From Armatimonadota bacterium (GTDB lineage Bacteria > Armatimonadota > DTGP01 > JAKQQT01): a stretch of 64,000 nucleotides of DNA. Of this stretch, positions 1-64,000 are shown one piece after another. Numbering within the stretch: the first letter of the stretch is position 1; every line of letters starts with the position of its first letter. Location: positions 118,184 through 182,183 of the forward strand of contig DASXVS010000002.1 of NCBI GenBank assembly GCA_036504095.1. The letters are read 5' to 3'. The position numbers were made by a program, and so were the translations under genes. The notes under the pieces were generated by a model. That model saw only the letters and a program-made list of their open reading frames with translations. It was not told where the DNA came from and ran no database searches.

Positions 1-1554
1 TTTGATTTGTTGCGGCAAGATGGCGAAGACCTGGCTCCCCGGCCTCTGCTGGACCGCAAGGCGGCGCTGAAGGGCCTGCTGGAAACGGCTGGCAGCGATA
101 TTCTGCGGTACAGCGAACACGTTCGGGGTGACGGCGCGGAATTCCATTCCCTGGCGTGCCGCCACGGTCTGGAGGGCATCGTGTCCAAGCGGGCCGACAG
201 CGCTTACCATCCCGGCCGTGGCCTTGACTGGCTGAAGGTGAAATGCCGCCTCGTTCAGGAGTTTGTCGTTGGTGGCTACACGGAGCCCGAGGGGAGCCGA
301 AGCCATTTTGGCGCGCTGCTCGTCGGGACGTATGGCGGCGACGGCTGCCTGGTCTACGCCGGGAAGGTAGGCACCGGTTTCGATGAGCGCACGCTCGCTG
401 ACGTCGCCTCGCGCCTCGGAAAACTGGAGGCCGGCGAATCGCCGTTCTGTGCGGCGATCCCGCGCTCCGTCCAAAGAGGCGCGCGGTGGGTGAAGCCGCA
501 GATGGTCGTGGAGGCGGAGTTCGCCAACTGGACGGGCGATGGTCTCGTGCGTCAGGCGTCGTTCCAGGGCGTCCGCGAAGACAAGCCTGCCAGGGAGGTC
601 GTTCGCGAGGCGCCTTTGGCCGTTCCGGGAGTGAAAGGCGGGCCGAAGGTGAATAAGAAGGCCGCGACACCCTTGTATGCCGGTATTGAGCTCACGCACC
701 CGGACCGCATTGTCTATCCGGACATCCAGTTGACGAAAGCGGAACTGGCGGCCTATTTCGAGGCTGCGGCGCCCTGGATCCTTCCCCATCTTGCCGGGCG
801 GCCGCTCACCCTCGTCCGCTGCCCGGAAGGCGCATCGGGTAAGTGCTTCTACCAGAAGAATGCCGGCGCCAACCCTCCCGAGCACGTAGATCTGGTGTCG
901 GTGACCACGGACGACGGGCCGGCCCAGTATACGGCGATCTCGCGGATCGAGGGCCTGCTCCAACTCGTCCAGTTGGGCGTGCTGGAATTCCACACGTGGG
1001 GTGCGACGATGCCGCGTCTGGACCGGCCGGACCGAATCGTCTTCGACCTGGATCCGGATGAGGGCCTCGACCCCCAGAAGGTCGTGGAGGCCGCCAGGGC
1101 AGTCCGCGACCGCCTTTCGAATATCGGGTTGCTGAGCTTCGTCAAGACCACGGGGGGCAAGGGGCTCCACGTGGTGGTCCCGTTCTCACGCCGGCACACC
1201 TGGGAAGATGCGAAATCCTTCAGCAAAGCCATTGCGGAGAGCATGGTCCGGGAAGCCCCCGACCGATATACCTCCAACCTCCGCAAGGCGGAACGTACCG
1301 GCCGCGTCTTTATCGATTATCTGAGGAACGCCGAGGGGGCCACAGCGGTCGCCGCCTACTCCACGAGGGCACGCGCCGGTGCACCGGTCTCCGTGCCGAT
1401 CGGTTGGGAAGAACTGGACGCGAGCCTGCTCGTCGAACCGTTCACAGTCCGCACCGTCCAAACCCGCCTGTCGAGCGGAGACCCCTGGGCGGATTACGCC
1501 TCCACCCGCCAGAGCATCACCGGAAAGATGAGAAACGCCGTGGGCCTTCGCTGA
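1..1554 (+). CDS. ligD: ATP-dependent DNA ligase LigD, C-terminal part (ligase OB-fold region plus primase-polymerase domain); 5' end lies outside the window
   Basis: Frame is open to the window edge (ORF track 7..1554 is in frame with nt 1). Ligase-type segment GIVSKRADSAYHPGRGLDWLKVK followed by a LigD Pol-domain-like segment FVKTTGGKGLHVVVP. Confidence 0.75.
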   Translation, partial: FDLLRQDGEDLAPRPLLDRKAALKGLLETAGSDILRYSEHVRGDGAEFHSLACRHGLEGIVSKRADSAYHPGRGLDWLKVKCRLVQEFVVGGYTEPEGSRSHFGALLVGTYGGDGCLVYAGKVGTGFDERTLADVASRLGKLEAGESPFCAAIPRSVQRGARWVKPQMVVEAEFANWTGDGLVRQASFQGVREDKPAREVVREAPLAVPGVKGGPKVNKKAATPLYAGIELTHPDRIVYPDIQLTKAELAAYFEAAAPWILPHLAGRPLTLVRCPEGASGKCFYQKNAGANPPEHVDLVSVTTDDGPAQYTAISRIEGLLQLVQLGVLEFHTWGATMPRLDRPDRIVFDLDPDEGLDPQKVVEAARAVRDRLSNIGLLSFVKTTGGKGLHVVVPFSRRHTWEDAKSFSKAIAESMVREAPDRYTSNLRKAERTGRVFIDYLRNAEGATAVAAYSTRARAGAPVSVPIGWEELDASLLVEPFTVRTVQTRLSSGDPWADYASTRQSITGKMRNAVGLR

Positions 1555-1615
1555 CGCCTGTAGAAGCCCGTATGTGCCTCCTCAATAGCGCTGCCCCCTG
1601 GCATACAATGAAACT

Positions 1616-2278
1616 ATGGGTACGGAGACCGGTAAGGCGGGCAGGCTGAAGCACGACGAGGCGATTCGCCGCGTGCAGGAGTCGTGCGACGACCTCATCC
1701 GCATCATTACCCGCGACCACATCCCACCGGTCTCTTGCCGAGCGGGCTGCGATTGGTGCTGCCGCCAGCCGGTCTACATCACACCCCTTGAGGGAGTTGC
1801 GATTCGCGATTTCGTGACCCGGAACCGGATGGAGAAGCGCGTCCTGCGGGAAACAGAGCGCTACCTGGCGGAGGTCGGCGCGAAACGGCAAGGGCCGTCC
1901 GGCCTCGCGGCGCTGCACAAGAGCGTGCTGGGGGTGGGGCCGCCGCCGACCGACCGCCAGCGCCACGCCGTCTACGGCCCGAAGTGCATCTTCCTCAACC
2001 CGGACGGTCTCTGCTCCATCTACCCGGCGCGCCCTCTGATGTGCCGCGAGCACATCTCCTTTGACGACGTGCGGAAATGCGAGCGCGACGAGCCGTTCCT
2101 GGGGCTGGATAAGCCGAGATTTTCGGAGGTCACTTCGTACCTGACCCAGCGCTCCGTGGAACCACGCCTCCGTATGCTGCCGATTTGGGAGTACGAGCGC
2201 GCCGCCGCCCTCGCGGACGCCGCGCCCGAGGTGAAACCGGGCGAACTCAAAAAGGCGCTGCGGTGGAAAACGGGGTAG
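1616..2278 (+). CDS. YkgJ-family cysteine-cluster protein (putative Fe/Zn-chelating domain)
   Basis: 220-aa ORF with CRAGCDWCC cluster and later Cys residues typical of this family. Confidence 0.55.
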   Translation: MGTETGKAGRLKHDEAIRRVQESCDDLIRIITRDHIPPVSCRAGCDWCCRQPVYITPLEGVAIRDFVTRNRMEKRVLRETERYLAEVGAKRQGPSGLAALHKSVLGVGPPPTDRQRHAVYGPKCIFLNPDGLCSIYPARPLMCREHISFDDVRKCERDEPFLGLDKPRFSEVTSYLTQRSVEPRLRMLPIWEYERAAALADAAPEVKPGELKKALRWKTG

Positions 2279-2301
2279 AGCGAAATCCAGTGGATGAGTA
2301 A

Positions 2302-2344
2302 ATGAGTCAACGTGAGCAACGCGTCCGCGGACGCGTTGACTCAT
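2302..2344. terminator. Hairpin between convergent genes (possible bidirectional terminator)
   Basis: Inverted repeat ATGAGTCAACG...CGTTGACTCAT enclosing the perfect palindrome GCGTCCGCGGACGC, between the YkgJ-like stop and the nitroreductase stop. No U-tract. Confidence 0.4.
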
Positions 2345-3036
2345 TCACCCAATGACTTGATGCTTCCCGGATCGACTTCCTCCACCCATCGGACCTTGTC
2401 TGCCACCGGGCCCCGAGTGCCCTGCGGCCATTCGCCTTTGGGCCACCCCAGGTAGAAGAATCCGAGGAGGCGCGCCGGCGGCTTGAGGCCGACGAAACCG
2501 GCTACGTACGGGTCGATGAGCGTCGATCCGGTGGTCCACTTGCCGCCGAGACCGGCGGCCGAGGCCGCGAGGTGGAGGTTCTGGATGGCGCTTCCGACGG
2601 CGATGATCTCCTCGACCTCCGGCCTTACCGGCGTCCCATCGGGCCGCAACGCGGGCGACATCGCCACGGCGATCCACACCGGAGCGCTCCAGACCCGGTC
2701 GCGGAAGTCGTCGAATTTCGCTTGTTTGAATTCCCCGTCCGGGGTTGCCATTCGGTAGGCTTCCGAGAAAGCCTGCCCCAGGGCGCGACGCGATTCCCCA
2801 GTGTAGACGGTGAACCGCCACGGCTCGGTGCCGCCGTGGCTGGGCGCCCAGTTGGCGGCTTCGAGCAATTTCTCAATCAGAGGACGGTCCACGGGCCTGT
2901 CCGCCTGGAGACGAACGAGCGGAAAGCTGCGGCGATTCTCAATGGCTCGCAGAAGGCTGGTCAGGTTTTCCGGAAGCTCCTCAGGCATTACCCATTCCCC
3001 CGCCGACCACGACGGTACTCCGTCTTCAAACGGCAC
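2341..3036 (-). CDS. Nitroreductase family protein
   Basis: 231-aa ORF; LLRAIENRRSFP N-terminal motif and overall nitroreductase-like layout. Start may be at an internal Met (MPEELPENL). Confidence 0.7.
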   Translation of the reverse strand: MPFEDGVPSWSAGEWVMPEELPENLTSLLRAIENRRSFPLVRLQADRPVDRPLIEKLLEAANWAPSHGGTEPWRFTVYTGESRRALGQAFSEAYRMATPDGEFKQAKFDDFRDRVWSAPVWIAVAMSPALRPDGTPVRPEVEEIIAVGSAIQNLHLAASAAGLGGKWTTGSTLIDPYVAGFVGLKPPARLLGFFYLGWPKGEWPQGTRGPVADKVRWVEEVDPGSIKSLGE

Positions 3037-3173
3037 AGCCGTATGATAGCCGCCTCACTGCCGAGGGTCCACGGCGGCTATGGCGAACGCAATTCAGGAT
3101 TCGCTGAGATTGCCTTCCACGGAACACTTCGCCTCCGGCGCGGGTTCATGTCCATCGCTGCCGGAACTCCCTT

Positions 3174-4319
3174 GTGGAGCAACCGGCGCGCATGACTCCC
3201 GGACTGGAGACCAGGATGGCCTATCAGGATTCGATACATACGGCCGCGACAGAGGTTGTCGCGCCGCACACATATACTCTTCCCCCCGCGACCGGCGCCG
3301 GTTCCGCGGGATCGGGCCCATCGCCCGCTCATCTCTTTGCGGCCGTGAATGCCTTCCAGCAGACGGCTGTGCTGAAGTCGGCCGTCGAACTGGGCGTTTT
3401 CACGGCAATCGCCGATGGAGCCGCCACGCCGGCCGAAATCGGAGCGAAGTGCGGCGCCTCCGAGCGCGGAATTCGCATACTTTGCGATTTCCTCGTCGTC
3501 ATCGGCTTTCTCACCAAGGCGGGCGCAACGTATGCCCTCACGGAGGATTCCGCCGTGTTTCTCGCGCGCCAGTCCCGTGCGTATATGGGAGGCGCTCTGG
3601 ACTTCCTGCTGTCGCCGGCCATCGTCGGCGGGTTCCAGGACCTCACCGCCGCGGTGCGCAACGGTGGCACGACAATGCCGCACGAGGGAGCCCTGGCGCC
3701 AGACCACCCGATGTGGGTGCAGTTCGCGCAATCGATGGTCCCCATGATGATGATGCCGGCGCAGGCGATCGCGGGCATCGTCAACGGCGAGGCGCCGCGC
3801 TCCCTCAAAATCCTGGACATCGCCGCCGGCCACGGGATGTTCGGAATCACCATCGCGCAGCGAAACCCCGCGGCCCAAATCGTCGCCCTGGACTGGCCAA
3901 ACGTGCTGGAGATTGCCAAGGGGAATGCGCGAGACGCGGGAGTCAGCGACCGCTACGAAACCATCTCCGGCAGCGCCTTCGACGTCGATTTCGGAACCGG
4001 CTATGACGTGGTCCTGTTGACCAACTTCATACACCACTTCGACGTTCCCGCCAACGATGCTCTCCTGCGCAAAGTCCATGCCGCATTGGCGCCGGCCGGC
4101 CGGGTGGTCGCGCTGGAATTCGTGCCCAATGAAGATCGCGTCTCTCCCCCCATGCCGGCGACCTTCAGCATGATGATGCTGGCTTCCACCCCGGCCGGCG
4201 ACGCATACACCGCCGGACAGTTGACGGGCATGTACGCCGATGCTGGATTCCCAAGGTGCGAAGTGATCCCGTTGCCGCCCTCGCCTGAATCGGCCGTTGT
4301 CGGCTACAAGGAAAGCTGA
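3174..4319 (+). CDS. Class I SAM-dependent O-methyltransferase (with N-terminal dimerisation-like region)
   Basis: SAM-binding-like ILDIAAGHGMFGITIA, followed by VALDWPNV and VLLTNFIHHF. True start uncertain. Confidence 0.7.
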   Translation: MEQPARMTPGLETRMAYQDSIHTAATEVVAPHTYTLPPATGAGSAGSGPSPAHLFAAVNAFQQTAVLKSAVELGVFTAIADGAATPAEIGAKCGASERGIRILCDFLVVIGFLTKAGATYALTEDSAVFLARQSRAYMGGALDFLLSPAIVGGFQDLTAAVRNGGTTMPHEGALAPDHPMWVQFAQSMVPMMMMPAQAIAGIVNGEAPRSLKILDIAAGHGMFGITIAQRNPAAQIVALDWPNVLEIAKGNARDAGVSDRYETISGSAFDVDFGTGYDVVLLTNFIHHFDVPANDALLRKVHAALAPAGRVVALEFVPNEDRVSPPMPATFSMMMLASTPAGDAYTAGQLTGMYADAGFPRCEVIPLPPSPESAVVGYKES

Positions 4320-4342
4320 ATCGTAAGTAATACGTGGCCTTG

Positions 4343-4386
4343 TCCTGCGCCTTACCGCCTTCAGATGAGCGCGGTAAGGCGCAGGA
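4343..4386. terminator. Perfect 16-bp stem hairpin downstream of the methyltransferase gene
   Basis: TCCTGCGCCTTACCGC / GCGGTAAGGCGCAGGA inverted repeat with a 12-nt loop, 24 nt after the stop at 4319. No U-tract. Confidence 0.45.
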
Positions 4387-4480
4387 TTGCCTCGCGTGCC
4401 CGTGCGGATCCCGGCGGGATTTGCGGCCTTGATGGCGGTTCAGTACACAATGCATCATCAACGCGATGAGGTGTATCTCC

Positions 4481-7400
4481 ATGAAGACCGGTATGCGCTG
4501 TCTGCTCTGGTTTGCCGCGGTATTGTCCCTCTCCAGTTCGGCGTTAGCAGGTGCCCTCGAAACGGGCTTTCACTCGCCCCCTCCATCCGCCCGGCCGTGG
4601 GTCTACTGGTTCTGGCTGAACGGTAACATCACCCGGGAAGGCATCACGGCCGACCTGGAGGCGATGGAGCGCGTCGGCATCGGTGGCGTGCTGATCATGG
4701 AAGTGGACCAGGGCGCCCCCAGAGGCCCGGTCGATTTCATGGGCGCCCAATGGAGGGCATTGTTCGCCCACGCCGCATCTGAGGCGAAACGCCTCGGCCT
4801 CGAAATCAACATGAACAACGACGCGGGCTGGAACGGCAGCGGCGGCCCGTGGATCAAGCCAGAACAATCCATGCAGAAGGTGGTCTGGAGTGAAACCTCT
4901 CTCGCAGGTCCGCAGCGCTTCGAAGGGACGCTTCCCCAACCCCAGACCGTTGCCGGCTTCTACCGCGACATCGAGGTGCTCGCATTCCCGACACCCGGGC
5001 CGTACCGGATACCGGATATCCAGGTGAAGGCTGCGTATCAGGTGGGCGCGGTTGGCGCGGCGGAGGCAGCTGACCTGGCACCGGAGATGGTCATCGACAC
5101 GAAGCAGGTCACCGACATCACCTCCCGGATGGATGCGACCGGGCGAGTCAATTGGGACGTTCCTGCGGGAAATTGGACCGTCATGCGCTTCGGGCATACG
5201 AGCACCGGCGCCGTCAATGCGCCCGCCCCGGAAACCGGCCGTGGGCTTGAATGCGACAAGTTGAGCGTGGAAGGCGCCGAGGCGAATTTCGGCGGAATGA
5301 TGGCCAAACTCGTCGCGGACACCGGCTCCGCTCCCGGCAAGGCGCTGGTTGCCACGCACGTGGATAGCTGGGAGAACGGGTCGCAGAACTGGACCGCCCG
5401 CATGCGCGACGAGTTCCGGCACCGGCGCGGTTACGACCCGCTGCCGTTTCTGCCCGTGATGACCGGCCGCGTGGTCGGGAGCGCGGAGGTATCGGAACGA
5501 TTCCTATGGGATCTTCGCCGTACCATTTCCGAACTCGTCGTTCAGAACTACGCCGGACGCATCCGGGGCCTCGCCCACGCGAACGGCCTGAGATTCACCA
5601 CCGAGGCGTACGGCGGCCCGTGCGACGACCTCCCCTACGGAGGGCAGGCGGACGAACCGATGGGCGAGTTCTGGATGGGCGGAGGCTCCATCGAGACGTG
5701 CCGGGGCATGGCCTCGGCCGCGCACGTCTACGGCAAGCCCATCGTCGGGGCGGAGTCGTTCACCGCCGGCAGTGACGAGCGGTGGCTCCAACACCCCGCT
5801 TCAATCAAATCTCTCGGAGACCGCGCCTTCTGCGAGGGAATCAACCGCTTCGTCTTCCACCGTTACGCGATGCAGCCGTGGGTGGATAACCGGCGTCCCG
5901 GTATGACGATGGGCCCGTGGGGGCTTCACTACGAGCGCACACAAACGTGGTGGAACCAGTCTGCCGCGTGGCACACCTACCTCGCGCGCTGCCAGCAACT
6001 GCTGCGGCAGGGAAGATACGCGGCCGATATCTGCTACCTCCAGGCAGAGGCGCCACCGCAGGCGTTCAACGGACACAGGCCGGCCGGTTACGCCTGGGAC
6101 GAGTGCCCCGCCGAAGCCGTGCTCACACGCATGACGGTGAAGAACGGGCGCATCGTGCTGCCTGACGGGATGAGCTATCGGGTTCTGGTGCTGTCCGAGT
6201 CGCGAAACATGACGCCCGCCCTGCTGCGGAAGCTCGGCGACCTCGTGAAGGCCGGCGCAACCGTTATCGGCCCGCGTCCGCTGAAGTCGCCGAGCCTGAG
6301 CGGCTATCCGCAGTGCGATGACGAAGTGAAGCGACTGGCCGACGAAATATGGGGCGATTGCGACGGCAAAGGCGTGAAGGAGCACCGGTATGGCCTCGGG
6401 CGCGTGATATGGGGCGTCGCGCCGGAGAAGATTCTCTCTGGCTCGGGAACGGGACCGGATTTCACCGGCGGGCAGCGCCTGAACTGGATCCACCGCACTG
6501 TCGGAACCACGGAGATCTACTTCCTGGCCAACCCCCAGGCGAAGCGCGTGGCGGCAGCGTGCACGTTCCGCGTAAGCGGCAAGACGCCCGAGTTGTGGTG
6601 GCCGGAAGCTGGTCGCATCGAGCGCGCTCCGATATACCGCCTGGACAAGGGCGCTACGACCGTCCTGCTGCCGCTTGGGCCCAGCGAGTCCGTCTTCGTC
6701 GTCTTCCGGAGCGCCGCCGCGAAGAGCGACCCGGTGATGGCGGTCAAACGCGGCGGTACGACCGTGCTCTCCCTGGTGTCCGGTCCCGCGCTCCCGATCG
6801 TCGTGAAGAGAGCTTCGTACGGCGTTCTGGGTGACCCCGCCCGGACACGGGACGTCCGGGCAGAGGTTCAGCGCCTCGCTGACTCCGGCGAGCGCGAGTT
6901 TCAGGTCGCGGAAATGGCGGCCGGCGATGATCCCGCATACGGCATCGTCAAGACGCTCATCGTTGATTACACGTTAGGCGGTAAGCGGGCTACGGCCAGA
7001 GGCGTCGATCCTGAGCGCATAGACCTGGATTCATTCACGCCGGATACAGCCCCGCAGTGCGAGCTGGCCGGTTCGGGCAGCCTCGAGCGCCTCACCGTTT
7101 GGCAGCCGGGCCGATACACGGTCGTACGCGCAAGCGGCAGGGCTCAGATTCTGACCATGCCCGATGTTCCAGCTGCTTTGAGCATCGGAGGCCCATGGAC
7201 GGTCTCATTCCCGCCCGGTAACGGCGCACCGGAGAGGATTCGGCTGGAACGGTTGGCCTCTCTGTCCGACTATCCCGATCCGGGTGTGAAGTACTTCTCC
7301 GGAACGGCGGTGTGGCGCACGACAATACACGCGCCGGCCGGCGCGTTCGGCAACGGCCGCACGATGCGGCTGGAACTCGGCGACGTTCAGGTGATCGCCG

Positions 7401-7744
7401 AGGTGAAACTGAACGGCAAGGGCCTAGGCATCCTCTGGAAGCCCCCGTACAGCGTGGACGTAACCGCCGCGCTCAAGCCCGGCGTGAACAGCCTGGAGGT
7501 CAAGGTGACCAACCTGTGGCCGAACAGGTTGGTCGGCGACGAGCAATTGCCCGAAGACAGCGATCGTAACGGGGACGGCACGCTCAAATCCTGGCCGCAA
7601 TGGCTGATCGACGGTAAACCCAGCCCGACCGGTCGCCTCACGTTCACCAGTTGGCGCTTGTGGAGGAAGGACGATGCCCTGCTGCCATCGGGCCTGCTTG
7701 GTCCGGTGACGATCCGGGCGGGCCGAACGTTCGTAATTGAGTGA
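4481..7744 (+). CDS. Secreted glycoside hydrolase, large (~1087 aa); possibly GH106-like (alpha-L-rhamnosidase family)
   Basis: Signal peptide MKTGMRCLLWFAAVLSLSSSALA; N-terminal motif ARPWVYWFWLNGNITREGITADLEAMERVGIGGV recalled from large CAZyme families; GAGGTG Shine-Dalgarno 7 nt upstream of the ATG at 4481. Family needs HMM confirmation. Confidence 0.55.
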   Translation: MKTGMRCLLWFAAVLSLSSSALAGALETGFHSPPPSARPWVYWFWLNGNITREGITADLEAMERVGIGGVLIMEVDQGAPRGPVDFMGAQWRALFAHAASEAKRLGLEINMNNDAGWNGSGGPWIKPEQSMQKVVWSETSLAGPQRFEGTLPQPQTVAGFYRDIEVLAFPTPGPYRIPDIQVKAAYQVGAVGAAEAADLAPEMVIDTKQVTDITSRMDATGRVNWDVPAGNWTVMRFGHTSTGAVNAPAPETGRGLECDKLSVEGAEANFGGMMAKLVADTGSAPGKALVATHVDSWENGSQNWTARMRDEFRHRRGYDPLPFLPVMTGRVVGSAEVSERFLWDLRRTISELVVQNYAGRIRGLAHANGLRFTTEAYGGPCDDLPYGGQADEPMGEFWMGGGSIETCRGMASAAHVYGKPIVGAESFTAGSDERWLQHPASIKSLGDRAFCEGINRFVFHRYAMQPWVDNRRPGMTMGPWGLHYERTQTWWNQSAAWHTYLARCQQLLRQGRYAADICYLQAEAPPQAFNGHRPAGYAWDECPAEAVLTRMTVKNGRIVLPDGMSYRVLVLSESRNMTPALLRKLGDLVKAGATVIGPRPLKSPSLSGYPQCDDEVKRLADEIWGDCDGKGVKEHRYGLGRVIWGVAPEKILSGSGTGPDFTGGQRLNWIHRTVGTTEIYFLANPQAKRVAAACTFRVSGKTPELWWPEAGRIERAPIYRLDKGATTVLLPLGPSESVFVVFRSAAAKSDPVMAVKRGGTTVLSLVSGPALPIVVKRASYGVLGDPARTRDVRAEVQRLADSGEREFQVAEMAAGDDPAYGIVKTLIVDYTLGGKRATARGVDPERIDLDSFTPDTAPQCELAGSGSLERLTVWQPGRYTVVRASGRAQILTMPDVPAALSIGGPWTVSFPPGNGAPERIRLERLASLSDYPDPGVKYFSGTAVWRTTIHAPAGAFGNGRTMRLELGDVQVIAEVKLNGKGLGILWKPPYSVDVTAALKPGVNSLEVKVTNLWPNRLVGDEQLPEDSDRNGDGTLKSWPQWLIDGKPSPTGRLTFTSWRLWRKDDALLPSGLLGPVTIRAGRTFVIE

Positions 7745-7850
7745 AGGAAGGCCGGGTGGTGAATCGCCCGCCCGGCTTGCTATCCGACCTTCCAGCATGC
7801 AGTATGATGGCAGGGACGCATGGCGTCGATTGGTCTGCAATCGTGAGCAA

Positions 7851-9212
7851 ATGAGAACCCTCACTCTTCACCGCGCTCTGAAATGGCTGCTGGCGCTGTG
7901 CCTCGGCGCCGCCGCCGTGTTGTGGCTGCTGCGTCCGGTTGGGCAGGTGGCGCCGGTGTCGAACGCGGTCACCGCCGGCTCCACAGCCCGTAAAGGCAAC
8001 GTCACCGTCTGGAGCTGGAACATCGCGGCTAAGAGCCTTCAGCAGTTGGTCCCCGCCTTCGAGAAGCGCCACCCCGGGGTTCGCGTCAACGTGGACATGA
8101 CAGGCGCGCGGATGACCACCCGTCTGATGCTGTCGCTGGCCTCCGGCGTCGGCGCACCGGACGTCTCCCAATTCGAACTCAGCGACGCACCGCGTTACAT
8201 CGCCACCGGCAAACTCGCGGATCTCACGCCGGTCGCGATGAAGTACCGTTCCAGCTTCCCGGCTTACCTGTGGGACAACTGTATGATGGACGGGAGGGTC
8301 TACGCGATCCCGTGGGACATGGGCCCGTGCGCCGTCTTCTACAAGCGAAGCCTCTTCAAGAAATACGGCGTGGATCCCGATCGCATCGAGACGTGGGACG
8401 ACTATATCCGCGCCGGGCAGGCCATCTTGCGCAAGTCCGGCGGCCGCACGAAGATGCTCCCGCTGGGCGCCAATGCCTTGAACTGGACGTTTCAGATGCT
8501 GATCCAGCAGACGGGTGGCCAGATATTTGACGCTCAGGGGCGCATCGCGATCAACTCGCCACAGTCGCGCAAGGCACTGGACATCATGCGCCGGATGCGC
8601 GCCGCCGGGATCTGCTCGGATGTTCCGATATTCAGCCAGGAATACCTCGCCAGCATCAATGCGGACACCATCGCCTCCTATCCCGCCGCCGTCTGGATGG
8701 CCGGAACGATGAAGGATACCGCCCGGGACTACGCAAAGGGCGATATCACCTGGGGCGTGTTCCGCCTGCCCGCCATGGAGCACGGCGGCAAGCGCGTCGC
8801 CAACCTCGGGGGCTCCGTGCTCGTTATACCGGCCCAGTGTCGCAATAAGGAAGCCGCCTGGGCGTTCATCGAATACGCTCTTTGCACCCGCGAAGGGCAG
8901 TTGGCCCAGTATCGCAACTTCAGCCTGTTCCCGGGCTACCTCCCCGCGCTCCGCCACCCGGGCGTGGACGATCCCGACCCGTTCTTCAGCGGCCAGCCCG
9001 CCGGCAAGGTCTTCGTGACCGACGTCACCAGCATCTCCCGCCTCAACATGACCCCCAACTGGGCATCGGCCGTCGGATACCTCGACCAAGACCTCAGCCA
9101 CTGGGCCGCCACGGGGATGCGCAACGAAGGCTTCTTCGAGAACGTCGAGCGGAAGCTCCAGCGGAGGCTGGGAGTGCCTCTGGCGCCGCAAACCGGGAGG
9201 GTTCCGCGATGA
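7851..9212 (+). CDS. ABC transporter substrate-binding protein (carbohydrate, family 1 solute-binding)
   Basis: Signal peptide MRTLTLHRALKWLLALCLGAAAVLWLL; sugar-binding-protein-like layout; first gene of a three-gene transporter operon. Start moved to the internal Met by codon arithmetic. Confidence 0.75.
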   Translation: MRTLTLHRALKWLLALCLGAAAVLWLLRPVGQVAPVSNAVTAGSTARKGNVTVWSWNIAAKSLQQLVPAFEKRHPGVRVNVDMTGARMTTRLMLSLASGVGAPDVSQFELSDAPRYIATGKLADLTPVAMKYRSSFPAYLWDNCMMDGRVYAIPWDMGPCAVFYKRSLFKKYGVDPDRIETWDDYIRAGQAILRKSGGRTKMLPLGANALNWTFQMLIQQTGGQIFDAQGRIAINSPQSRKALDIMRRMRAAGICSDVPIFSQEYLASINADTIASYPAAVWMAGTMKDTARDYAKGDITWGVFRLPAMEHGGKRVANLGGSVLVIPAQCRNKEAAWAFIEYALCTREGQLAQYRNFSLFPGYLPALRHPGVDDPDPFFSGQPAGKVFVTDVTSISRLNMTPNWASAVGYLDQDLSHWAATGMRNEGFFENVERKLQRRLGVPLAPQTGRVPR

Positions 9213-10117
9213 CGAACACGCCACGGGCGCAATGGTGGGCGGAAGTGAAGCGATACCGGCACTTCTACCTCTTCGTGTCGCCGTTTTTCATCCTTTTCGC
9301 CGTCTTCGGCCTCTACCCGCTGCTGTTCTCGCTGTTCCTCAGCTTCATGAAGTGGGACGGCCTCACGGCGTGGCATTTTGTCGGCGCGTCCAACTTCGTG
9401 GCGATGGCGGACGACGAAATCCTCTGGCGCAGCCTGTGGAACACGCTGGTCATCGGACTGCTGTATATTCCGCCGATGATGATCCTGGCGTTTCTGTTCG
9501 CCCAGGTGCTGAACACGCAATGGCTGAAGATGCGGGCGTTCTACCGAGCCGCGTTCTTCCTGCCCTGCGTGACCCCGATGGTGGTCATCGCCATCGTGTT
9601 CAGCCTGATCTTCAGCGCTGAAAGGGGCGTCCTGAACTACTGGCTGGGCTTTGCGGGGGTAAAGGCGGTCCCGTGGCTCACCAGCGAGGAGTGGTCGAAG
9701 GTTTCGGTGGCCATCCTCGTCGTGTGGCGATGGACCGGCTATAACATGATCCTCATGCTGGCCGGATTGCAGGGGATCCCAGGCGAGTACTACGAGGCGG
9801 CGATGGTGGATGGCGCCGGCGCGCTTCAGCGCATGCGCGCGATCACCATGCCGATGATGCGGCCCACCTTTCTGTTCTGCGGATTGCTCTCACTGCTGGG
9901 CACCATCTATATGTTCGACGAGATCTTCGTCCTCACCAGCGGCGGCCCGGGCACTTCGTCGACCAACTTCGGGATGTACCTCTTCAACATCTCGTTCGGC
10001 GATTTCCGGTTCGGATACGCGTCGTGCGTGGCATACACGGTGGCCGTGGCCGTCTTCCTGGTGACCTGGCTTGTGTCGAAGGCCAACCGGCGCGGACTCG
10101 ATGAGGGCCACGCATGA
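9209..10117 (+). CDS. Sugar ABC transporter permease (MalF/UgpA-like)
   Basis: Multi-TM protein; ATG overlaps the upstream stop (ATGA coupling); permease-type conserved loop region around EAAMVDGAGALQRMRAITMP. Confidence 0.8.
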   Translation: MTNTPRAQWWAEVKRYRHFYLFVSPFFILFAVFGLYPLLFSLFLSFMKWDGLTAWHFVGASNFVAMADDEILWRSLWNTLVIGLLYIPPMMILAFLFAQVLNTQWLKMRAFYRAAFFLPCVTPMVVIAIVFSLIFSAERGVLNYWLGFAGVKAVPWLTSEEWSKVSVAILVVWRWTGYNMILMLAGLQGIPGEYYEAAMVDGAGALQRMRAITMPMMRPTFLFCGLLSLLGTIYMFDEIFVLTSGGPGTSSTNFGMYLFNISFGDFRFGYASCVAYTVAVAVFLVTWLVSKANRRGLDEGHA

Positions 10118-10959
10118 GAACCACCCACACCGCGCGGACTGGGTTGGGCCGTGCCCTCACCTATCTGGCGCTCACGCTGCTCGCCGCGCTGTTCATTTTC
10201 CCCTTCTACTGGCTCGTCGTGTCCGCGTTCAAAACGCAGGCTCAGATCTTCAGCACGCCGCCGCAGTGGCTGCCCAATCCGGTCACAGCCTCGAATTTCG
10301 GCGACCTGTGGCGGGAGACGGACATTCCCCGCGCGTTCCTGAACTCCGTCATCATGTCCAGCGGAAACGTGCTGCTCGCGCTGTTCCTGTGCTCGCTGGC
10401 CGGCTTCGCGTTCGCTAAATACCCGCGGGCGCCCGGCAACGGCAAGCTGCTGGCGTTCGTGTTGGGAACGATGATGATCCCCGGCGCCGTCACCCTCATC
10501 CCGTCGTTCCTCGTGATGGTCAAACTGCACCTCATCAACACCTATTGGGCGATGATCATACCGGGCACGGCCGGCGCTTTCGGCATCTTCTGGATGCGGC
10601 AGTACATGGCCGCCAACGTCCCGGATGACCTGGTCGCCGCCGCCCGCATCGACGGCTGCAGCGAGTTCGGAATCTACTGGCGCGTCGCCGCGCCGATCGC
10701 CACGCCCGCCCTTGCGGCGCTCGGCATCATGCAGCTCATCGGCAGTTGGAACAACCTGATGTGGGCCTTCATCGTGCTGCGCACCCGCGACATGCTGACG
10801 CTGCCGGTCGTTATCTACCTCTTGCAGGGGGAGATTCGCACGCCGTACGGTATGCTGATGGCGGGAGGTTTGCTGACCACCCTGCCGCTGGTCCTGGCGT
10901 TCCTGTTCTTCCAACGGCATTTCATCGCAGGCATCACCGCAGGCGCGATCAAACAATAG
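10114..10959 (+). CDS. Sugar ABC transporter permease (MalG/UgpE-like)
   Basis: Start overlaps the upstream stop; permease loop AARIDGCSEFGIYWRVAAP; 6 predicted TM segments. Confidence 0.8.
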   Translation: MRTTHTARTGLGRALTYLALTLLAALFIFPFYWLVVSAFKTQAQIFSTPPQWLPNPVTASNFGDLWRETDIPRAFLNSVIMSSGNVLLALFLCSLAGFAFAKYPRAPGNGKLLAFVLGTMMIPGAVTLIPSFLVMVKLHLINTYWAMIIPGTAGAFGIFWMRQYMAANVPDDLVAAARIDGCSEFGIYWRVAAPIATPALAALGIMQLIGSWNNLMWAFIVLRTRDMLTLPVVIYLLQGEIRTPYGMLMAGGLLTTLPLVLAFLFFQRHFIAGITAGAIKQ

Positions 10960-11062
10960 GCGGAAATGATGAAATCTGAACGATGAACGATGAACGCCGA
11001 GCTTCAAAGCGGAGGGCCGGGGGAACCGGCGGCGATCCGGCGCCTGATAAGAATCAGAGGCT

Positions 11063-12061
11063 ATGCACACCCTTTTGGCGATAAGTCTCCTGCTCCTGCC
11101 TCTCGCAACCTGTGCCGCCGCGCCCGGCCCGGCGGTTATCCGCCCCGGCGTGGTCTGGAAGGACCTCCATGGCGCCGCGATCCAGGCGCACGGCGGCGGA
11201 ATCCTCGTGCACAACGGCACGTACTACTGGTACGGCGAGGACAAAACGCACGGATGGTTCAACAGTTCCGGCGTTTCAGGCTACTCATCGCGCGACCTGG
11301 TCACCTGGAAACGCCTCGGCCTCGTGCTCCCCAAGGCAGCGTTCCCGGCCCAGTTTCAGGACACCGGTGTGTGCGAGCGGCCCAAGGTCCTCTACAACCG
11401 CAAGACCCGCAAGTACGTCATGTGGATGCACCTGGATGCCGCCAACTACAGCGTTTCCGCGGCGGGGATCGCCGTGGCCGACCGGCCGGAGGGTCCGTTC
11501 ACCTTTCAACGCTTCTTTCGCCCGCGCCCAGAAAGCACTTTCCGCGATATGAACCTGTTGCAGGACTCGGACGGCCGCGCCTATGTGTTTTATTCCGGCG
11601 AGGGCAATGCCACGATGCACGTAGTGCGTTTGAACGCGGAGTACACGGGTGTGGAAGAACCGATGGTGGAAGGGCGGACGTGGGCGCGCATTTTCGCCGG
11701 CGCGTCCCCTGAGGCTCCCGCGCCGTTCCAGTTCGGCAAGCGTTATTACATCATCACGTCCGCCTGCACGGGCTGGAAGCCCAACGCGGCGCAGTACGCA
11801 TGGGCCGATAGTGTCCTCGGACCGTGGACGGTGAAGGACAACCCGTGTGACGGCGCGGACGCCGGCACCACGTTCCAATCGCAGAGCACTTTCGTTCTCC
11901 CGCTCCCGGGCGGCAGGCCAAACGAGTTCATCTATATGGGCGACCGCTGGAAGCCCGAGGACCTCGCGGACTCGCGCTACATCTGGCTGCCCTTCGCGAT
12001 ACAGGAGGACGGTTCGTTCCGCCTGAAGTGGCAGGATGAATGGGCCTTGCCGAAGCGCTGA
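11063..12061 (+). CDS. Glycoside hydrolase family 43 protein (secreted)
   Basis: Signal peptide; five-bladed beta-propeller GH43-like motifs (HGGGILVHNGTYYWYGED, VMWMH, YVFYS). Confidence 0.75.
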   Translation: MHTLLAISLLLLPLATCAAAPGPAVIRPGVVWKDLHGAAIQAHGGGILVHNGTYYWYGEDKTHGWFNSSGVSGYSSRDLVTWKRLGLVLPKAAFPAQFQDTGVCERPKVLYNRKTRKYVMWMHLDAANYSVSAAGIAVADRPEGPFTFQRFFRPRPESTFRDMNLLQDSDGRAYVFYSGEGNATMHVVRLNAEYTGVEEPMVEGRTWARIFAGASPEAPAPFQFGKRYYIITSACTGWKPNAAQYAWADSVLGPWTVKDNPCDGADAGTTFQSQSTFVLPLPGGRPNEFIYMGDRWKPEDLADSRYIWLPFAIQEDGSFRLKWQDEWALPKR

Positions 12062-12094
12062 CGCCGGAGACGAAAGGACTGAGGGAGAGGGATT

Positions 12095-13093
12095 ATGATC
12101 GTCAACATACTTATCGTCGCGGCCGGTCTCGGCCTGGTGTTTCTGGCTCTGGAAGGAGACTGCGCTCAACCTCCGCCGAACACACCGCCTTCCGGTGGAT
12201 CAACGTTCGTGGCGGATCGCAATCCGGTCTTCCGGGGCGCGGATCCGCACGCAATCGTCGTCGGAACGACGATTTGGGTGTACCCCACCGTCGGCCGCGG
12301 CCGCTTTGATGCGTTCTCCTCGGCCGATCTGAGGACGTGGGAGCGCCATAACGCGGTGCTGGAACTGACCGGCGTCAAATGGATCCACGACGGCGGATAC
12401 ACCGACTGTCAGGCGTGGGCGCCGGGCGTGGTTCAAAAGGGGGGGAAGTTCTATATGTACTTCTCCGTGGGGCCGCAGAGCCCTGGCTACCCATCCCGCA
12501 TCGGGGTGGCGGTCGGCGATTCGCCCGCGGGCCCGTTCGTGGACTCCGGCAAGCCGTTACTCACCGGGGGCAACGGCTTTGAAGCGATCGACGCCATGGT
12601 TTTCGATGACCCGAAGACGCACAAGTTCTACTTCTATGCCGGCGGCAGCGCCGGGGCGACCCTCCGCGTATTCGAGATGAATCCCGATATGGTCAGCTTC
12701 GCCCGCGAGATCAAGGTGAACACGCCTCCGCATTTCACGGAGGGTTCGTTCATGCACTACCGGAACGGCGTCTACTACTTCACCTACAGCCACGGCTGGT
12801 GGGAGGGCGACACATACTCCGTCTACTACGTCACGTCCACCACGCCCGTTGGACCTTGGAAGGCCGGCGGCAAGATTCTGAGCAGCGACGACAAGCGCAA
12901 GGGTCCGGGGCACCACTCCATCATCAAGCACCCGGATCGCGACGAATGGTACATCGTTTATCACCGCTGGGAGAACCAATCCGGCCGCGGGCCGTACCGC
13001 GGATCCCGGCAGGTAGCGATCGACAAGCTTGAATATGGTTCTGACGGCTCCCTCAAGCCGGTGACGATGACCAACGTGCCGCCGCGACTCTGA
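12095..13093 (+). CDS. Glycoside hydrolase family 43 protein (second copy, divergent)
   Basis: GH43-like motifs (DPHAIVVGTTIWVY, QAWAPGVVQKGGKFYMYFS, EGSFMHYRNGVYYFTYS); GAGGGAGAGGG ribosome-binding site before the ATG. Confidence 0.75.
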   Translation: MIVNILIVAAGLGLVFLALEGDCAQPPPNTPPSGGSTFVADRNPVFRGADPHAIVVGTTIWVYPTVGRGRFDAFSSADLRTWERHNAVLELTGVKWIHDGGYTDCQAWAPGVVQKGGKFYMYFSVGPQSPGYPSRIGVAVGDSPAGPFVDSGKPLLTGGNGFEAIDAMVFDDPKTHKFYFYAGGSAGATLRVFEMNPDMVSFAREIKVNTPPHFTEGSFMHYRNGVYYFTYSHGWWEGDTYSVYYVTSTTPVGPWKAGGKILSSDDKRKGPGHHSIIKHPDRDEWYIVYHRWENQSGRGPYRGSRQVAIDKLEYGSDGSLKPVTMTNVPPRL

Positions 13094-13169
13094 GCTCGCA
13101 GCCCGGACCAGTTTCCTGACCTCTTTCGTCGCCGGCCACGCTCGTAAAATCGGTACTTTCGGCCCTGTC

Positions 13170-13178
13170 TGGTACAAT
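13170..13178 (+). promoter_or_regulatory. Candidate extended -10 promoter element TGgTACAAT
   Basis: TGGTACAAT about 68 nt upstream of the 13246 start; the same TGGTAYAAW word recurs upstream of brnT and of the pilin at 43312. Confidence 0.3.
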
Positions 13179-13245
13179 TTCAACGCGATAGCATCGGTTG
13201 TGAAAGGGTTGGGTGGAGGGCACACCCGGCTCGGGAGCGGGACCG

Positions 13246-16197
13246 ATGCGTTGCAGATTGGCCATCATCGTGGGTCTGGCATTCGCGGCGTCCGCATCGA
13301 ACGCGGCGGACGACCGTTTGCCGCCCGGCGCCCCGGTCCAACCACCCCTTATCCGCGCCCTTCAGCGAACGATGGCGGGCCGGCCGGTCATCGGTGTGGC
13401 CCTGCCATGTATAGCGACGGCAGAAATTCCTACCGCCTTCGGACCCGATGAGGGACTGCTTCCACGGCTGCAAGCCATCGGTGACGCCGCCAGCGCCCCG
13501 GGCCTCCGCCTCATCCCGTTTGCCGTCGGCTCGGCGTGGGCTCTCGCCCCGGAAACCCGTGAGGAATTCCGGCTGCCCGACCCGAATGCACGACCGCTGG
13601 AGTATATGGACCGCCGATCCTCGCTGATGTGGTTCCTGGCGGCGTTGACGCCGGAACAAATCGGCCAGCTGGGCTCCGCGGACGGCCTCCCCGCGCGGGA
13701 CTTGCGCGGCGCCCCGCGAGCCGCTCTGCTCCGCGCGCTTCAGCCGCCGCTCATCATCGCGGAACGGCAGGAGCCGGTGAAGCCCGCCGCCGGGGAGGGA
13801 GACTTTGAGACCCCGGTATGGCGCGACGTGCGCCGCGTGGATGACCCGCTGGATGCTTCCAGCCTCCGCGTTTTCGCCCGGCTGCAAGTCCGTGAGGCAT
13901 ACTTCCGGACCAGTGGAGACCAATATGTCAGCCTCCCTGTCGTCCCGCCGCCTGATGAACGCGCGCTGCGAGGGGATCGGGCCGGCAAGACCATTGGCCT
14001 TTATGGCAACCTTGAGATTCCCTGCATCACCATGGTCGCCAACCGCTACAAACCCTCGGATCTGACCGGCGGGACACTGCGGCAGCCGATCGGACTGGAA
14101 GGCGTCCACACGGTCAAAGAGGTCGTTGAAGCCGCATCCCGAGCGACCGGTTTGACGCTCCACGTGATTCCGATGTGGAAGGACATTCAGGTCTTCGTCG
14201 GCTCGAAGACCCTCCCGAGCGGCGACGTTATGGACACCCTTCGCCTGGCGCTGGAGGGGGCCTGGCGCAAAGTCGGGTCGGAATATGTGCTTGCCTGGGA
14301 CGTCCGCGGCCTCGCGCCCCTGCAGCGGTCCACAATCGAGTCGTTGGCCGGAACCAGCAAACGGACTGAGGGTATACTGCACTCGGCTTATCGGTCAGGC
14401 GCCTGGATCTCGATGGCGCGGAGCCTCATGTTCGACGAAGACAATTCCCTGTCGCTCACACGGGAGCAGCGGGACATTATACTGCCCGAAATCCCGGCGG
14501 GATACCCGACGATCGGCTACGAACAAATGACCCCGTACCAGCAGGCATGGGTGCAGACGCAGGCCCGGACCCGCGCGGTGACCGGGAGGACCGATAGCGG
14601 TGCGGTTTTCGAAAGGGCCATCTCACGGGACGAAGTCAGGGCCACCGCAATCAACAGCCACCTCAATATCATCATCTCGGTCGAGGAACCTTCGGTCGGA
14701 CGCCTGCGGCTCGACCCGGAGTTCGGCAGTATCGAGCTCATCGGGCAGGAGGATATCCGTCGGAGCGGGCTGAGGGACGCGGCCAAACTCTTCCCGGTGA
14801 CTCCGGAAATGATGAACTCGCCGGGCATATCGGAAGAGGCGGCGGAACCGAAGGACGAAGATGGAACGGACGAGGACCAGTCTGCGGATCCGGGCGCGTT
14901 TGGACCAGCCGCGATCCCGTCGCAAGAGCGGGCGGTGATGGTGCCCCCTACGGGGCCGGCCACACTTGGCGATCTGGCCGCCACCATGCGCCGCCACGGC
15001 TTCAACACGCTGTTCTACCCGGTCCTTTATGACGGTTACTCAACGATCCCGAGCGCGGCGTTCCCGCTGCATCCGGCGCTGCGCGGCAAGGACGGGCTGG
15101 ATGCGGCGTTTGCCGCGATGGCCGGGTCAGGCATCCAGGTCGTGCCGTACCTGAACACGCTCACGTGGCGTGGACCCGATCAACCGTCCCGAGTGCTGCG
15201 CAAGCACCCCGGATGGCTGGAGCGCGACATTCTGGGGCGCTGTCGTTCGGAATGGCTGGTGGATCATCCCCTTAAAGACGGTGATCGCGTCCTGGACGTG
15301 GCGATCGACCGCGACTACGTCCGCGGTTCGGATCCGGCGGTGGCTTCCCTGCTGCAAACGCTGCTCAAAGAGCTTTCGGCGCGGCAGGCGGTAACGGGCC
15401 TGGCCTTCAGCGACTGGCTGCCTGAGCGGTTCGAGGATAGGGCCTCCTCGAACGGGGTCTTGTCTACGTCCACGCAACCTCCCATGGGTTTCGCCGCACC
15501 AGACCGATCTGCCTGTCTGCGGGAGACCGGGATGGATCCGGTGGATCTCACCCTCTGGTGGGACCCGCCATTCATGCCGCGGACGATGTCGTCGCGCCGT
15601 GAGGATAATGAGCCGTGGGGGATTGGTTCCGATCGGTGGAACGGCGACGAGTCCGGAACCATCGGGCCCGCGGGTGCCCCTCACCCTGACGCCCGCCTGA
15701 TTTCCGCCCTCCTTGGCTCGGCGAAGGACCTGCGCCCGGACTGGGAGACGTACCTGTTCGACGCATCGGGCAAGTACCCTGAGTTGGCCGGCGGGCCGGA
15801 GTCATCAACGCCCCGGCCTGACCGGACGCTAACGCTCCCCGACCACACGATCGGCCTGATCCTGTCGACCGGCGAGCACGCGGACGGAGTATGCATCCCG
15901 TTGGCGTCTCAACTCCTCGTAAAGGCAATCCAGGCGCCCGATGTGCTCAAAACGCTCAACGAGGCGATGGACGGGTTGCGGCGCGGAGAGTGGCGCGATT
16001 TCGAATTCCACATATCTGGTCCGGACGAACCTCCGGATCGGACGCGGTATGCCCCGCCGTATACCACCGTGTTGAACTTCCAGCGGATGCCGGAGTCCAT
16101 CCGCGACACGCTTCGCCTCTTCCGCCCGCCCACTCCCAATGAACTGGCGCCGCCGAAGGTAACGAGCGCAACGAAGAAATTCGGCCCCGGTCACTGA
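13246..16197 (+). CDS. Large secreted protein of unknown function (984 aa); C-terminal third may resemble a YddW/GHL10-type glycoside-hydrolase-like TIM barrel
   Basis: Signal peptide MRCRLAIIVGLAFAASASNA; C-terminal segment HGFNTLFYPVLYDGYSTIPSAAFPLHPAL; sits directly after two GH43 genes on the same strand. Confidence 0.45.
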   Translation: MRCRLAIIVGLAFAASASNAADDRLPPGAPVQPPLIRALQRTMAGRPVIGVALPCIATAEIPTAFGPDEGLLPRLQAIGDAASAPGLRLIPFAVGSAWALAPETREEFRLPDPNARPLEYMDRRSSLMWFLAALTPEQIGQLGSADGLPARDLRGAPRAALLRALQPPLIIAERQEPVKPAAGEGDFETPVWRDVRRVDDPLDASSLRVFARLQVREAYFRTSGDQYVSLPVVPPPDERALRGDRAGKTIGLYGNLEIPCITMVANRYKPSDLTGGTLRQPIGLEGVHTVKEVVEAASRATGLTLHVIPMWKDIQVFVGSKTLPSGDVMDTLRLALEGAWRKVGSEYVLAWDVRGLAPLQRSTIESLAGTSKRTEGILHSAYRSGAWISMARSLMFDEDNSLSLTREQRDIILPEIPAGYPTIGYEQMTPYQQAWVQTQARTRAVTGRTDSGAVFERAISRDEVRATAINSHLNIIISVEEPSVGRLRLDPEFGSIELIGQEDIRRSGLRDAAKLFPVTPEMMNSPGISEEAAEPKDEDGTDEDQSADPGAFGPAAIPSQERAVMVPPTGPATLGDLAATMRRHGFNTLFYPVLYDGYSTIPSAAFPLHPALRGKDGLDAAFAAMAGSGIQVVPYLNTLTWRGPDQPSRVLRKHPGWLERDILGRCRSEWLVDHPLKDGDRVLDVAIDRDYVRGSDPAVASLLQTLLKELSARQAVTGLAFSDWLPERFEDRASSNGVLSTSTQPPMGFAAPDRSACLRETGMDPVDLTLWWDPPFMPRTMSSRREDNEPWGIGSDRWNGDESGTIGPAGAPHPDARLISALLGSAKDLRPDWETYLFDASGKYPELAGGPESSTPRPDRTLTLPDHTIGLILSTGEHADGVCIPLASQLLVKAIQAPDVLKTLNEAMDGLRRGEWRDFEFHISGPDEPPDRTRYAPPYTTVLNFQRMPESIRDTLRLFRPPTPNELAPPKVTSATKKFGPGH

Positions 16198-16226
16198 AAG
16201 CGCCTGTCCGGACCTTGGCAGTTGCG

Positions 16227-16646
16227 CTACCGCCCGGCGCGCGGCGGACGGCGGCGCTTGGGCGTGGGCGATTTGGCCTTCTTCAGCTCCGCCACGCGCA
16301 CTGCCTTGTCCATCCAGACCGCGAGTTCGTCCGGGTTGTCCAGCACGAAGGCGGGCACCTCGTAATACTGCATCACCTGATCCGGGTTGTCGAACGGCAT
16401 GAACGGCCCCATGCCCTCCGCCTCGAAATCGCCGCGATTGGAGCTGTCGACCTTGAAGTACAACCGGTCGTTGGCCATGACGGCGAAGAAAAGCCCCTCC
16501 CGGTAAAGGCCCACGCCGCCGAACATGCTCCGGTCAGTCACGTGCGCAACCAGATTCAGGACGCTCAGGGTTTCCGCGCGATATGCGGGTGTTACGGGCA
16601 CGGCGTTTCCTCCACGCGGCGACGCACATGATGGTGTACCCGCCAT
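16227..16646 (-). CDS. TfoX N-terminal-domain protein
   Basis: MFGGVGLYREGLFFAV motif characteristic of the TfoX_N domain. Confidence 0.55.
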   Translation of the reverse strand: MAGTPSCASPRGGNAVPVTPAYRAETLSVLNLVAHVTDRSMFGGVGLYREGLFFAVMANDRLYFKVDSSNRGDFEAEGMGPFMPFDNPDQVMQYYEVPAFVLDNPDELAVWMDKAVRVAELKKAKSPTPKRRRPPRAGR

Positions 16647-16708
16647 GGCTCAGCGCGCCGCTACACTGATATCATACACTCGCTGACGAGGAGACGCAAC
16701 CAACCAAA

Positions 16709-18145
16709 ATGGCTGTCACCGATCATTCAATCCTGCCGAAAACGCCCGCCGGGGAGATGCTCGCCCTCTGGCTGGACGCCGTGAACTCCGGCGACTTCGA
16801 GACGATCCGTCGTTTCATCAGCGAAAGCCATACCGCCGCTGCGCTGGCGACTCGCAACGCCAGGCAGCGGGCGGCGGCACGCGTGCGGACGTGGACCAAC
16901 ACGCGCGGCCTGACGGCGCGGCGGATCGTCGCGTCGAAGCCGCACGCTCTGAACGCCCTGCTGTTCGGGAACCTGGCGGAGGATTGGTGGAACGTTCGCA
17001 TCGAAGTGGAGCCGGATCCGCCGCACCACGTCAAATCACTCTCGCTCTCGCCCGCGGCCGCGCCGGACGACCTGCGCGAAGGCGGCCCGTTGTCGCCGCC
17101 CGAGATTGCCGAACGACTCGACGCCTACACCGCGAAGCTCGCAGATGCCGACATTTTCTCCGGCGCCTATCTGCTTGCGCGAAACGGCGAGGTGCTCACG
17201 GCCGGGGCACGCGGCCTCGCCAGCCGCGCGTGGAAAGTCCCAAACACCGTGCAAACCCGGTTCAACCTCGGGTCGTGCAACAAGATGTTCACCTCGGTCG
17301 CGATCCTTCAGCAGATCGAATCCGGACGGATCGCTCTGGACGACCGGATCGGCGGCATTCTGCCCGACTACCCCAACGAAGACGTGGCCGCGAACGTGAC
17401 GATCCGCCATCTGCTCACGCACACCTCGGGCCTGGGCTCGTTCTTCAACCAGCAGTTCGCGGGCGCATCGCGCGCGCGATTTCGCAAGGTCGCCGATTAT
17501 ACGCCCCTCTATGAGCGCGAGCCTCTCGAGTTCCGCCCCGGCGCGCGGTTCAGCTACAGCAACTCCGGCATGATGCTTCTGGGTGTGATCCTGGAGAAAG
17601 TGACCGGCGGTGACTACTTCGAGTACATTCGCGAGCGCATCTACGGGCCGGCCGGCATGACCCGCAGCGATTCCTACGACCTCGATGCGGACGAGGCGGA
17701 CATCGCGGTCGGCTACACCAGCACGGGCGCGGACGGTGGCCACCAATCCGGACCGCGCCGCAGCAATGTCTTCACACACATCGCCAAGGGCAGCCCCGCC
17801 GGTGGAGGTTTCTCAACGGTCGAGGACATGCTGCGTTTCGACCAGGCGCTCCGGGGCAACGTCCTGCTTAAGCCGGAGACCACCGCGCTGATGCTCACGC
17901 CGCAGGCATCAACGGACTTCGATCCGTCAGTGAAGATCGGATACGGGGTCTTTCTGGAAGAGTCGGCCGGCAAGCGCATCGCGGGCCACAGCGGCGTGTT
18001 CGCGGGCGTGAACTCGCAGTTGGACATGCACCTGGACACCGGGTTCACCGCTGTCATCCTGAGCAACTACGATCCGCCCGCCGCCAAGCGCGTGGCCCAC
18101 AAGGTGAGGGAGTGGGTGGCGGGGGGAGTGATGAATGATGAGTGA
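16709..18145 (+). CDS. Serine hydrolase, beta-lactamase/transpeptidase superfamily, with an extra N-terminal domain
   Basis: S-x-x-K motif (SCNK), YSN motif (YSNSG), HSG near the C-terminus; no signal peptide seen. Confidence 0.75.
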   Translation: MAVTDHSILPKTPAGEMLALWLDAVNSGDFETIRRFISESHTAAALATRNARQRAAARVRTWTNTRGLTARRIVASKPHALNALLFGNLAEDWWNVRIEVEPDPPHHVKSLSLSPAAAPDDLREGGPLSPPEIAERLDAYTAKLADADIFSGAYLLARNGEVLTAGARGLASRAWKVPNTVQTRFNLGSCNKMFTSVAILQQIESGRIALDDRIGGILPDYPNEDVAANVTIRHLLTHTSGLGSFFNQQFAGASRARFRKVADYTPLYEREPLEFRPGARFSYSNSGMMLLGVILEKVTGGDYFEYIRERIYGPAGMTRSDSYDLDADEADIAVGYTSTGADGGHQSGPRRSNVFTHIAKGSPAGGGFSTVEDMLRFDQALRGNVLLKPETTALMLTPQASTDFDPSVKIGYGVFLEESAGKRIAGHSGVFAGVNSQLDMHLDTGFTAVILSNYDPPAAKRVAHKVREWVAGGVMNDE

Positions 18146-18185
18146 TGAATGATGAGCGATGGACGCCCGGATTCAGGGGTTCAGT
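18128..18185. repeat. Word-repeat element copy (GATGAATGATGAG tandem words followed by CCCGGATTCAGGGG)
   Basis: GTGATGAATGATGAG x2 then CGATGGACGCCCGGATTCAGGGG; overlaps the last codons of the serine hydrolase (..VMNDE stop); related copies at 48697, 51245, 54800 and inverted copies at 19165, 51411. Confidence 0.6.
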
Positions 18186-18214
18186 AACCCGGCTGGGAGA
18201 GAAGGGGAGCATTT

Positions 18215-19138
18215 ATGAACAGAGACCCATTCTGGAAGGATCCTATGGAAGGGGAAAAGGCTGTCGTCTACTGGACGGGGACAAAGGAACCGCTGTGTGG
18301 AGAGTCGCTATGGGAGGGCAATATTGTCCGCCTGCCGGTTCCACCTGGGGATCCGTGGATCAGCATCGTGCTGGGTGGGGGCTTTATCCTGCCGGCAACG
18401 GATGGCAGTGGTACTGACACGATCAACCCGGTCGGGATCCTACACGATTTCTACAGCCGTGACGCCGAGGGGGCTCCGTTTCCGGAAAAGGTGACGGCGT
18501 GTCTGGCGGGAGAACGGAGGGTCTTCATCGGCTACCCGCATAGGACGTCCCACCTGTATGTTGACAGCGAGGACGACCTGGCTTTCGATATGGTCGCGAA
18601 CGACTGGCTGGAGATGATGGACGCGGCGGGTTTCAATGTCCGAGTCGCTGTCGGCGACGGTCCCAAAGACTACCCGTACGTGAGCGCTATCGGAACTGGA
18701 ACTCAGCTCGCCCGAACGCACTGGTTGAAAGGCCAATGCGAAGGGGACCCGCTCGTGTTGTTCGCATCGGACGGCGTGAGAACACCGTTGGAGGAGTTGA
18801 TCGCGAAGTGGACGCCCTCCGGATCCAAAGCGCTGCGGGACGAGCTCACTCAGCAGATGTACCGTGACCACCGACCCATTTGGCAACTCATCGCCGGCGC
18901 CGACCTGTTCTTCTCCTGCTGTGGGTTCGAGGGAGGTTACGAAGCAATTCTAAACGTGCGTGGCGTCCCAGTGGAGAGGATTCACGAAGTGCTCAAGGAA
19001 GTAGCCGAAAGTCTCGGCCTCCATCTGTACTATGGTGGCGAAGCGCCACAAGCCCGCGAGTCGACGCGGTGGAGCTACGTCTTCGATGACCATTACCGGC
19101 GGATGCCGATACCCAGCCATTGGGAGCAGATCGTGTGA
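18215..19138 (+). CDS. Hypothetical protein (307 aa), no recognisable domain
   Basis: Complete ORF with ribosome-binding-like GGGAGAGAAGGGGAG upstream; GC slightly lower than neighbours; bracketed by inverted word-repeat arms. Confidence 0.5.
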   Translation: MNRDPFWKDPMEGEKAVVYWTGTKEPLCGESLWEGNIVRLPVPPGDPWISIVLGGGFILPATDGSGTDTINPVGILHDFYSRDAEGAPFPEKVTACLAGERRVFIGYPHRTSHLYVDSEDDLAFDMVANDWLEMMDAAGFNVRVAVGDGPKDYPYVSAIGTGTQLARTHWLKGQCEGDPLVLFASDGVRTPLEELIAKWTPSGSKALRDELTQQMYRDHRPIWQLIAGADLFFSCCGFEGGYEAILNVRGVPVERIHEVLKEVAESLGLHLYYGGEAPQARESTRWSYVFDDHYRRMPIPSHWEQIV

Positions 19139-19164
19139 GGGTGAAGCGTTGGTTGCCGCATCCG

Positions 19165-19200
19165 GCTTTCATCGCTCATCGACCATCGTTCATCGTCTTC
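19165..19200. repeat. Inverted copy of the GATGAA word repeat
   Basis: CTTTCATCGCTCATCGACCATCGTTCATCG is the reverse complement of GATGAACGATGG / GATGAGCGATGAA words; lies between convergent stops. Confidence 0.55.
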
Positions 19201-19201
19201 G

Positions 19202-19633
19202 CTACAGCGCGTACACCTCCGCACTTGGGACCACCTGCACGCCGCTGGCGGCCAGCGTGTCTACCGCCTTGTCGATGTCCTCCACACGGAAGATGACCAG
19301 GGCGTTGTCGCGGAACTTCTCCGTGAACGCGTAGAGGTATTCCACACTCACATCTGCCGAGCCGAGGGCTTCCATGATGTGTGACAGGCCGCCGGGCCGG
19401 TCCGGGACTTCCACCGCGATGACATCGGTGAGTCGCGTCACGAATCCGGCGGCCTTGAGCACCAAGACGGCGGCGGCGGGGTCGGTGACGATGAGGCGCA
19501 AAACGCCGAAATCGGACGTATCGGCCAGGCAGAGCGCCCGCATGTTGATGTGCGCCTCGCCAAGCACCTTTGTGACCGCGGCCAGGCGGCCGGGCTTGTT
19601 CTCAAGAAACACGGAGAGTTGCTGTACGCGCAT
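19202..19633 (-). CDS. ACT-domain protein (small-molecule-binding regulatory domain)
   Basis: Two ACT-like beta-alpha-beta-beta-alpha-beta halves; last gene of the iorAB-paaK operon. Confidence 0.65.
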   Translation of the reverse strand: MRVQQLSVFLENKPGRLAAVTKVLGEAHINMRALCLADTSDFGVLRLIVTDPAAAVLVLKAAGFVTRLTDVIAVEVPDRPGGLSHIMEALGSADVSVEYLYAFTEKFRDNALVIFRVEDIDKAVDTLAASGVQVVPSAEVYAL

Positions 19634-19726
19634 CTTCACTCCCTCCTCATCCGAGGCATTCATGCCCCGGCATTATGGCCTTCGGCCACAAAAGCCCTGA
19701 AGGGCCTCCAAACCCCGAATCCCTGA

Positions 19727-21040
19727 CTACACTTCCCGCAGATCCACCACCCGCTTCGCCTTGCCCTCGCTCCGCGGGATGGTGCGCGGCTCCACCAGCC
19801 GGACCCTCACCGAAATTCCAAGCACGTGCGTGATCTCGCTGTGGATACGTTTCTCAAGGTCTTCGATGGCCCGGATTTCGTCGTTGAACATCGCGTCCGA
19901 CACCTCCACGCGGACCTCGATCTGGTCCAGATGCCCGGCGGCGCGGTCCACAACGATCAGGTAGTGCGGCTCCAGGTAGCCCAGTTCCAGAAGCGCCGAT
20001 TCGATCTGCGACGGGAAGACGTTCACACCGCGCACGATGAGCATGTCATCGGTGCGGCCCATCAGGCGCTCCATGCGGGTCACCGTGCGCCCGCACGCGC
20101 ACTTGTCCGTGTAGAGGCGCGAGAGGTCGCGCGTACGGTAGCGCAGCGCAGGCGCCGCCTGCCGGGAGATCGTCGTAAACACGAGTTCTCCGGTTGCGCC
20201 CGGCGGCAGGACCTCCTCCGTCTCGGGATCGATGATCTCCGGGATGAAGTGGTCCTCGCAGACATGAAGCCCGCACTGATGCGGACACTCATAGGAAACG
20301 CCAGGGCCGATCACTTCAGTCAGGCCGTAGATATCCAGCGCAGTGATCCCGAGCTTCGCCTCGATATCGCGCTGCATGGCGTTGGACCACGGCTCCGCCC
20401 CGAAGAACCCCACGCGCAGTTTCAGGGAGTCAAGCGGGATGCCTTCGTCGCGGATGGTCTCCGCCATGTACGCCGCAAACGACGGCGTGCACGCGAGAGC
20501 GGTGGCCCCGAAATCCTGAAGAAGCGTGATCTGGCGCTTGGTGTTGCCGCCCGAAACGGGAACGACCGTGGCGCCGACCCGCTCGGCCCCGTAATGAAGG
20601 CCCAGACCGCCGGTGAAAAGGCCGTAACCGTAAGCCACCTGGATGATATCGCCCGGAAAGACACCGCCGGCCGAAAGCGTCCGCGCGATGCATTCCGCCC
20701 AGAGCGCGATGTCGTCGCGCGTGTAGCCGACGACGATCGGCTTACCGGTGGTTCCCGAGGAGGCGTGAACCCGGACCACGTCGCCCATCGGGGAGGCAAA
20801 CAGGCCGAACGGGTAGTTGTCCCGCAGGTCGGTCTTCACCGTGAAAGGGAGGACATGGAGGTCGTCGATTCCACGGATGTCGCCCGGGCAGATGCCCTTC
20901 GCGTCCATCGCCTTACGGTAGTGTGGCACGTTGTCGTAGCAGCGCCGCACCGTATCGCGAAGCCGTTGTGATTGCAGTTCGCGCATGGCATCGCGATCCA
21001 TGCATTCGATCTGTTTGTTCCAGATGATGGTGTTGGTCAT
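19727..21040 (-). CDS. paaK: Phenylacetate-CoA ligase
   Basis: 437 aa; adenylate-forming motifs SSGTTGKP and YGLTE; start placed by codon arithmetic at MTNTIIWNKQ; the 5' remainder of the 696-aa track ORF is read-through. Confidence 0.85.
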   Translation of the reverse strand: MTNTIIWNKQIECMDRDAMRELQSQRLRDTVRRCYDNVPHYRKAMDAKGICPGDIRGIDDLHVLPFTVKTDLRDNYPFGLFASPMGDVVRVHASSGTTGKPIVVGYTRDDIALWAECIARTLSAGGVFPGDIIQVAYGYGLFTGGLGLHYGAERVGATVVPVSGGNTKRQITLLQDFGATALACTPSFAAYMAETIRDEGIPLDSLKLRVGFFGAEPWSNAMQRDIEAKLGITALDIYGLTEVIGPGVSYECPHQCGLHVCEDHFIPEIIDPETEEVLPPGATGELVFTTISRQAAPALRYRTRDLSRLYTDKCACGRTVTRMERLMGRTDDMLIVRGVNVFPSQIESALLELGYLEPHYLIVVDRAAGHLDQIEVRVEVSDAMFNDEIRAIEDLEKRIHSEITHVLGISVRVRLVEPRTIPRSEGKAKRVVDLREV

Positions 21041-21120
21041 TTGGCCCTCATAGAGAATTGAGGGTTGAGAATTGAGATCTGAGGGTCCGGAGTCCGGTCT
21101 CATTTCTCCATTCTCATATC

Positions 21121-21783
21121 TCAAATCTGATGCTCCCACCCCGCGGCCAGGGCGCGTCGGTTCGACTCCAGGAACTTCGGCTTCACGGTGTCCGCCAGCG
21201 CCTGCTCCCATATTTCGCGCGGCAGGCCCAGTTCCCTGCCCAGACGTCCCAGAAGCACGACGTTCGCGGCTCGGGCGTTGCCGGCTTCGCACGCGAGGCG
21301 GTCGGCGTCCATGGCGAACACCTTCCCGCGCCGTGACACCGACTTCTCGACACCCTGCGGGTATTTCGCCGTGCCAAGGATCACCGGCATTGGCGAGATG
21401 ATCTGCGTGCTCATGATAACAGCCGCATCCGGCTTCAGCATGTGCGACCAGCGCAGCGCTTCCAGTTGCTCGAAAGCCAGTATGAAATCCGCTGTTCCCG
21501 GGTCGATCGTGGGTGCGAAAATGCGGTCGCCGATTCGCACCTGGGTCACCACGGCGCCGCCGCGCTGGGCCATGCCGTGAGTTTCGGAGAACTTCACGTC
21601 TTTGCCCGCAAGTAATGCCACGCGGGACAGAATTCGCGCCGCCAGTATCGTCCCCTGCCCGCCAACACCAACAATGAGTATTGAGGTCGGGTCCAGGGCT
21701 GAGGGCTGAGGGCTGAAGGCTGGGAGAGACGCAGGTATCGGCGCGGCGCCTGAATCTTGAATCCTGGATACTGGATCCTTCAT
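21121..21783 (-). CDS. iorB: Indolepyruvate ferredoxin oxidoreductase, beta subunit (with ~25-aa repeat-derived N-terminal extension)
   Basis: ILIVGVGGQGTILAARIL core; ATG overlaps the iorA stop in an ATGA arrangement, so the extension encoded by GGGCTGAGG words is probably translated. Confidence 0.8.
   Translation of the reverse strand: MKDPVSRIQDSGAAPIPASLPAFSPQPSALDPTSILIVGVGGQGTILAARILSRVALLAGKDVKFSETHGMAQRGGAVVTQVRIGDRIFAPTIDPGTADFILAFEQLEALRWSHMLKPDAAVIMSTQIISPMPVILGTAKYPQGVEKSVSRRGKVFAMDADRLACEAGNARAANVVLLGRLGRELGLPREIWEQALADTVKPKFLESNRRALAAGWEHQI
21695..21723. repeat. GGGCTGAGG word repeat inside the iorB 5' end
   Basis: GGGCTGAGGGCTGAGGGCTGAAGGCTGGG; encodes AFSPQPSALDP on the minus strand; the same words occur at 29281 and 60800..60951. 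Confidence 0.55.
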
Positions 21784-23516
21784 AGCTCCAGCGCTCCCGT
21801 CTGGCAAACGGTGACACACAGGCCGCACGAGGTGCACATCCCTTCGTTGATCACTGGCCTCTCATCATCGCTCCAGGAAATGGCCGGGCAGCCGGGATCC
21901 ATGCACATCTGGCAACTGGCGCACGCTTCGTCCACCACTTTGACGGCCCTGCCCTCGAGGGTCGTGAGAAGCACGCACGGCCGCCGCGCGATAATGACGG
22001 ACACCTCGGGCGCCTGCGTCTCTTCCTTGAGGGCTTGCTCAAGCCCCTCGATATCCAACGCGTCCAGCACGCGGATCCGGCGCACACCGAGGCCCTTGCA
22101 GATATCCTCGAGCACGGCCTGCGGCGCCGGACGCCCCTTGGCATCCTTTCCTGTTGCCGGGTGGTCCTGATGACCCGTCATCGCGGTGGTCGCGTTGTCC
22201 AGGATCAGAACCGTCCCGTGGCTACCGTTATAGACCATGTCCAACAGGCCGGTCATCCCGCTGTGAAGGAACGTTGAATCGCCGATCACTGCGACGGTCT
22301 TCTTCGCGTTCGCGGGATCCGCCTTTTCCATGCCCAGCGCGAGGCCGATGCTGGCCCCCATGTCCATGAACATGTCCAGCGCGTTGAGCGGCGGCAGCGC
22401 GGCGAGCGTGTAACAGCCGATATCGCCGGTTACGATCAGCCTCAATCGATTCAGCGTGAGAAACACGCCGCGGTGCGGACAGCCCGGGCACAACACCGGA
22501 GGGCGTCCCGCGGCCTCTTCCGGCGCGAACGGCGCGGGCGGCGGCGGCGGTTCAGCCATCGCTTTGGCGATCGCCGTCTTCACCATCGTTGTGGAAAGCT
22601 CCCCGATGCGCGGCAGGCCGAGTGGCACGATTTTTACGCCGGCCAGTCGAACATTTTCCGCGAGGAACGGCTCCAACTCCTCGACCACGACCACCTTCTC
22701 AACGCCCTCCGCGAACTCGCGGACCAGCTTCTCCGGTAGCGGGTAGGAGCACCCCAATTTCAGCACGCTGGCATCCGGGCGAGCCTCCTTCACGTATTGA
22801 TAGGAGATCCCGGAGGTGATGATGCCGAGTTTGCGATCGCCCCATTCGATCCGGTTGATCGGCGTTGTTTCGGACCAGGCGGCCATTCGGTCGAACCGCG
22901 CCAGCACATCCGGCTGCCGGAGTTTGGCGTGCCCCGGGATCATCACGTATTTACGGACGTCCTTCTTATAGGGCCGCAGTTCGCAGGGTGTGCGCTCGCC
23001 GATCTCGACGAGGCTCTTCGAGTGCGAAATGCGCATAGTGGTCCTGAGGATCACTACCGTGTCCAGCTGCTCGGACATTTCAAGCGCCGCGCGCACCAAA
23101 TCCTTGCATTCCTGGCTGTCGGATGGCTCTAGCACAGGAATTCGCGCGAAGCGGCCATAGAAACGGTTGTCCTGCTCGTTCTGGGACGAGTGGATCCCCG
23201 GGTCGTCCGCGCTGACGAGCACGATGCCGCCGTTAACGCCGGTGTAAGCGAGGGTGAGAAGCGGGTCGGCAGCCACGTTCACGCCGACGTGCTTCATAGC
23301 CGCCAGCGAACGGGCGCCGGCCATGGACCCGCCGATGGCGACCTCCAACGCAACCTTCTCGTTAGGCGACCATTGCGCGGCGATATCGTCGTACCGCGCG
23401 ATGTTCTCCAGAATTTCAGTGCTGGGCGTGCCGGGATACGCCGCCGCCACCCGGACCCCATATTCATAAGCGCCCCGCGCAACGGCCTCGTTGCCCGAGA
23501 GCAGTTCCTTGCTCAA
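21780..23516 (-). CDS. iorA: Indolepyruvate ferredoxin oxidoreductase, alpha subunit
   Basis: 578 aa; thiamine-diphosphate-type segments (GDIGCYTL, GDSTFLHSG) and C-terminal ferredoxin-type Cys clusters (CASCQMC, CTSCGLC). Confidence 0.85.
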   Translation of the reverse strand: MSKELLSGNEAVARGAYEYGVRVAAAYPGTPSTEILENIARYDDIAAQWSPNEKVALEVAIGGSMAGARSLAAMKHVGVNVAADPLLTLAYTGVNGGIVLVSADDPGIHSSQNEQDNRFYGRFARIPVLEPSDSQECKDLVRAALEMSEQLDTVVILRTTMRISHSKSLVEIGERTPCELRPYKKDVRKYVMIPGHAKLRQPDVLARFDRMAAWSETTPINRIEWGDRKLGIITSGISYQYVKEARPDASVLKLGCSYPLPEKLVREFAEGVEKVVVVEELEPFLAENVRLAGVKIVPLGLPRIGELSTTMVKTAIAKAMAEPPPPPAPFAPEEAAGRPPVLCPGCPHRGVFLTLNRLRLIVTGDIGCYTLAALPPLNALDMFMDMGASIGLALGMEKADPANAKKTVAVIGDSTFLHSGMTGLLDMVYNGSHGTVLILDNATTAMTGHQDHPATGKDAKGRPAPQAVLEDICKGLGVRRIRVLDALDIEGLEQALKEETQAPEVSVIIARRPCVLLTTLEGRAVKVVDEACASCQMCMDPGCPAISWSDDERPVINEGMCTSCGLCVTVCQTGALEL

Positions 23517-23588
23517 ATGATGCCTCCCCTACATGCTTACGATACCGCGCCGCAAGGGGGGCAGGTCAAAAGGGGCGGGAGACGAGAA

Positions 23589-24176
23589 TCAGGATGACTG
23601 CGGATGGCCAAGCGGAGGGGGCGGGGCGTCCACATGCGCCGGTGTGCCAGCCAGGTGCTCCCGCCACCATCGTTGGACCGCCAGGAACGCGAACCCCGAC
23701 ACAACTCCGAACGCGGAACCTGCGATGACGTCTGAGGGGTAGTGCATCCCGAGATAAGGCCGCGAGTAGCAGGTGAGGAGCGTAAACGGTATCAGCGCCG
23801 CGAGCCAGATGGGGCGGCGGGCTCCGAGCAGCACGGACACAAGCCAGGCGTAATGGGCGTGGCCGGACGGAAAAGAACTCGTGTACCACAACGGCCCCAC
23901 CTGCCGCACACCATCGAGCGCAAGGAAGGGCCGCTCGCGGAATCCGTAAAGCGCCACAAGCTCAAACAGAAGGCGGTCCGCCAGGAGGAGCGCGACGCCG
24001 ACGGCAGCCCATTCCTTCCAGCGCCCCCTGGGCGCTCCGACGAGTGTGCCCAAGACCAGCATCGCCAGCAGAAGACCGTGCTCTCCGAGGTACGAGATCG
24101 GATACAGCACGGCATCGAGCGCAACGCAGTGGTGCCCGTTCATCCAGAATAAGGTGCGTACATCCCAAGCCATCAA
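23589..24176 (-). CDS. PAP2-family membrane phosphatase
   Basis: PAP2 signature residues SFPSGHA and HYPSDV; multiple TM segments. Confidence 0.7.
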   Translation of the reverse strand: MMAWDVRTLFWMNGHHCVALDAVLYPISYLGEHGLLLAMLVLGTLVGAPRGRWKEWAAVGVALLLADRLLFELVALYGFRERPFLALDGVRQVGPLWYTSSFPSGHAHYAWLVSVLLGARRPIWLAALIPFTLLTCYSRPYLGMHYPSDVIAGSAFGVVSGFAFLAVQRWWREHLAGTPAHVDAPPPPLGHPQSS

Positions 24177-24364
24177 AGGGGTTCTCCCCTCTGTTCCTCG
24201 GAGCCCACTATTCGCCCGCCCTCACCGCTAGCGAGACCCCAGGATCCTGCGCGTGACTAGACACCGATATGCTCTATCGACGGATTATATCACGATGGGT
24301 ATGCAAAGAAACCGCGCCAAACCTCTCTTCATCGCTCCTATGAGGGGCGCACGCACAACTGGAG

Positions 24365-24373
24365 TGGTATAAT
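24365..24373 (+). promoter_or_regulatory. Candidate extended -10 promoter TGgTATAAT upstream of brnT
   Basis: TGGTATAAT about 25 nt before the brnT start. Confidence 0.35.
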
Positions 24374-24397
24374 GAGGTAGCGCGGAGGCGCGGCCCG

Positions 24398-24673
24398 TTG
24401 ATTTTCGAATGGGATCCTCACAAAGCGGGGCTGAACGAAGCGAAACATGGGGTGCGGTTTGAAGAAGCCGCGAGCGCCTTGGCCGATCACTTGTCGCTGA
24501 CGAACCCGGATCCGTTGCACTCCGAAGAGGAAGACCGGTTTGTCACGTTTGGGATGTCTTCACGGCAGCGCGTGATCGTTGTCGTTCATACAGCGCGAGA
24601 AGGCCGAATTCGGCTGATAGGTGCACGCGTAGCGACACCGCGTGAAGTGAGAGCATATGAGCACAACCCTTGA
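24398..24673 (+). CDS. brnT: Type II toxin BrnT (DUF497 ribonuclease toxin)
   Basis: MIFEWDPHKAGLNEAKHGVRFEEA N-terminus matches the BrnT-family start; 91 aa. Confidence 0.75.
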   Translation: MIFEWDPHKAGLNEAKHGVRFEEAASALADHLSLTNPDPLHSEEEDRFVTFGMSSRQRVIVVVHTAREGRIRLIGARVATPREVRAYEHNP

Positions 24674-24881
24674 TCCGGACATGCTGGCTGAATATGAGTT
24701 TGAAGGTGGAGAGCGCGGCAAGTTCGCCGCGGACTACGCGCACGGCACAAACATCATAATCTTGGAACCGGAACTGATGGACGTTTTTCCGGACAGTGAA
24801 AGCGTCAACGCGGCGTTGCGCCCATTAGCGAACCTGATTCGGTCTCGAACCCTGTCGACTGCTCCATCCGCGAAGACTTAG
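24657..24881 (+). CDS. brnA: Antitoxin BrnA-like
   Basis: 74-aa ORF overlapping the brnT 3' end; YEFEGGERGKFAADYAHGTNII resembles BrnA. Confidence 0.65.
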   Translation: MSTTLDPDMLAEYEFEGGERGKFAADYAHGTNIIILEPELMDVFPDSESVNAALRPLANLIRSRTLSTAPSAKT

Positions 24882-24918
24882 CCGGCGCGGCTCAATCGGC
24901 CGCCTTCTTCGCTCCACG

Positions 24919-25719
24919 CTATAGCGCCCGTAGCCCCAGTTCGGCTTCGATCTCGACCAGAAGCTTGCGGTCCTCGTGCGTGAAATTGTGCCTCTTCAGG
25001 AGGTCCGGCCGGCGCTCCAACGTCAGGCGCATACTCTCCTTCCTGCGCCAGCGGCGGATCGCCTCGTGGTTGCCGCCCAGCAGAATCTCGGGTATCCTCC
25101 ACCCCCGATACTCCGCCGGCTTGCTGAAATGCGGGTATTCGAGCAGCCCCTCGCTGAACGATTCTTCTTCGAACGACTCGCCGCGGCCCAGCACGCCCGG
25201 GATGAGCCGCGCCACGGAGTCCACGATCGCCATTGCCGCAATCTCGCCACCGGTGAGCACATAGTCGCCGATAGAAACCTCGTCGGTCACCAGATGTTCC
25301 CGCACCCGGTCATCCACGCCTTCGTAACGCCCGCAGAGGATGACCAGGCGGCCGCACGCGGCGAACTCCTCGGCTTTGCGCTGCGTATAGGGCTTGCCGC
25401 CGGGCGTGGTGAGCACTACACGCGCGCCGGTTTCGCCCGCCGTCAGGTCCTCCACGCAACGGAAAATCGGATCCGGGATCATCACCATGCCGGCCCCGCC
25501 GCCGAACGGCGTGTCGTCCGTCTGGTGGTGTTTATCCGTGGTGTAATCGCGCAAATTCACCGCGCGCAGATCGAGCAAGCCCTTGTCCCGGCCGATCTTG
25601 AGCATCGAGTTGTTCAGCACGCCGTCGAGCATCTCGGGGAAGATGGTCACTATGTCTACACGCAGCCTCGCGGCAGTAATCGCGTTGACCTCGTTCTTCT
25701 CGATCGGGCAATCATTCAT
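24919..25719 (-). CDS. trmD: tRNA (guanine37-N1)-methyltransferase
   Basis: 266 aa; VDIVTIFPEML near the N-terminus, SPOUT-type SIGDYVLTGGE; start placed by codon arithmetic. The rest of the 869-aa track ORF is the antisense shadow of the gene at 25780..27834. Confidence 0.8.
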   Translation of the reverse strand: MNDCPIEKNEVNAITAARLRVDIVTIFPEMLDGVLNNSMLKIGRDKGLLDLRAVNLRDYTTDKHHQTDDTPFGGGAGMVMIPDPIFRCVEDLTAGETGARVVLTTPGGKPYTQRKAEEFAACGRLVILCGRYEGVDDRVREHLVTDEVSIGDYVLTGGEIAAMAIVDSVARLIPGVLGRGESFEEESFSEGLLEYPHFSKPAEYRGWRIPEILLGGNHEAIRRWRRKESMRLTLERRPDLLKRHNFTHEDRKLLVEIEAELGLRAL

Positions 25720-25779
25720 ACTGCAATTGTAGACCGCCTGCGCCCGCGCCAGGCTGCACCATGAGGAACCGGAATCTGT

Positions 25780-27834
25780 ATGCAACCTATCGTGAACCTG
25801 TGGAACGACTCGGAGGCCGCCGCGCTCGGCGACGTCGATATCCTCGCCTATGTGTCCCGTCTGCTCGGCGCGGATCCCAGCCTCGTCGTCTGGGGTGGAG
25901 GCAACACATCCATCAAGACCAGTGAGACGGATTTCCGAGGCCGCCACGTCGCGGTGCTCCGCGTGAAAGGCAGCGGCAGCGACCTCAAGGCCGCCAAGCC
26001 CGCCGATTTCCCTGCGGTTTTCATGGACGACCTGCTGCCGCTGCTCAACCGCGGCGCGATGAACGACGAGGAGATGGTCTCGTGGGTGAACCACTCCCTC
26101 CTCGAACCGAACTCGCCGCGCCCGAGCATTGAGACGCTCCTCCACGCCTTCGTGCCCGCGAAATGCGTTCTGCACAGCCACGCTGACGCCATCGTGGCGC
26201 TCACCAACAACGAACGCGGCGAAGAGGTTATCCGCGAGGTATTCGGCGAAGACCTTGGCGTCATCCCGTACATTCGGCCCGGCTTCCGGATGTCTCAGAT
26301 GGTCGGCGAGGCAGCCCGCAAAAACCCGGCGCTGAAAGGCGTCGTCCTGATGAACCACGGGCTGGTCACATGGCATGACGACCCGCGCGAAGCCTATGCG
26401 CTGCACGTGGAAATGGCGAACCGCGCCGTTGCCGGCATCCGGCATCCTGCATTCAGCATTCAGACTCCAGAGTCCGTCCTGGATGCTGAATGCAGGATGC
26501 AGAATGCTGCGTCTCTCGCGCCGACGCTGCGCGGCCTTCTGGGCGCGGACAAGCGCGTGGTGATGCGGTACGACGACTCCGAAGATGTCCTTCGGTTCGT
26601 GAACTGGGACCGCGCGCCGGAAGCGACCCGGAAGGGCGCCGCCACGCCGGACCACATCCTCAGCAGCAAGCGCCGTCCGATGTGGGTGATCGCGGACAAC
26701 CCGGCCGACATCGAAAGCCTCCGCACCGCCGCGCGGGAAGGCCTGGAGGACTGGCACCGCGATTACCGCCAGTGGTACGAAACGTTCAACTCCGGCGAGG
26801 AAATGCTGCCGCCGTACCCCCGCGTCATACTCGTGAAGGGATTGGGCATGTTCACCGCGTGGGACAACTCGGCCAGGGCCGTTATCCCGGCGGATATCTA
26901 CCACCATACCATCTCCATCATCGAAGCGGCGGAAAGCATCGCCCCGTACCGAAGCCAGTCCGACGCCGACGCCTTCGCCTCGGAATACTGGCCGCTGGAA
27001 CTCTACAAGCTCACGCTCGCGCCGCCGGAAAAGGAACTCGCCCGGCGCGTGGCGCTGGTGACGGGCGCCGCCGGCGCGATCGGCGCGGGCATCGCGCGCA
27101 AGTTCGCCGCCGCGGGCGCACACGTAATCTGCGCCGATCTCGACCTGCCGAAAGCGCCATCGCTGGCTTCTGACATCACCGCCGCGAACAAGGCGAACCC
27201 CGCGTTGGCCGTCGAAATGGACGTCACGAGCGAGCCGTCGGTCCAGGCAGCGTTCCGGCAGATCGCTCTGGCGTACGGCGGCATCGACATTCTCGTTTCC
27301 AACGCCGGCATCGCGCATAGCTGCCCCATTGACTGTCTGGAACTCGCCGACTGGCAGCGAAGCCTCGATGTGAACGCCACCGGCCATTTCCTGGTAGCGC
27401 GCGAAGCGCTGCGGATGATGAAGCAGCAGGGGACCGGTGGAAGCCTTGTTTTCATCGCGACCAAGAATGTCACCTCGCCCGGAAAGGACTTCGCGGCCTA
27501 CAGCGCGGCGAAATCCGCCGAGGCGCAATTGGCGAAGGTTCTGGCGCTGGAGGCGGGCCCGTTCGGCATCCGCAGCAATATGGTTAATCCGGATGCGGTA
27601 TTCGAGGGCAGCGGATTATGGTCGGACGAGGTGCGGGAGCAGCGTGCGAAGGCGCAGGGTATCCGGCCGGAGGAAATCGAGGAGTTCTATCGGAAGCGCA
27701 ACATCCTGCAGGCGAACGTAACGGCCGAGGATGTGGCGGAAGCGGCGTTGTTCCTGGCATCGGACCGCAGCGCCAAGACGACGGGCGCGATGATCCCGGT
27801 TGACGGCGGGATCAAGGACGCGTTTCCTCGGTAG
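25780..27834 (+). CDS. Bifunctional rhamnulose-1-phosphate aldolase / short-chain dehydrogenase
   Basis: N-terminal class II aldolase-like domain and C-terminal SDR domain (TGAAGAIG Rossmann motif, YSAAK catalytic motif); 684 aa. Confidence 0.8.
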   Translation: MQPIVNLWNDSEAAALGDVDILAYVSRLLGADPSLVVWGGGNTSIKTSETDFRGRHVAVLRVKGSGSDLKAAKPADFPAVFMDDLLPLLNRGAMNDEEMVSWVNHSLLEPNSPRPSIETLLHAFVPAKCVLHSHADAIVALTNNERGEEVIREVFGEDLGVIPYIRPGFRMSQMVGEAARKNPALKGVVLMNHGLVTWHDDPREAYALHVEMANRAVAGIRHPAFSIQTPESVLDAECRMQNAASLAPTLRGLLGADKRVVMRYDDSEDVLRFVNWDRAPEATRKGAATPDHILSSKRRPMWVIADNPADIESLRTAAREGLEDWHRDYRQWYETFNSGEEMLPPYPRVILVKGLGMFTAWDNSARAVIPADIYHHTISIIEAAESIAPYRSQSDADAFASEYWPLELYKLTLAPPEKELARRVALVTGAAGAIGAGIARKFAAAGAHVICADLDLPKAPSLASDITAANKANPALAVEMDVTSEPSVQAAFRQIALAYGGIDILVSNAGIAHSCPIDCLELADWQRSLDVNATGHFLVAREALRMMKQQGTGGSLVFIATKNVTSPGKDFAAYSAAKSAEAQLAKVLALEAGPFGIRSNMVNPDAVFEGSGLWSDEVREQRAKAQGIRPEEIEEFYRKRNILQANVTAEDVAEAALFLASDRSAKTTGAMIPVDGGIKDAFPR
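26440..26512. repeat. Imperfect palindrome embedded in the aldolase/SDR coding sequence
   Basis: GCATCCTGCATTCAG ... CTGAATGCAGGATGC perfect 15-bp inverted repeat with flanking CATTCAG/CTGAATG words, coding for ..GIRHPAFSIQTPESVLDAECRMQNAAS.. Confidence 0.5.
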
Positions 27835-27837
27835 CGC

Positions 27838-28176
27838 TCAGGAGCCCGTGGCCGGCGGCCACGGCAGGGAACGCAGCACCTCCGTGTCTGAGAAACCGCA
27901 GTCCAGACAGGCAGGCACGTCCGAACCGCCCTCGATCGGGGGGACGAAGGCGTGCTCAACCGGGCGGTGGCACTGGCTGCACCATCGCCATTTCTCATCC
28001 ACGAGGAAGCGGTAATAGTCGCGAGCCATATGCTTCCAGTGGTACAGGGCGGGTCTCATGATCCCATCCTCCGTTGGAAGACCCCTGTTGGCGTCTTCCC
28101 TCCACAGGATATATACCACACTGGGGCGCGCCATCAAACAGTTAGCGGACGGACATTGGATGCGCCATTCGCCCAC
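27838..28176 (-). CDS. Small Cys-rich hypothetical protein (possible zinc ribbon)
   Basis: C-x2-C ... C-x2-C arrangement (CSQCH, CLDCG); weak call. Confidence 0.3.
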   Translation of the reverse strand: MGEWRIQCPSANCLMARPSVVYILWREDANRGLPTEDGIMRPALYHWKHMARDYYRFLVDEKWRWCSQCHRPVEHAFVPPIEGGSDVPACLDCGFSDTEVLRSLPWPPATGS

Positions 28177-28446
28177 TTCCGCCCGTCGGCCAAAGCGGTC
28201 GGATAGCCCTGTCGGTTGGTCGATCCGCCGATTCCAAACGCCGCCTATGCGCTCGTTACAACCGCGGCGTCCGCCGTCGGACGGTTCCCCGTTCCCGTCT
28301 AAACCTGCGTCAGTCGGTGCGCCACTCGTTCACGGTGCGTCGGGCAAGGGAACACGCGTGGAATACGGCTCGCGGCCGCTATGCCGGGGGCCCTTCGTTT
28401 GGGCGAGCGCCCGGGAAGGTAAACATGTAAGCAAGGGAGAAGAAAA

Positions 28447-29181
28447 ATGTTGATCAACCATAGTCGGATCCTGGCGGTCGTGGTCCTGGCGGGCCTGGCC
28501 ACCGGATGCAGCAGTTCGAGCAGCCTGTTCAAGCCCAGCGTGGCCGACCAGAAGAAGCTGGGCGACCAGGCCGCCGTGGACCTCGAAAAACAGAGCAAGA
28601 TGGTCGCCGGACCGCGCCTAGCCCGCGTGGAGCACGTTGGACAGAGGCTTGTGAACGCCCTGCCGTCCAACGACCGCAAGACGTGGGATTTCCGGTTCCA
28701 CGTCATCGACAGCAAGGAGGTCAATGCCTTCGCGCTTCCAGGCGGCAACATGTTCATCTACACCGGCCTGCTCGACCGCATCAAGACGGACGATGAACTG
28801 GCCGCGGTGATGGGGCACGAGATGACGCACGTCCGTAAGGAACACTGGGCCAATATGGCCGCGAAAGACCAGGAGCGCTCGGCCGGGCTTGGAATCCTCC
28901 TGGGCGTTACGAGGGCCAGCCGCGACTGGTACAACGTGGCCGGGGTGGCTAATTCCCTGGTGAACCTCCGGTACTCCCGCAAGGATGAGGATCAGGCGGA
29001 CGAAGGCGGCCTGAACAACATGGTCGCCGCAGGGTACAGACCCAGCGGTATGCTGGACCTGTTCCACACCCTGGAAGTGGCGGCCAGGGAGGGCAGCACG
29101 CCCACCTTCCTGCGCGATCATCCGCTGACCTCCACACGCATAGCCAAAACGAAGCAGCGCATCGCCAGGATGAATCGCTGA
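28447..29181 (+). CDS. M48-family zinc metallopeptidase lipoprotein
   Basis: Lipobox LATGCSS after the signal peptide; HEMTHV zinc-binding HExxH motif. Confidence 0.7.
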   Translation: MLINHSRILAVVVLAGLATGCSSSSSLFKPSVADQKKLGDQAAVDLEKQSKMVAGPRLARVEHVGQRLVNALPSNDRKTWDFRFHVIDSKEVNAFALPGGNMFIYTGLLDRIKTDDELAAVMGHEMTHVRKEHWANMAAKDQERSAGLGILLGVTRASRDWYNVAGVANSLVNLRYSRKDEDQADEGGLNNMVAAGYRPSGMLDLFHTLEVAAREGSTPTFLRDHPLTSTRIAKTKQRIARMNR

Positions 29182-29288
29182 CGCATAGAGGGCGAGATAA
29201 GGGGAAGGCGCAACGACGCGCTTTCCCCTCCCACTTTGGTGCCCGCCACCGCACAAATCCACGTAGCTCTGACGCCTGCTCCCGTCCC

Positions 29289-30152
29289 TCAGCCTTTACC
29301 CCTCAGCCCTCGAATCACGTCCAGGTTCCGCCTGTCGTCGTCCGGGTTGTTCTTGGGGGTCTCGAGGATGAACGGAACATGCGCGAGGCGTGGGTCGTTC
29401 ACAAGCGCGCGGAACGCATCGGGGCCGATCTGCCCCTCCCCGATGTCCTGATGAACGTCAGATTTCCCACCCAACGCCTTGCGGTTGTCGTTGGCGTGGA
29501 TGCAAAGCAGGCGGTCGAGGCCCACCAGCGCATCGAACTCGTCGATCATCGCCGTTGTGCCTTCGGCGCTGGAGATGTCGTATCCCGTGGCCCATACGTG
29601 GGCGGTGTCGATACAGATGGCAACGCGGTCCGCCACGGGCCCGCACAACTCGAGAACGCTCTCCAGTTCCTCGAAGCGCGAACCAACCAGTTTCCCCGAT
29701 CCATTGGTCGTCTCCAGGAGCACGGTCGTGCCGCTCCCGTCCTCGGAAAGCACCTCGACCAGCGCGGCCGCCACGCGCCGGATGCCGGCGTCCATCCCTG
29801 CCCCGAGGTGGCTGCCGATATGGCTGTTCACGTACTCGCTGCCGCTGCGCTCGGCCTGCGCCAGTGCGTCGCGTAGCATCTGCTTTGAGCGGCCCCAGTT
29901 GAAATCGTCAGGCGATGCGAGGTTGATGAGGTAGGGCGTGTGCAGCACGCACGGCTTCATGTCCAGGCGTTCTCGCTCGGCGCAGAAAAAGGCACAGTCG
30001 GCCTCCTTCCACGCGGTCCCCTTCCAGGCGCCGGGGTTGCCACTGAAGATCTGGAGGCAGTTGCAGGTGGCGTCCTCGGCCCATTTCAATGAGCCGCGGA
30101 GGCCGCCCGACAGCGGCGCGTGGACTCCGAAGCGTTCAGGTAGGGCGCTCAA
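29289..30152 (-). CDS. nfo: Endonuclease IV (AP endonuclease)
   Basis: TIM-barrel Nfo motifs (HAPLSGGL, CLQIFSGNP, CIDTAHVWATGYD, CIHANDN); proposed TTG start at 30152 is in frame (codon 145 of the track ORF) and abuts the upstream stop. Confidence 0.75.
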   Translation of the reverse strand: MSALPERFGVHAPLSGGLRGSLKWAEDATCNCLQIFSGNPGAWKGTAWKEADCAFFCAERERLDMKPCVLHTPYLINLASPDDFNWGRSKQMLRDALAQAERSGSEYVNSHIGSHLGAGMDAGIRRVAAALVEVLSEDGSGTTVLLETTNGSGKLVGSRFEELESVLELCGPVADRVAICIDTAHVWATGYDISSAEGTTAMIDEFDALVGLDRLLCIHANDNRKALGGKSDVHQDIGEGQIGPDAFRALVNDPRLAHVPFILETPKNNPDDDRRNLDVIRGLRGKG

Positions 30153-30574
30153 ATCGTCTTCCCGCTCTCTGCCGCCGCGGGCGCCTTGGCCGTCGCAGGC
30201 TTCTTCATCGACTGCGCGAAAAGGTTGATCGCCGCCAGGATGAGGAAGATCGCGAACACGCGCTTCAGTATCTGCGGGTTCAGGCTGAGGTTCATCCGCG
30301 ACCCTACCACGTTGCAGACCGCAAACCCGATGGCGACCCACAATACGATGCGCCAGTCTATCTGGCCCGCACGGTGGAAAGTGATCACGCCGGGAAGCGC
30401 GACCGGTAGCACAACGATCGCCAGGGAAGTCGCCGCCGCCCTGTGCGGGTCCATCTTCATCAAAATCGTGAAGATGGGCAGCATGATCAGCCCGCCTCCG
30501 ATCCCGAACAACCCGCTGGCCACCCCAGCAATTGCGCCCACACACAATAGTCCCACCGCCGACTGAAGCCACAT
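30149..30574 (-). CDS. TauE/SafE-like (DUF81) membrane protein, single-repeat half-length form
   Basis: GIGGGLIMLPIF motif and about 4 TM helices in 141 aa; full-length family members are roughly twice as long. Confidence 0.5.
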   Translation of the reverse strand: MWLQSAVGLLCVGAIAGVASGLFGIGGGLIMLPIFTILMKMDPHRAAATSLAIVVLPVALPGVITFHRAGQIDWRIVLWVAIGFAVCNVVGSRMNLSLNPQILKRVFAIFLILAAINLFAQSMKKPATAKAPAAAESGKTI

Positions 30575-30722
30575 CTTCGCTCATCCCCCCTGTGAAAACA
30601 TCGTTTCATTCAGTATGTATCCGCAATCGCCCCGCCGTATCGGGCACGGGAGTTGCTATCAATACCGCAACGAACAAAGGCTCCGCCGATGGCGGAGCCC
30701 AGGGTAACCGGAAGGAGGCAGG

Positions 30723-30968
30723 TCAGCGGCAGCGACGGGTGTTATCGGCGAAGGCCAGGATCGCATCGGCGAGGTCCCCGGCGGAGGGGTTGAACTTTCC
30801 GGCGGCCATCCGGCGGCGAACCTCCCGCACTTTGTCCAAACGAATATCCGGTAGCGCGGCGTAAGCTGCGCGAGCGCGCAGGGCCTGTTCCGCCGGAATC
30901 GCCGGCGCGGTTGTGGCCGCCACAGCGCCACGGTCCCCGATAATCGCCCCGTCATGTGTGTAAATCAC
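30723..30968 (-). CDS. FlgM-like anti-sigma factor (tentative)
   Basis: C-terminal segment IRLDKVREVRRRMAAGKFNPSAGDLADAIL resembles the FlgM C-terminal helix; no flagellar genes in the window. Confidence 0.4.
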   Translation of the reverse strand: MIYTHDGAIIGDRGAVAATTAPAIPAEQALRARAAYAALPDIRLDKVREVRRRMAAGKFNPSAGDLADAILAFADNTRRCR

Positions 30969-31104
30969 GTGCTTCTCCCCGCTCTGGCGCCCGCGGCGGC
31001 GCCGTCCCGTCTGCTCACACTAACAGTTTCGACGGTGCAGCGCCGAAACTTGAGCGGGATTCACATCTGTACCACATTTCCGGAGAATTCTCACAAGACT
31101 TTTT

Positions 31105-31950
31105 TCAGCCGGCCAAATCCCATGCCTCCTCGCCCAGGCGACGCATGGCCAGCGACTGCTGCCAACGGTCGGACGTCTCGCGCCCCTGCGCGTCCACGAT
31201 GCCGTAAGTCGGCGGCCCCAGTTCGCTGACGAACGGCAGGATATCGCCGGGAACCGCAGCGCGCTTCCAGTGCGCCATCGCGATGGTCCAGAGCCGTACA
31301 AAATCTCGAGCCGGCCCGGACAACCCGTCGCCGACATCCACCTGGATCTGCTGGCCGTTGGAGACGCGCGCGTGGAATGACGAAACGCGCTCCAGCACCG
31401 GCGCGAGGTGCTCCTCCGTCATCGCCGTGAACTCGGACCCGACGGCGAAGTGCGAGAGGTCCGCGCAAAAACGCACGTCCGGCACGCGCCGGACCAGTTC
31501 CCACACACGGAAGAGGTTCTCAGTCACGGTACCCCGGTGCGTCTCCACGAAAACGGGCAGCCCCACGTCATCGGATAGCGCCATCAGGTCCCGGACCAGC
31601 GCCTCAATCTCATCGTCGGTGTTGTAAGGCCCTTCCACGTGGCAGTTGGCATAATCCGCCCCCAGCGAGACCGCGTGTTTGAGTTTGCCCTCAAAACCGG
31701 TGATATTCCCGCTCCGCGCGCCGTATCCGAGGCGCAGCCCGTGCCGGCCAAGCGTATCCCTTATCTCCGGGCCGGTCTTCTCGTCAGGCCAGCACTCGAC
31801 CGCTTCGAAACCGGCCTCCGCCACGCGACGGAATTTCTCGTCCAGGCTCCATTCGGGACCGCCGCGGGGCAGTTCGATCAGCGCCCACATCGCGTGGGTC
31901 GGTCTCAGGCGCGGCGGGTTGGCACTACCATCGTTCAGACGGCTCGGCAT
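31105..31950 (-). CDS. Sugar phosphate isomerase/epimerase-like TIM-barrel protein
   Basis: Xylose-isomerase-like barrel features (VETHRGTVTE, CADLSHFAVGSE); tentative. Confidence 0.5.
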   Translation of the reverse strand: MPSRLNDGSANPPRLRPTHAMWALIELPRGGPEWSLDEKFRRVAEAGFEAVECWPDEKTGPEIRDTLGRHGLRLGYGARSGNITGFEGKLKHAVSLGADYANCHVEGPYNTDDEIEALVRDLMALSDDVGLPVFVETHRGTVTENLFRVWELVRRVPDVRFCADLSHFAVGSEFTAMTEEHLAPVLERVSSFHARVSNGQQIQVDVGDGLSGPARDFVRLWTIAMAHWKRAAVPGDILPFVSELGPPTYGIVDAQGRETSDRWQQSLAMRRLGEEAWDLAG

Positions 31951-32051
31951 AAGTGACTCCTTGATCTGTGTTAGTCGGAGTCACAACACAGCATGCCTGC
32001 GCCGGGTTCAAGGGAGGCGCGGAGGCAGAAATCAGGCCTATGCAGGGAGGC

Positions 32052-32786
32052 TCACGGGAGGCCCGGCGCCGCCACGATGTTCGCCCGCACTTCGTTCCAG
32101 GGGCGGGCGGCCGCGTGACCGTCGCAGTAGACCGATACCGTGAGGCCGTCCCACTCCATGTAGGCGGGACGTCCCTGCGGCGGCGAATGCCACGGCAGCA
32201 CGTCCGTGATCAGCACCACGCGCGTCGGCCGCGCAACTACCGACGTCGGACGGGCGGCCAGGGCAGAGTTCTCGGGCTTGGGATAGGGGTTCTCGTCCAC
32301 CACCCGCGCGTACATATCGCGATAGAAATAACTGGCGCCGCCGTCTTTCCAGAACGGGCGGGCGGGGCCGGTCATCCAGTAATCGCTGAACTTGAGATTC
32401 AGGCCGGTGTCCGAGGGGCAGCGCCATATCTCGCGGGCCGCGCCGTACGGAGAGACGGCCTCGATAATGCCGGGCGTGCCTTCGATGAACGGTCCGAATG
32501 ACGCGTACTGCGGCGTGTTCCATTCGTTCCACGCGGCGGGGAAGGTGTCATTCCAGTCGTCCGCGTACGCGCGGATAGCGACGCCTATCTGTTGCAGGTT
32601 TGAGAGGCAGACGGCACGATCTGCTTTCGTACGTGAACGCGATAGAACAGGCAGCGCGATGCCCGCCAGAATGGCGATGATCCCGCTCACCACCAGCATC
32701 TCCAGCAGTGTGAAGCCGGCCCGGGCAGTAGGCAGGAGGCAGGAGACAAAAGAGGGTGTCCCGCGCACCGAACCCCGATTCCTCAT
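32052..32786 (-). CDS. Prepilin-type N-terminal cleavage/methylation-domain protein with DUF1559-like C-terminal region
   Basis: GFTLLEMLVVSGIIAILAGIALPV prepilin signal; CLSNLQQIGVAIRAYADD and a C-terminal YCDGH motif typical of the H-X9-DG family. Confidence 0.75.
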   Translation of the reverse strand: MRNRGSVRGTPSFVSCLLPTARAGFTLLEMLVVSGIIAILAGIALPVLSRSRTKADRAVCLSNLQQIGVAIRAYADDWNDTFPAAWNEWNTPQYASFGPFIEGTPGIIEAVSPYGAAREIWRCPSDTGLNLKFSDYWMTGPARPFWKDGGASYFYRDMYARVVDENPYPKPENSALAARPTSVVARPTRVVLITDVLPWHSPPQGRPAYMEWDGLTVSVYCDGHAAARPWNEVRANIVAAPGLP

Positions 32787-32794
32787 ATACAATC

Positions 32795-32860
32795 TGCAGT
32801 ACCTCCGCGCTACCTCCACGTTCCTCTGCGTCCTCCGCGTCCTCTGCGCTGAACTCCTAC
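32795..32860. repeat. CCTCCGCG / GCGTCCTC word-repeat element
   Basis: ACCTCCGCGCTACCTCCACGTTCCTCTGCGTCCTCCGCGTCCTCTGCG; reverse-complement words of the GCGGAGG family seen at 48697 and 51245. Confidence 0.5.
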
Positions 32861-33013
32861 GTCCAGGACTACTGAAGCAAGATCGATGCCCGGTGTTGTA
32901 ACCTCGCGATTCGCGCCGCCGTATCGGCTTTGGACGCGCTGGTGGCATCGCGTCATACACTATTGCCGATGGCTACCCAGGCCGCGACGCGGCGAAAGGA
33001 CGGTTTACCACAC

Positions 33014-33559
33014 ATGGGTTATTCTGTCGTACTCATTGCTCTGGCAGTGGTTTTCACCATCGTCACCTACAACCGGTTGGTCGCGCTTCGAAACCGCGTG
33101 AAGAACGCGTGGGCGCAGGTGGACGTGCAATTGAAGCGCCGCCACGACCTCATTCCGAACCTCATCGAGACGGCGAAGGGCTACATGGCCCACGAGGCCT
33201 CCGTGCTCGAAAGCGTCACCCAGGCGCGCAATCAGGCCATGGGGGCGAGCGGCGTCGCCGGCGCCGCGCAGGCTGAGAACGCTCTCACACAGAGTCTGCG
33301 CTCGCTTTTCGCCGTCGCCGAGGCCTATCCGGACCTGAAGGCCAACACCAACATGCTCGCCCTGCAGGAGGAGCTTTCCAGCACGGAAAACAAGATCGCG
33401 TTCGCCCGCCAGTTCTACAACGACTCCGTGATGGGCTACAACAACTCCATTCAGCAGTTTCCCGGCAACTATTTCGCGGGCATGTTCGGCTTTCACGAGG
33501 AAGCGCTCTTCCAACTTGAAGACCCCGCCGAACGGGAAGTGCCCCAGGTTAAGTTCTAG
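33014..33559 (+). CDS. lemA: LemA-family protein
   Basis: N-terminal TM helix then conserved LemA block YNRLVALRNRVKNAWAQVDVQLKRRHDLIPNLIETAKGY. Confidence 0.8.
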   Translation: MGYSVVLIALAVVFTIVTYNRLVALRNRVKNAWAQVDVQLKRRHDLIPNLIETAKGYMAHEASVLESVTQARNQAMGASGVAGAAQAENALTQSLRSLFAVAEAYPDLKANTNMLALQEELSSTENKIAFARQFYNDSVMGYNNSIQQFPGNYFAGMFGFHEEALFQLEDPAEREVPQVKF

Positions 33560-33575
33560 GTTCCAGGAGAATTGA

Positions 33576-34019
33576 ATGTCTGACAACACACACGAATCCG
33601 CCGGTTTTCACCACCTGGCCATGAAGGTCTGGGATTTCGACGCCACCCTGTCCTTTTACCGCGAAGCGCTCGGTTTCATCCCGGCGTACTCGTGGGGCGC
33701 GGACGAACGCGCTGCCGGGGGAACCGATTCACGAGCGGCCTTCCTGGACGGAGGAAACGGGAACTACATGGAGATCTTCGCCGGCGGCAGTCGACCGCCG
33801 ACCGAGGAGCCTCCGGAAGGTGTCCTCCTACATATCGCGCTCCGCGCGCAGGATTGTGACGCCGCCCTCACACGCGCCCGCACCGCTGGAGCGAAGGTCA
33901 CGATGGAGACGGCGGACATACCGGTCGCCGGAACGCCGCCGACCACCGTCCGCATCGCCTTCATCAAGGGCCCGGACAACGAAATCATCGAGTTCTTCCA
34001 GAACGATTTGCTCCGTTAG
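33576..34019 (+). CDS. VOC-family (glyoxalase/bleomycin-resistance/dioxygenase fold) protein
   Basis: HHLAMKVWDFDATLSFYREALGF N-terminal beta-alpha-beta-beta-beta module. Confidence 0.65.
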   Translation: MSDNTHESAGFHHLAMKVWDFDATLSFYREALGFIPAYSWGADERAAGGTDSRAAFLDGGNGNYMEIFAGGSRPPTEEPPEGVLLHIALRAQDCDAALTRARTAGAKVTMETADIPVAGTPPTTVRIAFIKGPDNEIIEFFQNDLLR

Positions 34020-34085
34020 GGTATCGGGTGCGGGGTCCAGGGTCTAGCCACTCAACCCTACACCCTGGACCCCATACCCTAGACC
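34017..34085. repeat. Long imperfect GC-rich hairpin (GGGTAT / GGGGTCCAGGGT words and their complements)
   Basis: GGGTATCGGGTGCGGGGTCCAGGGTCTAG ... CTACACCCTGGACCCCATACCCTAGACCC, immediately after the VOC stop. Confidence 0.5.
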
Positions 34086-34091
34086 CTTGCC

Positions 34092-35006
34092 ATGTACGAT
34101 CAGATTGCCGCGAACAAACGGGACTCCGGATTGCTGCTCATCGGCGTGATGCTGCTTCTGCTGGGCATCGGCTACGTTTTCGCGCGCGCCGAGGGCCTTC
34201 CTGTTGAGTTCGGCCTCTTTGCCGCCGCTTGCGTCGGCGTGGTCGCGTGGTTGACGGCCTATTTTGGCGGAAGCTCGATGCTCCTCGCGGCGAGCAGCGC
34301 ACGGCAGATATCGCACGAGGACGCACCGCAGCTCTTCAATGTCGTTGAGGAGATGTCGATCGCGGCCGGGCTGCCGATGCCGAAGGTGTACATCATCGAT
34401 GACTCGGCGCCCAACGCGTTCGCCACGGGCCGCAGCCCGGAGACCGCCAGCCTCGCCATCACTACCGGCCTGCTGGAGAAACTCAGCCGCGATGAGCTTC
34501 AGGGCGTGATGGCGCACGAGATGTCGCACGTCCGCAACTTTGACACCCGGCTCATGATGCTCCTGGCCGTGCTCGTCGGCGGCATCGTGCTCGCGGCGGA
34601 CGCCTTCTGGCGCATCAGCTATTTCGGCGGCGGACGGCGGCGAGACAGGGACAGCGACGGCGGCGGGCAGTTGCAGCTGCTCTTCATGGTACTCGCGATC
34701 GCCCTGGCGATCCTGGCCCCCATCTTCGCCAAGATGCTCGAAATGGCGGTCTCCCGCCAGCGCGAATACCTGGCCGACGCCAGCGCCGCGCTCATCACTC
34801 GCTATCCGGCGGGGCTCGCCGCAGCCCTTGAAAAGATCAGCGCCGACCCCGAGCCGCTGGAGGCCGCCAATCGCGCTACCCAGCACCTCTATATCGTGAA
34901 TCCGCTCAAGGGCGCCACGCAGAAGGCCGCCGGCCTGTTCGATACCCACCCTCCCATTGAGGAGCGCGTAAGAAGGCTGCGCGCGATGGAAAGCCATCCG
35001 GCATAG
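34092..35006 (+). CDS. htpX: HtpX-like M48 membrane metalloprotease
   Basis: HEMSHV zinc motif, N-terminal TM helices, second metal-ligand region EYLADASAA. Confidence 0.8.
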   Translation: MYDQIAANKRDSGLLLIGVMLLLLGIGYVFARAEGLPVEFGLFAAACVGVVAWLTAYFGGSSMLLAASSARQISHEDAPQLFNVVEEMSIAAGLPMPKVYIIDDSAPNAFATGRSPETASLAITTGLLEKLSRDELQGVMAHEMSHVRNFDTRLMMLLAVLVGGIVLAADAFWRISYFGGGRRRDRDSDGGGQLQLLFMVLAIALAILAPIFAKMLEMAVSRQREYLADASAALITRYPAGLAAALEKISADPEPLEAANRATQHLYIVNPLKGATQKAAGLFDTHPPIEERVRRLRAMESHPA

Positions 35007-35098
35007 AGTTCCGGGTTTCGAGTTCCGGGTTCCGAGTTCCGGGTTCCGAGTTCCGGGTTCCGGGTTCAGGGTTCAGGGTTTCGGGTTCCGGATTCCGA
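35005..35098. repeat. Tandem heptamer/14-mer array (GAGTTCC GGGTTCC)n, about 13 heptamer units
   Basis: GAGTTCCGGGTTTCGAGTTCCGGGTTCCGAGTTCCGGGTTCC... directly after the htpX stop. Confidence 0.7.
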
Positions 35099-35128
35099 TC
35101 ACACGGTACGACCGGCGTCCCGCCGGTC

Positions 35129-35164
35129 ATTCACCCGGTGGGCCCGCAATCAATCTCCCACCGG
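35129..35164. repeat. Perfect 11-bp stem hairpin inside the structured intergenic element
   Basis: CACCCGGTGGG (14-nt loop) CCCACCGGGTG. Confidence 0.5.
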
Positions 35165-35270
35165 GTGCGCTTCGCGCTTGTTGTCGACGAGTTTCTTTGC
35201 TCCGCTCAGAATGACAAAGGCCAGGACCCTCCGCACCTTTCCCCGTGTTAGGCCTATATTGAGACGTAAG

Positions 35271-35300
35271 GCTCGGAACCCGGAACTCGAAACTCGAAAC
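35271..35300. repeat. Inverted partial copy of the 35005 heptamer array
   Basis: CGGAACCCGGAACTCGAAACTCGAAACCC is the reverse complement of the array start (17 nt identical). Confidence 0.6.
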
Positions 35301-35306
35301 CCAAAC

Positions 35307-36620
35307 ATGCCCAAACACGAATACAACGGCGCGCTCATAACCGCCATCGAACCCGGCAGCATCGCCGATGAAGCCGGCTTGGAACCGGGCGACCGCATCC
35401 TCAAGATCAACGGCGAGGAACTGCGGGACGTTCTGGACTACCAGATGCACGCCTATGACGAAGACGTGGACCTGGAGGTCGCGCGCGGCGACCAGGCCGA
35501 ACTCATCCAGATCGAGAAATACGCCGGCGAGGGACTCGGCCTGGAACTGGGCGATGTGGTGTTTGACGGCGTCAAGCAGTGCACCAACCGCTGCGTTTTC
35601 TGTTTCATCCATCAGAACCCGAAGGGCATGCGCGAGACCATCTGGGTGAAGGACGATGATTACCGCCTCTCCTTCCTGGAGGGCCATTTCGTCACGCTCA
35701 CGAATCTGTCCGATGTCGAATGGCGCCGCATCGTGGACGAGCGGATGTCGCCGATGCGGGTCAGCGTTCACGCCACGGACCCGGCCGTGCGGCAGAAGAT
35801 GATCCTCCACAAAAACGCCGGCAAGGTGATGGAGCAGATCCGGGAACTCGTTTCGGTCGGCATCACGGTCCACTGCCAGGTGGTCCTGTGCCCCGGCTGG
35901 AACGACGGCGAGGTGCTGCGCCGCACGGTCTATGATCTCGCCCCGTTGTACCCGGGCGTGGAATCGCTGGCCATCGTGCCCGTGGGCCTCACGAAATACC
36001 GCAAGAACCTGCCGGACCTCGTTCCCGTAACCCCGGAGATAGCGCGCGACGTCATCAAGACGGTTGGCGGCTACCAGCGCGATCTCAAGCGCACCATCGG
36101 CAGCCGCTTCGTTTATCTGGGCGATGAGTTCTACCTCCAGGCCGGGATTGCGCTTCCGAAATACACGGAGTACGAAGGCTATCCGGCTCTGGATGACGGC
36201 GTGGGAACGTGCCGCTGGTGGGACCATCGTTGGCGCAACGCCCGCAAGAACCTGCCGGAAGGCATCGCCAAGCCGCGCCGCGTAACGGTTGTGACCGGCG
36301 AAATGGCCGGGCCGTTCCTCCAGAAATCGGTGGACCGCCTGAACGAGATCGCGAACGTGGATGCAACTCTAATCCCGGTGAAAAACGAGTTCTACGGAGG
36401 CGGCATCAATGTGGCCGGCCTCGTCACCGGATCGGACATCGTCACCGCCCTTGCCGGGACGGATGTGGGACAGGAGACGATCGTGCCGGAGATCATGGTC
36501 CGCCAGGGCCGCTTCCTCGACGACGTGACGCTGGAGGACATTCAAAGGGCCACCGGCCGCCCGGTCCGCGTGGTAAGCACGGATCCCGCCGGCCTCATCG
36601 ATGGGGTGTTAGGACTGTGA
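35307..36620 (+). CDS. PDZ-domain radical-SAM-like protein with DUF512-type C-terminal region
   Basis: PDZ-like GSIADEAGLEPGDRILKING; CTNRCVFC (C-x3-C-x2-C) radical-SAM cluster motif; 437 aa. Confidence 0.65.
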   Translation: MPKHEYNGALITAIEPGSIADEAGLEPGDRILKINGEELRDVLDYQMHAYDEDVDLEVARGDQAELIQIEKYAGEGLGLELGDVVFDGVKQCTNRCVFCFIHQNPKGMRETIWVKDDDYRLSFLEGHFVTLTNLSDVEWRRIVDERMSPMRVSVHATDPAVRQKMILHKNAGKVMEQIRELVSVGITVHCQVVLCPGWNDGEVLRRTVYDLAPLYPGVESLAIVPVGLTKYRKNLPDLVPVTPEIARDVIKTVGGYQRDLKRTIGSRFVYLGDEFYLQAGIALPKYTEYEGYPALDDGVGTCRWWDHRWRNARKNLPEGIAKPRRVTVVTGEMAGPFLQKSVDRLNEIANVDATLIPVKNEFYGGGINVAGLVTGSDIVTALAGTDVGQETIVPEIMVRQGRFLDDVTLEDIQRATGRPVRVVSTDPAGLIDGVLGL

Positions 36621-37058
36621 CGCGGCCACAAAGGGATCGATGAAGCGCACTCCCTCGACGGTGCGGTCGTTTTGGAAGTCTTCGCTGTAAAGCACCGTGG
36701 CGCCAGCTTCTCTGGCTGCTGCCCAGATGAGCGCATCCCAGAAGGAGAAGCCATAATTGGGCATCGCATCCAGGGCAAGAAAAGTCAGCGATGCTGTCAG
36801 CGGGACTACGGTGGCAGCGCTCGCAAGAAGGTAGACCATTTCGCTCGCCACCGTGTGGCTAAGTGCCGGCGGCTTCATCGGACGCGTAGCGACCGAGTAG
36901 AACTCATTCAGAACCTGCACGCTCACCACAAGGGAACCGCTATCGCGGAGCAGTTCCAATAACGCGAGGGCCGCGTCGTGTTTGGCCCCGGCGTCCGGAT
37001 CAGCCGAGTAGACCAGGACATTGGTGTCAACGAAGCTCGCGTTTGCGGTCGGCCACAC
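36609..37058 (-). CDS. vapC: PIN-domain toxin (VapC-like)
   Basis: FVDTNVLVY with the conserved Asp at the N-terminus and later acidic residues; overlaps the upstream small gene. Confidence 0.75.
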   Translation of the reverse strand: MWPTANASFVDTNVLVYSADPDAGAKHDAALALLELLRDSGSLVVSVQVLNEFYSVATRPMKPPALSHTVASEMVYLLASAATVVPLTASLTFLALDAMPNYGFSFWDALIWAAAREAGATVLYSEDFQNDRTVEGVRFIDPFVAASQS

Positions 37059-37290
37059 GATCGTGAATCTCCTCGCGAGTGGGGTATGGCGGCCCCCCGA
37101 GGGGAACCCCCTGCCTGAAACGGCCTATCAACCGCTCTAGCGCTTCTCGACGCTCGGCTGGGCCCACTTCGGCCGACTGCGCGAACGTCACCAGGACACG
37201 GGCATCGTCCCGGGCGAAACTTGGCTTCTCGTCCAACTCGACCTTGCCGTCTCGGTATGTGCCTTCCACTGTCAGCAGTCCCATGGGCAA
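37027..37290 (-). CDS. Putative antitoxin (VapB-like)
   Basis: 87-aa ORF overlapping the vapC start by 32 nt; assignment by position and size. Confidence 0.5.
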   Translation of the reverse strand: MPMGLLTVEGTYRDGKVELDEKPSFARDDARVLVTFAQSAEVGPAERREALERLIGRFRQGVPLGGPPYPTREEIHDRVADRKRELR

Positions 37291-37641
37291 ACCTCTTGAT
37301 TCACATGATACGCTGACGGGTGTTCAATGTACAACAGCAAGAACTCGTTGAAGCCGCACCAAACCTCCTCTGGTTGATGGTAGGTGCGCTTGCGCCTGCG
37401 ATCCTTCTCGTTTCACTGCGGGATCTGTTTGACGGCGAAATGAGAGTGGGGAAACGGGGGAATGGACTCATTCCCTCATTTCCCCACTTTCCCCGTTTCC
37501 CTTGCCCGTCCCACGGGAAAGGCCGCGAGCGTATCTTATGGTCAAGGGTAGCGCGGGCTAATGGTGCGTATCAAACGATCAATCGGCCTGATTTGTCTAC
37601 GCCGTACCACTGACGCCCCATTCCCCATCCCCTCCTCCGTG

Positions 37642-37671
37642 TTGACGCTCACAGACACCGGGGCGTACAAT
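37642..37671 (+). promoter_or_regulatory. Candidate sigma70-type promoter TTGACG-N18-TACAAT
   Basis: TTGACG then an 18-nt spacer then TACAAT, about 65 nt before the 37737 start. Confidence 0.35.
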
Positions 37672-37736
37672 ATAGCGTGTGGGGCGCCCCGGCGGGCGCC
37701 CCCATTTTACATACGTCCGCTCGGAGGAGCCCCCTG

Positions 37737-39089
37737 ATGGAAAACGTCCTGTTGTCGGATCCAGGCTACGGCGAAGCTCGGCTCGCCAACGCCCGCGCAA
37801 AAGGCCAATATGAAGCCCTCGCGCAAGCCCTGCAAAAGGGCGCGGATTCCGTGCTGGACGCTGTCGGCGAATCGGGCCTCCGGGGACGCGGAGTCGGCTG
37901 GCCCGTCCACGACAAGTGGCTCACATACCGCAAATCGCCCACGGAAACGAAATACCTCATTTGCAACGCCCACGAAGGCGAGCCCGGCAGTTTCAAGGAT
38001 CGGGCGCTGCTGGAGCGCTTCCCGCACAAAGTGTTGGAGGGCATTCTCCTCGCAGCCTTCGCCGGCGGCGCCACGAAGGGCATCTACTACACCGATGAGA
38101 ACCACGATGACGCCCTCTCCGCGATCAACAAGGCTATGGACGAAGCCCGTGAGGCCAACCTCCTGGGCGCGAACATCCTCGGATCCGGTTGGGACTTCGA
38201 AATCGAGGTCGCCGTCTTCAACAGCTCGCAGTTCCCGAACTACGTGAACGTCAGCGGCGAAGAGACCGCCATCTGCGAGTTTCTGGAAGGCCGGCGTCCG
38301 CTCCCGCGGCAGAAGCCCCCTTACGCCGTCGAGGCCGGCCTCCGCGGCAAGCCAACACTCGTCCACAACGTTGAAACGTTCGCCCAACTCCCCGCCATCA
38401 TCCGCAACGGCGCCCGTTGGTTCAGGTCGATGGGCACAGCGGCCACCCCGGGCACGCTGCTGATGAGCCTGATGGGCCCCGTCAACAACCCGGACGTCTA
38501 CGAGGTTGAGGCCGGCACCAGCCTCCGCTACCTCATCGATACGCTGGGCGGCGGGTTGATCGAGAACCGGGCGCTCAAGGCCGTCGCGCCGGGCGGACCG
38601 GCGTCCGAGTTCATCCTCGGCAGCGCCGCCGATGTCGCCATCGACTACGCCCCGCTCGAGGCGGTTGGCACGCGCCTCGGCGTCGGCGCGGTGTGGGTCA
38701 TCCCGGCCGGCACGTGCATGGTCGAGGAATGTCTCAAAATGTCGCGCTGGTACGAGCGCATGTCCTGCCGCCAGTGCACCGGCTGCGGCATGGGAAGCAG
38801 CGTCATCTTCAGCAACCTCGGCGATATCCGGCGCGGCGTGGTCGGCGTGGAGTACCTCGACTACCTGGCCAGCGTCTGCGAATGGATGCCGGGAAACGGC
38901 ATCTGCGAATTCGTCGACCGCGTGCCGCGCCACATATTGAGCGCCATGAACCTCTTCCCCGAGGATTTCCTGCAGCACCTCAAAGAAGGCCGCTGCGCGG
39001 ACGGCTCATTCAGCCTCGTCAACAAGAAGTTCTTCGACCCAACGGCGGTCCTGCAAACCGGCGATGAGGACATGCCGATCAGGCCTTAG
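37737..39089 (+). CDS. NuoF-like (complex I 51-kDa subunit family) protein with degenerate FMN-binding loop
   Basis: NADH-site-like ICNAHEGEPGSFKDR and Fe-S motif SCRQCTGCG are present, but the canonical GRGGAGFPTG loop reads GRGVGWPVHD; no nuoE or other complex I genes adjacent. Confidence 0.7.
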   Translation: MENVLLSDPGYGEARLANARAKGQYEALAQALQKGADSVLDAVGESGLRGRGVGWPVHDKWLTYRKSPTETKYLICNAHEGEPGSFKDRALLERFPHKVLEGILLAAFAGGATKGIYYTDENHDDALSAINKAMDEAREANLLGANILGSGWDFEIEVAVFNSSQFPNYVNVSGEETAICEFLEGRRPLPRQKPPYAVEAGLRGKPTLVHNVETFAQLPAIIRNGARWFRSMGTAATPGTLLMSLMGPVNNPDVYEVEAGTSLRYLIDTLGGGLIENRALKAVAPGGPASEFILGSAADVAIDYAPLEAVGTRLGVGAVWVIPAGTCMVEECLKMSRWYERMSCRQCTGCGMGSSVIFSNLGDIRRGVVGVEYLDYLASVCEWMPGNGICEFVDRVPRHILSAMNLFPEDFLQHLKEGRCADGSFSLVNKKFFDPTAVLQTGDEDMPIRP

Positions 39090-39180
39090 CGCCGGAACTG
39101 ACTTGTGAGCACCTGGAGATGAGGTTTCGAAATCAGGAACCCATTTCCCAGGTTCTCAAGTCTATAACCTCAATACTCGA

Positions 39181-39924
39181 ATGACTTCATACGAAACAAC
39201 CGACGATCTGAAGAATCTGCCGATCCACGACAACGGCGAGCCGCTTGTGGATTTTCGCACCTGCGGCGCGGTGTTCGCGCCGCGCCACAGCGTGTTCCCG
39301 TTCCCGCGGCTGCCGCTTCTGCGTTGGGGCGTCGTGGCCAGGCTCGTCGAGGTGGTGAAAGCGCTTCCCGTCGGCTGGACGCTGCACATCAACGAGGGCT
39401 TCCGGCCCATCGAGGTCCAGCGCCTTCAGTTTGAGGCGGGCCGGCGTCGCTTCGAATCGATGTTCCCGGACATGGATCCCGCTGAACGCGCCGCACTGCT
39501 CGAGGATTTCACCGCGCCGCCCGACGTCCCCGAGGTCCCGCCGCCGCACAGCACCGGCGGCGCATTGGACATCCGGCTGCTGGATGCTAACGGCGAGGAG
39601 GTAGACCTTGTCTCGCCGTTCGCGCGGGACGATACCTTGCACGTCGCCGCGTGGGATGCGCCCGTTTCACCTGAAGCGCGCGCGAACCGCGAGATACTGG
39701 GGGCCGCAATGGCAGCCGGCGGCATCACGAACTACCCCGCAGAGTACTGGCACTGGAGTTATGGCGACCAGGGCTGGGCCCACCGCGGCGGCCACCCCGC
39801 CGCGATCTACGGACGCCTGGACTACACGATTGCCGGCCTTGAGGCGATGACCGGCATACTCGCAAACCGCGAGAATCCCCTGCACGACTGGCCCGTGGAC
39901 CTCCCAAAGGAAATCATCACATAG
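39181..39924 (+). CDS. D-Ala-D-Ala dipeptidase (VanX-like, M15 family)
   Basis: HSTGGALDI zinc-ligand motif and EYWHWSYG motif. Confidence 0.7.
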   Translation: MTSYETTDDLKNLPIHDNGEPLVDFRTCGAVFAPRHSVFPFPRLPLLRWGVVARLVEVVKALPVGWTLHINEGFRPIEVQRLQFEAGRRRFESMFPDMDPAERAALLEDFTAPPDVPEVPPPHSTGGALDIRLLDANGEEVDLVSPFARDDTLHVAAWDAPVSPEARANREILGAAMAAGGITNYPAEYWHWSYGDQGWAHRGGHPAAIYGRLDYTIAGLEAMTGILANRENPLHDWPVDLPKEIIT

Positions 39925-39989
39925 CAGACGGCCGGGGGCAGGGAGCCAGGGTTCTCCCCTGACCCCCAGCCGTTGCGGCACACCCTGCG

Positions 39990-41216
39990 TCAGTCTTCTT
40001 CCCAGCTCTTCGGGCTGAAGCCGGTGACCACACCCTTAACGTTCTGAAGCGCTTCGTCGTAATGCAGAACGGTGCCGTTGCCGTTGAAAGATACGGTCTT
40101 CCCGGCCAGGGAACCGTACACGTTCCCGGAGGTGCCGGCGCCGTTCAGCACGATGTCGGCTTCAGGGGCGTACACGGCCGCGGAAAGCGCCCCGTTGCCG
40201 GAGATGCTCACGCTGGTGCAGGTCGGCGTGCCGTAGAGGATGAGATCGCACGGCCGCGCCAGCCTGCCGGTCATATCGTTGTTGTTCACGATGCCGTTGC
40301 CGCCAATGAACATGCTGCCTGTAACGTAAAGGTACACGCGACCGCTGGTGGTGACGATGCTGTTACCGGTCAGGCTGATCGAATCGCAATAGTACGTGCC
40401 CGCAGGGATGGCCAGCGAGCCGGTGATGGCATTCCTGCCGCCATTGATCCTCGAAATCGGGATGGCGTCGCCCGGAATGGCCACATCGGGCATAGTGGCG
40501 GTTGCCGGGGCCGACAGTACGCTGCCGGATATGCGGCTGCGATCCAGCGTCACGCTGTTCAGATTCGTGCTTGGACCGTAGATCACGTTTCCGCCGCAGT
40601 GGCCGTTGTTCAAGATGGTGATGGCGCTGGGGTTCGTGGAATCCGTCCGAATGTCTCCCTTGGTGCCCACGTTGGTGCCGCCGTACGTACCGCCGCCCGT
40701 GGCGGGATCGGAGTTGTACGAGTCCGTTTCGCCGTTGGCCAGCGGAACGCCGTTACGGCCGAACGCCGCCGCGCTGAATGGTGTACCCCAACGCTTGTAT
40801 GCTATCACCCGCACCTGCTTGGCCAACTTGCCCCGCCCGTTGGCGGCAGGGGAGTATCCATGCGCCGTCACCTGCAGGTAGTCACCCCCCAGTTCGATGA
40901 TCGGATCCACCGTATAGGTTCCGATGGTGGTGGTCGCCCCGCCAACCGTTTCGACCAGCGGCTTATCGGTGAAATCCACCGGGCTGCCGGTGCAGCGCCA
41001 CACAGGGTTCGTGTTCATCTGGTTCAGCGCGCGTTCGATACCGGCCTCCGCCAGATTCCGAACGATGAGCGTCTGGCCGCCCGCGCGCGTGGATTTCTGC
41101 TCCGATGTAGCCATCGTTGTCATCGCCACCCCCAGCGCGAGCACGATGACCATGAACGCCAGCGCCGCTATCATGGCGAACCCACGGCGCTTTCGATTGT
41201 GATTGATATCAGTCAT
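39990..41216 (-). CDS. PilX-like minor pilin / pilus assembly protein
   Basis: N-terminal RRGFAMIAALAFMVIVLALGVAM hydrophobic segment, then a Gly/Thr/Asn-rich beta-rich region; last gene of the pilin cluster. Confidence 0.45.
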   Translation of the reverse strand: MTDINHNRKRRGFAMIAALAFMVIVLALGVAMTTMATSEQKSTRAGGQTLIVRNLAEAGIERALNQMNTNPVWRCTGSPVDFTDKPLVETVGGATTTIGTYTVDPIIELGGDYLQVTAHGYSPAANGRGKLAKQVRVIAYKRWGTPFSAAAFGRNGVPLANGETDSYNSDPATGGGTYGGTNVGTKGDIRTDSTNPSAITILNNGHCGGNVIYGPSTNLNSVTLDRSRISGSVLSAPATATMPDVAIPGDAIPISRINGGRNAITGSLAIPAGTYYCDSISLTGNSIVTTSGRVYLYVTGSMFIGGNGIVNNNDMTGRLARPCDLILYGTPTCTSVSISGNGALSAAVYAPEADIVLNGAGTSGNVYGSLAGKTVSFNGNGTVLHYDEALQNVKGVVTGFSPKSWEED

Positions 41217-41244
41217 TTTGTGTATCCTCTCGCGATGGGCAAAG

Positions 41245-42204
41245 TCAGACCTGTGGTGGGACGTTTACCGTCACGGAAGACGCCGCCGCCTCCCGACCCA
41301 CAACAACGTTGGTGACCGTGGCCGCCGCGCCGTCGGTGGGTGATGCCGTGACGGAGTACGTCCCTTCCATCAGGCCATAAAGTTCAAAGGTCCCGATCGC
41401 GTCCGAAGTGGTGGAAATTACGATGGTGCCGACAGGGTAGGCGCCGGTGGTGCTGGTATACGTAGCCTTCACAACGGCATTTGGCACGCCCACGCCGTTG
41501 CGCATCACGCACCCGGGGATGCTTCCGCTGCGCATGTTCCGAAGCCGCACCCCGGTCACCGAGACGGGGCACTCGCCGCTGGCCCTGCCGGTACCCAGAA
41601 TCTGCGTCTGGAAGTCGATGGAAGCGACCCTCGGGCCGGCGGTGGCGGCGACCGGCGTTCCGTCGCGATTTTTCAGTACAAGCGTGAACTGCTGGACATT
41701 GCGGGCTATTACCGCGGATCTCTCCGCCGAACGGTAGCTGGTTCGCGGCGAGTGCGCATCGTTGGTTACCACATTGACGGCCGGAACCACGGTTCGCCGC
41801 AGCGTCTGGTCCGCGGGATTGATGTAGTAGATAACAGTGTCCGTCACGATCGCCTGGGGCGTCGCCGTTCCGACCCCGTAGTACAGCAGACCGTAGGCGT
41901 CCTGCGAGGGAACCTGCAGAATCAAGCAGGCAGCCGGGCTCGGCCCGGAGGATGCCGTATAGGACACGCCGTCCACGATTGTGGAACTGAGAAATGCGGT
42001 TGCGCCGCGCGCGTCGGTGGCCATGCGGTCCAGCACCGTGCGCGTGCGAAGCTGCGCGTAGGTACGCGCCTGCTCGTTATGAAAGCCTCTGGTGCCTCCG
42101 ACGTAAAGCCCGACGGCGGTGGCCATCAGACCGCCGGAAATAGCGGTCGCCACCACCGTTTCCATCAATGATACACCGTAACGGCCTATTCTGAATCGTT
42201 TCAT
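41245..42204 (-). CDS. Pilin-like protein (prepilin-type leader) with C-terminal Ig-like/carboxypeptidase-regulatory-like domain
   Basis: GVSLMETVVATAISGGLMA resembles a G/xxxxE prepilin cleavage motif; start overlaps the upstream stop. Confidence 0.45.
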   Translation of the reverse strand: MKRFRIGRYGVSLMETVVATAISGGLMATAVGLYVGGTRGFHNEQARTYAQLRTRTVLDRMATDARGATAFLSSTIVDGVSYTASSGPSPAACLILQVPSQDAYGLLYYGVGTATPQAIVTDTVIYYINPADQTLRRTVVPAVNVVTNDAHSPRTSYRSAERSAVIARNVQQFTLVLKNRDGTPVAATAGPRVASIDFQTQILGTGRASGECPVSVTGVRLRNMRSGSIPGCVMRNGVGVPNAVVKATYTSTTGAYPVGTIVISTTSDAIGTFELYGLMEGTYSVTASPTDGAAATVTNVVVGREAAASSVTVNVPPQV

Positions 42205-42776
42205 CGTGCCCCGATTCCTCCCTGGGCGATGATGGTGCCCATAACCGCGTATCGCGGCTGCTTGTTGGGATCCGTCCAGCGCACGATGACGGTCACATGC
42301 TTGGCCGGGTACGTCGCGGTTGTGCCATTCGGGCCCAAGGTGGTGCTGGTGCCGTTCGAGTCGTTGGTGATGATTACACCGCCGCTGCCGCCGCTGAGAT
42401 TGGCGAGGTTGGGGATCTGCCCCGGATAGCCGGCGTCACCCGGTCTTGAGGCATCGGAAGTCCCATCCGCCTTCAGAAAGCGGGCTTCCTGCGTCCCGGC
42501 CGGGGTCGGCGCCTTTATGATGGTCTGCAACGTCGCGAAGGGGATGTTGCGCACCAGTTCGATCTCGAGCTGCGCTGCCTGGTAGGCCTGGGCCATGTTC
42601 CTGGCATCGGAGTTGCCAACCGTGCTGATGGCCACCAGGTAAAATGCCGATACGATTCCCACTACGGTAAGGACGATCGCGCACAGAACCTCCACAAGCG
42701 TGAAGCCCCGGCGTTTCCCTCGGTGAATTGCAGCATGGCCGCTTCGGCGCGGCGCGCCTGAATCCGGTTTTCTCAA
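42201..42776 (-). CDS. Prepilin-type pseudopilin / minor pilin
   Basis: RRGFTLVEVLCAIVLTVVGIV; proposed TTG start is in frame (codon 63 of the track ORF) and preceded by AAGGAGG with a 5-nt spacer. Confidence 0.65.
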   Translation of the reverse strand: MRKPDSGAPRRSGHAAIHRGKRRGFTLVEVLCAIVLTVVGIVSAFYLVAISTVGNSDARNMAQAYQAAQLEIELVRNIPFATLQTIIKAPTPAGTQEARFLKADGTSDASRPGDAGYPGQIPNLANLSGGSGGVIITNDSNGTSTTLGPNGTTATYPAKHVTVIVRWTDPNKQPRYAVMGTIIAQGGIGAR

Positions 42777-42841
42777 GGCAGCCTCCTTTACAGGCTCTAT
42801 AGTCGCGGGCGATCCCTGGTGAGCGCCACGGGGAACGCAGA

Positions 42842-43312
42842 TCACTGCAGGACCGGATCCGTTGCGGTGGCGGGGGCCCCGTTGTTCACAACGGATCGAA
42901 TTGCGCCGCTCGCGTCGATGAAGAACGAACGCCGGCCGGTTGTCCCGAATTGAATGGGGCACGCGGTGATGGCGTAGTTGCTGGCGTCGCCGCCGCCCGC
43001 GAAAGCGTATCCGGACTTCTGCCCTGACGCGAGAATCGGGTCCAGTTCCGGTGGCACGAGCGCCCCCAGGTCCTGGATATGGGAGGGATAGGCGTAGTTC
43101 CCGCCCACGTTCCGCAGCTGATAGGTCTCCATCGCCTTCGAGATGACGCGCATCGAACCGATCGCGCTACTCTCGTTGGCGGCCATCCGGGACTCCAGCA
43201 TGTTCGGTATGGCAAGCCCTGCCAGGATAAGGATGACCGTGATCACGATCAACAGCTCCACGAGTGTGAAGCCTCTCGGCCGGCGGCGGTACGCGTTTGC
43301 TATCAAAGACAT
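42842..43312 (-). CDS. Type IV pilin-like protein (156 aa), paralog of the pilin at 45898..46368
   Basis: RGFTLVELLIVITVILILAGLAIPN class III signal; AGGAG ribosome-binding site 7 nt before the ATG; shares the AANESSAI motif with the paralog. Confidence 0.75.
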   Translation of the reverse strand: MSLIANAYRRRPRGFTLVELLIVITVILILAGLAIPNMLESRMAANESSAIGSMRVISKAMETYQLRNVGGNYAYPSHIQDLGALVPPELDPILASGQKSGYAFAGGGDASNYAITACPIQFGTTGRRSFFIDASGAIRSVVNNGAPATATDPVLQ

Positions 43313-43367
43313 GTACAAACTCCTGTGTAGGCGAACAACCACCCCATACGAAGAGGGCGGTCCCATG

Positions 43368-43378
43368 CCTTTATACCA
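43368..43378 (-). promoter_or_regulatory. Candidate extended -10 element TGgTATAAA upstream of the pilin gene
   Basis: Minus-strand TCGTGGTATAAAG about 55 nt upstream of the pilin ATG. Confidence 0.3.
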
Positions 43379-43638
43379 CGACGCCGGGGCCATCCGGCAG
43401 GGGGGAGCAGTACCAACTCATGTCCGCCCTAGTATGAAGGAGCCTGGTCGTTTACACTGAGGAGGCGGGAGGCTCAGGCAAAGCTGGCGGAGGTTCGAGG
43501 CATCCTGGCCGAAACGGAGCGGGGAACGAGCCCAGTGGAGACGAAAGACGCCTCCTCCTTCAACTTCGCCAGTCCGGGCCGGAATCGGCGCCGTGTCGCT
43601 CCCGCTCCCACACACCCCCTCCCGTATCGCCCCGGTCC

Positions 43639-45756
43639 CTACCGCGTCAGGCCTTTTCCCCTCCACGGCGCGAGTTCGGGGTGGTCCGGATAGGAATCCG
43701 CCGCCCAACCGAGCAAACGATCGCTCAGATCCGGCCGGTTTTCGTCCCGGAAAATGCCGGCAAGGCGCACATACGCCGACGGGTCCAACGGCTCCGACTC
43801 GATGGCGGCGCGTAACGTGTACTTTTCGCCGTAAGCGTTTCCGCTGGCCCGGTAGGCGCGCGAAAGGGCCATCCAGGTTGTGGACGATACCGGCGCTTCC
43901 CGCACGGCCTGGCGTGCCTGCGTAACGGCCTCACGCGTGTTCAGATAGCAAAGCGCTTGCGCCAGCCCCGCGCGCCATATGCCGTTGCGCGGCTCGGCGG
44001 CGAGGTTTGCCGAGTACGCCTCGGCAGCGTCCTCCGCCGGTCCCATCACCTCCATGCCGCTTTTCGCTGCGGCGGCTTCCAGCGCTGTCTCACCCAGCGC
44101 GCGACGATAGCCAACTTCCGACGGGTCGATCAAGGATGCCGCGCGGTAATACGGCACGGCTGCCCCCGGCCGGCCTTGCGCTCTTAAGTGCGCGCCAAAA
44201 CCGCTCGCAGTGTCCGCTCCAAGGGTTGAGAGAGCTGCCACGATGGCCGCGGCGCCCCAGCCATATCCGGCGATTCGGGTTGCGTGGGCGGGTACGGTCC
44301 AACGCCTGCGGACAACAGGCTCCAGCGCCGCCGTCAGCCCCCAGCACAGCGCCAGGCACAGCGTGGTGGTTGGCGCGCGAGGAGTGAAGCTTCCCTGGAT
44401 AACAAACGCGGCGATCGCGCCGAAAACCGCGGCGGCCGTGTCTGCGCGGCGCATTGCAGTTGGACTCCCGCCCGGTGTCGGAACCGGCCGCCCCTTCCTG
44501 GCCAACAGGCCGGCTTCTTCCCGCGCCCGGTCCGAGGCCAGGCCCGCGATCAACACCACGAGGAGCGCCCAGGCCACAAGTCCGAGTGCGCCGCCTTCAA
44601 CGGCCGCGGAATACCACTCGCTTTGCGCGTTCTGGTGCGGCAGCAGGAGGGCGTCAGGCATATTTACAGAATCGTGGGCGATCGTCGACGCCGCGATCCG
44701 ATAGCCATCCGGGCCGTAACCCAGGAACGGCCGCTGGCCGAAGAGGCCGCTGGCGACGCCCCACAACGTCTTGCGAGCCGACGCCGCCTGAGTTTCGGCG
44801 GTGGCCCGCCTCTCCGTACGCGCCGCCGAGCCGGGTAGATGCGTGTCCGCGAACACGGCTAGTGCGGCAACGGCCAGGCCGACCGCAAGCGCACGTCGGG
44901 CGGCGCTGAATCCCGGCAGCGATGCGAGCCACCATATGAGGAAGGCGCCCAGCGGCGCCGAAAGCGCGAATGCCGCGGAATGGGAACGCGTCCAGACGAT
45001 TGGGAGCGCCATCATGATGATCATCGCTATCCCGCCGAGGCTGGGATTCAACGGCCTGGAAGAACCCCGGCCCGCGGCGTAAATCGTCACGATCAGTCCC
45101 GCCGCTGCCGCTACCCACGCGGCGCGCGCATAGGTCAACACCAGCGCGACGACGATCGCCGCGATGGCCGGTGTCAGCCAGCGAGGACTCCTCCGCATCC
45201 GGGAAATCGCCAGCGCAAACGGCAGCGCCAGCGCGAGGAACGCCCCCAGGTAAACGGGTGAACCCACCGTGCCTGCCGCCGCATATGCCCGATTCGCCGC
45301 GCCCCCTTGGAGAAGATCGAGGGCGTAGTGCTGCGCAATGGCGTAGGCCGAGGAGATGCCGGCCGATGCGACCAACGCGAGCATCAACCGCCGACGCGCC
45401 CCCGCCTTCCTCGCCACCTCCGCGAAGGCCAGCGCCAGCACAGCCCCCGGCAGCAGGTTCAGCGCCGCCCACGCACTGCTGACCCGCGATACCGCCGCCA
45501 TCACCGTAACGAGCGTTGCGAGCATCCAGAACACCCCTGGCCAGAGGAGTCGCGATGGCAGCGCCGCCTTGCGCAATCTGCTGAAGAGGAATCCGGCGCC
45601 GCCGGCGGCCGCCCACATCGCGGCGATTTTGATCCTCCCACAAAGCGATTGCCCCAACGGGTTCATCAGCAGCGGAGTGAGAAACAGAACCAGGACGGCC
45701 AGCCTCTCAAGGGCGCGCCGTGCCTGTTGTGCCGCCAACCGTTCTCTGTTGTCCAT
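43639..45756 (-). CDS. O-antigen ligase (Wzy_C) family polytopic membrane protein with C-terminal TPR-like region
   Basis: Many Ala/Leu-rich TM helices; LTYARAAWVAAAAGL resembles the conserved ligase block; C-terminal soluble region with TPR-like helices; lies between two pilin paralogs. Confidence 0.65.
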   Translation of the reverse strand: MDNRERLAAQQARRALERLAVLVLFLTPLLMNPLGQSLCGRIKIAAMWAAAGGAGFLFSRLRKAALPSRLLWPGVFWMLATLVTVMAAVSRVSSAWAALNLLPGAVLALAFAEVARKAGARRRLMLALVASAGISSAYAIAQHYALDLLQGGAANRAYAAAGTVGSPVYLGAFLALALPFALAISRMRRSPRWLTPAIAAIVVALVLTYARAAWVAAAAGLIVTIYAAGRGSSRPLNPSLGGIAMIIMMALPIVWTRSHSAAFALSAPLGAFLIWWLASLPGFSAARRALAVGLAVAALAVFADTHLPGSAARTERRATAETQAASARKTLWGVASGLFGQRPFLGYGPDGYRIAASTIAHDSVNMPDALLLPHQNAQSEWYSAAVEGGALGLVAWALLVVLIAGLASDRAREEAGLLARKGRPVPTPGGSPTAMRRADTAAAVFGAIAAFVIQGSFTPRAPTTTLCLALCWGLTAALEPVVRRRWTVPAHATRIAGYGWGAAAIVAALSTLGADTASGFGAHLRAQGRPGAAVPYYRAASLIDPSEVGYRRALGETALEAAAAKSGMEVMGPAEDAAEAYSANLAAEPRNGIWRAGLAQALCYLNTREAVTQARQAVREAPVSSTTWMALSRAYRASGNAYGEKYTLRAAIESEPLDPSAYVRLAGIFRDENRPDLSDRLLGWAADSYPDHPELAPWRGKGLTR

Positions 45757-45897
45757 GCCGTCGCTGCCTCCATTTGCGCGTTGTTCGCCGTTCGTTTACC
45801 TATCGTCGGTCGCTGGCGCCAACCTGAGCCGGCCCCAAAAGAGTGGGGGCGGTCCCGTCTCCGGAGCCGCCCCCAAACATCTTGCTCGCTATCAGCG

Positions 45898-46368
45898 TTA
45901 CTGGATCGGGGTGCCTGCGCCCACTGCAACGGCAGCGGAGCCGGCGCGGATAACGCCCGTCTGGTCCACGGAGAAGAAGCGGTCGCCGGAAGAACCAACG
46001 GTCGTCGGTGCGGCGGTGAAGCCATAGGTGTTGGCGAAGGCGTCCGTCGAGACTGGCGCGCTGAACGTGTAACCGCTCTTGATACCGGTGGCCAGCACCG
46101 GGTCGATGAGGTTGGCGGCATCGCCATCGGCGACGAACAGGGCGACCGTGTTAGCGCCGGTCAGGGAACTGGCATAAAGGTGGCTGGCGCTGCGGGCGCG
46201 GAATGTCTCCTGCGCAGAAACCAGGGTGCGCAGCGAGGAAATAGCGCTGGACTCGTTCGCGGCCTTGCGGCTGGAGAGCAGGTTCGGGATCGCGATGGCC
46301 GCCAAAATGGCGATGACCGCGATGACGATCAAGAGTTCGATCAGGGTGAAGCCCTTGTTGGCTTTCAT
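45898..46368 (-). CDS. Type IV pilin-like protein (156 aa)
   Basis: KGFTLIELLIVIAVIAILAAIAIPN class III signal; AAGGAGAA ribosome-binding site upstream; start by codon arithmetic. Confidence 0.75.
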   Translation of the reverse strand: MKANKGFTLIELLIVIAVIAILAAIAIPNLLSSRKAANESSAISSLRTLVSAQETFRARSASHLYASSLTGANTVALFVADGDAANLIDPVLATGIKSGYTFSAPVSTDAFANTYGFTAAPTTVGSSGDRFFSVDQTGVIRAGSAAVAVGAGTPIQ

Positions 46369-46835
46369 GTTCTTGCGCACTGTGGTTCTCCTTGGATTCG
46401 CAGTCCAAATGATTGAGACGGCTTCCGGCCGCCTGGTATGATGGCGAATCACCGTTCGAAATTGTCGTCGGGCATCCACTGTCGGCCTCTCTGGACTCTG
46501 TCACCCTCTCGGGGACCCCAGGAGACGCTGGGTGGGAGCGCCTGCGCGTTCTATGATCGAACTGTGTGGTTCACCGCGGCCGTGGCCGCTTGTCTACTAG
46601 CCGATAGGTCTCCGTCCACCACGCTCCGCCTCAGTTACGATGGGCCAACCCCCTGGTTCGCTCCTCTGCGTCGCGCACCGCCCGTGACCATCTACTCTCT
46701 TCTTCCACACTGCCCAGCACACCGGATACAGGATTGGTAGGAACATCGCTTCACCACGTAGCCAAAAAGCAAAACGGCCGGCGAATAGCCGGCCGCTTGC
46801 CTGTACCCCAACCGCGGATTCCCAACCCTCAATTC

Positions 46836-47300
46836 TCAGCCCCGCGTGCTCTCCATCAGGCGTTTCACGTTGTTGGTGCTGAACGACTTGTTGCCCTTGC
46901 GCTGGATGATCTCGTGGATGACCCCCGTCTGGGCAACGGGCTTGGTGAAGATCTGGAGCAGGTTGGCGTCCTCCAGGATATCGGCGGAGAGAAACTCCAC
47001 GCCCTTTGCCTTGAGGTCTTTTACTGCGGCGTGGATGTCCGGCACGGCGTAGGCCACGTGGTGCAGCGCGTTGCCGTGCAGGCGCACCCACTCCTTCACT
47101 ACCCCGCCGTCGCCGACGCCTTCACTGATGAAAATCTGGATCGAGCCGGCGTTCAACGCGGCGCAATTGGCGTGCGTTCCGTCCTCAAAATCGATCTCAA
47201 ACCGGTCCGCCACCTCCAGCCCGATCACGCCGGTGTAGAAAGCCAGCGCCTTCTCCAGGTCGTCCACGCGGAAGGCGATGTGGTCGATTGGTCCTATCAT
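46836..47300 (-). CDS. VOC-family protein
   Basis: IDHIAFRVDDLEKALAFYTGVIGLEV and a second module HHVAYAVPDIHAAVKDLKAKGVEF. Confidence 0.65.
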   Translation of the reverse strand: MIGPIDHIAFRVDDLEKALAFYTGVIGLEVADRFEIDFEDGTHANCAALNAGSIQIFISEGVGDGGVVKEWVRLHGNALHHVAYAVPDIHAAVKDLKAKGVEFLSADILEDANLLQIFTKPVAQTGVIHEIIQRKGNKSFSTNNVKRLMESTRG

Positions 47301-47530
47301 CTGCGTCCTCCTGTTTACAGAATGACCCGCGTGACAGCTTGAAAGTTCGGGGGAAGGAGTCACAAGGGAGGTGGCGGCATCCGGGATGCACCGCGGGGGA
47401 TTTCCTGCCGCGAAGCCGCTGAGGAAACCGAGGGACCGGGAGGCTTCTCACCCCTCCGGTTGAATCCCCTCATGACTCTGTGGACCTCTGTGCTCCTTCG
47501 TGCCCTCGGTGGTGAACCCGGGCCCACCGC

Positions 47531-48007
47531 TCATCGTTCTTCGTTCAGCGTTTGCGTGGGCAGGGGGTTCGTCATCCCCTCGGGAACGAGCTCATTGGCG
47601 AACTCGATGACCTTGTCGTCGTTCAATTCGGCGTCATCGTACCCGTTCCACTTCTCCAGGCTCCAGATCTCGGCCACGTTGCCGTTGCCGATAACCACCA
47701 CGTCGCCCTGGATTTCCGCCTTGTCCCGAAGGTATTTCGGAATCAGCACCCGTCCCGCCTCATCCGGCGTCACTTCGGTGGCGGCGCCCATATAGAACCG
47801 CCGCAAAGCGAGGGCCTTCTTATCGGTGTCGGCGATCCGGCCCAGTTTGTCGAGGATCGTCTGCCACTGAGCCGGCGGGTAGAGCGCGATGCAGCCGCTG
47901 AACCCGCGCGTCAGGACGTAGGGCGCCTCGAACGCCTCCCGTAATTTCACGGGAAGAACGAGGCGACCCTTGCTGTCCAGGTTGTGGGTTGTGGAGCCGG
48001 AATACAT
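47531..48007 (-). CDS. mraZ: Transcriptional regulator MraZ
   Basis: LDSKGRLVLPVKLR and a second half VVVIGNGNVAEIWSLEKW; duplicated MraZ/SpoVT-AbrB-like halves; 158 aa. Confidence 0.8.
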   Translation of the reverse strand: MYSGSTTHNLDSKGRLVLPVKLREAFEAPYVLTRGFSGCIALYPPAQWQTILDKLGRIADTDKKALALRRFYMGAATEVTPDEAGRVLIPKYLRDKAEIQGDVVVIGNGNVAEIWSLEKWNGYDDAELNDDKVIEFANELVPEGMTNPLPTQTLNEER

Positions 48008-48039
48008 GGTTCTGGGGGGCCGCTGAGCGGCTCGGGCCG

Positions 48040-48534
48040 TCAGGCCATCGCGACCGCGGGCGCCCTTCGCGCGGTGGCCTCGCTGGCCATATCACGCGCG
48101 CAGACCGTGCAATACACCTTTTCCGACGGGCGGATCTCACCGTCCTCGCCCGGAAGCATCATCGGGGCCGAGAAGGGGTCGACGGCGCCGCACACGCCGC
48201 AGGTTTCAAACGGGATGGACTCACTGCCGGTCGCCCGGACCACATCCTCGATAACCGCCAGAACGATATCCTGCAACGGCAGCTCGACCCGTCCGAACGC
48301 GAAATCGCGCTTCAGGGTGATCTCCAGCCCGTCGAGCAGCGGCAGGGCGCTCACCGGCAGACGGACAAGATACGTCACGACGGGACCGTCGCTGTACAGG
48401 CGTATCTGCCCGACCTGCGCCAGCCCGGCGGCGTATCCCGCCAGATCGTCGCGTTCCACCGTGTTTCTCGGCTCGGCGAAAAAGACCGCGTCCACCGTCT
48501 TTTCGGCCCCACATTGCCTGCTGGCGCGCTTCAT
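48040..48534 (-). CDS. Hypothetical protein with C-terminal zinc-ribbon-like Cys pairs (possibly YceD/DUF177-like)
   Basis: ETCGVCG ... YCTVCARD; 32 nt upstream of mraZ on the same strand. Confidence 0.35.
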   Translation of the reverse strand: MKRASRQCGAEKTVDAVFFAEPRNTVERDDLAGYAAGLAQVGQIRLYSDGPVVTYLVRLPVSALPLLDGLEITLKRDFAFGRVELPLQDIVLAVIEDVVRATGSESIPFETCGVCGAVDPFSAPMMLPGEDGEIRPSEKVYCTVCARDMASEATARRAPAVAMA

Positions 48535-48566
48535 TGCTTGTCTGCCCCCTCTGGAATGGTCGTAAA

Positions 48567-48609
48567 TACCACAAAATGGCTCGGTCTGACACTGCCTACC
48601 ACAAAATGG
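48567..48609 (-). promoter_or_regulatory. Direct repeat TACCACAAAATGG x2 (30-bp periodicity) in the promoter region of the 48040..48534-mraZ operon
   Basis: Two identical 13-mers at 48567..48579 and 48597..48609; the transcribed strand reads CCATTTTGTGGTA. Confidence 0.4.
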
Positions 48610-48696
48610 ATTATGACATGTCCCGTCATGGCGCAGAGGGATCAGGAATGGATTTTCACGCCGGCCGGGTGTTGATAAGTGGCATCAGGCCGGTAC

Positions 48697-48757
48697 GATG
48701 AAGCCGGATTCACCGCGGAGGACGCAGGGGAACGCGGAGGTCGCGCGGAGGAATCAG
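48697..48757. repeat. Dispersed word-repeat element copy (GATGAAGCCGGATTCACCGCGGAGG...)
   Basis: About 88% identical over 43 nt to the copy at 51245..51297. Confidence 0.65.
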
Positions 48758-48863
48758 TAGGACGGGCGTCTCGCCCGCTACCGGGAAAACTTAGCAGGGC
48801 CAATCAAAAGGCGAAACGCGCCCACCGGAAAGGCGCAATCCGGCTCAGCACTTCGGTCAGTAC

Positions 48864-50330
48864 TTACTTCTTCCGCCCATACCCGACTGCCCAGGCGCCT
48901 GCCAACGCGCACAGCGCCACGAACCAGTCGCCGAACCGCACATACGGGGTACGGTCGTTACGCAAGCCCACTGTGCCGCTGAGGGTGCCCGCCTGTCCGA
49001 GCGGCAGCGATTCCTGGACCTCGCCGGAAGGCGAAATGAGCGCGGAGATGCCGGTATGGCCGCACCGGACGACCCAGCGGCGCGTCTCGATGGCCCGTAG
49101 TCGCGCCGCCTCCAGGTGCTGGACCGCCATGCCGGTGCGCCCGAACCAGGCGTCGTTGGTGATGACCACCAGGAGGTTGGCCCCTTCGCGAACGAACGCT
49201 CGGGCGGCTTTGGGAGACGCCGATTCGAAGCAGATCGGCACGCCTAGACGCAAATCCCCCGCCGAGAGCACTTCGTACTTCATCCCCGGCTCTTCATCGC
49301 GTTCCACAACCCCGAAATCGCCCAGGAACGGCAGCACGTGGCGGAGCGGAACGAACTCCCCGAACGGCACCAATTGTCGCTTTCGATAGATCCCCGCGAC
49401 GCTTCGATCCGGCCCGAACAGAACGGCGGCGTTGAACGGCGCGCCGCTTGCCCCGTACCCGATGGCGCCGGTCAGCAGCGGCGCATCGAGGCGGGCCGGA
49501 ACGTCGGTCGCTCGCTGAAGGAGCGCCGGGTCCGCCAGGATGGCCCCCGGCGCAGAAGATTCCGACCACACGATGAGGCCGGCCCCTCCGCCGGCTTTCA
49601 GCGTCGCCGCCCGCATCGCCTCGAACGCGCGGTAGCCCCCGGCGCTGCTCCACGCATCGTTGGAGTCGCCCTGAACACACAGCACCGTCCCAAATTGATG
49701 ATCGCTGTCCGCCGCGCCTGCTCGCGCCCACTCGCTCATCCCATAGCCGATGCCCGTTGCCAACAGCACAACGATGAGACCAGCTATACCGGCGCGTCGC
49801 CCGGCGCGATCCCCTCGGACCAAAAGGAACAACGCGGTTCCCGCGAACGCGACCATCGCGCTCACCATATAGCAACCGCCGATCGAGGCCCATTGCGCCA
49901 CCGGTGTCGCGACGGCCGGCGTTGACAGACCGCCGAACGGGAAGCCATAGGTGCCACTGCCCCGCGCCCATTCTGCAACCGCCCAGATCGCGGGCACGCC
50001 GGCCAGAATCGCCACCCTGGAGCGCCGCAGCACCGCGGCCAGCGCCACCGCGATAGGGATGAACCAGAGCGCCTCGATCGCCGTGAACAACGCCCACGGC
50101 AGGACCGCCATCCAGATCACGCCCTCGCCGAATGAGGTCGTGAACAGGCCGACCCCGCCCATGAATGCCAGACCCATCAGATAGCCGCGGCCGACCGCCT
50201 GTTTCGGCGTCGCGCCGCTCAACGACCACAGCAGTGGAATCAGGGCGAACCAGACGAGGGTATCCCACCCGAACGGCGGAAAGCATGCCGCCAGGAGCAA
50301 ACCGGACAAAAGAGCGGCCAGGGCGCGCAT
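48864..50330 (-). CDS. lnt: Apolipoprotein N-acyltransferase
   Basis: N-terminal multi-TM region followed by a CN-hydrolase domain (LIVWSESS, ICFESA); start by codon arithmetic at MRALAALLSGLLLAAC. Confidence 0.8.
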   Translation of the reverse strand: MRALAALLSGLLLAACFPPFGWDTLVWFALIPLLWSLSGATPKQAVGRGYLMGLAFMGGVGLFTTSFGEGVIWMAVLPWALFTAIEALWFIPIAVALAAVLRRSRVAILAGVPAIWAVAEWARGSGTYGFPFGGLSTPAVATPVAQWASIGGCYMVSAMVAFAGTALFLLVRGDRAGRRAGIAGLIVVLLATGIGYGMSEWARAGAADSDHQFGTVLCVQGDSNDAWSSAGGYRAFEAMRAATLKAGGGAGLIVWSESSAPGAILADPALLQRATDVPARLDAPLLTGAIGYGASGAPFNAAVLFGPDRSVAGIYRKRQLVPFGEFVPLRHVLPFLGDFGVVERDEEPGMKYEVLSAGDLRLGVPICFESASPKAARAFVREGANLLVVITNDAWFGRTGMAVQHLEAARLRAIETRRWVVRCGHTGISALISPSGEVQESLPLGQAGTLSGTVGLRNDRTPYVRFGDWFVALCALAGAWAVGYGRKK

Positions 50331-50379
50331 TTGCCCAGGCCGATTGAGGCATCCTGAGCGCAGCGCAGCGCCCCACCGA

Positions 50380-50470
50380 CTGAAGGCGGCGGTTGTTGCC
50401 CCCCAAAGTCGGCTGAAGCCGACTGCGAACCAGCCGGCTTCAGCCGTCTTCGTACGGCAGACGTTGGCTT
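50380..50470. repeat. GGCTGAAGCCG / CGGCTTCAGCC alternating-orientation word repeats
   Basis: GTCGGCTGAAGCCGAC ... CCGGCTTCAGCCG ... GGCTTCAGCC in the lnt upstream region. Confidence 0.5.
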
Positions 50471-50525
50471 CAGCCAATGGGGCAACGGAATGGTTCAGCG
50501 GGCCTCGGGCGGCTATCATGGGGTC

Positions 50526-51224
50526 ATGAAAATCGTGTCGCTCGTTCACATCGGTATGGTATCATTGTCGGCCGCACTTTTGGCAGGCTGCGCCCGCACT
50601 CCACCCGGAGCCACCACGGGCGCACAGACCCTCGTGACGTTCGAGGTGCAGGTGGCCGGGCAGATCGTACCCGGCGACCCAAATGCCTACTACTACATCG
50701 TTCTGGATACCGACAACAACCCGGCCACCGGGCCGATTCCGGTCGTGGCCCGCCCATGGGGAAACGGGTACGCCGCGGGCTCCTATACCCACTACGTGCT
50801 CTACCATAACGGCGTGTTCGGCGTCTACGAGTCCATCGACCCCAACCATACCACCTCGACCTACCTGGGGCGGCCCCTGCAGGGCGGCATCACAACCACC
50901 AACCGGCCCAACGACACCCTGTTCGTCCAGGTGGACCGCGCTCAGATCGCCGATATTCACCCGGACGTCCGCGCCATCGACGTCAATGTCATCAGCACCG
51001 ACCGCGTGCCGCTCGACCCCCAGGAACTCACCGTTAAGGTAGTGGACGGCCTCGGAGCCTCAGGAAATGACTACGTGACCATCCCGTTCGGCTTCACCAC
51101 CGTCTACACAAACGGCGTGGACCCCGACCCCGCCCATCCCGAGACTCCCCGCGACGCCGACGGACTCGCGAACAACCCTAACCTCGACCTCATTAACTGG
51201 CGCATCACCGTCCAGACACAGTGA
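50526..51224 (+). CDS. Hypothetical lipoprotein
   Basis: Signal peptide with lipobox LLAGCA; no recognisable domain. Confidence 0.5.
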   Translation: MKIVSLVHIGMVSLSAALLAGCARTPPGATTGAQTLVTFEVQVAGQIVPGDPNAYYYIVLDTDNNPATGPIPVVARPWGNGYAAGSYTHYVLYHNGVFGVYESIDPNHTTSTYLGRPLQGGITTTNRPNDTLFVQVDRAQIADIHPDVRAIDVNVISTDRVPLDPQELTVKVVDGLGASGNDYVTIPFGFTTVYTNGVDPDPAHPETPRDADGLANNPNLDLINWRITVQTQ

Positions 51225-51244
51225 CTGGGAAACGATGAATGATG

Positions 51245-51297
51245 TGCGACGAACGATGAAACCGGATTCAGCGCGGAGGATGCAGAGGTAACGCGGA
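51245..51297. repeat. Dispersed word-repeat element copy (direct orientation)
   Basis: CGATGAATGATGTGCGACGAACGATGAAACCGGATTCAGCGCGGAGGATGCAGAGGTAACGCGGAG. Confidence 0.65.
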
Positions 51298-51360
51298 GCA
51301 ATCCCTGACCCAGCGCTGAGCCGTGGGGCCAGCCCCACGTCCGCGGGCGGAAATGGCACT

Positions 51361-51477
51361 AATAGATTCCTCCGTGCACCTCCGTGTGCTCAGTGTCCTC
51401 CGTGGTGAAATTCTCCGCGTTACCTCTGCGTCCCGCTGCGTCCTCCGCGGTGAAGTCGGGAACCTCCGCGTTGAATC
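51361..51477. repeat. Inverted copies of the CGGAGG word-repeat element
   Basis: CTCCGCGTTACCTCTGCGTCC...CCTCCGCGTTGAATCCG is the reverse complement of the 51245 copy; together they bracket the convergent junction with a CGTGGGGC..GCCCCACG mini-hairpin between. Confidence 0.65.
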
Positions 51478-51483
51478 CGAACC

Positions 51484-53703
51484 CTAGAATCCTGGCGGCA
51501 AACTCGACGCCGTGCTGCTCTGCAAATCCCCGCCGCCGATGTTCAAGTTCTCGCCGAACATGCCGGTGGTGAACGGGTCGGCCATCGGGAACGCCTTGAT
51601 CCGTATCAGCACGCGGATCCCCGTCTCGTTGCGCCAGCCTTTGTCGTTGATCAGCGCGACGGACGCCTCGGTGCAACCCATATCCTTCGCGACGAGGAAG
51701 TGGCGGTATCGCTGTCCGCTGTCCGTGCCGGCGAGAGCCCGCACGCGCCAGTCGCGGCCGACGGGCGTGTCGAGGCTGCCCAGCAGCCGTCCGAACCGTC
51801 CTGTCGCCGGTATGTAGCGGCCTTCGCCGTCGAAGTGGAGCCCGCCCAGCCGCAGCCGAAGGCCGCTGTTCACGTAGCGCACTTTTGACGTCTCGCCCGG
51901 CGCCTTGCCGTTCACGTTGATCGCCGCGTTGGTCACCCATCGTATCCCGGGAGTGGGCTGCACGATCGCCATCGCCAGGAGGTCGCGCCAGGGCGTGAGG
52001 TGGTTGCGGAAGTCATACGCCGTGCCGGCGCGGAGCTCCAGGGCGCGCATATCGGCCAGTTTCACTGTGCCGCTGAGGCTCTCGTACGCGAACGGACGGT
52101 CGAACTGGAACGGCGTGTAGCCCTTCGGCTTCGAGACGCTGTAGCTCAGCGTGAAGTCCGATTTGCGACCGAGAGGCTGCGTGACGCCCAGGTTGCCGGT
52201 CAGCGTGTAGAGCGCTGCGTCACTTGTGTAGATCGCCTGCCGAAATCCGCCGCCCACGTTCAACGTCAGCGATCCGGCCTTCCACCGCCGGTTCGGCGCG
52301 GTTGCCTCGAACAACTGCCGCCCCCCGCGATGCCCGTTCGCCTCGAACGAGCCGTCCGCCAGCGTGAGCGCAACCGGCGCCGATTTGGACGCGGTCAGCC
52401 CGAGCCTATACGCGTCCGATTTGAGCGTGAGTTCCGGCAGCCGCTGGACCGGCAGATACAGCCCGCCCGTTTCGCCGCCTCCGTGGACCGCTATATGGTT
52501 GGCCGCCAGTTCCACATCCACCGCGTTGAAGCCCTGCGCCACGCTGATCTTGTGGTCTACTTCGCTCGTGGCCGGGATGCCCGCCGATGACTGCCGCGTG
52601 CTGTCGACGCCGAATTGGAGGGTCCCCTTGGGGTCGAATTTGTACGCCTGCGCGAATCCTGCCGTCACGCCCTGGTATTTGCCGCCGCCCGACTTGCTGC
52701 CGTTGTAGCGGAGCGACAAACGGGTGTCCGATGCGCCCACCGCGCGTGCCATCGAGATCCCGGCGCTGCGCGACGTGCTGCCGGGCACATACAGGTAGGA
52801 GTTCTTCCGAAGTTCGCCTTCCAGCTGCGTGTCGAAGCCAAGGATCTTGCGGTTGTCGCGCAGATTGGCGCTCAGGTTGCGCCCCGCCTGCCCCGTCACC
52901 GAATACAACGACACCTCCCCCTTGCCGTTGGGCGCATAGTCGTGCGTAACTCCGAGGCCGAGCCCCTGCTTCTGCATTACGTCCACATGCACCGCGCCCG
53001 TCTGCCCGCCCCGGGCATAGTTCAGCAGCGTCTTAAGGAAGAAGCCTTCCTCCGTGCTCTGCCCCACCACCGGCACGACCGGCGCCTGCCCGCCCTGCTG
53101 CTTGATAGGAAAAACCAGCGTCGGCACGGTGGCCAGCCTCCGTCCGAACAGCAGCGTGGTCGCGTGCCGTGCGATGACCTTCCGGTCCGGCAGGATGGTC
53201 ACCTCTCGGGCGACGACCTCGTACTGCGGCCGCACCGGATCGCACGAGGTGATGTGCGCGTTGTAGAGCGTGATCTCGCGCCTGGATCCCTTAATGCTCT
53301 CCGCCATCACGTGGAATGGTGAAAGCGCGCCCACGGGGGTCACATCCGTGGTCGACTTGCTCATCGACCACTCCCGCGTCTTGATGTTGAACTCCAGGAA
53401 GCTGTCCGCGCCGCCGCTGACGGTCTCTTTGCCGGTGTCCAGCGCCACGTTTCCGCGCAGGATGGCCGTCGACGTCGTCTCGTCGAAATCGCCCGCGTCC
53501 CCGGTCAAAACGTACTGCTTGTGCGTGATGCGAACGTGGCCCGCCGCGACCCAGTGCTTCGCGGACTCCTCGTAGTGGGTGATATCGGCCGAAATTGTGG
53601 CGTTCGGCGCGGGCGCGAGCGGCAGGCCGGGCGCGGTCTGCCCCAGTGCGCGCGGGGCGCAGAGGAGGGCAATCGCAGCGACGGCGGTTATTCCTCGCGC
53701 CAT
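51484..53703 (-). CDS. lptD: LPS-assembly protein LptD-like (OstA N-terminal domain plus outer-membrane beta-barrel)
   Basis: Signal peptide MARGITAVAAIALLCAPRALGQ; OstA-like N-terminal segment; long beta-rich C-terminal region; start by codon arithmetic. Confidence 0.65.
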   Translation of the reverse strand: MARGITAVAAIALLCAPRALGQTAPGLPLAPAPNATISADITHYEESAKHWVAAGHVRITHKQYVLTGDAGDFDETTSTAILRGNVALDTGKETVSGGADSFLEFNIKTREWSMSKSTTDVTPVGALSPFHVMAESIKGSRREITLYNAHITSCDPVRPQYEVVAREVTILPDRKVIARHATTLLFGRRLATVPTLVFPIKQQGGQAPVVPVVGQSTEEGFFLKTLLNYARGGQTGAVHVDVMQKQGLGLGVTHDYAPNGKGEVSLYSVTGQAGRNLSANLRDNRKILGFDTQLEGELRKNSYLYVPGSTSRSAGISMARAVGASDTRLSLRYNGSKSGGGKYQGVTAGFAQAYKFDPKGTLQFGVDSTRQSSAGIPATSEVDHKISVAQGFNAVDVELAANHIAVHGGGETGGLYLPVQRLPELTLKSDAYRLGLTASKSAPVALTLADGSFEANGHRGGRQLFEATAPNRRWKAGSLTLNVGGGFRQAIYTSDAALYTLTGNLGVTQPLGRKSDFTLSYSVSKPKGYTPFQFDRPFAYESLSGTVKLADMRALELRAGTAYDFRNHLTPWRDLLAMAIVQPTPGIRWVTNAAINVNGKAPGETSKVRYVNSGLRLRLGGLHFDGEGRYIPATGRFGRLLGSLDTPVGRDWRVRALAGTDSGQRYRHFLVAKDMGCTEASVALINDKGWRNETGIRVLIRIKAFPMADPFTTGMFGENLNIGGGDLQSSTASSLPPGF

Positions 53704-54782
53704 ATCAGCCACGCTCCCACGCCGGTGAAGACCGCGTTCGGCAGCCACGCCGCCAGCACAGGCGGCAGCACCGAACCGCCCATTTCCTTGAAGAACAGGT
53801 ATCCCTGCACGTAGAGGAAGAAGAGCACCAGCGCGATCAGGATGCCCGTGAAGCCGCCACCGCGGCCGAAATGCACCGCCAGCGGCAGACTGATGATCGT
53901 CAGCACCACGCACGCGAACGGCAGCGCGAATTTCAGGTAGTAATCCACCTTCCATTCCCGCGTGTTCGGGTTGCCGGTCCTCACCCCCTCCGCGATCGCC
54001 CGCGACAACTGCATCGCGTTCATCTCGTCCGTCGTCTGCGCCATCGTCCACAGCGTGCCCACCGTCCGGTCAACGTCGAACGTGAACTTGGGGAACGCGA
54101 CCTCGTTGGTGGTGAACCCGCGCGCATCCATCTCGCGCCGCACGCCCCGGTACAGAGTCCATTTGGTGCCGCTGGCGGTGGCCGTCTCGGCGGTGTACAG
54201 GACCGGATACGTGCCGGACCGCATCTCGTAGACCATCACGCGCGTCAGCAGAAACGCCACCTCGTTCGGGTTGGCGGAATCCCGCGTCTTCTGCATGTCG
54301 CCGATGTAGAACTTGAACTGCCCCGTGCCGAAGAAGACGTCGCTGCGGATGGAGATCGGTCGCACCTTGAAGAACAGGCGGTACTCCGCCATCGACGCGC
54401 GGTGGTTCATCATCGGGGCGATGGTCTCATTGATGTAGAAGCTCGCCACGCTGATCAGCGCGGCGACGACCATCATGGGGACGAGGATGCGCTTCAACGG
54501 CATCCCGCTCAGGCGCATGACGGTGATCTCGTTCTCGCGCGCCATCCGGTTCACGCCCAGCGACACGCCGAACAGCACCGCCACCGGCAGCGCGTATACG
54601 ATGAACTGCGGCATCCGGTAGGCGATGACCTTCGCTACTTGCGAAAGCGCCGCGCGGTCGTTCATCACCAGCCGGAACAGGTTCATCAGCACCGCGCTGA
54701 CCTGCATCAGCAGGAAGCCGAACACCCCAACGAGGAACGGCGCCAGCAGCTCGCGCGCCAGATATCGGTCGGCCGTCTTCAC
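53688..54782 (-). CDS. LPS export ABC permease LptF/LptG family (YjgP/YjgQ)
   Basis: DRYLARELLAPFLVGVFGFLLM N-terminus and permease layout; proposed GTG start at codon 28 because the upstream 27 codons are encoded by a GATGAA word repeat. Confidence 0.7.
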   Translation of the reverse strand: MKTADRYLARELLAPFLVGVFGFLLMQVSAVLMNLFRLVMNDRAALSQVAKVIAYRMPQFIVYALPVAVLFGVSLGVNRMARENEITVMRLSGMPLKRILVPMMVVAALISVASFYINETIAPMMNHRASMAEYRLFFKVRPISIRSDVFFGTGQFKFYIGDMQKTRDSANPNEVAFLLTRVMVYEMRSGTYPVLYTAETATASGTKWTLYRGVRREMDARGFTTNEVAFPKFTFDVDRTVGTLWTMAQTTDEMNAMQLSRAIAEGVRTGNPNTREWKVDYYLKFALPFACVVLTIISLPLAVHFGRGGGFTGILIALVLFFLYVQGYLFFKEMGGSVLPPVLAAWLPNAVFTGVGAWLIWREE

Positions 54783-54783
54783 G

Positions 54784-54850
54784 CTATGAGTATAGGGAAC
54801 GAAGCGATGAATGATGAACGATGGGCGATGAATAGCGGAGGCGGATTGAG
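54784..54850. repeat. Diverged copy of the GATGAA/CGGAGG word-repeat element
   Basis: GAACGAAGCGATGAATGATGAACGATGGGCGATGAATAGCGGAGGCGGATTGAGC. Confidence 0.55.
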
Positions 54851-55039
54851 CTTGGAGGGACACAGAGAAAGCTGGTGATGGGCGTCCGGACAGGAGTGGA
54901 AGACCGAAGCGCTACCTTCCGTCCGCTCTCTTCCAAGGAATCACCGTTCCTGACGGGACCGGTCCTTCACGGTGAAAGTATGGTCCAGCCCTGCCGGACG
55001 CCCGGGATTGGCGTCCAGCAGGACACACCACTTGGACCG

Positions 55040-55726
55040 TTATTCTGGCACGGGAGGCGCAGCCTCCAATCGCGACTTTTCGTCTTTCTCTTGCTGCTTG
55101 ATTCTGCTCAATGTCGCTAAGGCCTCCTCTCGCACGTCGAAAGTGATCGTATTGGAATTGAGAAGGTCATCAAGCAGTTTCTTGATGGGAGCACGATCAT
55201 TGAGAGTCAGCGTGACCCCTTTGGAGACGATCTCGTCGCTCGACAAGAGGACCGATCCACCCAGCGCCACGTGGCGGATCTCCCCCGGTGTTCGGCCATG
55301 AACCTCAATCCAAATGATGGATTGCGAGATATAGGCGCCAAGCGCCGGGATTATAGTCTTCAGGACTACCGGATCCTTGGTAGTGCGCGCAGCGGTGATC
55401 AGCCATGGAAGCAATCGCCGATCGAGCAAATGCGACACACCGTCCGCAACAGGCTTGAGCCACGTTGCATCAGCACGGGTCTGTTCGATGAAGTCCAGAT
55501 AGACGGGCGCGGCGTCTATGCCATAGAATGGAAGGCTCTTGAGGGCATCCTCTTTCTTCGTGCGAACAGTAGTGCTGCTTTTCAATATCCTCTGGATGCT
55601 CACAGCGCCCGCTTTGCCATTCCCATATTTCTGGAACAGAGACTCGCGCTCTCCGGCATAGGCGGGGGGCGATGCCGCCGCCATTACAGCGAGATACCCG
55701 ATGTAGATGAATGATAGGGATTTCAT
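55040..55726 (-). CDS. Hypothetical secreted protein in a low-GC islet
   Basis: Signal peptide MKSLSFIYIGYLAVMAAASPPAYA; local GC about 52% against about 65% in flanks. Confidence 0.45.
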   Translation of the reverse strand: MKSLSFIYIGYLAVMAAASPPAYAGERESLFQKYGNGKAGAVSIQRILKSSTTVRTKKEDALKSLPFYGIDAAPVYLDFIEQTRADATWLKPVADGVSHLLDRRLLPWLITAARTTKDPVVLKTIIPALGAYISQSIIWIEVHGRTPGEIRHVALGGSVLLSSDEIVSKGVTLTLNDRAPIKKLLDDLLNSNTITFDVREEALATLSRIKQQEKDEKSRLEAAPPVPE

Positions 55727-55739
55727 GTTCAGTATCCTT

Positions 55740-64000: not shown

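Follow-up and report, generated by a model that had tools for sequence, protein, structure and literature searches.

Does a NuoF-like protein that is encoded apart from any NuoE gene, and in which the glycine-rich flavin loop is degenerate, still act as an FMN-dependent NADH dehydrogenase, or has the fold been turned to another use? The FMN/NADH site of NuoF is among the most conserved redox sites, and single substitutions in it cause human complex I disease. The question is raised by an open reading frame in a 64,000-nucleotide stretch of Armatimonadota DNA, hereafter the window, in which all coordinates refer to the plus strand.

Identity and distribution of the NuoF-like gene

The coding sequence (NCBI HEY3411586.1; 37737..39089, stop codon included) specifies a protein of 450 amino acids. 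The ATG at 37737 is taken as the start because a Shine-Dalgarno sequence, GGAGGAG (37723..37729), can be read 7 nt upstream of it, because the N-terminus M-[EDQ]-x-x-LL is common to all 13 orthologue clusters and because a sigma-70-type promoter-like site, TTGACG-N18-TACAAT (37642..37671; 10 of 12 consensus positions matched), lies directly upstream of the gene. An element of the form TTGACGC...TACAAT/CACAAT/TAGAAT also occurs 5' of the orthologues at loci L001, L003, L004, L005 and L006, and the gene thus appears to have its own conserved promoter. The 5' leader contains a perfect 9-bp GC hairpin, GGGGCGCCC-CGGC-GGGCGCCCC (37681..37702), and gave no credible Rfam match to a riboswitch. A hairpin of different sequence is found at the equivalent place in the L003 leader.

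The Pfam matches (Complex1_51K, 1e-31; NADH_4Fe-4S, 2e-13; SLBB also matched), the best PDB match at 6e-86 (HydB/NfnB-type chains) and a dN/dS of 0.08-0.26 among six orthologues (dS about 1) together mark the open reading frame as a real gene. The AF2 model of the protein has a pLDDT of 90.2 and Foldseek superimposes it on NuoF, HydB and NfnB with TM scores of 0.85-0.90 and an rmsd of about 1.5 A, and the four-domain NuoF fold, with N-terminal, Rossmann-like, ubiquitin-like/SLBB and four-helix bundle domains, is supported by the AF2, Foldseek and Pfam results taken together. Fer4 or 2Fe-2S_thioredx domains were not detected in the protein by Pfam. The protein scores 349 bits with the complex I NuoF equivalog model TIGR01959, under its cut-off of 558.65, and likewise falls below the cut-offs of NF010120 (274.9 versus 389) and NF008436 (259 versus 749). 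Among 1.84 billion representatives it falls in one 50%-identity cluster (920 bits), the next match scoring 362 bits, and it shares 31-41% identity with every one of 143 NuoF representatives, whose median pairwise identity is 41%. The protein therefore represents a new and divergent subfamily within a known fold, and its clade comprises 13 sequence clusters, all from uncultured Armatimonadota. A further locus search added one clade member from genome contigs (an Armatimonadota MAG) and two from metagenomes.

Like NuoF/Nqo1/NDUFV1 of complex I, the protein has the four-domain fold throughout (TM about 0.86-0.88, rmsd about 1.6 A), and shares with these subunits the four cysteines of the N3 cluster and the GEET, NVET, E-x-E-PG-x-F-KDR and KPP motifs. 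HydB of HydABC and NfnB of NfnABC (7p5h_B, 9n5u_B and 9bov_B) are the best PDB matches (TM 0.87-0.90), but these chains are about 580-630 aa long and extend far beyond the aligned NuoF-like stretch. They carry an N-terminal 2Fe-2S domain and two C-terminal [4Fe-4S] clusters and are encoded next to HydA/HydC-type partners, whereas the armatimonadotal protein has only Complex1_51K, SLBB and NADH_4Fe-4S and no hydrogenase or Nfn partner adjoins it. RnfC, PduS and PrdC share Complex1_51K and SLBB with it, and PduS, similar in size, is likewise an electron-transfer protein that stands alone, but these families contain ferredoxin-type 4Fe-4S domains instead of the NADH_4Fe-4S four-helix bundle; the RnfC/PrdC/RsxC models match residues 28-139 only and give 22-26 bits where the cut-offs are 245-490. 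Closest in sequence (40-45% identity) are the NuoF proteins of uncharacterised soluble NuoE+NuoF pairs in Chloroflexota and Acidobacteriota. These are of similar length (410-425 aa; NGGEDEPGS type) and without extra domains, and are likewise encoded outside a nuo operon, either in PaaX/PaaA_PaaC/enoyl-CoA hydratase/CoA-transferase clusters or beside a CCG/Fer4 protein. They differ in keeping GRGGAGFP, the E of ESCGQC and the R of CR(M/E).

Remodelling of the flavin cavity

The glycine-rich (FMN/NADH) loop SGLRGRG-VGWPVHDKW (residues 46-61; 37872..37919) has one Gly deleted and carries the changes A to V, F to W, T to V and G to H; residues 50-59, GRGVGWPVHD, stand where the canonical loop, GRGG(A/G)GFP(T)G, would be intact. 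A sequence-only reading of the locus had called the FMN loop degenerate, and alignment bears this out. In HMMER alignments to HydB and NfnB the gap falls within the glycine loop, and a MAFFT alignment with an outgroup of 143 diverse NuoF modules has no gap at the missing column, which is occupied by G in 139 of them, S in three and D in one. As judged from these alignments the loop is degenerate, not shifted by misalignment, and this is true at every orthologue locus examined. Two forms of the loop occur within the clade, whose members are otherwise 83% identical: GRG-IGWP and GRGGSARP/GRGGYPRP, and the latter is also without both adenine-stacking aromatics (F71 to R and Y205 to T/L/M in Aquifex numbering).

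Further substitutions are found around the pocket. Relative to the 143 modules the family-conserved residues F55, N210, E342, G345 and R351 are replaced by W, H, M, R and G, respectively, and the clade consensus differs at A53 (I/V), F55 (W/R), G58 (H), D79 (H), N210 (H), E342 (M), G345 (R) and R351 (G). The beta-branched I/V53 replaces an A/G that sits within 5 A of the flavin, and eight of the nine changes in the flavin segments enlarge the side-chain volume, as computed from sequence. In the strand under the flavin, VNVSGEETA (residues 170-178; 38244..38270) replaces the canonical AYICGEETA, with Y to N and C to S changes and GEET kept. In terms of human NDUFV1, several family-conserved flavin-site residues beyond those of the sequence-only reading are changed: E377 has become M342, R386 G351, C206 S173 and Y204 N. 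The E377K and C206G mutations make Yarrowia complex I flavin-free and R386C/H destabilise its flavin site, and, of the human variants, Y204C abolishes complex I and C206G yields the complex without its flavin (PMC4614703).

Many residues that line the cavity are retained. The NADH-site motif ICNAHEGEPGSFKDR (residues 75-89; 37959..38003), noticed from the sequence at the outset, is indeed present, with E80, E82 and D88 kept and H79 in place of the canonical D of the NADE motif. Aquifex NuoF uses K76, E95, E97, D103, E185 and K202 for NADH, as well as F71 and Y205 (PMC9299107), and the first six correspond to K60, E80, E82, D88, E176 and K193 here, all of which are kept. These six residues, together with R51, G174, E175, N211 and E213, vary little or not at all among the clade members, which makes an empty cavity hard to explain. 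At the F71 position the protein has W, and R is found in four of the 13 clade members; at the Y205 position it has Y, and T, L or M occurs in three of the 13. The W for F exchange and Y/F at residue 196 are conservative in 9-10 of the 13 members. A three-His metal site formed by H58, H79 and H210 in the flavin pocket was also considered, and was rejected because each of these positions varies: A, S or Q replaces H58 in three members, S or D replaces H79 in two and Q replaces H210 in one.

It is possible, if short of probable, that the protein is still a flavoprotein, a soluble NAD(P)H:acceptor oxidoreductase with a re-shaped pocket that holds FMN or another flavin, passing electrons on via the [4Fe-4S] cluster as its NuoEF-type relatives do. 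Changed nucleotide specificity, with the flavin kept, would then account for the variants of the loop. The near-invariance of the NADH residues, the retention of the flavin-proximal motifs GRG, GEET and NVET and the conservative F to W exchange favour this interpretation. The His residues at 79 and 210 could still hydrogen-bond, and the E176Q change in one member of the R55 subclade could fit a switch to NADPH. It is opposed by the one-residue loop deletion seen in none of the 143 modules, by the bulk introduced at residue 53, by the M and G at the E377 and R386 positions, where mutation removes or destabilises the flavin of complex I (PMC4614703), and by the variability within the clade, in which three members have lost the adenine sandwich. 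Among the family-conserved positions, 15 of 31 flavin-proximal ones vary within the clade compared to 17 of 78 elsewhere (Fisher p about 0.01), a contrast that loses significance at the strictest threshold and is drawn from sequences that are not independent. For the clade-consensus changes themselves, the excess near the flavin is not significant (9/31 versus 16/78, p=0.45). The suggestion that this is a non-flavin paralog is thus plausible in view of the unique deletion and the clade variability, but is weakened by the invariant cavity residues and by the latter comparison; for any specific alternative cofactor, or for the regulatory role suggested along with it, no evidence was found.

Iron-sulfur site, insert and C-terminal tail

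The segment ERMSCRQCTGCGMG (residues 340-353; 38754..38795) keeps C344, C347 and C350, the C-x2-C-x2-C motif of the sequence-only reading, and the changes E to M342, G to R345 and R to G351 fall within it. The fourth ligand of the N3 [4Fe-4S] cluster is C390 (38904..38906), and all four cysteines (CxxCxxC...C) are present without exception across the clade and the 143 outgroup modules.

Two elements distinguish the clade from complex I NuoF and from the soluble-pair proteins. A six-residue insert, SQFPNY (residues 164-169; 38226..38243), absent from all 143 outgroup modules, directly precedes the strand that runs under the flavin (canonical GAGAYICGEET); from the alignment it would be placed in a loop that contacts the 24-kDa/NuoE subunit in complex I (PMC4614703), and it may reduce the volume of the pocket. 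The second is a 30-aa C-terminal tail, CADGxxSLVN[KR]KF[FY]DPxxxxxGDxDMPxRP (residues 420-450; 38994..39086), which is likewise absent from the outgroup. Of its 31 positions, 17 are invariant in the clade, and residues 426-450 have a pLDDT below 50 and are predicted to be disordered.

Partner genes and genomic context

The NuoF-like gene stands alone at every orthologue locus examined, as had been proposed for the window. No gene for NuoE, complex I, hydrogenase or formate dehydrogenase adjoins it at nine orthologue loci, where about 20 kb or less around each gene was examined, and the genome-contig and metagenome scans revealed no partner gene. Pfam families of these four kinds had no match among the roughly 55 large ORFs of the window, a scan confined to large ORFs in which about 20 had no family match, and nuoG and other nuo genes are also lacking near the NuoF-like gene among the ORFs scanned. 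When every ORF of the window was screened for Fe-S motifs, the one gene to emerge was an indolepyruvate/2-oxoacid:ferredoxin oxidoreductase-like gene at a distance of 15 kb.

The protein might nonetheless belong to a redox complex of several subunits, the others being encoded elsewhere; these could include a NuoE-like 2Fe-2S protein, a di-iron oxygenase or an HdrD-like protein. This reading is compatible with either cofactor scenario and is rated as somewhat unlikely. In most of the soluble pairs a small 2Fe-2S_thioredx (NuoE-like) gene lies immediately upstream of the nuoF gene, and the conserved, predicted disordered tail resembles a docking peptide. Against this, such an upstream gene occurs at none of the nine loci of the clade, no gene of these kinds lies within roughly 10 kb or less at these loci or among the scanned window ORFs, the gene has what appears to be its own promoter and the insert sits in the loop that usually contacts NuoE.

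The next gene downstream in the window (39181..39924), first read as VanX-like, codes for an M15 dipeptidase-like protein (Peptidase_M15, 9e-17). It does contain the VanX-type HxxGxAxD and ExWH motifs, but its score remains far below the VanX/DdpX equivalog cut-offs. An M15 gene of the same strand comes directly after the NuoF-like gene in the window and at L003, L004 and L005, and is a neighbour only in these closer orthologues, not adjoining the more distant ones at L001, L006, L007 and L018. A GT4 glycosyltransferase gene precedes the orthologue at L001, L003, L005 and L006, on the opposite strand at L006, and is absent from the whole window. This partial adjacency fits the shared ancestry of closely related genomes, and synteny was rejected as a functional clue. 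A role alongside the M15 or GT4 enzyme in cell-envelope metabolism, to which the recurrence of both neighbours might point, is very improbable given the loci at which each is missing or inverted, and to our knowledge no biochemical link exists between either enzyme and the NuoF fold.

The reading frame is intact across the 13 clusters, at 68-100% identity, and the gene is under purifying selection and selectively maintained. The notion that the gene is a duplicated nuoF in decay, a relic or pseudogene, as suggested by the strong divergence from all other NuoF proteins and the degenerate catalytic loop, is effectively refuted by this selection, as well as by the conservation of the insert, tail, promoter-like site and Shine-Dalgarno sequence.

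Proposed function and implications

The reading tentatively preferred here, held at a little less than even confidence, is that of a non-canonical protein acting through its [4Fe-4S] cluster and docked by its tail to an unlinked partner. It would be a stand-alone iron-sulfur protein of the cytoplasm that descends from the NuoF (51-kDa) family, has the soluble NuoE+NuoF reductases as its closest kin, has kept the four-domain fold and the N3-type [4Fe-4S] site and has probably lost an adjacent NuoE. With remodelling of the glycine loop, of the strand beneath the flavin and of the connection from flavin to cluster, canonical FMN-dependent NADH dehydrogenase activity would have been lost, and the protein may serve as a one-electron carrier or a redox-responsive module, its conserved disordered tail docking it to the product of a gene located elsewhere. 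Fold, cluster ligands, pocket changes, narrow distribution, purifying selection, the gene's own promoter and the lack of a linked redox partner are observed; the cofactor content, the direction of electron flow, the role of the tail and the existence of the partner are what we infer. The stronger form of this proposal is also possible, though it too falls short of probable: the first natural NuoF-family protein without FMN, a NuoE-independent [4Fe-4S] redox sensor or electron-transfer adaptor, its cavity partly filled by the larger side chains and the insert, and tethered through its tail to an unlinked partner. Nothing relevant on NuoF homologues that stand alone or lack FMN turned up in the collection of literature searched.

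The importance of the finding is limited by the tiny size of the clade, 13 clusters of uncultured Armatimonadota, and by an uninformative genomic context. Here is nevertheless a natural lineage that combines a loop deletion with changes at the equivalents of the disease-linked human residues E377, R386, C206 and Y204, and yet is under purifying selection. It may be regarded as a natural experiment in the uses of the NuoF fold when both NuoE and canonical flavin chemistry are absent.

Fold, gene structure and extent of the NuoF-like clade

The intact open reading frame of 450 codons at window positions 37737-39089 (+) encodes a NuoF-like protein matching the Pfam families Complex1_51K (1e-31) and NADH_4Fe-4S (2e-13) and, weakly, SLBB. 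It aligns end to end with the NCBIfam NuoF equivalog TIGR01959 (349 bits, below the 558.65 cut-off), and its sequence matches in the PDB are all NuoF-type subunits, headed by T. maritima HydB (6e-86). An AlphaFold2 model built from a 72-sequence alignment (mean pLDDT 90.2), confidently predicted except at residues 426-450, structurally matches NfnB, HydB and complex I NuoF (TM scores 0.85-0.90, rmsd ~1.5 Å). Taken together, these matches and the model make the fold assignment secure. Public records carry only generic names, namely 'NADH-ubiquinone oxidoreductase-F iron-sulfur binding region domain-containing protein', 'NuoF' and 'iron-hydrogenase subunit beta'.

All orthologues in the clade alignment start at the position matching the ATG at 37737. 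This ATG is preceded by a Shine-Dalgarno sequence (GGAGGAG, + strand, 7 nt 5' of the ATG) and a promoter-like site, TTGACG-N18-TACAAT, at 37642-37671 (+), and a longer GTG-initiated frame from 37677 was rejected on these grounds. A TTGACGC-N17-TACAAT element recurs directly 5' of the NuoF-like gene in five orthologue loci (L001, L003, L004, L005 and L006), which argues for the gene being an independent transcription unit. Strong GC hairpins of unrelated sequence occur at the start of the leader, after the promoter-like element, in the window (37642-37702 region) and in L003. An intergenic inverted repeat, GGGGAAACGGGG...CCCCGTTTCCC, at 37442-37491, separating the NuoF-like promoter from a small ORF in antitoxin position, gave only chance microRNA-hairpin matches against Rfam and could be a terminator or repeat element. 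The antisense ORF of 423 aa at 37707-38978 (-), which covers nearly the whole gene, was attributed to chance, the G+C content being high (62-65%).

A word-indexed search recovered 13 orthologue clusters at 68-100% identity, after which identity falls to 44-46%. When the profile of these 13 sequences was run against all 1.84 billion 50%-identity representatives, exactly one member was found (920 bits), the next match scoring 362 bits, and within the GTDB species set the clade is represented solely by an Armatimonadota MAG. Identity to 143 diverse NuoF modules, drawn from an exhaustive search, is 31-41%, compared with medians of 41% (pairwise) and 53% (nearest neighbour) among the modules themselves, which places the window protein among the superfamily's most isolated members. 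Pseudogenisation is unlikely: pairwise dN/dS values of 0.08-0.26 at dS of ~1 among six orthologues point to purifying selection, and the pseudogene reading was ruled out on these values.

Remodelling of the flavin site and cluster surroundings

The glycine-rich FMN loop had been read from the sequence alone as a degenerate GRGVGWPVHD, and this is borne out at residues 50-59. Profile alignment did not yield a shifted but intact loop; the gap falls inside the glycine loop in HMMER alignments to HydB and NfnB, and when the clade was aligned to the 143 modules with MAFFT the missing column was occupied by G in 139, S in three and D in one, with a gap in none. The NADH-site-like ICNAHEGEPGSFKDR noted in the same reading lies at residues 75-89, and the C-x2-C-x2-C motif is kept as C344/C347/C350, C390 being the fourth ligand of the [4Fe-4S] cluster N3.

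Further differences from the modules (module frequencies in brackets) include I/V at position 53 (A 76%, G 15%), W in 9/13 or R in 4/13 clade members at 55 (F 91%), H at 58 (G 71%), H at 79, the D of the NADE motif (D 72%), (F/W)(P/N)(S/G) at 161-163 (GAG), S at 173 (C 73%), H at 210 (N 85%), M at 342 (E 94%), R at 345 (G 96%), G at 351 (R 87%), F at 392 (L 85%) and V at 393 (G 83%). A six-residue insert, S-K/Q-Y/F-P-N-Y, at 164-169 is a gap in 143/143 modules and is located in the loop that in complex I contacts the 2Fe-2S partner NuoE (contact from PMC4614703). The clade also carries a tail of ~30 residues, CADGxxSLVN[KR]KF[FY]DPxxxxxGDxDMPxRP, with no counterpart in the outgroup modules. 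Mapped onto human NDUFV1 through motif anchors, M342, G351, S173 and N171 are the equivalents of E377, R386, C206 and Y204. Of the corresponding mutations modelled in Yarrowia, E377K and C206G yield assembled complex I without flavin, R386C/H destabilises the flavin site and Y204C gives no complex (PMC4614703).

NADH is held in Aquifex NuoF by K76, E95, E97, D103, E185 and K202 (PMC9299107; PMC11677225). Their equivalents, K60, E80, E82, D88, E176 and K193, show little or no variation in the clade, and R51, G174, E175, N211 and E213 are likewise kept, so that the FMN/NADH cavity appears remodelled rather than erased.

At an average identity of 83%, the clade does not hold its nucleotide pocket constant: the loop is shortened in ten members (GRG-[IVA]G[WR]), while P0007, P0010 and P0011 have one of full length but different sequence (GRGGSARP or GRGGYPRP), together with T, L or M in place of the second adenine-stacking aromatic (Aquifex Y205). 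Among positions at least 70% conserved across the 143 modules, those in flavin-proximal segments (equivalents of human residues ≤10 Å from the flavin; supplement of PMC4614703) are more often variable within the clade than those elsewhere (15/31 versus 17/78; Fisher p ~0.01, weaker at other thresholds). Differences between clade and family consensus are not significantly enriched there (9/31 versus 16/78; p 0.45), both p-values being rough owing to shared ancestry among the sequences. In eight of the nine flavin-segment changes the side chain is larger. This is modest evidence that constraint on the old active site has loosened; the variability does not prove loss of the flavin.

Nearest relatives

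The relatives at 40-45% identity (410-425 aa; Chloroflexota, Acidobacteriota and others) have an intact glycine loop, unlike the window protein, and carry the variant motif NGGEDEPGS. Four of the five loci inspected are outside nuo operons. In three, the gene directly follows a small 2Fe-2S_thioredx (NuoE-like) gene, two of these lying inside PaaX/PaaA_PaaC/enoyl-CoA hydratase/CoA-transferase clusters; another relative sits before a CCG/Fer4 protein (690 aa) in a similar PaaX/hydratase/CoA-transferase cluster, and one stands alone. The NuoE-like and NuoF-like pairs of these relatives are at L013 172-1851, L015 6672-8233, L016 6663-8260 and L014 7001-10352. Aromatic CoA-ester oxygenases may use them as NADH-dependent reductase components, the role to be expected of a PaaE-type reductase; we know of no description of a NuoEF-like pair in this function. 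Given these soluble, NuoE-paired relatives, the clade most likely descends from soluble NuoEF-type reductase modules, with the NuoE gene lost from the neighbourhood.

Genomic context

On the 5' side lies a PDZ-radical-SAM DUF512 gene (35178-36620, +), whose product belongs to the uncharacterised Fe-S enzyme family TIGR03279 (437 bits, below the 574.7 equivalog cut-off). C-terminal peptides are ligands of PDZ domains, and this domain was considered in relation to the tail of the NuoF-like protein; other loci do not have the two genes side by side. Between the two genes, a PIN toxin gene and a small overlapping upstream ORF in antitoxin position (36609-37290, -; the ORF of 87 aa without Pfam match) may be an insertion, since orthologue loci carry a GT4 glycosyltransferase at that place. 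The 3' gene is an M15 VanX-type dipeptidase-like gene, as previously read. Beyond it, a run of four genes (39990-43393, -) encodes two prepilin-type N-methylation-motif proteins, a DUF7305/ice-binding-like adhesin-domain protein and a CarboxypepD_reg-domain protein, followed by a Wzy_C O-antigen-ligase-like protein (43639-45756); the region resembles a surface locus for a pseudopilus or a type IV pilus-like structure.

Neither M15 nor GT4 is likely to be functionally linked to the NuoF-like gene. M15 is the only gene besides the NuoF-like one common to the window and the orthologue loci, and is the 3' neighbour in three of them (L003-L005), the place being taken elsewhere by an aldose epimerase, a zinc-ribbon protein or, twice, MatE; on the 5' side, four loci have GT4 (inverted in one) and others PEP-CTERM proteins.

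The absence of an adjacent complex I or hydrogenase partner is likewise confirmed: no NuoE, complex I, hydrogenase or formate dehydrogenase Pfam family occurs among the ~55 larger ORFs scanned across the 64 kb (~20 of them without any Pfam match), and no redox partner gene is present in the nine orthologue loci examined. Just one further Fe-S redox enzyme turned up in the window: 15 kb upstream, within 19727-23516 (-), an indolepyruvate/2-oxoacid:ferredoxin oxidoreductase-like gene (POR_N, TPP_enzyme_C, Fer4) adjoins a phenylacetate-CoA-ligase-like gene (AMP-binding_C_2).

Functional interpretation

The gene, selectively maintained and evidently transcribed on its own, encodes a stand-alone NuoF-fold protein in which the N3 site is intact, the flavin/NADH pocket and cluster surroundings are remodelled, the NuoE-contact loop has a new insert and the disordered tail is conserved. 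Our tentative preference, held with somewhat less than even confidence, is that canonical FMN-mediated NADH oxidation is no longer performed; the protein would instead use its [4Fe-4S] cluster to serve as an electron carrier or redox-responsive module, and the tail would dock it to a partner encoded elsewhere. The main alternative, that flavin is still bound in the re-shaped pocket and the protein acts as a soluble NAD(P)H diaphorase, has the invariant acidic cavity residues in its favour and the degenerate loop to accommodate; we regard it as only slightly less likely. A partner subunit encoded at an unlinked site is compatible with both the cluster-only and the diaphorase readings. No account of stand-alone or FMN-less NuoF homologues was found in the literature searched. 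The NuoF-like clade is a new, narrowly distributed form of a very well known fold rather than a new kind of system.

What the first reader, a model, noticed from the sequence alone, without database searches (positions are those of the whole stretch)
39990..42776. Three-gene minor-pilin set including a pilin with a C-terminal Ig-like domain and a PilX-like protein
The operon continues downstream of the pilin/ligase module with a prepilin-type pseudopilin (TTG start supported by AAGGAGG), a pilin-like protein with a beta-sandwich-like tail (TIVISTTSDAIGTFELYGLMEGTYSVTASP) and a 408-aa PilX-like Gly/Asn/Thr-rich protein. No ATPase, secretin or platform gene is in the window, so whether this is a type IV pilus, a type II secretion pseudopilus or another fibre is open.
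Basis: partly seen in the sequence, partly recalled or inferred. Interest (0 to 1): 0.45.

Follow-up and report, generated by a model that had tools for sequence, protein, structure and literature searches.

The report
Type IV pilus tip minor-pilin trio
Three tightly packed genes in an uncultured Armatimonadota genome encode the PilV-, PilW- and PilX-like minor pilins that most likely start and cap a type IV pilus; the arrangement is an ordinary, already described kind with two known decorations (a ComZ-like beta-solenoid cap and a carbohydrate-binding-like add-on domain).

Summary
Window 39990-42776 (minus strand) carries three co-oriented genes of 191, 319 and 408 aa, separated by a 4-nt overlap and a 28-nt gap. 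They end a pilin / Wzy_C-TPR / pilin operon.

- **191 aa:** N_methyl above Pfam and TIGR cut-offs, cleavage motif G|FTLVE.
- **408 aa:** G|FAMIA with no Glu5 (0 of 58 relatives have it), DUF7305 at 68 bits. Its AF2 model (pLDDT 92) matches Thermus ComZ first, then ice-binding beta-solenoids.

This is the GspI/J/K = PilV/W/X pattern of a priming and tip complex.

No ATPase, platform or secretin gene is in the window. In relatives, though, the DUF7305 gene sits directly before pilMNOPQ (L010), or between pilT/B/C plus pilins and pilMNOPQ (L012). That favours a type IVa pilus over a type II secretion pseudopilus.

Solenoid-bearing PilX/ComZ caps and N_methyl–PF13620 modular pilins are both published. 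I file it as a new member of a known kind, of low to moderate interest. The ligand (surface glycan, own polysaccharide or DNA) is unknown. The PilV assignment of the 191-aa protein rests on position and N-terminus only.

The parts
42201..42776 (-). 191-aa minor pilin, in the PilV/GspI-equivalent position. TTG start, 24-aa leader, cleavage motif RRG|FTLVE with Glu5; the mature protein is 167 aa.
   Evidence: N_methyl scores 27.9 bits against a cut-off of 21.2. TIGR02532 scores 20.6 against 16.3. PilV TIGR02523 and GspH score only 21-23 bits, on the N-terminus alone. AAGGAGG lies 5 nt before the TTG. G24, F25 and E29 are invariant in 9 relatives. N_methyl is found in 8 of 9 family members. Its best matches in other loci are the small pilin next to the PilW-like gene. 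The fold of the globular part was not tested.
41245..42204 (-). 319-aa bimodular minor pilin. Leader MKRFRIGRYG|VSLMET with Glu5, a PilW/GspJ-fold module (about residues 11-225), and a C-terminal transthyretin-like CarboxypepD_reg beta-sandwich (about residues 227-314).
39990..41216 (-). 408-aa PilX/GspK-type capping pilin of the ComZ kind. Leader MTDINHNRKRRG|FAMIA (no Glu5), a long alpha1 helix (residues 4-69), a pilin beta-sheet (85-143), an ice-binding-like beta-solenoid (about 150-392, DUF7305), and a terminal strand (397-407). It is the last gene of the operon.
   Evidence: DUF7305 scores 68.4 bits, pAdhesive_15 23.1 and PilX_N 12.9. In the family, DUF7305 is found in 70 of 70, pAdhesive_15 in 31 of 70 and PilX_N in 9 of 70. 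Gly(-1) is present in 58 relatives and Glu at +5 in 0 of 58. The AF2 model has pLDDT 92.4 and pTM 0.82. The top Foldseek PDB hit is ComZ 6qvi (E 3.7e-7), followed by ice-binding proteins. A convergent Peptidase_M15 gene follows at 39181-39924.
42842..43312 (-). Upstream major-pilin-like gene 2 (156 aa from MSLIANAYRRRPRG|FTLVELL). It may be a second fibre subunit, or the adaptor that a FimU/GspH protein provides elsewhere.
   Evidence: N_methyl scores 33.9 bits. The best NCBIfam match is GspG, 47.7 bits, below cut-off. It is 41% identical to pilin 1. The public gene call is 156 aa.
43639..45756 (-). 705-aa Wzy_C (O-antigen ligase family) membrane protein with C-terminal TPR repeats. It is a candidate pilin O-glycosylation enzyme or polysaccharide ligase.
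   Evidence: Wzy_C scores 49.5 bits against a cut-off of 31.7; TPR_14 is weak. The same Wzy_C-TPR gene sits immediately upstream of the trio in another Armatimonadota locus, L004.
45898..46368 (-). Major-pilin-like gene 1 (156 aa from MKANKG|FTLIELL), the first gene of the operon.
   Evidence: N_methyl scores 38.1 bits. The best NCBIfam matches are Myxococcus PilA and GspG, on the N-terminus. A terminator-like hairpin for the upstream gene lies at 46798-46772.

Best explanation
The three genes encode the core minor pilins of a type IVa pilus, that is, its priming and tip complex.

**Proposed steps (all inferred).**
1. A prepilin peptidase encoded elsewhere in the genome cuts each protein after the conserved Gly and methylates the new N-terminus.
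2. The three hydrophobic alpha1 helices associate in the inner membrane, as in GspI-GspJ-GspK.
3. The 408-aa protein lacks Glu5, so it can only sit on top and caps the fibre.
4. The 319-aa (PilW/GspJ-fold) and 191-aa (PilV/GspI-position) proteins lie beneath it.
5. Major pilins then polymerise under this trimer. These are probably one or both of the two paralogous pilins upstream, possibly glycosylated by the Wzy_C-TPR enzyme between them. The trimer thus ends up at the distal tip.
6. Two modules are exposed there: the ice-binding-like beta-solenoid of the cap, and the transthyretin-like, carbohydrate-binding-like domain grafted on the PilW-like subunit. Together they act as tip plug and adhesin or ligand receptor, taking the place of a PilY1-type protein.

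**Shown here:** the gene structure, the signal motifs, the folds, the Glu5 pattern, and the synteny with pil genes in relatives.

**Inferred:** processing, trimer formation, tip location and the ligand.
For: **Signal motifs and Glu5 pattern.** Glu5 is present in the 191-aa and 319-aa proteins and absent in the 408-aa protein. This matches GspI/J versus GspK and PilV/W versus PilX (the Glu5 rule is stated in bioRxiv 10.64898/2026.02.12.705559).

**Folds.**
- The best PDB hit of the 408-aa model is ComZ. ComZ is a GspK-like pilin with an inserted ice-binding-like solenoid, argued to sit at the tip (PMC6561018).

**Gene order and packing.** The order small pilin, PilW-like, PilX-like, and the tight packing (4-nt overlap, 28-nt gap), fit one complex.

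**Conservation.** The trio is conserved as a cassette in other Armatimonadota (L001, L002, L004) and in Coraliomargarita (L013).

**Link to type IVa pilus genes in relatives.**
- In L010 a 33%-identical DUF7305 protein is followed directly by PilM, PilN, PilO, a 126-aa gene and a secretin.
- In L012 it lies between three T2SSE ATPases (one PilT-sized, two with MshEN), a T2SSF gene and pilins on one side, and PilM-PilO-secretin on the other.
- In L008 and L009 it follows GspH-like, PpdB/PilW-like and PilX_N genes.

**Annotation.** JGI names several family members PilX.
Against: - No assembly ATPase, platform, PilMNOPQ or prepilin peptidase is in this 64-kb window, so the machine that uses these proteins was not identified in this genome.
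- Only 2 of 9 distinct loci examined, counting the window's own, show adjacency to pil machinery.
- The globular fold of the 191-aa protein was not modelled, and it matches no PilV/GspI profile beyond the N-terminus.
- No FimU/GspH-type fourth core minor pilin was recognised.
- The similarity to ComZ is by architecture only. TM-scores are about 0.3 and rmsd is 14 Å over the whole chain, and a family profile finds no pilin in the PDB by sequence.
- The 319-aa model is of middling confidence, pLDDT 70.6 from 7 sequences.
Confidence: 0.78

Rival explanations
1. The trio is the GspI-GspJ-GspK tip of a type II secretion pseudopilus, a short periplasmic piston that pushes folded proteins through a secretin, rather than a surface pilus.
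For: - The best structural matches of the 319-aa N-module are type II secretion pseudopilins: XcpW, EpsJ and GspJ.
- The upstream pilins score best on GspG, and the 191-aa protein scores best on GspH, among NCBIfam models. All these scores are below cut-off.
- No PilM/N/O/Q gene is in the window.
Against: - The cap has no match to the GspK family. It has a ComZ-type solenoid instead.
- Relatives lie next to PilM_2/PilO/secretin genes and a PilT-sized ATPase, not GspC/L/M.
- Two bulky exposed ligand-binding-type modules, and a Wzy_C-family gene next to the pilins, fit a surface fibre better (inference).
Confidence: 0.1
2. The set primes a specialised competence pilus. The solenoid cap is a DNA receptor, as ComZ is in Thermus or the PilX-Com set is in cyanobacteria, rather than a surface or glycan adhesin. 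This would be a sub-case of the best explanation: it differs in ligand and role, not in the kind of complex.
For: - ComZ is the top structural hit. It binds DNA and partners with the neighbouring GspI-like PilA2 (PMC6561018).
- Cyanobacteria use separate minor-pilin sets for competence and for motility.
- A TfoX_N-domain gene lies 23 kb away at 16227-16646.
Against: - The solenoid here is much shorter than in ComZ (about 240 versus about 380 residues), and there is no sequence similarity.
- The mature cap is mildly acidic, pI 6.0.
- The two DNA-binding lysines of ComZ could not be mapped onto this protein.
- The grafted PF13620 domain is predicted to be carbohydrate-binding-like (PMC8179133), and the operon carries a Wzy_C glycan enzyme. 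Both point to a glycan or surface ligand.
- No com genes are nearby.
Confidence: 0.2
3. The 408-aa protein is a free-standing secreted or anchored beta-solenoid adhesin or ice-binding-type protein (choice-of-anchor A / pAdhesive_15 type) that merely neighbours pilin genes, and is not a filament subunit.
For: - pAdhesive_15 scores 23.1 bits and choice_anch_A 25.3 bits, both just under cut-off.
- NCBI names two relatives 'collagen-binding domain-containing protein'.
- Foldseek hits ice-binding proteins with TM-scores of 0.5-0.6 on the target.
Against: - The N-terminus is a basic leader, a conserved Gly and a 66-residue alpha1 helix followed by a pilin-type sheet, not a Sec signal peptide.
- PilX_N is found in 9 of 70 relatives.
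- The gene follows pilin genes in every locus examined.
- ComZ outranks all ice-binding proteins.
Confidence: 0.04

Closest known systems
Thermus thermophilus pilA1-pilA2-pilA3-comZ competence minor-pilin locus (ComZ structure 6QVI; PMC6561018)
   Same: - A cap protein built from a GspK-like pilin module plus a triangular, ice-binding-like beta-solenoid. ComZ is the best PDB match of the 408-aa model.
- It is encoded next to small GspI/GspJ-like pilins.
- A tip location is argued on steric grounds.
   Different: - There is no detectable sequence similarity.
- The solenoid here is about 240 residues, against about 380 in ComZ.
- There are three genes before the cap's stop, not four.
- The PilW-like partner carries an extra transthyretin-like domain.
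- DNA binding is untested.
Cyanobacterial PilX families (PilX-Com / PilX-EPS, HpsA-related) with their PilV partners (bioRxiv 10.64898/2026.02.12.705559)
   Same: - A PilX homologue whose pilin fold carries a bulky ice-binding-like solenoid before the C-terminal strand.
- No PilY1 is recognised nearby.
- The solenoid is proposed to act as the tip plug.
- The cap pairs with a dedicated PilV-type pilin.
   Different: - The phylum is different (Armatimonadota).
- Membership of the cyanobacterial subfamilies was not tested, because no cyanobacterial sequence was available to compare.
- HpsB and HpsC NCBIfam models score far below cut-off: 17 against 150 and 13 against 200.
GspI-GspJ-GspK (XcpV-W-X) pseudopilus tip complex, and P. 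aeruginosa FimU-PilV-PilW-PilX
   Same: - Gene order I-J-K.
- Glu5 present in the first two proteins and absent in the cap.
- A GspJ fold in the middle protein.
- The presumed role is priming and capping of the fibre.
   Different: - No GspK or T2SSK family match, and no alpha-domain insertion; a solenoid is present instead.
- No recognisable GspH/FimU gene.
- No PilY1.
- All equivalog models score below cut-off.
Modular type IV pilins of architecture IPR012902-PF13620 (Raynaud et al. 2021, PMC8179133, Dataset S1)
   Same: - An N-terminal pilin module with a C-terminal CarboxypepD_reg domain.
- It is the third most common modular-pilin architecture, with 66 proteins, and is predicted to be carbohydrate-binding-like.
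   Different: - Here the carrier is specifically a GspJ/PilW-fold core minor pilin.
- The full-length architecture is confined to about 8 clusters at 50% identity. Shorter relatives of 190-230 aa lack the extra domain.

Membership tests
Type IV pilin-like proteins (class III signal peptide, IPR012902/PF07963) | Short basic leader ending in Gly, then a hydrophobic alpha1N with Glu at +5, matched by the N_methyl profile | tested here: met
   - **191 aa:** N_methyl 27.9 bits against 21.2, and TIGR02532 20.6 against 16.3.
- **319 aa:** the motif G|VSLMET is present and conserved. The profile hits 3 of 7 homologues, not the window protein itself.
- **408 aa:** Gly(-1) and a hydrophobic helix but no Glu5, as expected for a cap.
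Type IV pilin-like proteins (class III signal peptide, IPR012902/PF07963) | Cleavage and N-methylation by a prepilin peptidase (PilD/GspO) | not testable with these tools
   No peptidase A24 gene was found in the window. This needs biochemistry or the whole genome.
PilX / GspK-type capping minor pilin | Pilin N-terminus lacking Glu5 | tested here: met
   Ala sits at +5. None of the 58 relatives with Gly(-1) has Glu at +5.
PilX / GspK-type capping minor pilin | Match to PilX_N (PF14341) or GspK (T2SSK) profiles above cut-off | tested here: not met
   PilX_N scores 12.9 bits against 25.5 for the window protein, and there is no T2SSK hit. At family level, 9 of 70 relatives match PilX_N at E up to 0.01, best 2e-10.
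ComZ-type solenoid pilin | GspK-like pilin module combined with an ice-binding-like triangular beta-solenoid | tested here: met
   The AF2 model has pLDDT 92.4: helix 4-69, sheet 85-143, beta-rich 150-392, terminal strand 397-407. Foldseek ranks ComZ 6qvi first (E 3.7e-7, probability 1.0), then LeIBP and other ice-binding proteins. Global TM-scores are low (0.25-0.30), so this is a match of architecture, not a tight superposition.
ComZ-type solenoid pilin | Sequence homology to ComZ | tested here: not met
   A profile of 70 relatives finds no ComZ or other pilin chain in the PDB at E up to 1.
ComZ-type solenoid pilin | Solenoid inserted within the pilin beta-sheet, with the last strand returning to the sheet | tested here: inconclusive
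   The secondary-structure order is consistent and W405 is invariant.
DUF7305 (PF23981) | Pfam profile match above the gathering score | tested here: met
   68.4 bits against 27 over residues 279-392. All 70 relatives match. No paper in the library mentions DUF7305.
PilW / GspJ minor pilin | GspJ-type fold of the globular domain | tested here: met
PilW / GspJ minor pilin | Match to PilW (PF16074) or GspJ (TIGR01711) profiles | tested here: not met
   There is no PilW or GspJ hit for the 319-aa protein at E up to 1; only XpsI at 14.6 bits. JGI names one homologue PilW.
CarboxypepD_reg (PF13620) domain | Profile match and transthyretin-like beta-sandwich fold | tested here: met
PilV / GspI minor pilin | GspI/PilV profile match or fold of the globular domain | tested here: inconclusive
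   TIGR02523 PilV scores 21.1 bits against 52.2 and GspI 12.4 against 44.35, both on the N-terminal 50 residues only. A family profile finds only pilin N-termini in the PDB. The assignment rests on size, Glu5 and the position before the PilW-like gene.
Type IVa pilus system (as opposed to type II secretion) | Genetic linkage to pilB/pilT/pilC/pilMNOPQ | tested here: inconclusive
   Not met in this window. Met in relatives L010 (DUF7305 gene followed by PilM-PilN-PilO-secretin) and L012 (three T2SSE ATPases, T2SSF, pilins, DUF7305, then PilM-PilO-secretin). Seven other distinct loci, counting the window's own, are stand-alone cassettes.
Verru_Chthon cassette / cyanobacterial Hps pseudopilins | NCBIfam models TIGR02596-02600, HpsB and HpsC above cut-off | tested here: not met
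   All score far below cut-off: TIGR02600 at 9.3 against 332, HpsB at 17 against 150, HpsC at 13 against 200.

The most novel reading that the evidence does not exclude
DUF7305 proteins would be a phylum-spanning family of Glu5-less, solenoid-bearing PilX caps, found in Armatimonadota, Planctomycetota (Brocadiaceae), Verrucomicrobiota and Omnitrophota. They would replace PilY1 as the plug and adhesin of type IV pili.

In this Armatimonadota clade the tip would have become bivalent. It would show both the solenoid and a transthyretin-like glycan-binding module grafted on the PilW-like subunit. The fibre would be primed by only three dedicated minor pilins, and a paralogous, possibly glycosylated, major-type pilin would stand in for FimU/GspH.
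Probability: 0.3. Interest if true: 0.4.

Novelty: new member of a known kind. Interest (0 to 1): 0.25.

Why it matters
- **Annotation of a Pfam family.** It gives a concrete, testable annotation to a domain of unknown function. DUF7305 appears to be the C-terminal half of the solenoid in PilX/ComZ-type pilus caps.
- **Taxonomic reach.** It extends the solenoid-cap design, so far described in Thermus and cyanobacteria, to Armatimonadota and several other poorly studied phyla.
- **A gene-calling pitfall.** The public gene calls truncated all three N-termini, which hides the pilin signal peptides from domain searches.
- **Limits.** It does not open a new mechanism or settle an open question.

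Tried and rejected
- **Exact-sequence look-ups** of the 408-aa reading and of window 2341-3036 found nothing. The public calls use other starts, so I could not walk along the 184-kb contig to look for pilB/C/M-Q.
- **The genome-contig scan** failed twice for lack of conserved stretches. With a narrower alignment it returned only one locus, which I already had (L011 = L002, an Armatimonadota MAG at 59% identity). I therefore have no survey across species.
- **Sequence-profile searches of the PDB.**
  - The 408-aa family gave only chance-level phage spike hits.
  - The 319-aa family gave only the C-terminal sandwich.
  - The 191-aa family gave only pilin N-termini.
- **Word-indexed homologue searches** found just 7 and 6 relatives for the 319-aa and 191-aa proteins. 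This limited the depth of the 319-aa model.
- **Literature.** A search for DUF7305 found no paper. The fibrillar-adhesin paper did not describe pAdhesive_15 in the text I searched.
- **Rejected family assignments.** Verru_Chthon cassette, Hps pseudopilins, GspK family and Tad/Flp pilins; the first three score far below cut-off or have no profile match, and Tad/Flp was set aside on motif alone without a profile test.
- **Alternative start for the 191-aa gene.** A GTG at about 42846 overlaps the upstream pilin's stop. I rejected it in favour of the TTG because of the strong Shine-Dalgarno sequence and the lengths of the homologues.
Full report
**What is there**

On the minus strand, window 46368 to 39990 holds one co-oriented gene string:
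- a major-type pilin (45898-46368);
- a 705-aa Wzy_C/O-antigen-ligase-family protein with TPR repeats (43639-45756);
- a second major-type pilin (42842-43312), 41% identical to the first;
- the three genes of the finding: 42201-42776 (191 aa, TTG), 41245-42204 (319 aa) and 39990-41216 (408 aa).

The TTG start is preceded by AAGGAGG with a 5-nt spacer. The 191-aa and 319-aa genes overlap as ATGA. The 319-aa and 408-aa genes are 28 nt apart, with a GAGAGG box upstream of the latter. A convergent Peptidase_M15 gene ends the unit. All three ORFs show coding GC3 bias.

The identical DNA is on a 184-kb JGI metagenome contig. Its gene calls (164, 306 and 394 aa) start downstream and delete each signal peptide. 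The nearest named relatives are Armatimonadota MAGs.

**The 191-aa protein**

It passes N_methyl (27.9 bits against 21.2) and TIGR02532. It has RRG|FTLVE with Glu5. G24, F25 and E29 are invariant across nine relatives, and 8 of 9 relatives hit N_methyl. Homologues of 176-184 aa cover its leader, which supports the TTG start.

Beyond the N-terminus no profile or PDB sequence matches. In other loci its best matches are the small pilin adjacent to the PilW-like gene. I therefore call it the PilV/GspI-position subunit. That is an inference; its fold was not tested.

**The 319-aa protein**

It has MKRFRIGRYG|VSLMET. The Gly-x-x-L-x-Glu pattern is kept in all the homologues whose sequence includes the N-terminus, and three of seven family members hit N_methyl.

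Foldseek agrees. Pfam CarboxypepD_reg matches at E 2e-6, below the gathering score in the window protein, and matches at E ≤ 0.1 in 7 of 7 family members.

An exhaustive phmmer search of 1.84 billion representatives finds the full two-module architecture in only about eight 50%-identity clusters. Relatives of 190-230 aa stop before the extra domain, as do the middle genes of L001 and L004.

The architecture N_methyl–PF13620 is already catalogued as the third most common modular pilin (66 proteins). It is predicted to be carbohydrate-binding-like (PMC8179133).

**The 408-aa protein**

It has MTDINHNRKRRG|FAMIA. Gly(-1) is present in 58 aligned relatives, and none of them has Glu at +5.

Profile matches are DUF7305 at 68 bits, pAdhesive_15 and choice-of-anchor A just under cut-off, and PilX_N weakly. 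Across 70 relatives, DUF7305 hits 70, pAdhesive_15 hits 31 and PilX_N hits 9.

The AF2 model is confident (pLDDT 92.4, pTM 0.82). It shows helix 4-69, a five-strand sheet at 85-143, a beta-rich body to residue 392 and a final strand at 397-407. Foldseek against the PDB ranks Thermus ComZ first (E 3.7e-7), followed by fungal, yeast, algal and bacterial ice-binding proteins.

This is the description of ComZ: a GspK-like pilin module with an inserted solenoid whose closest relative is an ice-binding protein, argued to be a tip pilin (PMC6561018). It is also the description of cyanobacterial PilX proteins, whose solenoid is proposed to replace PilY1 as the tip plug (bioRxiv 10.64898/2026.02.12.705559).

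There are caveats. Global TM-scores to ComZ are only 0.25-0.30. There is no sequence-level link.

**Which machine**

The window has no T2SSE, T2SSF, PilM/N/O, secretin or peptidase A24 gene. Gene neighbourhoods of relatives decide the lean.

| Locus | Neighbourhood of the DUF7305 gene |
|---|---|
| L010 | Follows four pilin-like genes; followed directly by PilM, PilN, PilO, a 126-aa gene and a secretin |
| L012 | Sits inside a full cluster: PilT-sized ATPase, two MshEN-T2SSE ATPases, T2SSF, pilins, DUF7305, PilM, PilO, secretin |
| L008 (Brocadiaceae) | Follows GspH-like, N_methyl, PpdB-like and PilX_N genes |
| L009 | Pilin set includes a PilW-family gene and a ComP-like pilin |
| L001, L002, L004, L013 | Stand-alone trio, once again behind a Wzy_C-TPR gene (L004) |

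PilM_2 and PilO profiles, and a PilT-sized ATPase, are marks of type IVa pili rather than type II secretion (established knowledge). Hence I put a type IVa pilus at about 0.78 and a type II secretion pseudopilus at about 0.1.

**Mechanism proposed**

After prepilin-peptidase processing, the three alpha1 helices bundle in the inner membrane as in GspIJK. The Glu5-less 408-aa protein caps. The PilW-like and PilV-like subunits dock below it. Major pilins are then added from beneath, so the trimer rides at the tip. There it displays the solenoid and the transthyretin-like module as plug and adhesin.

Every step after the sequence and fold facts is inferred. The ligand is open. The PF13620 domain and the Wzy_C enzyme hint at glycans; the ComZ resemblance hints at DNA. 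A TfoX_N gene 23 kb away is too weak to weigh. The absence of a recognisable FimU/GspH gene is unexplained. The second pilin paralogue may fill that place.

**Verdict**

Each component type is already described: the I-J-K pattern, the ComZ/PilX solenoid cap, and the N_methyl–PF13620 modular pilin.

What is new is limited:
- its occurrence in Armatimonadota;
- the link of Pfam DUF7305 to this role, which no paper in the library makes;
- the combination of two add-on modules in one predicted tip.

I file it as a new member of a known kind, with interest 0.25.

Noticed in passing
window 32052-32960 (-), motif at about 32717: A fifth prepilin-type protein (ARAG|FTLLEMLVV). It has N_methyl at 25.7 bits and a weak DUF1559/SBP_bac_10 match. 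This is the expanded 'pilin-like' class common in Planctomycetota and Armatimonadota. It is not part of the operon.
   Followed up: partly
window 43639-45756 (-), and L004 6881-8884: A Wzy_C (O-antigen ligase family) protein with C-terminal TPR repeats lies between two 41%-identical major-type pilins. The same Wzy_C-TPR gene precedes the minor-pilin trio in another Armatimonadota MAG. It may be a pilin O-glycosylation enzyme of the TfpO/PglL kind. Neither pilin ends in Ser.
   Followed up: partly
window 39990-42776 versus JGI Ga0376481_000140 (L006 8480-11185): The public gene calls start 27, 13 and 14 codons too late. This removes the class III signal peptide from all three minor pilins, so precomputed Pfam shows no N_methyl for them.
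   Followed up: yes
window 16227-16646 (-): A stand-alone TfoX_N-domain protein (90.7 bits). TfoX/Sxy regulates competence in Gammaproteobacteria; its meaning here is unknown.
   Followed up: no
window 13213-16197 (+), 51484-54051 (-), 60953-63250 (-): Three large ORFs (994, 855 and 765 aa) with coding-type GC3 and no Pfam match at E up to 0.01.
   Followed up: no
window about 30723-30923 (-) (L006 20252-20452): A small FlgM-family gene (anti-sigma-28). It suggests the organism also has flagella.
   Followed up: no
L012 1-15798 (GCA_964373715.1) and L010 7852-15325 (GCA_040960315.1): Relatives in which the DUF7305 cap gene is embedded in a type IVa pilus supercluster: ATPases, PilC, pilins, the cap, then PilM-PilO and a secretin. 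These would make useful reference loci for annotating DUF7305.
   Followed up: partly
L009 9353-9940 and 10001-11386: Two adjacent DUF7305 genes. One is a 195-aa fragment-like copy without a pilin N-terminus. They follow a PilW-family gene and precede a ComP_DUS-like pilin.
   Followed up: no
window 53688-54863 (-), 48864-50549 (-): LptF/LptG permease and apolipoprotein N-acyltransferase genes. They are consistent with a diderm envelope with LPS and triacylated lipoproteins, and so with a secretin-dependent pilus.
   Followed up: no

What the first reader, a model, noticed from the sequence alone, without database searches (positions are those of the whole stretch)
47531..48611. mraZ without a dcw cluster, preceded by a small Zn-ribbon gene and a 13-bp direct repeat
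mraZ normally heads the division/cell-wall cluster (rsmH, ftsL and so on). Here the downstream genes are a VOC protein and pilins, and a 164-aa Cys-pair protein lies 32 nt upstream. The promoter region has TACCACAAAATGG twice, 30 bp apart; the transcribed strand contains GTGG, reminiscent of the GTGGG-type direct repeats bound by MraZ in E. coli.
Basis: partly seen in the sequence, partly recalled or inferred. Interest (0 to 1): 0.45.

Follow-up and report, generated by a model that had tools for sequence, protein, structure and literature searches.

The report
MraZ operator driving a new partner gene
In this Armatimonadota genome the cell-division regulator gene mraZ is not attached to the division/cell-wall genes; it forms a conserved two-gene unit with an uncharacterised zinc-ribbon protein, behind a promoter that carries what look like standard MraZ binding boxes.

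Summary
mraZ (47531-48007, -) is a genuine MraZ. A 164-aa four-Cys ORF ("X", 48040-48534, -) lies 32 nt upstream. TACCACAAAATGG occurs exactly twice (48567-79, 48597-609). No dcw gene was found among 38 window proteins scanned.

The functional unit is probably the GTG(G/T) core inside the 13-mer, not the 13-mer itself. On the coding strand, boxes sit at 0, +10 and +30, starting 7 nt after an extended -10 (TGtCATAAT). This matches the published MraZ operator: GTG(G/T) boxes with 6-nt spacers and the TSS in box 1.

X is an Armatimonadota-restricted family of about 43 clusters with no Pfam or NCBIfam match. Its model shows a ferredoxin-like domain plus a CxxC...CxxC ribbon.
- mraZ follows X immediately in 24 of 26 informative loci.
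- About 20 loci have TTGACA-N17/18-TATAAT followed by 3-5 GTGG boxes at a 10-bp period. One of these has X without an adjacent mraZ.
- Genes after mraZ are unrelated and often convergent.

Best reading: a MraZ-autorepressed bicistronic X-mraZ operon, detached from dcw. This is a new variant of a known system. X's function, MraZ binding, and the location of rsmH/ftsL/ftsI in this genome were not tested.

The parts
48810..48826 (-). Terminator-like hairpin plus T-tract after lnt (48864-50549). It marks the upstream boundary of the X-mraZ transcription unit.
   Evidence: Consensus scan. lnt identified by LNT_N + CN_hydrolase.
48668..48684 (-). Conserved block TGCCACTTATCAACACC, about 50 nt upstream of the -10. 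Role unknown. L005 and L008 carry related TTGACACC-containing blocks.
   Evidence: Invariant in window, L001 and L002 (alignment A4). L005 and L008 sequences.
48626..48640 (-). Conserved block CCCTCTGCGCCATGA covering the weak -35 position.
   Evidence: Alignment A4.
48610..48618 (-). Extended -10-like element TGtCATAAT (hexamer CATAAT at 48615-48610). The TSS is inferred at about 48603-48601.
   Evidence: Invariant TG-n-CATAAT in window, L001 and L002. The first box lies 7 nt after the -10, the same geometry as in L013, L027, L030 and L031. The generic scan found no full -35/-10 pair on this strand.
48597..48609 (-). Distal copy of the 13-mer (CCATTTTGTGGTA on the coding strand). Contains MraZ-type box 1, GTGG, at 48602-48599.
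48589..48592 (-). Box 2, GTGT, 10 nt after box 1.
   Evidence: GTG is invariant here in window, L001 and L002.
48567..48579 (-). Proximal copy of the 13-mer. Contains the box at +30, GTGG, at 48572-48569. The +20 slot (GAGC) is unoccupied.
48545..48559 (-). Leader motif CCATT (48559-48555) plus Shine-Dalgarno-like GAGGGGG (48551-48545), 10 nt before the ATG.
   Evidence: GACCATTyCAG is invariant in window, L001 and L002. CCATT lies at -75, -45 and -25 from the ATG.
48040..48534 (-). Gene X: 164 aa, acidic, with a ferredoxin-like N-domain, a C-terminal CxxC...CxxC zinc ribbon and an Ala-rich C-terminus. Member of an Armatimonadota-restricted family with no Pfam or NCBIfam match.
48008..48039 (-). 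32-nt X-mraZ spacer with no promoter-like or terminator-like site. Consistent with co-transcription.
47531..48007 (-). mraZ: 158 aa with two MraZ/AbrB-type repeats. It keeps D11xK13xR15 and D82xxxR86.
   Evidence: Residue roles from PMC12957436 and the B. subtilis preprint.

Best explanation
The region is a two-gene operon, X-mraZ, with its own promoter downstream of the lnt terminator.

Proposed mechanism:
1. The promoter is an extended -10 (TGtCATAAT).
2. It is followed at once by MraZ-type GTG(G/T) boxes at 10-bp phasing: GTGG at 48602-599, GTGT at 48592-589 and GTGG at 48572-569. The two copies of the 13-mer contain boxes 1 and 3.
3. MraZ here keeps the DNA-contacting K13, R15 and R86. It is proposed to bind these boxes as an oligomer across the transcription start and repress its own operon, as at canonical Pmra promoters.
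4. What differs is the output. The operator does not control mraZ-rsmH-ftsL-ftsI. It controls X, an Armatimonadota-specific acidic protein with a ferredoxin-like domain and a zinc ribbon, together with mraZ itself. The operon ends after mraZ.
5. X is therefore the conserved MraZ-controlled gene of this phylum. It most probably acts through protein or ligand binding, as a partner, modulator or effector of MraZ, and not by binding DNA.

Shown: gene identities, repeat and box positions, conservation of the X-mraZ pair, conservation of the promoter plus boxes, and absence of dcw genes nearby.

Inferred: MraZ binding and repression, the TSS, co-transcription, and any role of X.
For: MraZ identity:
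- PF02381 and TIGR00242 score above their cutoffs.
- NCBI names the protein MraZ. Its nearest relatives outside the clade are canonical MraZ proteins at 43-45% identity.
- D11/K13/R15/D82 are invariant in the X-linked MraZ alignment, and R86 is present in the window protein.

Operator:
- Box geometry matches the published consensus of GTG(G/T) boxes with 6-nt spacers and the TSS inside box 1 (PMC12957436). It also matches GTGG[A/T]G x3 in B. subtilis.
- The boxes at 0/+10/+30 are conserved in L001 (GTGGG x3) and L002, while the flanking bases vary.
- About 20 loci have TTGACA-N17/18-TATAAT followed 2-8 nt later by 3-5 GTGG boxes at a 10-bp period.
- All 11 triple-GTGG hits in 192 kb x 2 strands lie upstream of X.
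- L017/L018 have X without an adjacent mraZ yet keep four boxes.

Operon:
- mraZ follows X directly in 24 of 26 informative loci, down to 25-30% X identity.
- Genes after mraZ are convergent or unrelated.
- A terminator-like hairpin follows lnt.

X:
- It is a real family, with 45 HMMER hits of which about 43 are genuine.
- C112, C115 and G50 are invariant. C142, C145 and PF are at least 90% conserved.
- The AF2 model has pLDDT 87.5.
- The core is acidic, with median pI about 5.
Against: - There is no binding, expression or TSS data. Everything about regulation is comparative inference.
- The window operator is degenerate. It has two GTGG boxes plus one GTGT, the +20 slot is empty, and it lacks the contiguous triplet of most relatives.
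- Some short-form relatives have only one GTGG box (L004, L008) or none (L005).
- The 13-mer is longer than a MraZ core. A second motif, CCATT, is phased with it at -75/-45/-25. L005 has three CCATT boxes at a 10-bp period and no GTGG. This could mean a different or additional binding factor.
- The generic promoter scan found no full -35/-10 pair on the - strand.
- I could not establish whether the genome has a second, dcw-linked mraZ, or where rsmH is.
Confidence: 0.75

Rival explanations
1. The 13-bp repeats are bound by a factor other than MraZ. This could be an unrelated direct-repeat-binding regulator, or X itself. In that case the GTGG inside them is incidental in this lineage.
For: - The repeat unit is 13 bp at 30-bp spacing, not 4-5 bp at 10-bp spacing.
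- CCATT is phased at -75/-45/-25 and is about 40-fold enriched over the window background.
- L005 has three CCATT boxes at a 10-bp period and no GTGG.
- Two further conserved upstream blocks of unknown role exist.
Against: - In L001 the CCATT and flanks of the 13-mer are lost, while GTGGG is kept at exactly 0/+10/+30.
- The long-form clade has pure GTGG boxes and no CCATT.
- X is acidic, so it is an unlikely DNA binder.
- The boxes match the experimentally defined MraZ consensus.
Confidence: 0.12
2. X-mraZ is a toxin-antitoxin-like or otherwise selfish bicistronic module. It would have an AbrB/MazE-fold DNA binder and a labile acidic partner, and would be unrelated to division control.
For: - The unit is bicistronic with autoregulatory direct repeats.
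- Pfam describes MraZ as 'putative antitoxin-like'.
- X is acidic and often ends in Ala-rich ssrA-like tails: LAS, IAS, VAA, LAA, AMA.
- MraZ overproduction is toxic in model bacteria (own knowledge; for B. subtilis).
Against: - There are no PADLOC hits.
- The loci seen look single-copy and vertically inherited, with clade-stable neighbours. lnt lies upstream in the window, L005 and L008. A convergent gidB/STAS-HATPase cluster is present in L014, L023, L027 and probably L031, where the ORF layout is similar but was not scanned.
- The MraZ scores as the housekeeping equivalog.
- No mobile-element genes are nearby.
Confidence: 0.06
3. The duplicate 13-mer is a recent local duplication or slippage product with no function of its own. 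Only the promoter matters.
For: - The two copies are perfectly identical, although only the cores are conserved in L001.
- The window operator is less regular than those of relatives.
Against: - The positions of the GTG cores are invariant across window, L001 and L002, while the surrounding bases diverge.
- The same phased arrangement recurs in more than 20 loci, down to 25% X identity.
Confidence: 0.05

Closest known systems
Canonical MraZ-Pmra autoregulatory circuit (E. coli, B. subtilis, Mycoplasma)
   Same: - MraZ has two DxxxR motifs (K13/R15/R86).
- The operator consists of repeated GTG(G/T) boxes at a 10-bp period, immediately downstream of the -10 and overlapping the expected TSS.
- The operator sits at the promoter of the operon that encodes MraZ.
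   Different: - mraZ is the second gene, not the first. A lineage-specific gene X lies between the operator and mraZ.
- No rsmH, ftsL or ftsI follows, and the operon ends after mraZ.
- In the window the box array has a gap (0/+10/+30) and a 13-bp extended repeat.
AbrB/SpoVT-type regulators with small protein antagonists (for example AbrB-AbbA), and the MraZ-RsmH antagonism reported in E. coli (own knowledge)
   Same: A swapped-hairpin, AbrB-like DNA binder is encoded beside a small acidic protein that could modulate it. X is acidic and has a protein- or ligand-binding type fold.
   Different: - No sequence or specific structural similarity of X to AbbA or RsmH was found.
- An interaction between X and MraZ is untested.
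- X carries a four-Cys ribbon, which those proteins lack.
ACT/PII/bS6-type ferredoxin-like domains
   Different: - The similarity is at fold level only. Foldseek E is at least 0.013.
- There are no Pfam, NCBIfam or PDB sequence matches.
- The fusion to a C-terminal zinc ribbon is not a feature of those families.

Membership tests
MraZ (PF02381 / TIGR00242) | Two tandem MraZ (SpoVT/AbrB-like) repeats scoring above the curated thresholds | tested here: met
   PF02381 at 106.8 bits against a cutoff of 23, in 2 stretches. TIGR00242 equivalog at 117.2 bits against a cutoff of 98.35.
MraZ (PF02381 / TIGR00242) | DNA-contacting residues: two DxxxR motifs, and K13, R15, R86 in M. genitalium numbering | tested here: met
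   The window protein has D11-S-K13-G-R15 and D82-E-A-G-R86. Roles of these residues come from PMC12957436 and the B. subtilis preprint.
MraZ (PF02381 / TIGR00242) | First gene of the dcw cluster, followed by rsmH/mraW | tested here: not met
   - mraZ is followed by VOC, pilin-like and Wzy_C genes.
- No dcw domain was found in 38 window proteins.
- The same holds in L005, L008, L014, L019, L023, L027 and L033.
- This is a contextual feature, not a sequence-defining one.
MraZ operator (MraZ binding repeats) | [quoted passage not shown] | tested here: inconclusive
   The window has GTGG, GTGT and GTGG at 0/+10/+30, with the +20 slot empty. The feature is fully met in about 20 related loci, which have 3-5 contiguous boxes.
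MraZ operator (MraZ binding repeats) | Located at the promoter of the mraZ-containing operon, overlapping the TSS | tested here: inconclusive
   The first box starts 7 nt after a conserved TGnCATAAT. The TSS was not mapped. Relatives have a consensus TTGACA-N17/18-TATAAT 2-8 nt before box 1.
MraZ operator (MraZ binding repeats) | Bound by MraZ, with repression that depends on the boxes | not testable with these tools
   Requires EMSA, footprinting or reporter assays.
Zinc ribbon | Two CxxC knuckles conserved across the family and brought together in the fold | tested here: met
   C112 and C115 are invariant. C142 and C145 are at least 90% conserved in 33 sequences. AF2 predicts short beta-hairpins at 124-140, with pLDDT 82-90. 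Metal binding was not tested.
ACT domain family | Sequence-profile match to ACT families, and a ligand-binding interface | tested here: not met
   No Pfam or NCBIfam hit. Only generic fold similarity.
Type II toxin-antitoxin / defence module | A recognisable toxin or defence domain, with mobile or patchy distribution | tested here: not met
   No PADLOC hit. Neighbours are stable within each clade.

The most novel reading that the evidence does not exclude
In Armatimonadota, MraZ has been rewired away from the dcw operon into a self-contained switch. X would be a labile, Zn-binding, ACT-like sensor protein, possibly ClpXP-targeted through its Ala-rich C-terminus. It would be MraZ's dedicated partner, either as anti-repressor or co-repressor, or as the sole effector through which MraZ acts on division and the envelope. 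X would thus replace the RsmH/FtsL linkage seen in other bacteria.

This would give a natural system in which MraZ's still-unclear physiological role is separated from dcw transcription.
Probability: 0.25. Interest if true: 0.7.

Novelty: new variant of a known kind. Interest (0 to 1): 0.55.

Why it matters
MraZ is one of the most conserved bacterial regulators, yet its physiological role remains unclear. One reason is that it almost always sits at the head of the essential dcw operon, so its regulon and its own cluster are hard to separate.

Here a whole lineage keeps MraZ, its DNA-contacting residues and its operator. The operator, however, drives a previously undescribed protein family plus mraZ only. 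This identifies X as a candidate MraZ partner or effector.

It also offers a test of what MraZ does when it is not transcriptionally tied to ftsL/ftsI, and it extends the known range of MraZ operator architectures.

Tried and rejected
The single-protein scan returned only an unrelated Terriglobia locus, L016. The MraZ homology search showed no second MraZ from the same MAG, but this is a weak test.
- The afdb50 fold library was unavailable.
- Longer X homologues gave no clue. P0026, P0020 and P0008 have no Pfam domain in their extensions. P0033 (VWD/C8) and P0048 (WD40) are spurious Cys-rich hits.
- There is no RNA element. Rfam returned nothing relevant. The leader plus X and the post-mraZ spacer fold no better than shuffles.
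- DnaA boxes were considered and rejected. TTTGTGGTA and TTATCAACA do not fit TTATNCACA without mismatches at core positions (by inspection).
- No other MraZ targets were found in the window. There is no further 13-mer copy. The five GTGG-N6-GTGG pairs all lie in GC-rich sequence without the promoter-like, A-rich flanks of the X operators (their positions relative to genes were not checked).
- Eraso et al. 2014 (E. coli MraZ) is not in the paper library. Statements about it rest on my own knowledge.

Full report
**1. Observation**

The window is from an Armatimonadota MAG with 63.7% GC. The exact-match protein P0001 is NCBI "VGM51_00920 [Armatimonadota bacterium]", on a 218-kb contig. The features below are all on the - strand.

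- lnt lies at 48864-50549 (LNT_N + CN_hydrolase).
- A 329-nt spacer follows.
- Gene X, 164 aa, lies at 48040-48534.
- A 32-nt gap follows.
- mraZ lies at 47531-48007.
- Downstream are a VOC/glyoxalase gene, a pilin-like gene and a Wzy_C gene.

mraZ is genuine. PF02381 scores 5.5e-31 with both repeats, and the TIGR00242 equivalog scores 117 bits against a cutoff of 98. X has a coding-type codon GC profile (GC3 0.82) and no Pfam, NCBIfam or PADLOC match.

TACCACAAAATGG is exact at 48567-79 and 48597-609 and occurs nowhere else in the window. Pfam scans of 38 window proteins found no rsmH, ftsL/I/W/Q/A/Z, mraY or mur gene.

**2. What the repeat is**

On the coding strand each 13-mer reads CCATTTTGTGGTA. 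I aligned the upstream regions of the two closest relatives, L001 and L002, whose X proteins are about 82% identical. The 13-mer itself is not the conserved unit. The conserved elements are:
- a TGnCATAAT extended -10-like element (48618-48610);
- GTG(G/T) cores at fixed offsets of 0, +10 and +30.

The cores read GTGG/GTGT/GTGG in the window and L002, and GTGGG x3 in L001. In L001 the CCATTTT flank is lost.

[quoted passage not shown] In M. genitalium the TSS lies inside box 1, and recognition is by K13, R15 and R86 (PMC12957436). B. subtilis has GTGG[A/T]G x3, required for repression (bioRxiv 10.1101/2022.02.09.479790).

The window MraZ keeps D11-x-K13-x-R15 and D82-xxx-R86. Box 1 begins 7 nt after the -10 hexamer, which puts a typical TSS in or next to box 1. 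This TSS position is inferred.

**3. Gene X is a real, lineage-restricted family**

An exhaustive HMMER search of 1.84 billion representatives found 45 hits.
- Two are spurious Cys-rich or WD40 proteins.
- The remaining members are 160-250 aa.
- Every member that carries an organism name is from Armatimonadota.

The alignment shows the following:
- G50, C112 and C115 are invariant.
- F80, P120, F121, C142 and C145 are at least 90% conserved, giving CxxC...PF(P)...YCxxC.

AlphaFold2 with this alignment gives pLDDT 87.5. The model has an N-terminal beta-alpha-beta-beta-alpha-beta ferredoxin-like domain, then a beta-hairpin zinc ribbon and a terminal helix.

The conserved core is acidic, with median pI about 5. 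This argues against direct nucleic-acid binding.

Many members end, after a variable linker, in small Ala-rich tails: LAS, IAS, VAA, LAA, AVA, and AMA in the window. These resemble ssrA-type C-terminal degrons. I have not tested this idea.

**4. X-mraZ is a conserved operon with a conserved MraZ-type operator**

I examined contigs carrying X homologues down to 25-30% identity.

Synteny:
- mraZ follows X immediately on the same strand in 24 distinct loci: the window, L001-L005, L008, L011, L012, L014, L019, L020-L025, L027-L031, L033 and L034.
- Two loci are too short to tell (L013, L026).
- Two are exceptions (L017/L018 and L032).

End of the operon:
- The genes after mraZ are unrelated and often convergent. 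They include STAS/HATPase, GidB, GH32 and PriA genes.
- The unit therefore ends after mraZ, and no dcw gene lies within up to 10 kb.

Operator:
- Upstream of X, about 20 loci show a near-consensus TTGACA-N17/18-TATAAT, followed 2-8 nt later by 3-5 GTGG(T/G) boxes at a 10-bp period.
- All 11 occurrences of GTGG-N6-GTGG-N6-GTGG in 192 kb x 2 strands lie upstream of X, on its strand. The same is true of all 6 occurrences of the 0/+10/+30 pattern.
- L017/L018 have X without an adjacent mraZ and still carry the promoter plus four boxes. This points to X, and not just mraZ, as the controlled gene.
- L032 lacks both mraZ and the boxes.

Transcription unit in the window:
- A terminator-like hairpin follows lnt at 48826-48810, consistent with a separate unit.
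- lnt-X-mraZ synteny recurs in L005 and L008.

**5. Mechanism proposed**

MraZ oligomers bind the phased boxes across the TSS of P(X-mraZ) and repress it. This would be negative autoregulation with X as co-regulated output.

- Shown: sequence identities, geometry and conservation.
- Inferred: binding, repression, the TSS and co-transcription.
- X's role is unknown. From its acidity, fold, tight linkage and possible degron, I favour a protein- or ligand-binding partner or effector of MraZ over a DNA binder.

**6. Caveats and loose ends**

- The window operator is less regular than most. It has a gap at +20 and one GTGT box.
- Short-form relatives L004 and L008 have one GTGG box.
- L005 has none. 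It has three CCATT boxes at an exact 10-bp period instead.
- In the window, CCATT also sits at -75, -45 and -25 from the ATG, in phase with the GTGG boxes. The extended 13-mer may therefore reflect a lineage-specific extension of the site or a second factor.
- Two further conserved upstream blocks (48684-48668 and 48640-48626) are unexplained.
- I could not determine where rsmH/ftsL/ftsI lie in this genome, or whether a second mraZ exists.
- Armatimonadetes genomes are reported to scatter otherwise conserved clusters (PMC4072686; PMC4959169 abstract). Loss of dcw linkage fits a phylum-wide tendency.

**7. Comparison and novelty**

The regulator and operator are canonical and already known. Three things appear not to have been described before:
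- the conserved placement of an uncharacterised gene between operator and mraZ;
- the bicistronic X-mraZ unit detached from dcw across a phylum-level lineage;
- the X family itself.

Literature searches for MraZ in Armatimonadetes, and for dcw synteny across phyla, found no description of this arrangement.

Verdict: a new variant of a known system, of moderate interest.

Noticed in passing
window 46750, 47505, 48709, 51267-51475 (and 5594): A short dispersed repeat, CTCCGYGGTGAA, gives 8 hits with up to 1 mismatch against 1.2 expected. Apart from 5594, the copies lie in the spacers between genes, including both flanks of X-mraZ, so it looks like a REP-type element. Similar sequence occurs upstream of X in L001 and L002.
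   Followed up: partly
L005 9959-9983 (CCATT at -42/-32/-22 from the X start); window 48609, 48579, 48559: L005 has three CCATT(T) boxes at an exact 10-bp period in the X leader and no GTGG box. In the window, CCATT lies at -75/-45/-25, in phase with the GTGG boxes. GACCATTyCAG next to the RBS is invariant in window, L001 and L002. The meaning is unknown.
   Followed up: partly
L016 5824-5858 (Terriglobia MAG, canonical mraZ-rsmH-ftsL): Upstream of this canonical mraZ there are four CCCA(T) boxes at a 10-bp period just after a TTGACG. These are TGGG-type boxes in the opposite orientation relative to mraZ.
   Followed up: no
X family C-termini (P0001-P0053; window 48040-48060): Most family members end in small Ala-rich tails (LAS, IAS, VAA, LAA, AVA, AMA, or AAG/ATG) after a variable linker. 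This is reminiscent of ssrA-like ClpXP degrons.
   Followed up: partly
window 48668-48684 and 48626-48640 (- strand): Two blocks are invariant in window, L001 and L002, upstream of the -10: TGCCACTTATCAACACC and CCCTCTGCGCCATGA. L005 and L008 carry a related ...ACT(A/T)TTTGACACC block, but at the wrong spacing to serve as a -35 for the CATAAT element.
   Followed up: partly
L014 1893-6510, L023 2759-6589, L027 3237-5178, L031 2339-5916: In the long-form X clade, X-mraZ is convergent with a conserved cluster in L014, L023 and L027. The cluster comprises a small ORF, a STAS+HATPase protein and gidB/rsmG (16S rRNA methyltransferase). L014 also has a response-regulator-GAF-SpoIIE (PP2C) protein there. 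L031 has a similar ORF layout but was not scanned.
   Followed up: no
L032 1909-2445 (contig of P0026); L017 10001-10639: There are two exceptions to X-mraZ linkage. L032 has an X homologue, annotated as 445 aa, with neither mraZ nor boxes. L017/L018 have X alone, but with the promoter and four GTGG boxes.
   Followed up: partly
window 48864-54863 (- strand): The genes upstream of X-mraZ relate to the outer membrane or envelope: LptF/G (53688-54863), a large LptD-like protein (51484-54051, weak NCBIfam hit only) and lnt. Downstream are a Wzy_C protein and several pilin-like N_methyl proteins.
   Followed up: no

Follow-up and report, generated by a model that had tools for sequence, protein, structure and literature searches.

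Several spacers of the 64,000-nucleotide stretch of DNA analysed here (the window), which belongs to a contig of an Armatimonadota metagenome, contain short GC-rich words that recur in a similar arrangement. This raises the question whether the repeats have a common origin, and what kind of element they represent.

A modular family of intergenic repeats

The repeats were found to be local copies of a large non-coding family of modular architecture, which is located in intergenic regions. The family is common to soil Armatimonadota, Acidobacteriota and Planctomycetota, and apparently it has not been described before. Three modules were discerned, i.e., an array of GATGAAN heptamers with an A-rich and a T-rich strand (module A), a joint (module B, CCGGATTCA), and an array of NCGCGGAGG words with a period of 8–9 nt (module C). 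All copies in the window align with the shared consensus (GATGAAN)n-CCGGATTCA-NCGCGGAGG-ACGCAGAGG-(T)AACGCGGAGG. The words follow the same irregular order, GGAGGACGCAGAGG(T)AACGCGGAGG, at different loci, which also share the joint CCGGATTCA, itself not repetitive, and word arrays accompany a 16-nt core, GGATTCA[A/C]CGCGGAGG. At least nine copies are present within the 64 kb (Table 1), and every copy lies in a spacer or at the last codons of genes. The shortest element measures 74 nt and the longest about 230 nt.

An initial annotation, made from the sequence alone, had listed most of these copies. All of those listed were recovered, at the same positions or a few nucleotides away, and instead of proving unrelated they were aligned by one modular consensus. 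The identity of two copies had been put at about 88%, and indeed 39 of 44 positions (88.6%) are identical between the copies at 48697 and 51255. Other pairs of copies showed 86–95% identity over 21–37 nt, or 85–92% complementarity over 38–47 nt.

Table 1. Copies of the repeat family in the window and the spacer within the long hairpin.
Feature	Position	Strand	Composition	Genomic context
Copy 1	10962..11025	+	A array GGAAATGATGAAATCTGAACGATGAACGATGAA, then degenerate B/C GCTTCAAAGCGGAGGG	A array begins 3 nt past the stop of the ABC permease gene 10114-10959; GH43 gene 11063-12061 downstream
Copy 2	18124..18192	+	Five GATGAR heptamers, then B CCCGGATTCA; no C array	Heptamers include the stop codon of the beta-lactamase-like gene 16709-18145
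Copy 3	19155..19201	-	Inverted; A array, then degenerate B GCCGGATGCGGC	A array 1 nt past the stop of the ACT-domain gene 19202-19663 (-); spacer convergent with gene 18215-19138
Copy 4	32800..32857	-	Solo C array, five words GGAGTTCAGCGCAGAGGACGCGGAGGACGCAGAGGAACGTGGAGGTAGCGCGGAGG	Divergent spacer, pilin-like gene 32052-32792 (-) / LemA gene 33014-33559 (+)
Copy 5	47451..47552	-	Degenerate, missed in the initial annotation; ACGATGA-type heptamers; past the stop, GGGTTCACC and words CACCGAGGG, CACGAAGGAG, CACAGAGG, then second core GGGGATTCAACCGGAGGGG	Immediately past the mraZ stop; heptamers are the last mraZ codons
Copy 6	48697..48755	+	Solo arm; single GATGAA word, B GCCGGATTCA, four C words	Antisense to both neighbours, lnt 48864-50330 (-) and 164-aa gene 48040-48534 (-)
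Copy 7	51228..51304	+	A array, B ACCGGATTCA, three C words; left arm of long hairpin	A array 4 nt past the stop of the 244-aa gene 50490-51224
Hairpin spacer (loop)	51305..51365	.	Contains a small GC hairpin of its own, GGGGCCAGCCCC	
Copy 8	51366..51483	-	Core GGTTCGGATTCAACGCGGAGG, then about seven C words, among them a further TTCACCGCGGAGG unit and one TTCACCACGGAGG unit; right arm of long hairpin	Core immediately past the stop of the lptD-like gene 51484-53712 (-)
Copy 9	54800..54871	+	A array and degenerate B/C TAGCGGAGGCGGATTGAGCTTGGAGGGACACAGAG; on the gene strand, TTCATC words upstream of conserved TTCCCTATACT	Antisense to both neighbours, just upstream of the lptF/G start

The 16-nt core was matched seven times in the window with at most three mismatches, versus 1.34 matches expected, and none of 100 shuffles reached this number. 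With a simple array detector, four C arrays (0.71 expected) and four A arrays (0.10 expected) were found in the window. The detected arrays were all intergenic or at last codons, whereas intergenic DNA accounts for just 11.9% of the window (P about 4e-8). An HMM that was built solely from 113 unrelated metagenome elements recognised six window segments with E values from 4e-7 to 7e-3, all of them intergenic, and TRF reported module A with a period of 7 at 10977, 18126, 19169 and 54805. Alignment and enrichment together uphold the earlier proposal of a dispersed family of related intergenic repeats.

The view that the repeats are unlike any named REP, BIME or MITE family held as well. Rfam yielded no match in the window at the gathering score, and none at E values up to 1 in the region 47300-51600; the paired copies from metagenomes gave sub-threshold matches only, to generic miRNA-precursor hairpins. 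The core strings were in no paper found, and a literature search for general repeat families in these phyla gave nothing relevant. A blastn search of plasmids with the consensus element gave no match, and a phmmer search of 1.84 billion representatives with the 41-aa translation of the element retrieved two unrelated Ig-like repeat proteins only.

Several other types of repeats were considered and rejected. Coding peptide repeats do not apply, because the repeats have no ORF and the copies are intergenic; CRISPR arrays would have spacers, and Chi sites or DnaA boxes do not match in sequence. The TTCAAC / GTTGAA variant would fit the RYYYAAC / GTTRRRY sites of integron attC, but the common variant is TTCACC and the neighbours are housekeeping genes. 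DNA uptake sequences were dismissed, since the core is not species-specific and is absent from coding DNA. Spurious ORFs arise from the repeats, with translations such as FTAEDAE... and LRVLRG....

Occurrence in other phyla

The motif might have been confined to the window, a case that the initial annotation had envisaged. It was found, with core and word arrays, at no fewer than 120 metagenome loci and in at least three phyla. The GC content of these loci ranges from 48 to 72%, and their flanking proteins either match those of named Acidobacteriota and Planctomycetota MAGs exactly or fall into clusters with them at an identity of at least 90%. Judged by the flanking proteins, the carriers include Bryobacteraceae, Ca. 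Solibacter, Pyrinomonadaceae and Ca. Angelobacter among the Acidobacteriota, and Phycisphaerales and Tepidisphaeraceae among the Planctomycetota. A complete A+B+C composite was present in a Phycisphaeraceae MAG.

A genome collection was scanned with the pattern GATGAA..GGATTCA..GCGGAGG, which is too permissive and also too demanding; nearly all of its 95 matches were coding or chance matches. The full composite was present only in L071 in this collection, and core variants in L046, L069, L070 and L097. In viral contigs, the 16-nt core had 28 matches and a stricter pattern had one; all were chance matches in coding sequence (GFSAEE...), and thus the family was not seen in viral contigs. An additional 10 kb of the source contig contained no further copies.

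Growth and turnover at orthologous sites

The junction between the lptD-like gene and the 244-aa gene could be compared across relatives. In L253 it contains a hairpin of one word; the GC hairpin at this site is compact, and a T-rich tail follows it. About 4+3 words are present in L249 and L252 and about 7+3 words in the window. The contigs L249 and L252 both end within an element. A relative with 87% identity has a T insertion in both arms (GGATTTCAA / TTGAAATCC), which is compensatory, and its loop cannot be aligned with the loop at 51305..51365. Between genomes, the junction copy remains about 80% alignable, while the neighbouring loop and other spacers are no longer alignable, which points to selection or to a homogenisation by which copies converge on the family consensus. 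One array block is the difference between the contigs L148 and L171, which are nearly identical. The junction copy is missing at 57–70% protein identity, and the copy downstream of lnt is missing from four relatives. A homologue search with a 979-aa protein revealed no close relative. The comparison of related genomes, as proposed in the initial annotation, thus uncovered gain or loss between relatives, but neither an empty-site/filled-site pair nor a conserved insertion target was found.

Array length therefore changes in situ, and arrays with a period of 7 or 14, made of many unrelated units, are frequent in the window (21 versus 2.5 expected, 13 of the 21 intergenic; 0–2 in relatives). Intergenic over-representation of heptamer SSRs is already known in bacteria (PMC4692102, PMC4679880). 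These observations would fit an origin without common descent, by which lineage-specific slippage of heptamers and nonamers generated independent arrays in intergenic DNA. We regard this as very improbable: the joint and the irregular word order common to different loci already largely refute it, the core and the architecture recur in other phyla, and slippage alone leaves the mirrored word order of inverted pairs unexplained.

Folding of paired and solo arms

It had also been claimed that the copies form long imperfect hairpins, often between convergent genes. RNA folding bore this out for one paired locus alone, 51228-51304 / 51366-51483 between the convergent 244-aa and lptD-like genes, for which an RNA MFE of -121 kcal/mol, and a z score of -5.4 on either strand, were calculated. 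The solo copies at 10960, 18120, 19139, 32780, 48690, 54783 and 47370 folded no better than shuffles (z -1.95 to +0.98). Two copies lie between convergent genes, and the rest are found in tandem or divergent spacers. In the window, one of about nine copies or loci is thus a paired hairpin, and seven to eight of nine are solo arms without a significant fold. Among the metagenome elements, for which partners were detected by local alignment against a control and gene contexts were taken from a codon-model caller, 39 of 108 had a partner within 300 nt, and about 64% of the family are solo arms.

Beyond the fixed core, the complementarity of the arms was 86% within an element versus 43% between elements. 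Arm mismatches were mostly transitions and were symmetric (G:T 43, A:C 40); read in the sense of the incoming transcript, there were 33 wobble pairs and 29 A:C mismatches, without an excess of G:U. Paired copies are bounded by the terminal inverted repeats GGATTCACCGCGGAGG ... CCTCCGCGGTGAATCC. The flanks prolong the palindrome (e.g., AGCAGAAAAGAG ... CTCTTTTCTGCT) and are not direct repeats, and neither a target-site duplication nor a common target was found.

The elements could be RNA elements selected by the host, i.e., factor-independent and often bidirectional terminators, 3′-end stabilisers or insulators that arise and lengthen in situ at gene ends, with module A as the A-/U-rich flank. 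The hairpin between the convergent genes, which is extremely stable whichever strand is read, agrees with this, as does the T-rich complement of the A array that follows the hairpin on the lptD strand, and a hairpin was always present at the orthologous site in three lineages. Element edges lie 0–21 nt past stop codons, with a wider spread of distances from start codons, and of 26 paired metagenome elements, 21 have the 3′ end of a gene on one side or on both. The flanks of the metagenome pairs contain 34% A upstream and 29% T downstream versus a background of 17%, which is the look of bidirectional terminators and counts against the explanation that we favour below. Nevertheless, a terminator origin of the family seems rather unlikely, given that most of its members are solo arms without a significant fold. 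The remaining 5 of the 26 pairs are located in divergent (promoter) spacers, roughly as expected at random, and G:U pairs do not exceed A:C mismatches in the transcribed strand. A scan for consensus terminators found none at the elements; the paired window locus has a T-rich tail, not a T-run, and on one strand only. The lnt gene has a canonical hairpin-plus-T-run terminator of its own at 48826-48800, and copy 6 lies beyond it. Furthermore, a terminator would not need a 16-nt core that is shared across phyla.

The GGAGG within the words and their regular period of 8–9 nt would also be compatible with arrays of binding sites for a conserved factor, either GGAGG sites in RNA (ribosome stand-by sites or sponge, or a CsrA-type sponge) or periodic 8–9-bp sites for a DNA-binding protein, the TGA heptamers being three-frame stops. 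The words may resemble GGAUCACC, and conservation of the core across phyla would be expected with a universal partner such as the 16S 3′ end. Four of six A arrays are in sense orientation directly past a stop and have TGA in all three frames on that strand only. Space filling explains the abutment to stop codons equally well, however, and both neighbours of copy 6, and of two A arrays, are read from the opposite strand. Solo C arms in tandem spacers were sense in 16 cases and antisense in nine, an orientation bias that is not significant. At copy 4, about 15 nt separate the candidate start from the closest GGAGG, a distance too large for an SD sequence, and no candidate protein was found. Binding-site arrays are thus judged to be improbable.

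A transposase locus and the possible origin of the family

At the metagenome locus L242, a gene for an IS200-like Y1 transposase (Y1_Tnp, PF01797, E 2.7e-25) was found between inverted family arms, and proteins at least 90% identical to it are encoded on two further contigs, one of which is as long as the contig with the family element L244. The protein scored 29.8 with the RAYT model, for which the NCBI cut-off is 80. The gene has separate inner inverted repeats that are unrelated to the family, and thus it may be an IS that landed in the hairpin loop. The search for a RAYT/IS200-like transposase that the initial annotation had recommended therefore turned up a Y1 gene, below the RAYT cut-off, at this one locus, but none in the window, in the additional 10 kb of the source contig, or in the rest of the 1.8 Mb of fetched loci. 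The gain or loss of copies between relatives and this one transposase locus suggest mobility.

The explanation that we favour, although it may equally well be wrong, is that the elements are non-coding, non-autonomous, selfish modular repeats of a REPIN/BOX-like kind with slippage-prone arms, and that hairpins at transcript ends are incidental. The basic unit would be an inverted pair of B+C arms flanking a variable spacer, which could form a long hairpin in ssDNA or RNA, and solo arms would be half units or decayed units. A process at the DNA level would make copies and keep them palindromic, in line with the complementarity of the arms within an element, the insertion in both arms of the 87% relative, the symmetric mismatches and the lack of a significant orientation bias. 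Copying or mobilisation might depend on the hairpin, and an IS200-like Y1 (HUH) transposase might supply the activity in trans, in the manner of REPIN/RAYT or TIR/TIRYT systems. Replication slippage would lengthen and shorten the arrays, and CpG-type transitions would erode copies. Copies would survive only at harmless sites, so that spacers would be filled up to the stop codons. Paired copies would inevitably place a very stable hairpin at transcript 3′ ends, and an effect as terminator, insulator or 3′ protection would be a by-product or a secondary domestication, not the cause of the family's existence. REP/RAYT systems are usually lineage-specific, and the sharing of one identical 16-nt core by several phyla, which is unusual for them, speaks against this explanation and might instead indicate a conserved host factor. 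Further points against it are that no empty site or target duplication was found, that a transposase was present at one of the fetched loci only, and that the junction copy is better alignable than its loop and other spacers.

A bolder version seems unlikely: the elements would be the non-autonomous partner of an unrecognised, horizontally spreading Y1 (HUH) system, a pan-phylum REPIN-like family whose arms are self-expanding, SD-like GGAGG arrays and whose copies were repeatedly domesticated as gene-end hairpins. If it were true, REP-like repeats could be observed while they are born, lengthened in situ and moved between phyla.

As a rule, repeats of the REP, BOX and MITE-like types do not extend beyond one genus or species, and how they originated is a matter of debate. 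The present element, which is non-coding, shows the same architecture and an identical 16-nt core in three or more phyla of soil bacteria that have received little study, and orthologous arms that grow from one word to several offer a tractable case for studying repeat origin, palindrome maintenance and spread. On the practical side, the repeats break metagenome assemblies, and they might be used as lineage markers. If paired copies do terminate transcription, they would help to define transcription units in phyla with poorly known intrinsic terminators.

Comparison with known systems

The REP and REPIN sequences of E. coli and Pseudomonas, with their RAYT transposases (surveyed in PMC3733652, citing Bertels & Rainey 2011), are similar to the present family in being short, high-copy and strictly extragenic, mostly near gene ends, with lineage-specific abundance. 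They also share the inverted hairpin doublets and decayed singlets, and possibly a link to a gene for an IS200-like Y1 transposase with inverted copies on its two sides. In contrast to the REP unit, which is an imperfect palindrome of 20–40 nt, the arms described here are direct arrays of 8–9-nt words of variable length. REP sequences carry a conserved tag of four nucleotides, GTAG or CGTC, at one end (PMC3733652); neither occurs in the consensus, the ends of which are GGATTCA[A/C]CGCGGAGG. In addition, one 16-nt core is found in three phyla, and the Y1 protein is below the RAYT cut-off. The TIR/TIRYT systems of Acidobacteria and others (PMC3733652) resemble the family in their long inverted repeats around a Y1 transposase gene, in the presence of dimers and solo copies, and in forming moderately abundant families in Acidobacteria (PMC3733652). 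However, the GGGGWSAS motif common to described TIRs (PMC3733652) is absent here, the L242 transposase has separate inner repeats, and the link consists of one locus.

Known intergenic heptamers include GGGAATC of Xanthomonas, GGGGAYT and STRR of Nostoc, and TAACTGA of Beggiatoaceae (PMC4692102, PMC4679880). Like these, module A and the other period-7 arrays of the window are tandem heptamers over-represented in intergenic DNA, sometimes in inverted pairs and with lengths that differ between relatives. The unit GATGAAN differs from GGGAATC, GGGGAYT, TAACTGA and the STRR units, and its array forms part of a dispersed composite element, together with a joint that is not repetitive and an array of 8–9-mers. 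TAACTGA repeats lie just upstream of start codons, whereas the present elements mostly abut stops.

Paired copies share terminal inverted repeats with MITEs, but they lack a target-site duplication, vary in length, and have spacers that cannot be aligned even at an orthologous site. In Neisseria (DUS) and Haemophilus (USS), uptake sequences occur in inverted pairs. Both these pairs and bidirectional terminators resemble the family in that inverted pairs of a conserved short sequence lie downstream of genes, with A-rich / T-rich flanks. The family differs from terminators in that it seems to lack a proper U-tract and most copies are not hairpins, and from DUS/USS in that its core is absent from coding DNA and not species-specific.

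The BOX elements of Streptococcus pneumoniae are modular (boxA-boxBn-boxC, with a variable number of B), intergenic, and form stable hairpins. The likeness is architectural only, and comprises A-B-C modules, variable tandem sub-units, an intergenic, non-coding and hairpin-forming nature, and the lack of an own transposase; the sequences appear to be unrelated, the host phyla are different, short-word arrays make up two of the three modules described here, and many copies are single arms. The initial assignment to REP-like or MITE-like elements was thus apt as to kind. The behaviour of the repeats resembles that of REP/BOX-type hairpin repeats, and therefore they represent a new family within a known kind of element.

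A modular repeat confined to intergenic DNA

All repeat copies listed in the initial annotation were recovered and are fitted by one modular consensus, and the 88% identity claimed for two of them was exact (39 of 44 positions). GATGAAN heptamers in tandem make up module A, a non-repetitive joint (CCGGATTCA) forms module B, and module C strings together words of the NCGCGGAGG type in a common irregular order, GGAGGACGCAGAGG(T)AACGCGGAGG. The core of the family arm, which comprises B and C, reads GGATTCA[A/C]CGCGGAGG. This 16-nt core had seven matches with up to three mismatches in the window versus 1.34 expected, and none of 100 shuffles reached seven; C arrays occurred four times (0.71 expected), as did A arrays (0.10 expected). 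A ninth, degenerate copy, absent from the initial list, was detected after the mraZ stop codon. The copies share the joint and the word order, which contradicts an independent origin through slippage alone.

The window belongs to JGI metagenome contig Ga0376481_000140 (184 kb), and its proteins are also found in an Armatimonadota MAG under VGM51_* tags. Its genes were mapped with a self-trained codon model, which agreed with the JGI gene calls over 40490-61224. By this map the coding share is about 88%; every array is either in the 11.9% non-coding DNA or extends into the last codons of a gene (P ~4e-8). The neighbours are ordinary, mutually unrelated genes (ABC permease, GH43, beta-lactamase-like, ACT-domain, DUF1559 pilin-like, LemA, MraZ, Lnt, LptD-like and LptF/G), and no transposase was found in the window.

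The words contain the Shine-Dalgarno core GGAGG, with CCUCC and GGUGAAUCC on the opposite strand. In all copies the core GGAUUCACC appears to resemble the 3' end of 16S rRNA, GGAUCACC(UCCUUA), which may be a coincidence.

Features of the window and of loci outside it (L-numbers denote fetched loci or contigs)
Feature	Position	Strand	Remarks
Ninth family copy	47451-47552	-	degenerate
Copy 6	48697-48755	+
Paired copies 7/8	51228-51483	+/-
lnt terminator	48800-48826	-	GGTGGGCGCGTTTCGCC TTTTGATTGG
TTCATC words	54783-54832; L246 8840-8885; L247 105-151		upstream of lptF/G, followed by conserved TTCCCTATACT
GGCTTCAGCC / GGCTGAAGCC palindromes	50360-50480		three or four, e.g. GTCGGCTGAAGCCGAC; divergent lnt/244-aa spacer
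Same palindromes, 82-87% relative	L252 813-989		conserved
Similar words, 69% relative	L246 8470-8885
Direct repeat TACCACAAAATGG	48567-48610		two copies, 31 nt apart; upstream of 164-aa gene/mraZ operon
Prepilin-type N-terminal methylation segments (GFTLLE...)	32650-32717; 43206-43273; 46286-46353		paralogous; pilin-like or DUF1559 genes
Other period-7 arrays	21053-21123; 21695-21726; 29271-29313; 34018-34087; 35006-35110 with 35272-35306; 60799-60823 with 60907-60960
In-frame heptamer-array hairpin	26432-26507		CCGGCAT/GCATTCA units and complement; gene 25780-27834
IS200-like Y1 transposase gene	L242 5756-6196	-	146-170 aa; between two inverted family arms
Unit bounded by these arms	L242 5413-6503

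Distribution beyond the window

Metagenomes were scanned for GGATTCANCGCGGAGG followed by CGCGGAG at most 25 nt away. At least 120 loci matched, with at least 113 non-redundant elements; among the matches listed the GC content was 48-72%, and a typical member had the 16-nt core followed by three to four words spaced 8 or 9 nt. An inverted partner within 300 nt was present in 39 of the 108 elements among the matches listed, forming hairpins of roughly 75-230 nt, and the remainder were solo arms. An HMM trained on the metagenome elements alone, without the window copies, recovered the latter at E values from 4e-7 to 7e-3, and therefore they belong to a wider family; nothing significant was found with this HMM in coding DNA.

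Loci were assigned by flanking proteins that matched a protein of a named MAG exactly or fell into one cluster with it at 90% identity or above. Carriers included Acidobacteriota, i.e., Bryobacteraceae (L168, L218), Ca. Solibacter (L134), Pyrinomonadaceae (L217) and Ca. Angelobacter (L197), as well as Planctomycetota, i.e., Phycisphaerales (L228/L138) and Tepidisphaeraceae (L245). A flanking protein of one locus, L163, clustered with an Alphaproteobacteria MAG protein. The whole A+B+C composite is present in a Phycisphaeraceae MAG (L071). Searches of viral contigs and plasmids did not yield the family. As the initial annotation had supposed, it is not a named REP, BIME or MITE family: no Rfam family matches the repeat, and a literature search found no paper containing the core strings.

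Turnover at orthologous sites

Relatives were fetched via the LptD-like and Lnt proteins. In the window, lptD and the 244-aa gene converge on a spacer of 259 nt, where the arms comprise about seven and three words. A relative with 82-87% identity is represented by two contigs with a 28-nt overlap, of which L249 ends (3453) and L252 starts (1) inside the repeat, showing that the family breaks short-read assemblies. The A+B+C hairpin recurs at its junction (z -8.1); the word counts differ, the loop could not be aligned with that of the window, and each arm has an inserted T (GGATTTCAA / TTGAAATCC). In a second relative (82%, L253), the spacer is only 73 nt long; each arm consists of one word (TTCAACGCGG ... 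CCGCGTTGAA), and there is one TTCATC word. In relatives at 69-70% and 57% identity, the junction lacks the element. L252, L253, L250 and L254 are all without the copy downstream of lnt, and neither A nor C arrays were detected in the non-coding part of about 70 kb from the more distant relatives. A difference of one array block separates L148 from L171, two contigs that are otherwise nearly identical. Taken together, presence and absence at orthologous sites and the word counts indicate that copies are gained and lost at the genus scale, can persist at a site, and lengthen in situ.

The TTCATC array upstream of lptF/G is kept in the 69% relative, adjoining the conserved TTCCCTATACT. In the window and in this relative, TTCCCTATACT contains a -10-like TATACT that is preceded, at a distance of 18 nt, by a TTCATC/CTCATC word; the array may have been recruited into the promoter.

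Hairpins, orientation and gene ends

The initial annotation had described long imperfect hairpins. This held only for the paired copies 7/8, whose two strands had minimum free energies of -121 and -120 kcal/mol (z -5.4; none of 200 shuffles folded as well), while all solo copies folded like shuffles. Beyond the fixed core, arm complementarity was 86% within one element versus 43% between elements (39 paired elements among the matches listed), and therefore each hairpin mirrors its own word order. Non-Watson-Crick positions in paired arms were mostly transitions and symmetric (G:T 43, A:C 40, among the matches listed); relative to a transcript entering from the adjacent gene, wobble-compatible positions (33) were not in excess over A:C (29, among the matches listed).

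The gene context of the metagenome elements was determined with a codon-model gene caller. Among the matches listed, paired elements lay in 17 tandem, four convergent and five divergent spacers, and solo arms in tandem spacers were 16 times sense and nine times antisense; neither distribution was clearly different from random placement in spacers. Possible binding-site readings, suggested by the GGAGG arrays and the three-frame TGA heptamers, gain little from these orientation data. Element edges were 0-21 nt from the stop codon in most 3'-facing cases, which is non-random, and distances to start codons were broad. Flanks of paired elements were A-rich upstream (34%) and T-rich downstream (29%) versus a background of 17% among the matches listed, often because the palindrome simply continues into them.

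It is plausible that paired copies act as terminators or insulators, perhaps as a secondary benefit, in line with A/T-rich flanks, a strong hairpin and its persistence at the junction; however, such a role leaves the solo arms, which are the majority, unexplained, as well as the copies in divergent spacers and the conserved core. The lnt gene has a canonical terminator of its own, a hairpin with a T-run, and therefore the organism uses ordinary intrinsic terminators; copy 6 is located beyond this one.

Other repeats of the window

Period-7/14 arrays were found 21 times in the window versus 2.5 expected, with many unrelated units, and relatives at 57-70% identity had zero to two per 8-22 kb. 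Thus, the lineage of the window seems prone to generate or tolerate heptamer arrays, which may be why the family arms are so expanded there. Units of the other period-7 arrays include GAGAATT, GGGCTGA, GGGTNNN, GGGTTCC/GAGTTCC (13 units) and TGAGGGC. Most of these arrays are inverted pairs with arms beginning -8 to +4 nt from the stop codon, and several heptamer arrays make array-armed hairpins that begin at stop codons. One heptamer-array hairpin lies in frame within a gene, in the linker (aa 218-243) between an Aldolase_II and a short-chain dehydrogenase domain.

A second repeat type, the GGCTTCAGCC / GGCTGAAGCC palindromes, and a direct repeat are listed in the table; the latter may be an operator, e.g., MraZ boxes. 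The direct-repeat family D2 is unrelated to the repeat and is explained by the three prepilin segments.

A Y1 transposase between two family arms

Among the matches listed, L242 was the sole solo element with an inverted core far downstream (1,070 nt), and an IS200-like Y1 transposase gene lies between its arms. The protein matched PF01797 (E 2.7e-25), NF033573 (score 72.8, cut-off 55) and PDB structures of IS608/ISDra2-type TnpA, but scored only 29.8 with the RAYT model NF047646 (cut-off 80). The gene has its own inner inverted and direct repeats of about 80 nt (GCCGCGCCAGCGGCG...AATAGCCCGGTACGCAGC), unrelated to the family arms, and the locus therefore represents one of two things, a TIRtron-like unit or the insertion of an IS into a hairpin loop. 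Two further contigs encode proteins sharing at least 90% identity with this one; one of these contigs has the same length (16,983 nt) as the contig bearing the family element L244. No further Y1 gene was found in 1.8 Mb of fetched DNA. Such rarity would be expected for a genome with one transposase gene and hundreds of repeats, but the link to a transposase comes from one locus (n=1).

Comparison with known systems

The family is best explained as a REPIN/BOX-like selfish repeat, because its dispersed copies have the joint and the word order in common, are strictly intergenic, have mirrored arms, do not depend on the direction of transcription, decay by transitions, vary by array slippage, differ in abundance between lineages and are distributed across phyla. 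In this reading, processes acting on DNA would create the palindromic unit and preserve it, and the element would survive where it is harmless. A Y1/HUH enzyme may mobilise the family, as suggested by the one locus L242 and by analogy with REP/RAYT and TIR/TIRYT (PMC3733652). The family is of interest for a core common to several phyla and for array growth visible in situ.

It works like REP/REPIN, TIR/TIRYT and BOX repeats. However, it lacks the defining features of REPs, as its units are not palindromic and the GTAG or CGTC tag is missing, and those of MITEs, i.e., target duplication, fixed length and a conserved interior. Module A is a true intergenic heptamer array like those described in Xanthomonas, Nostoc and Beggiatoaceae (PMC4692102, PMC4679880), but its unit differs and it is part of a composite element.
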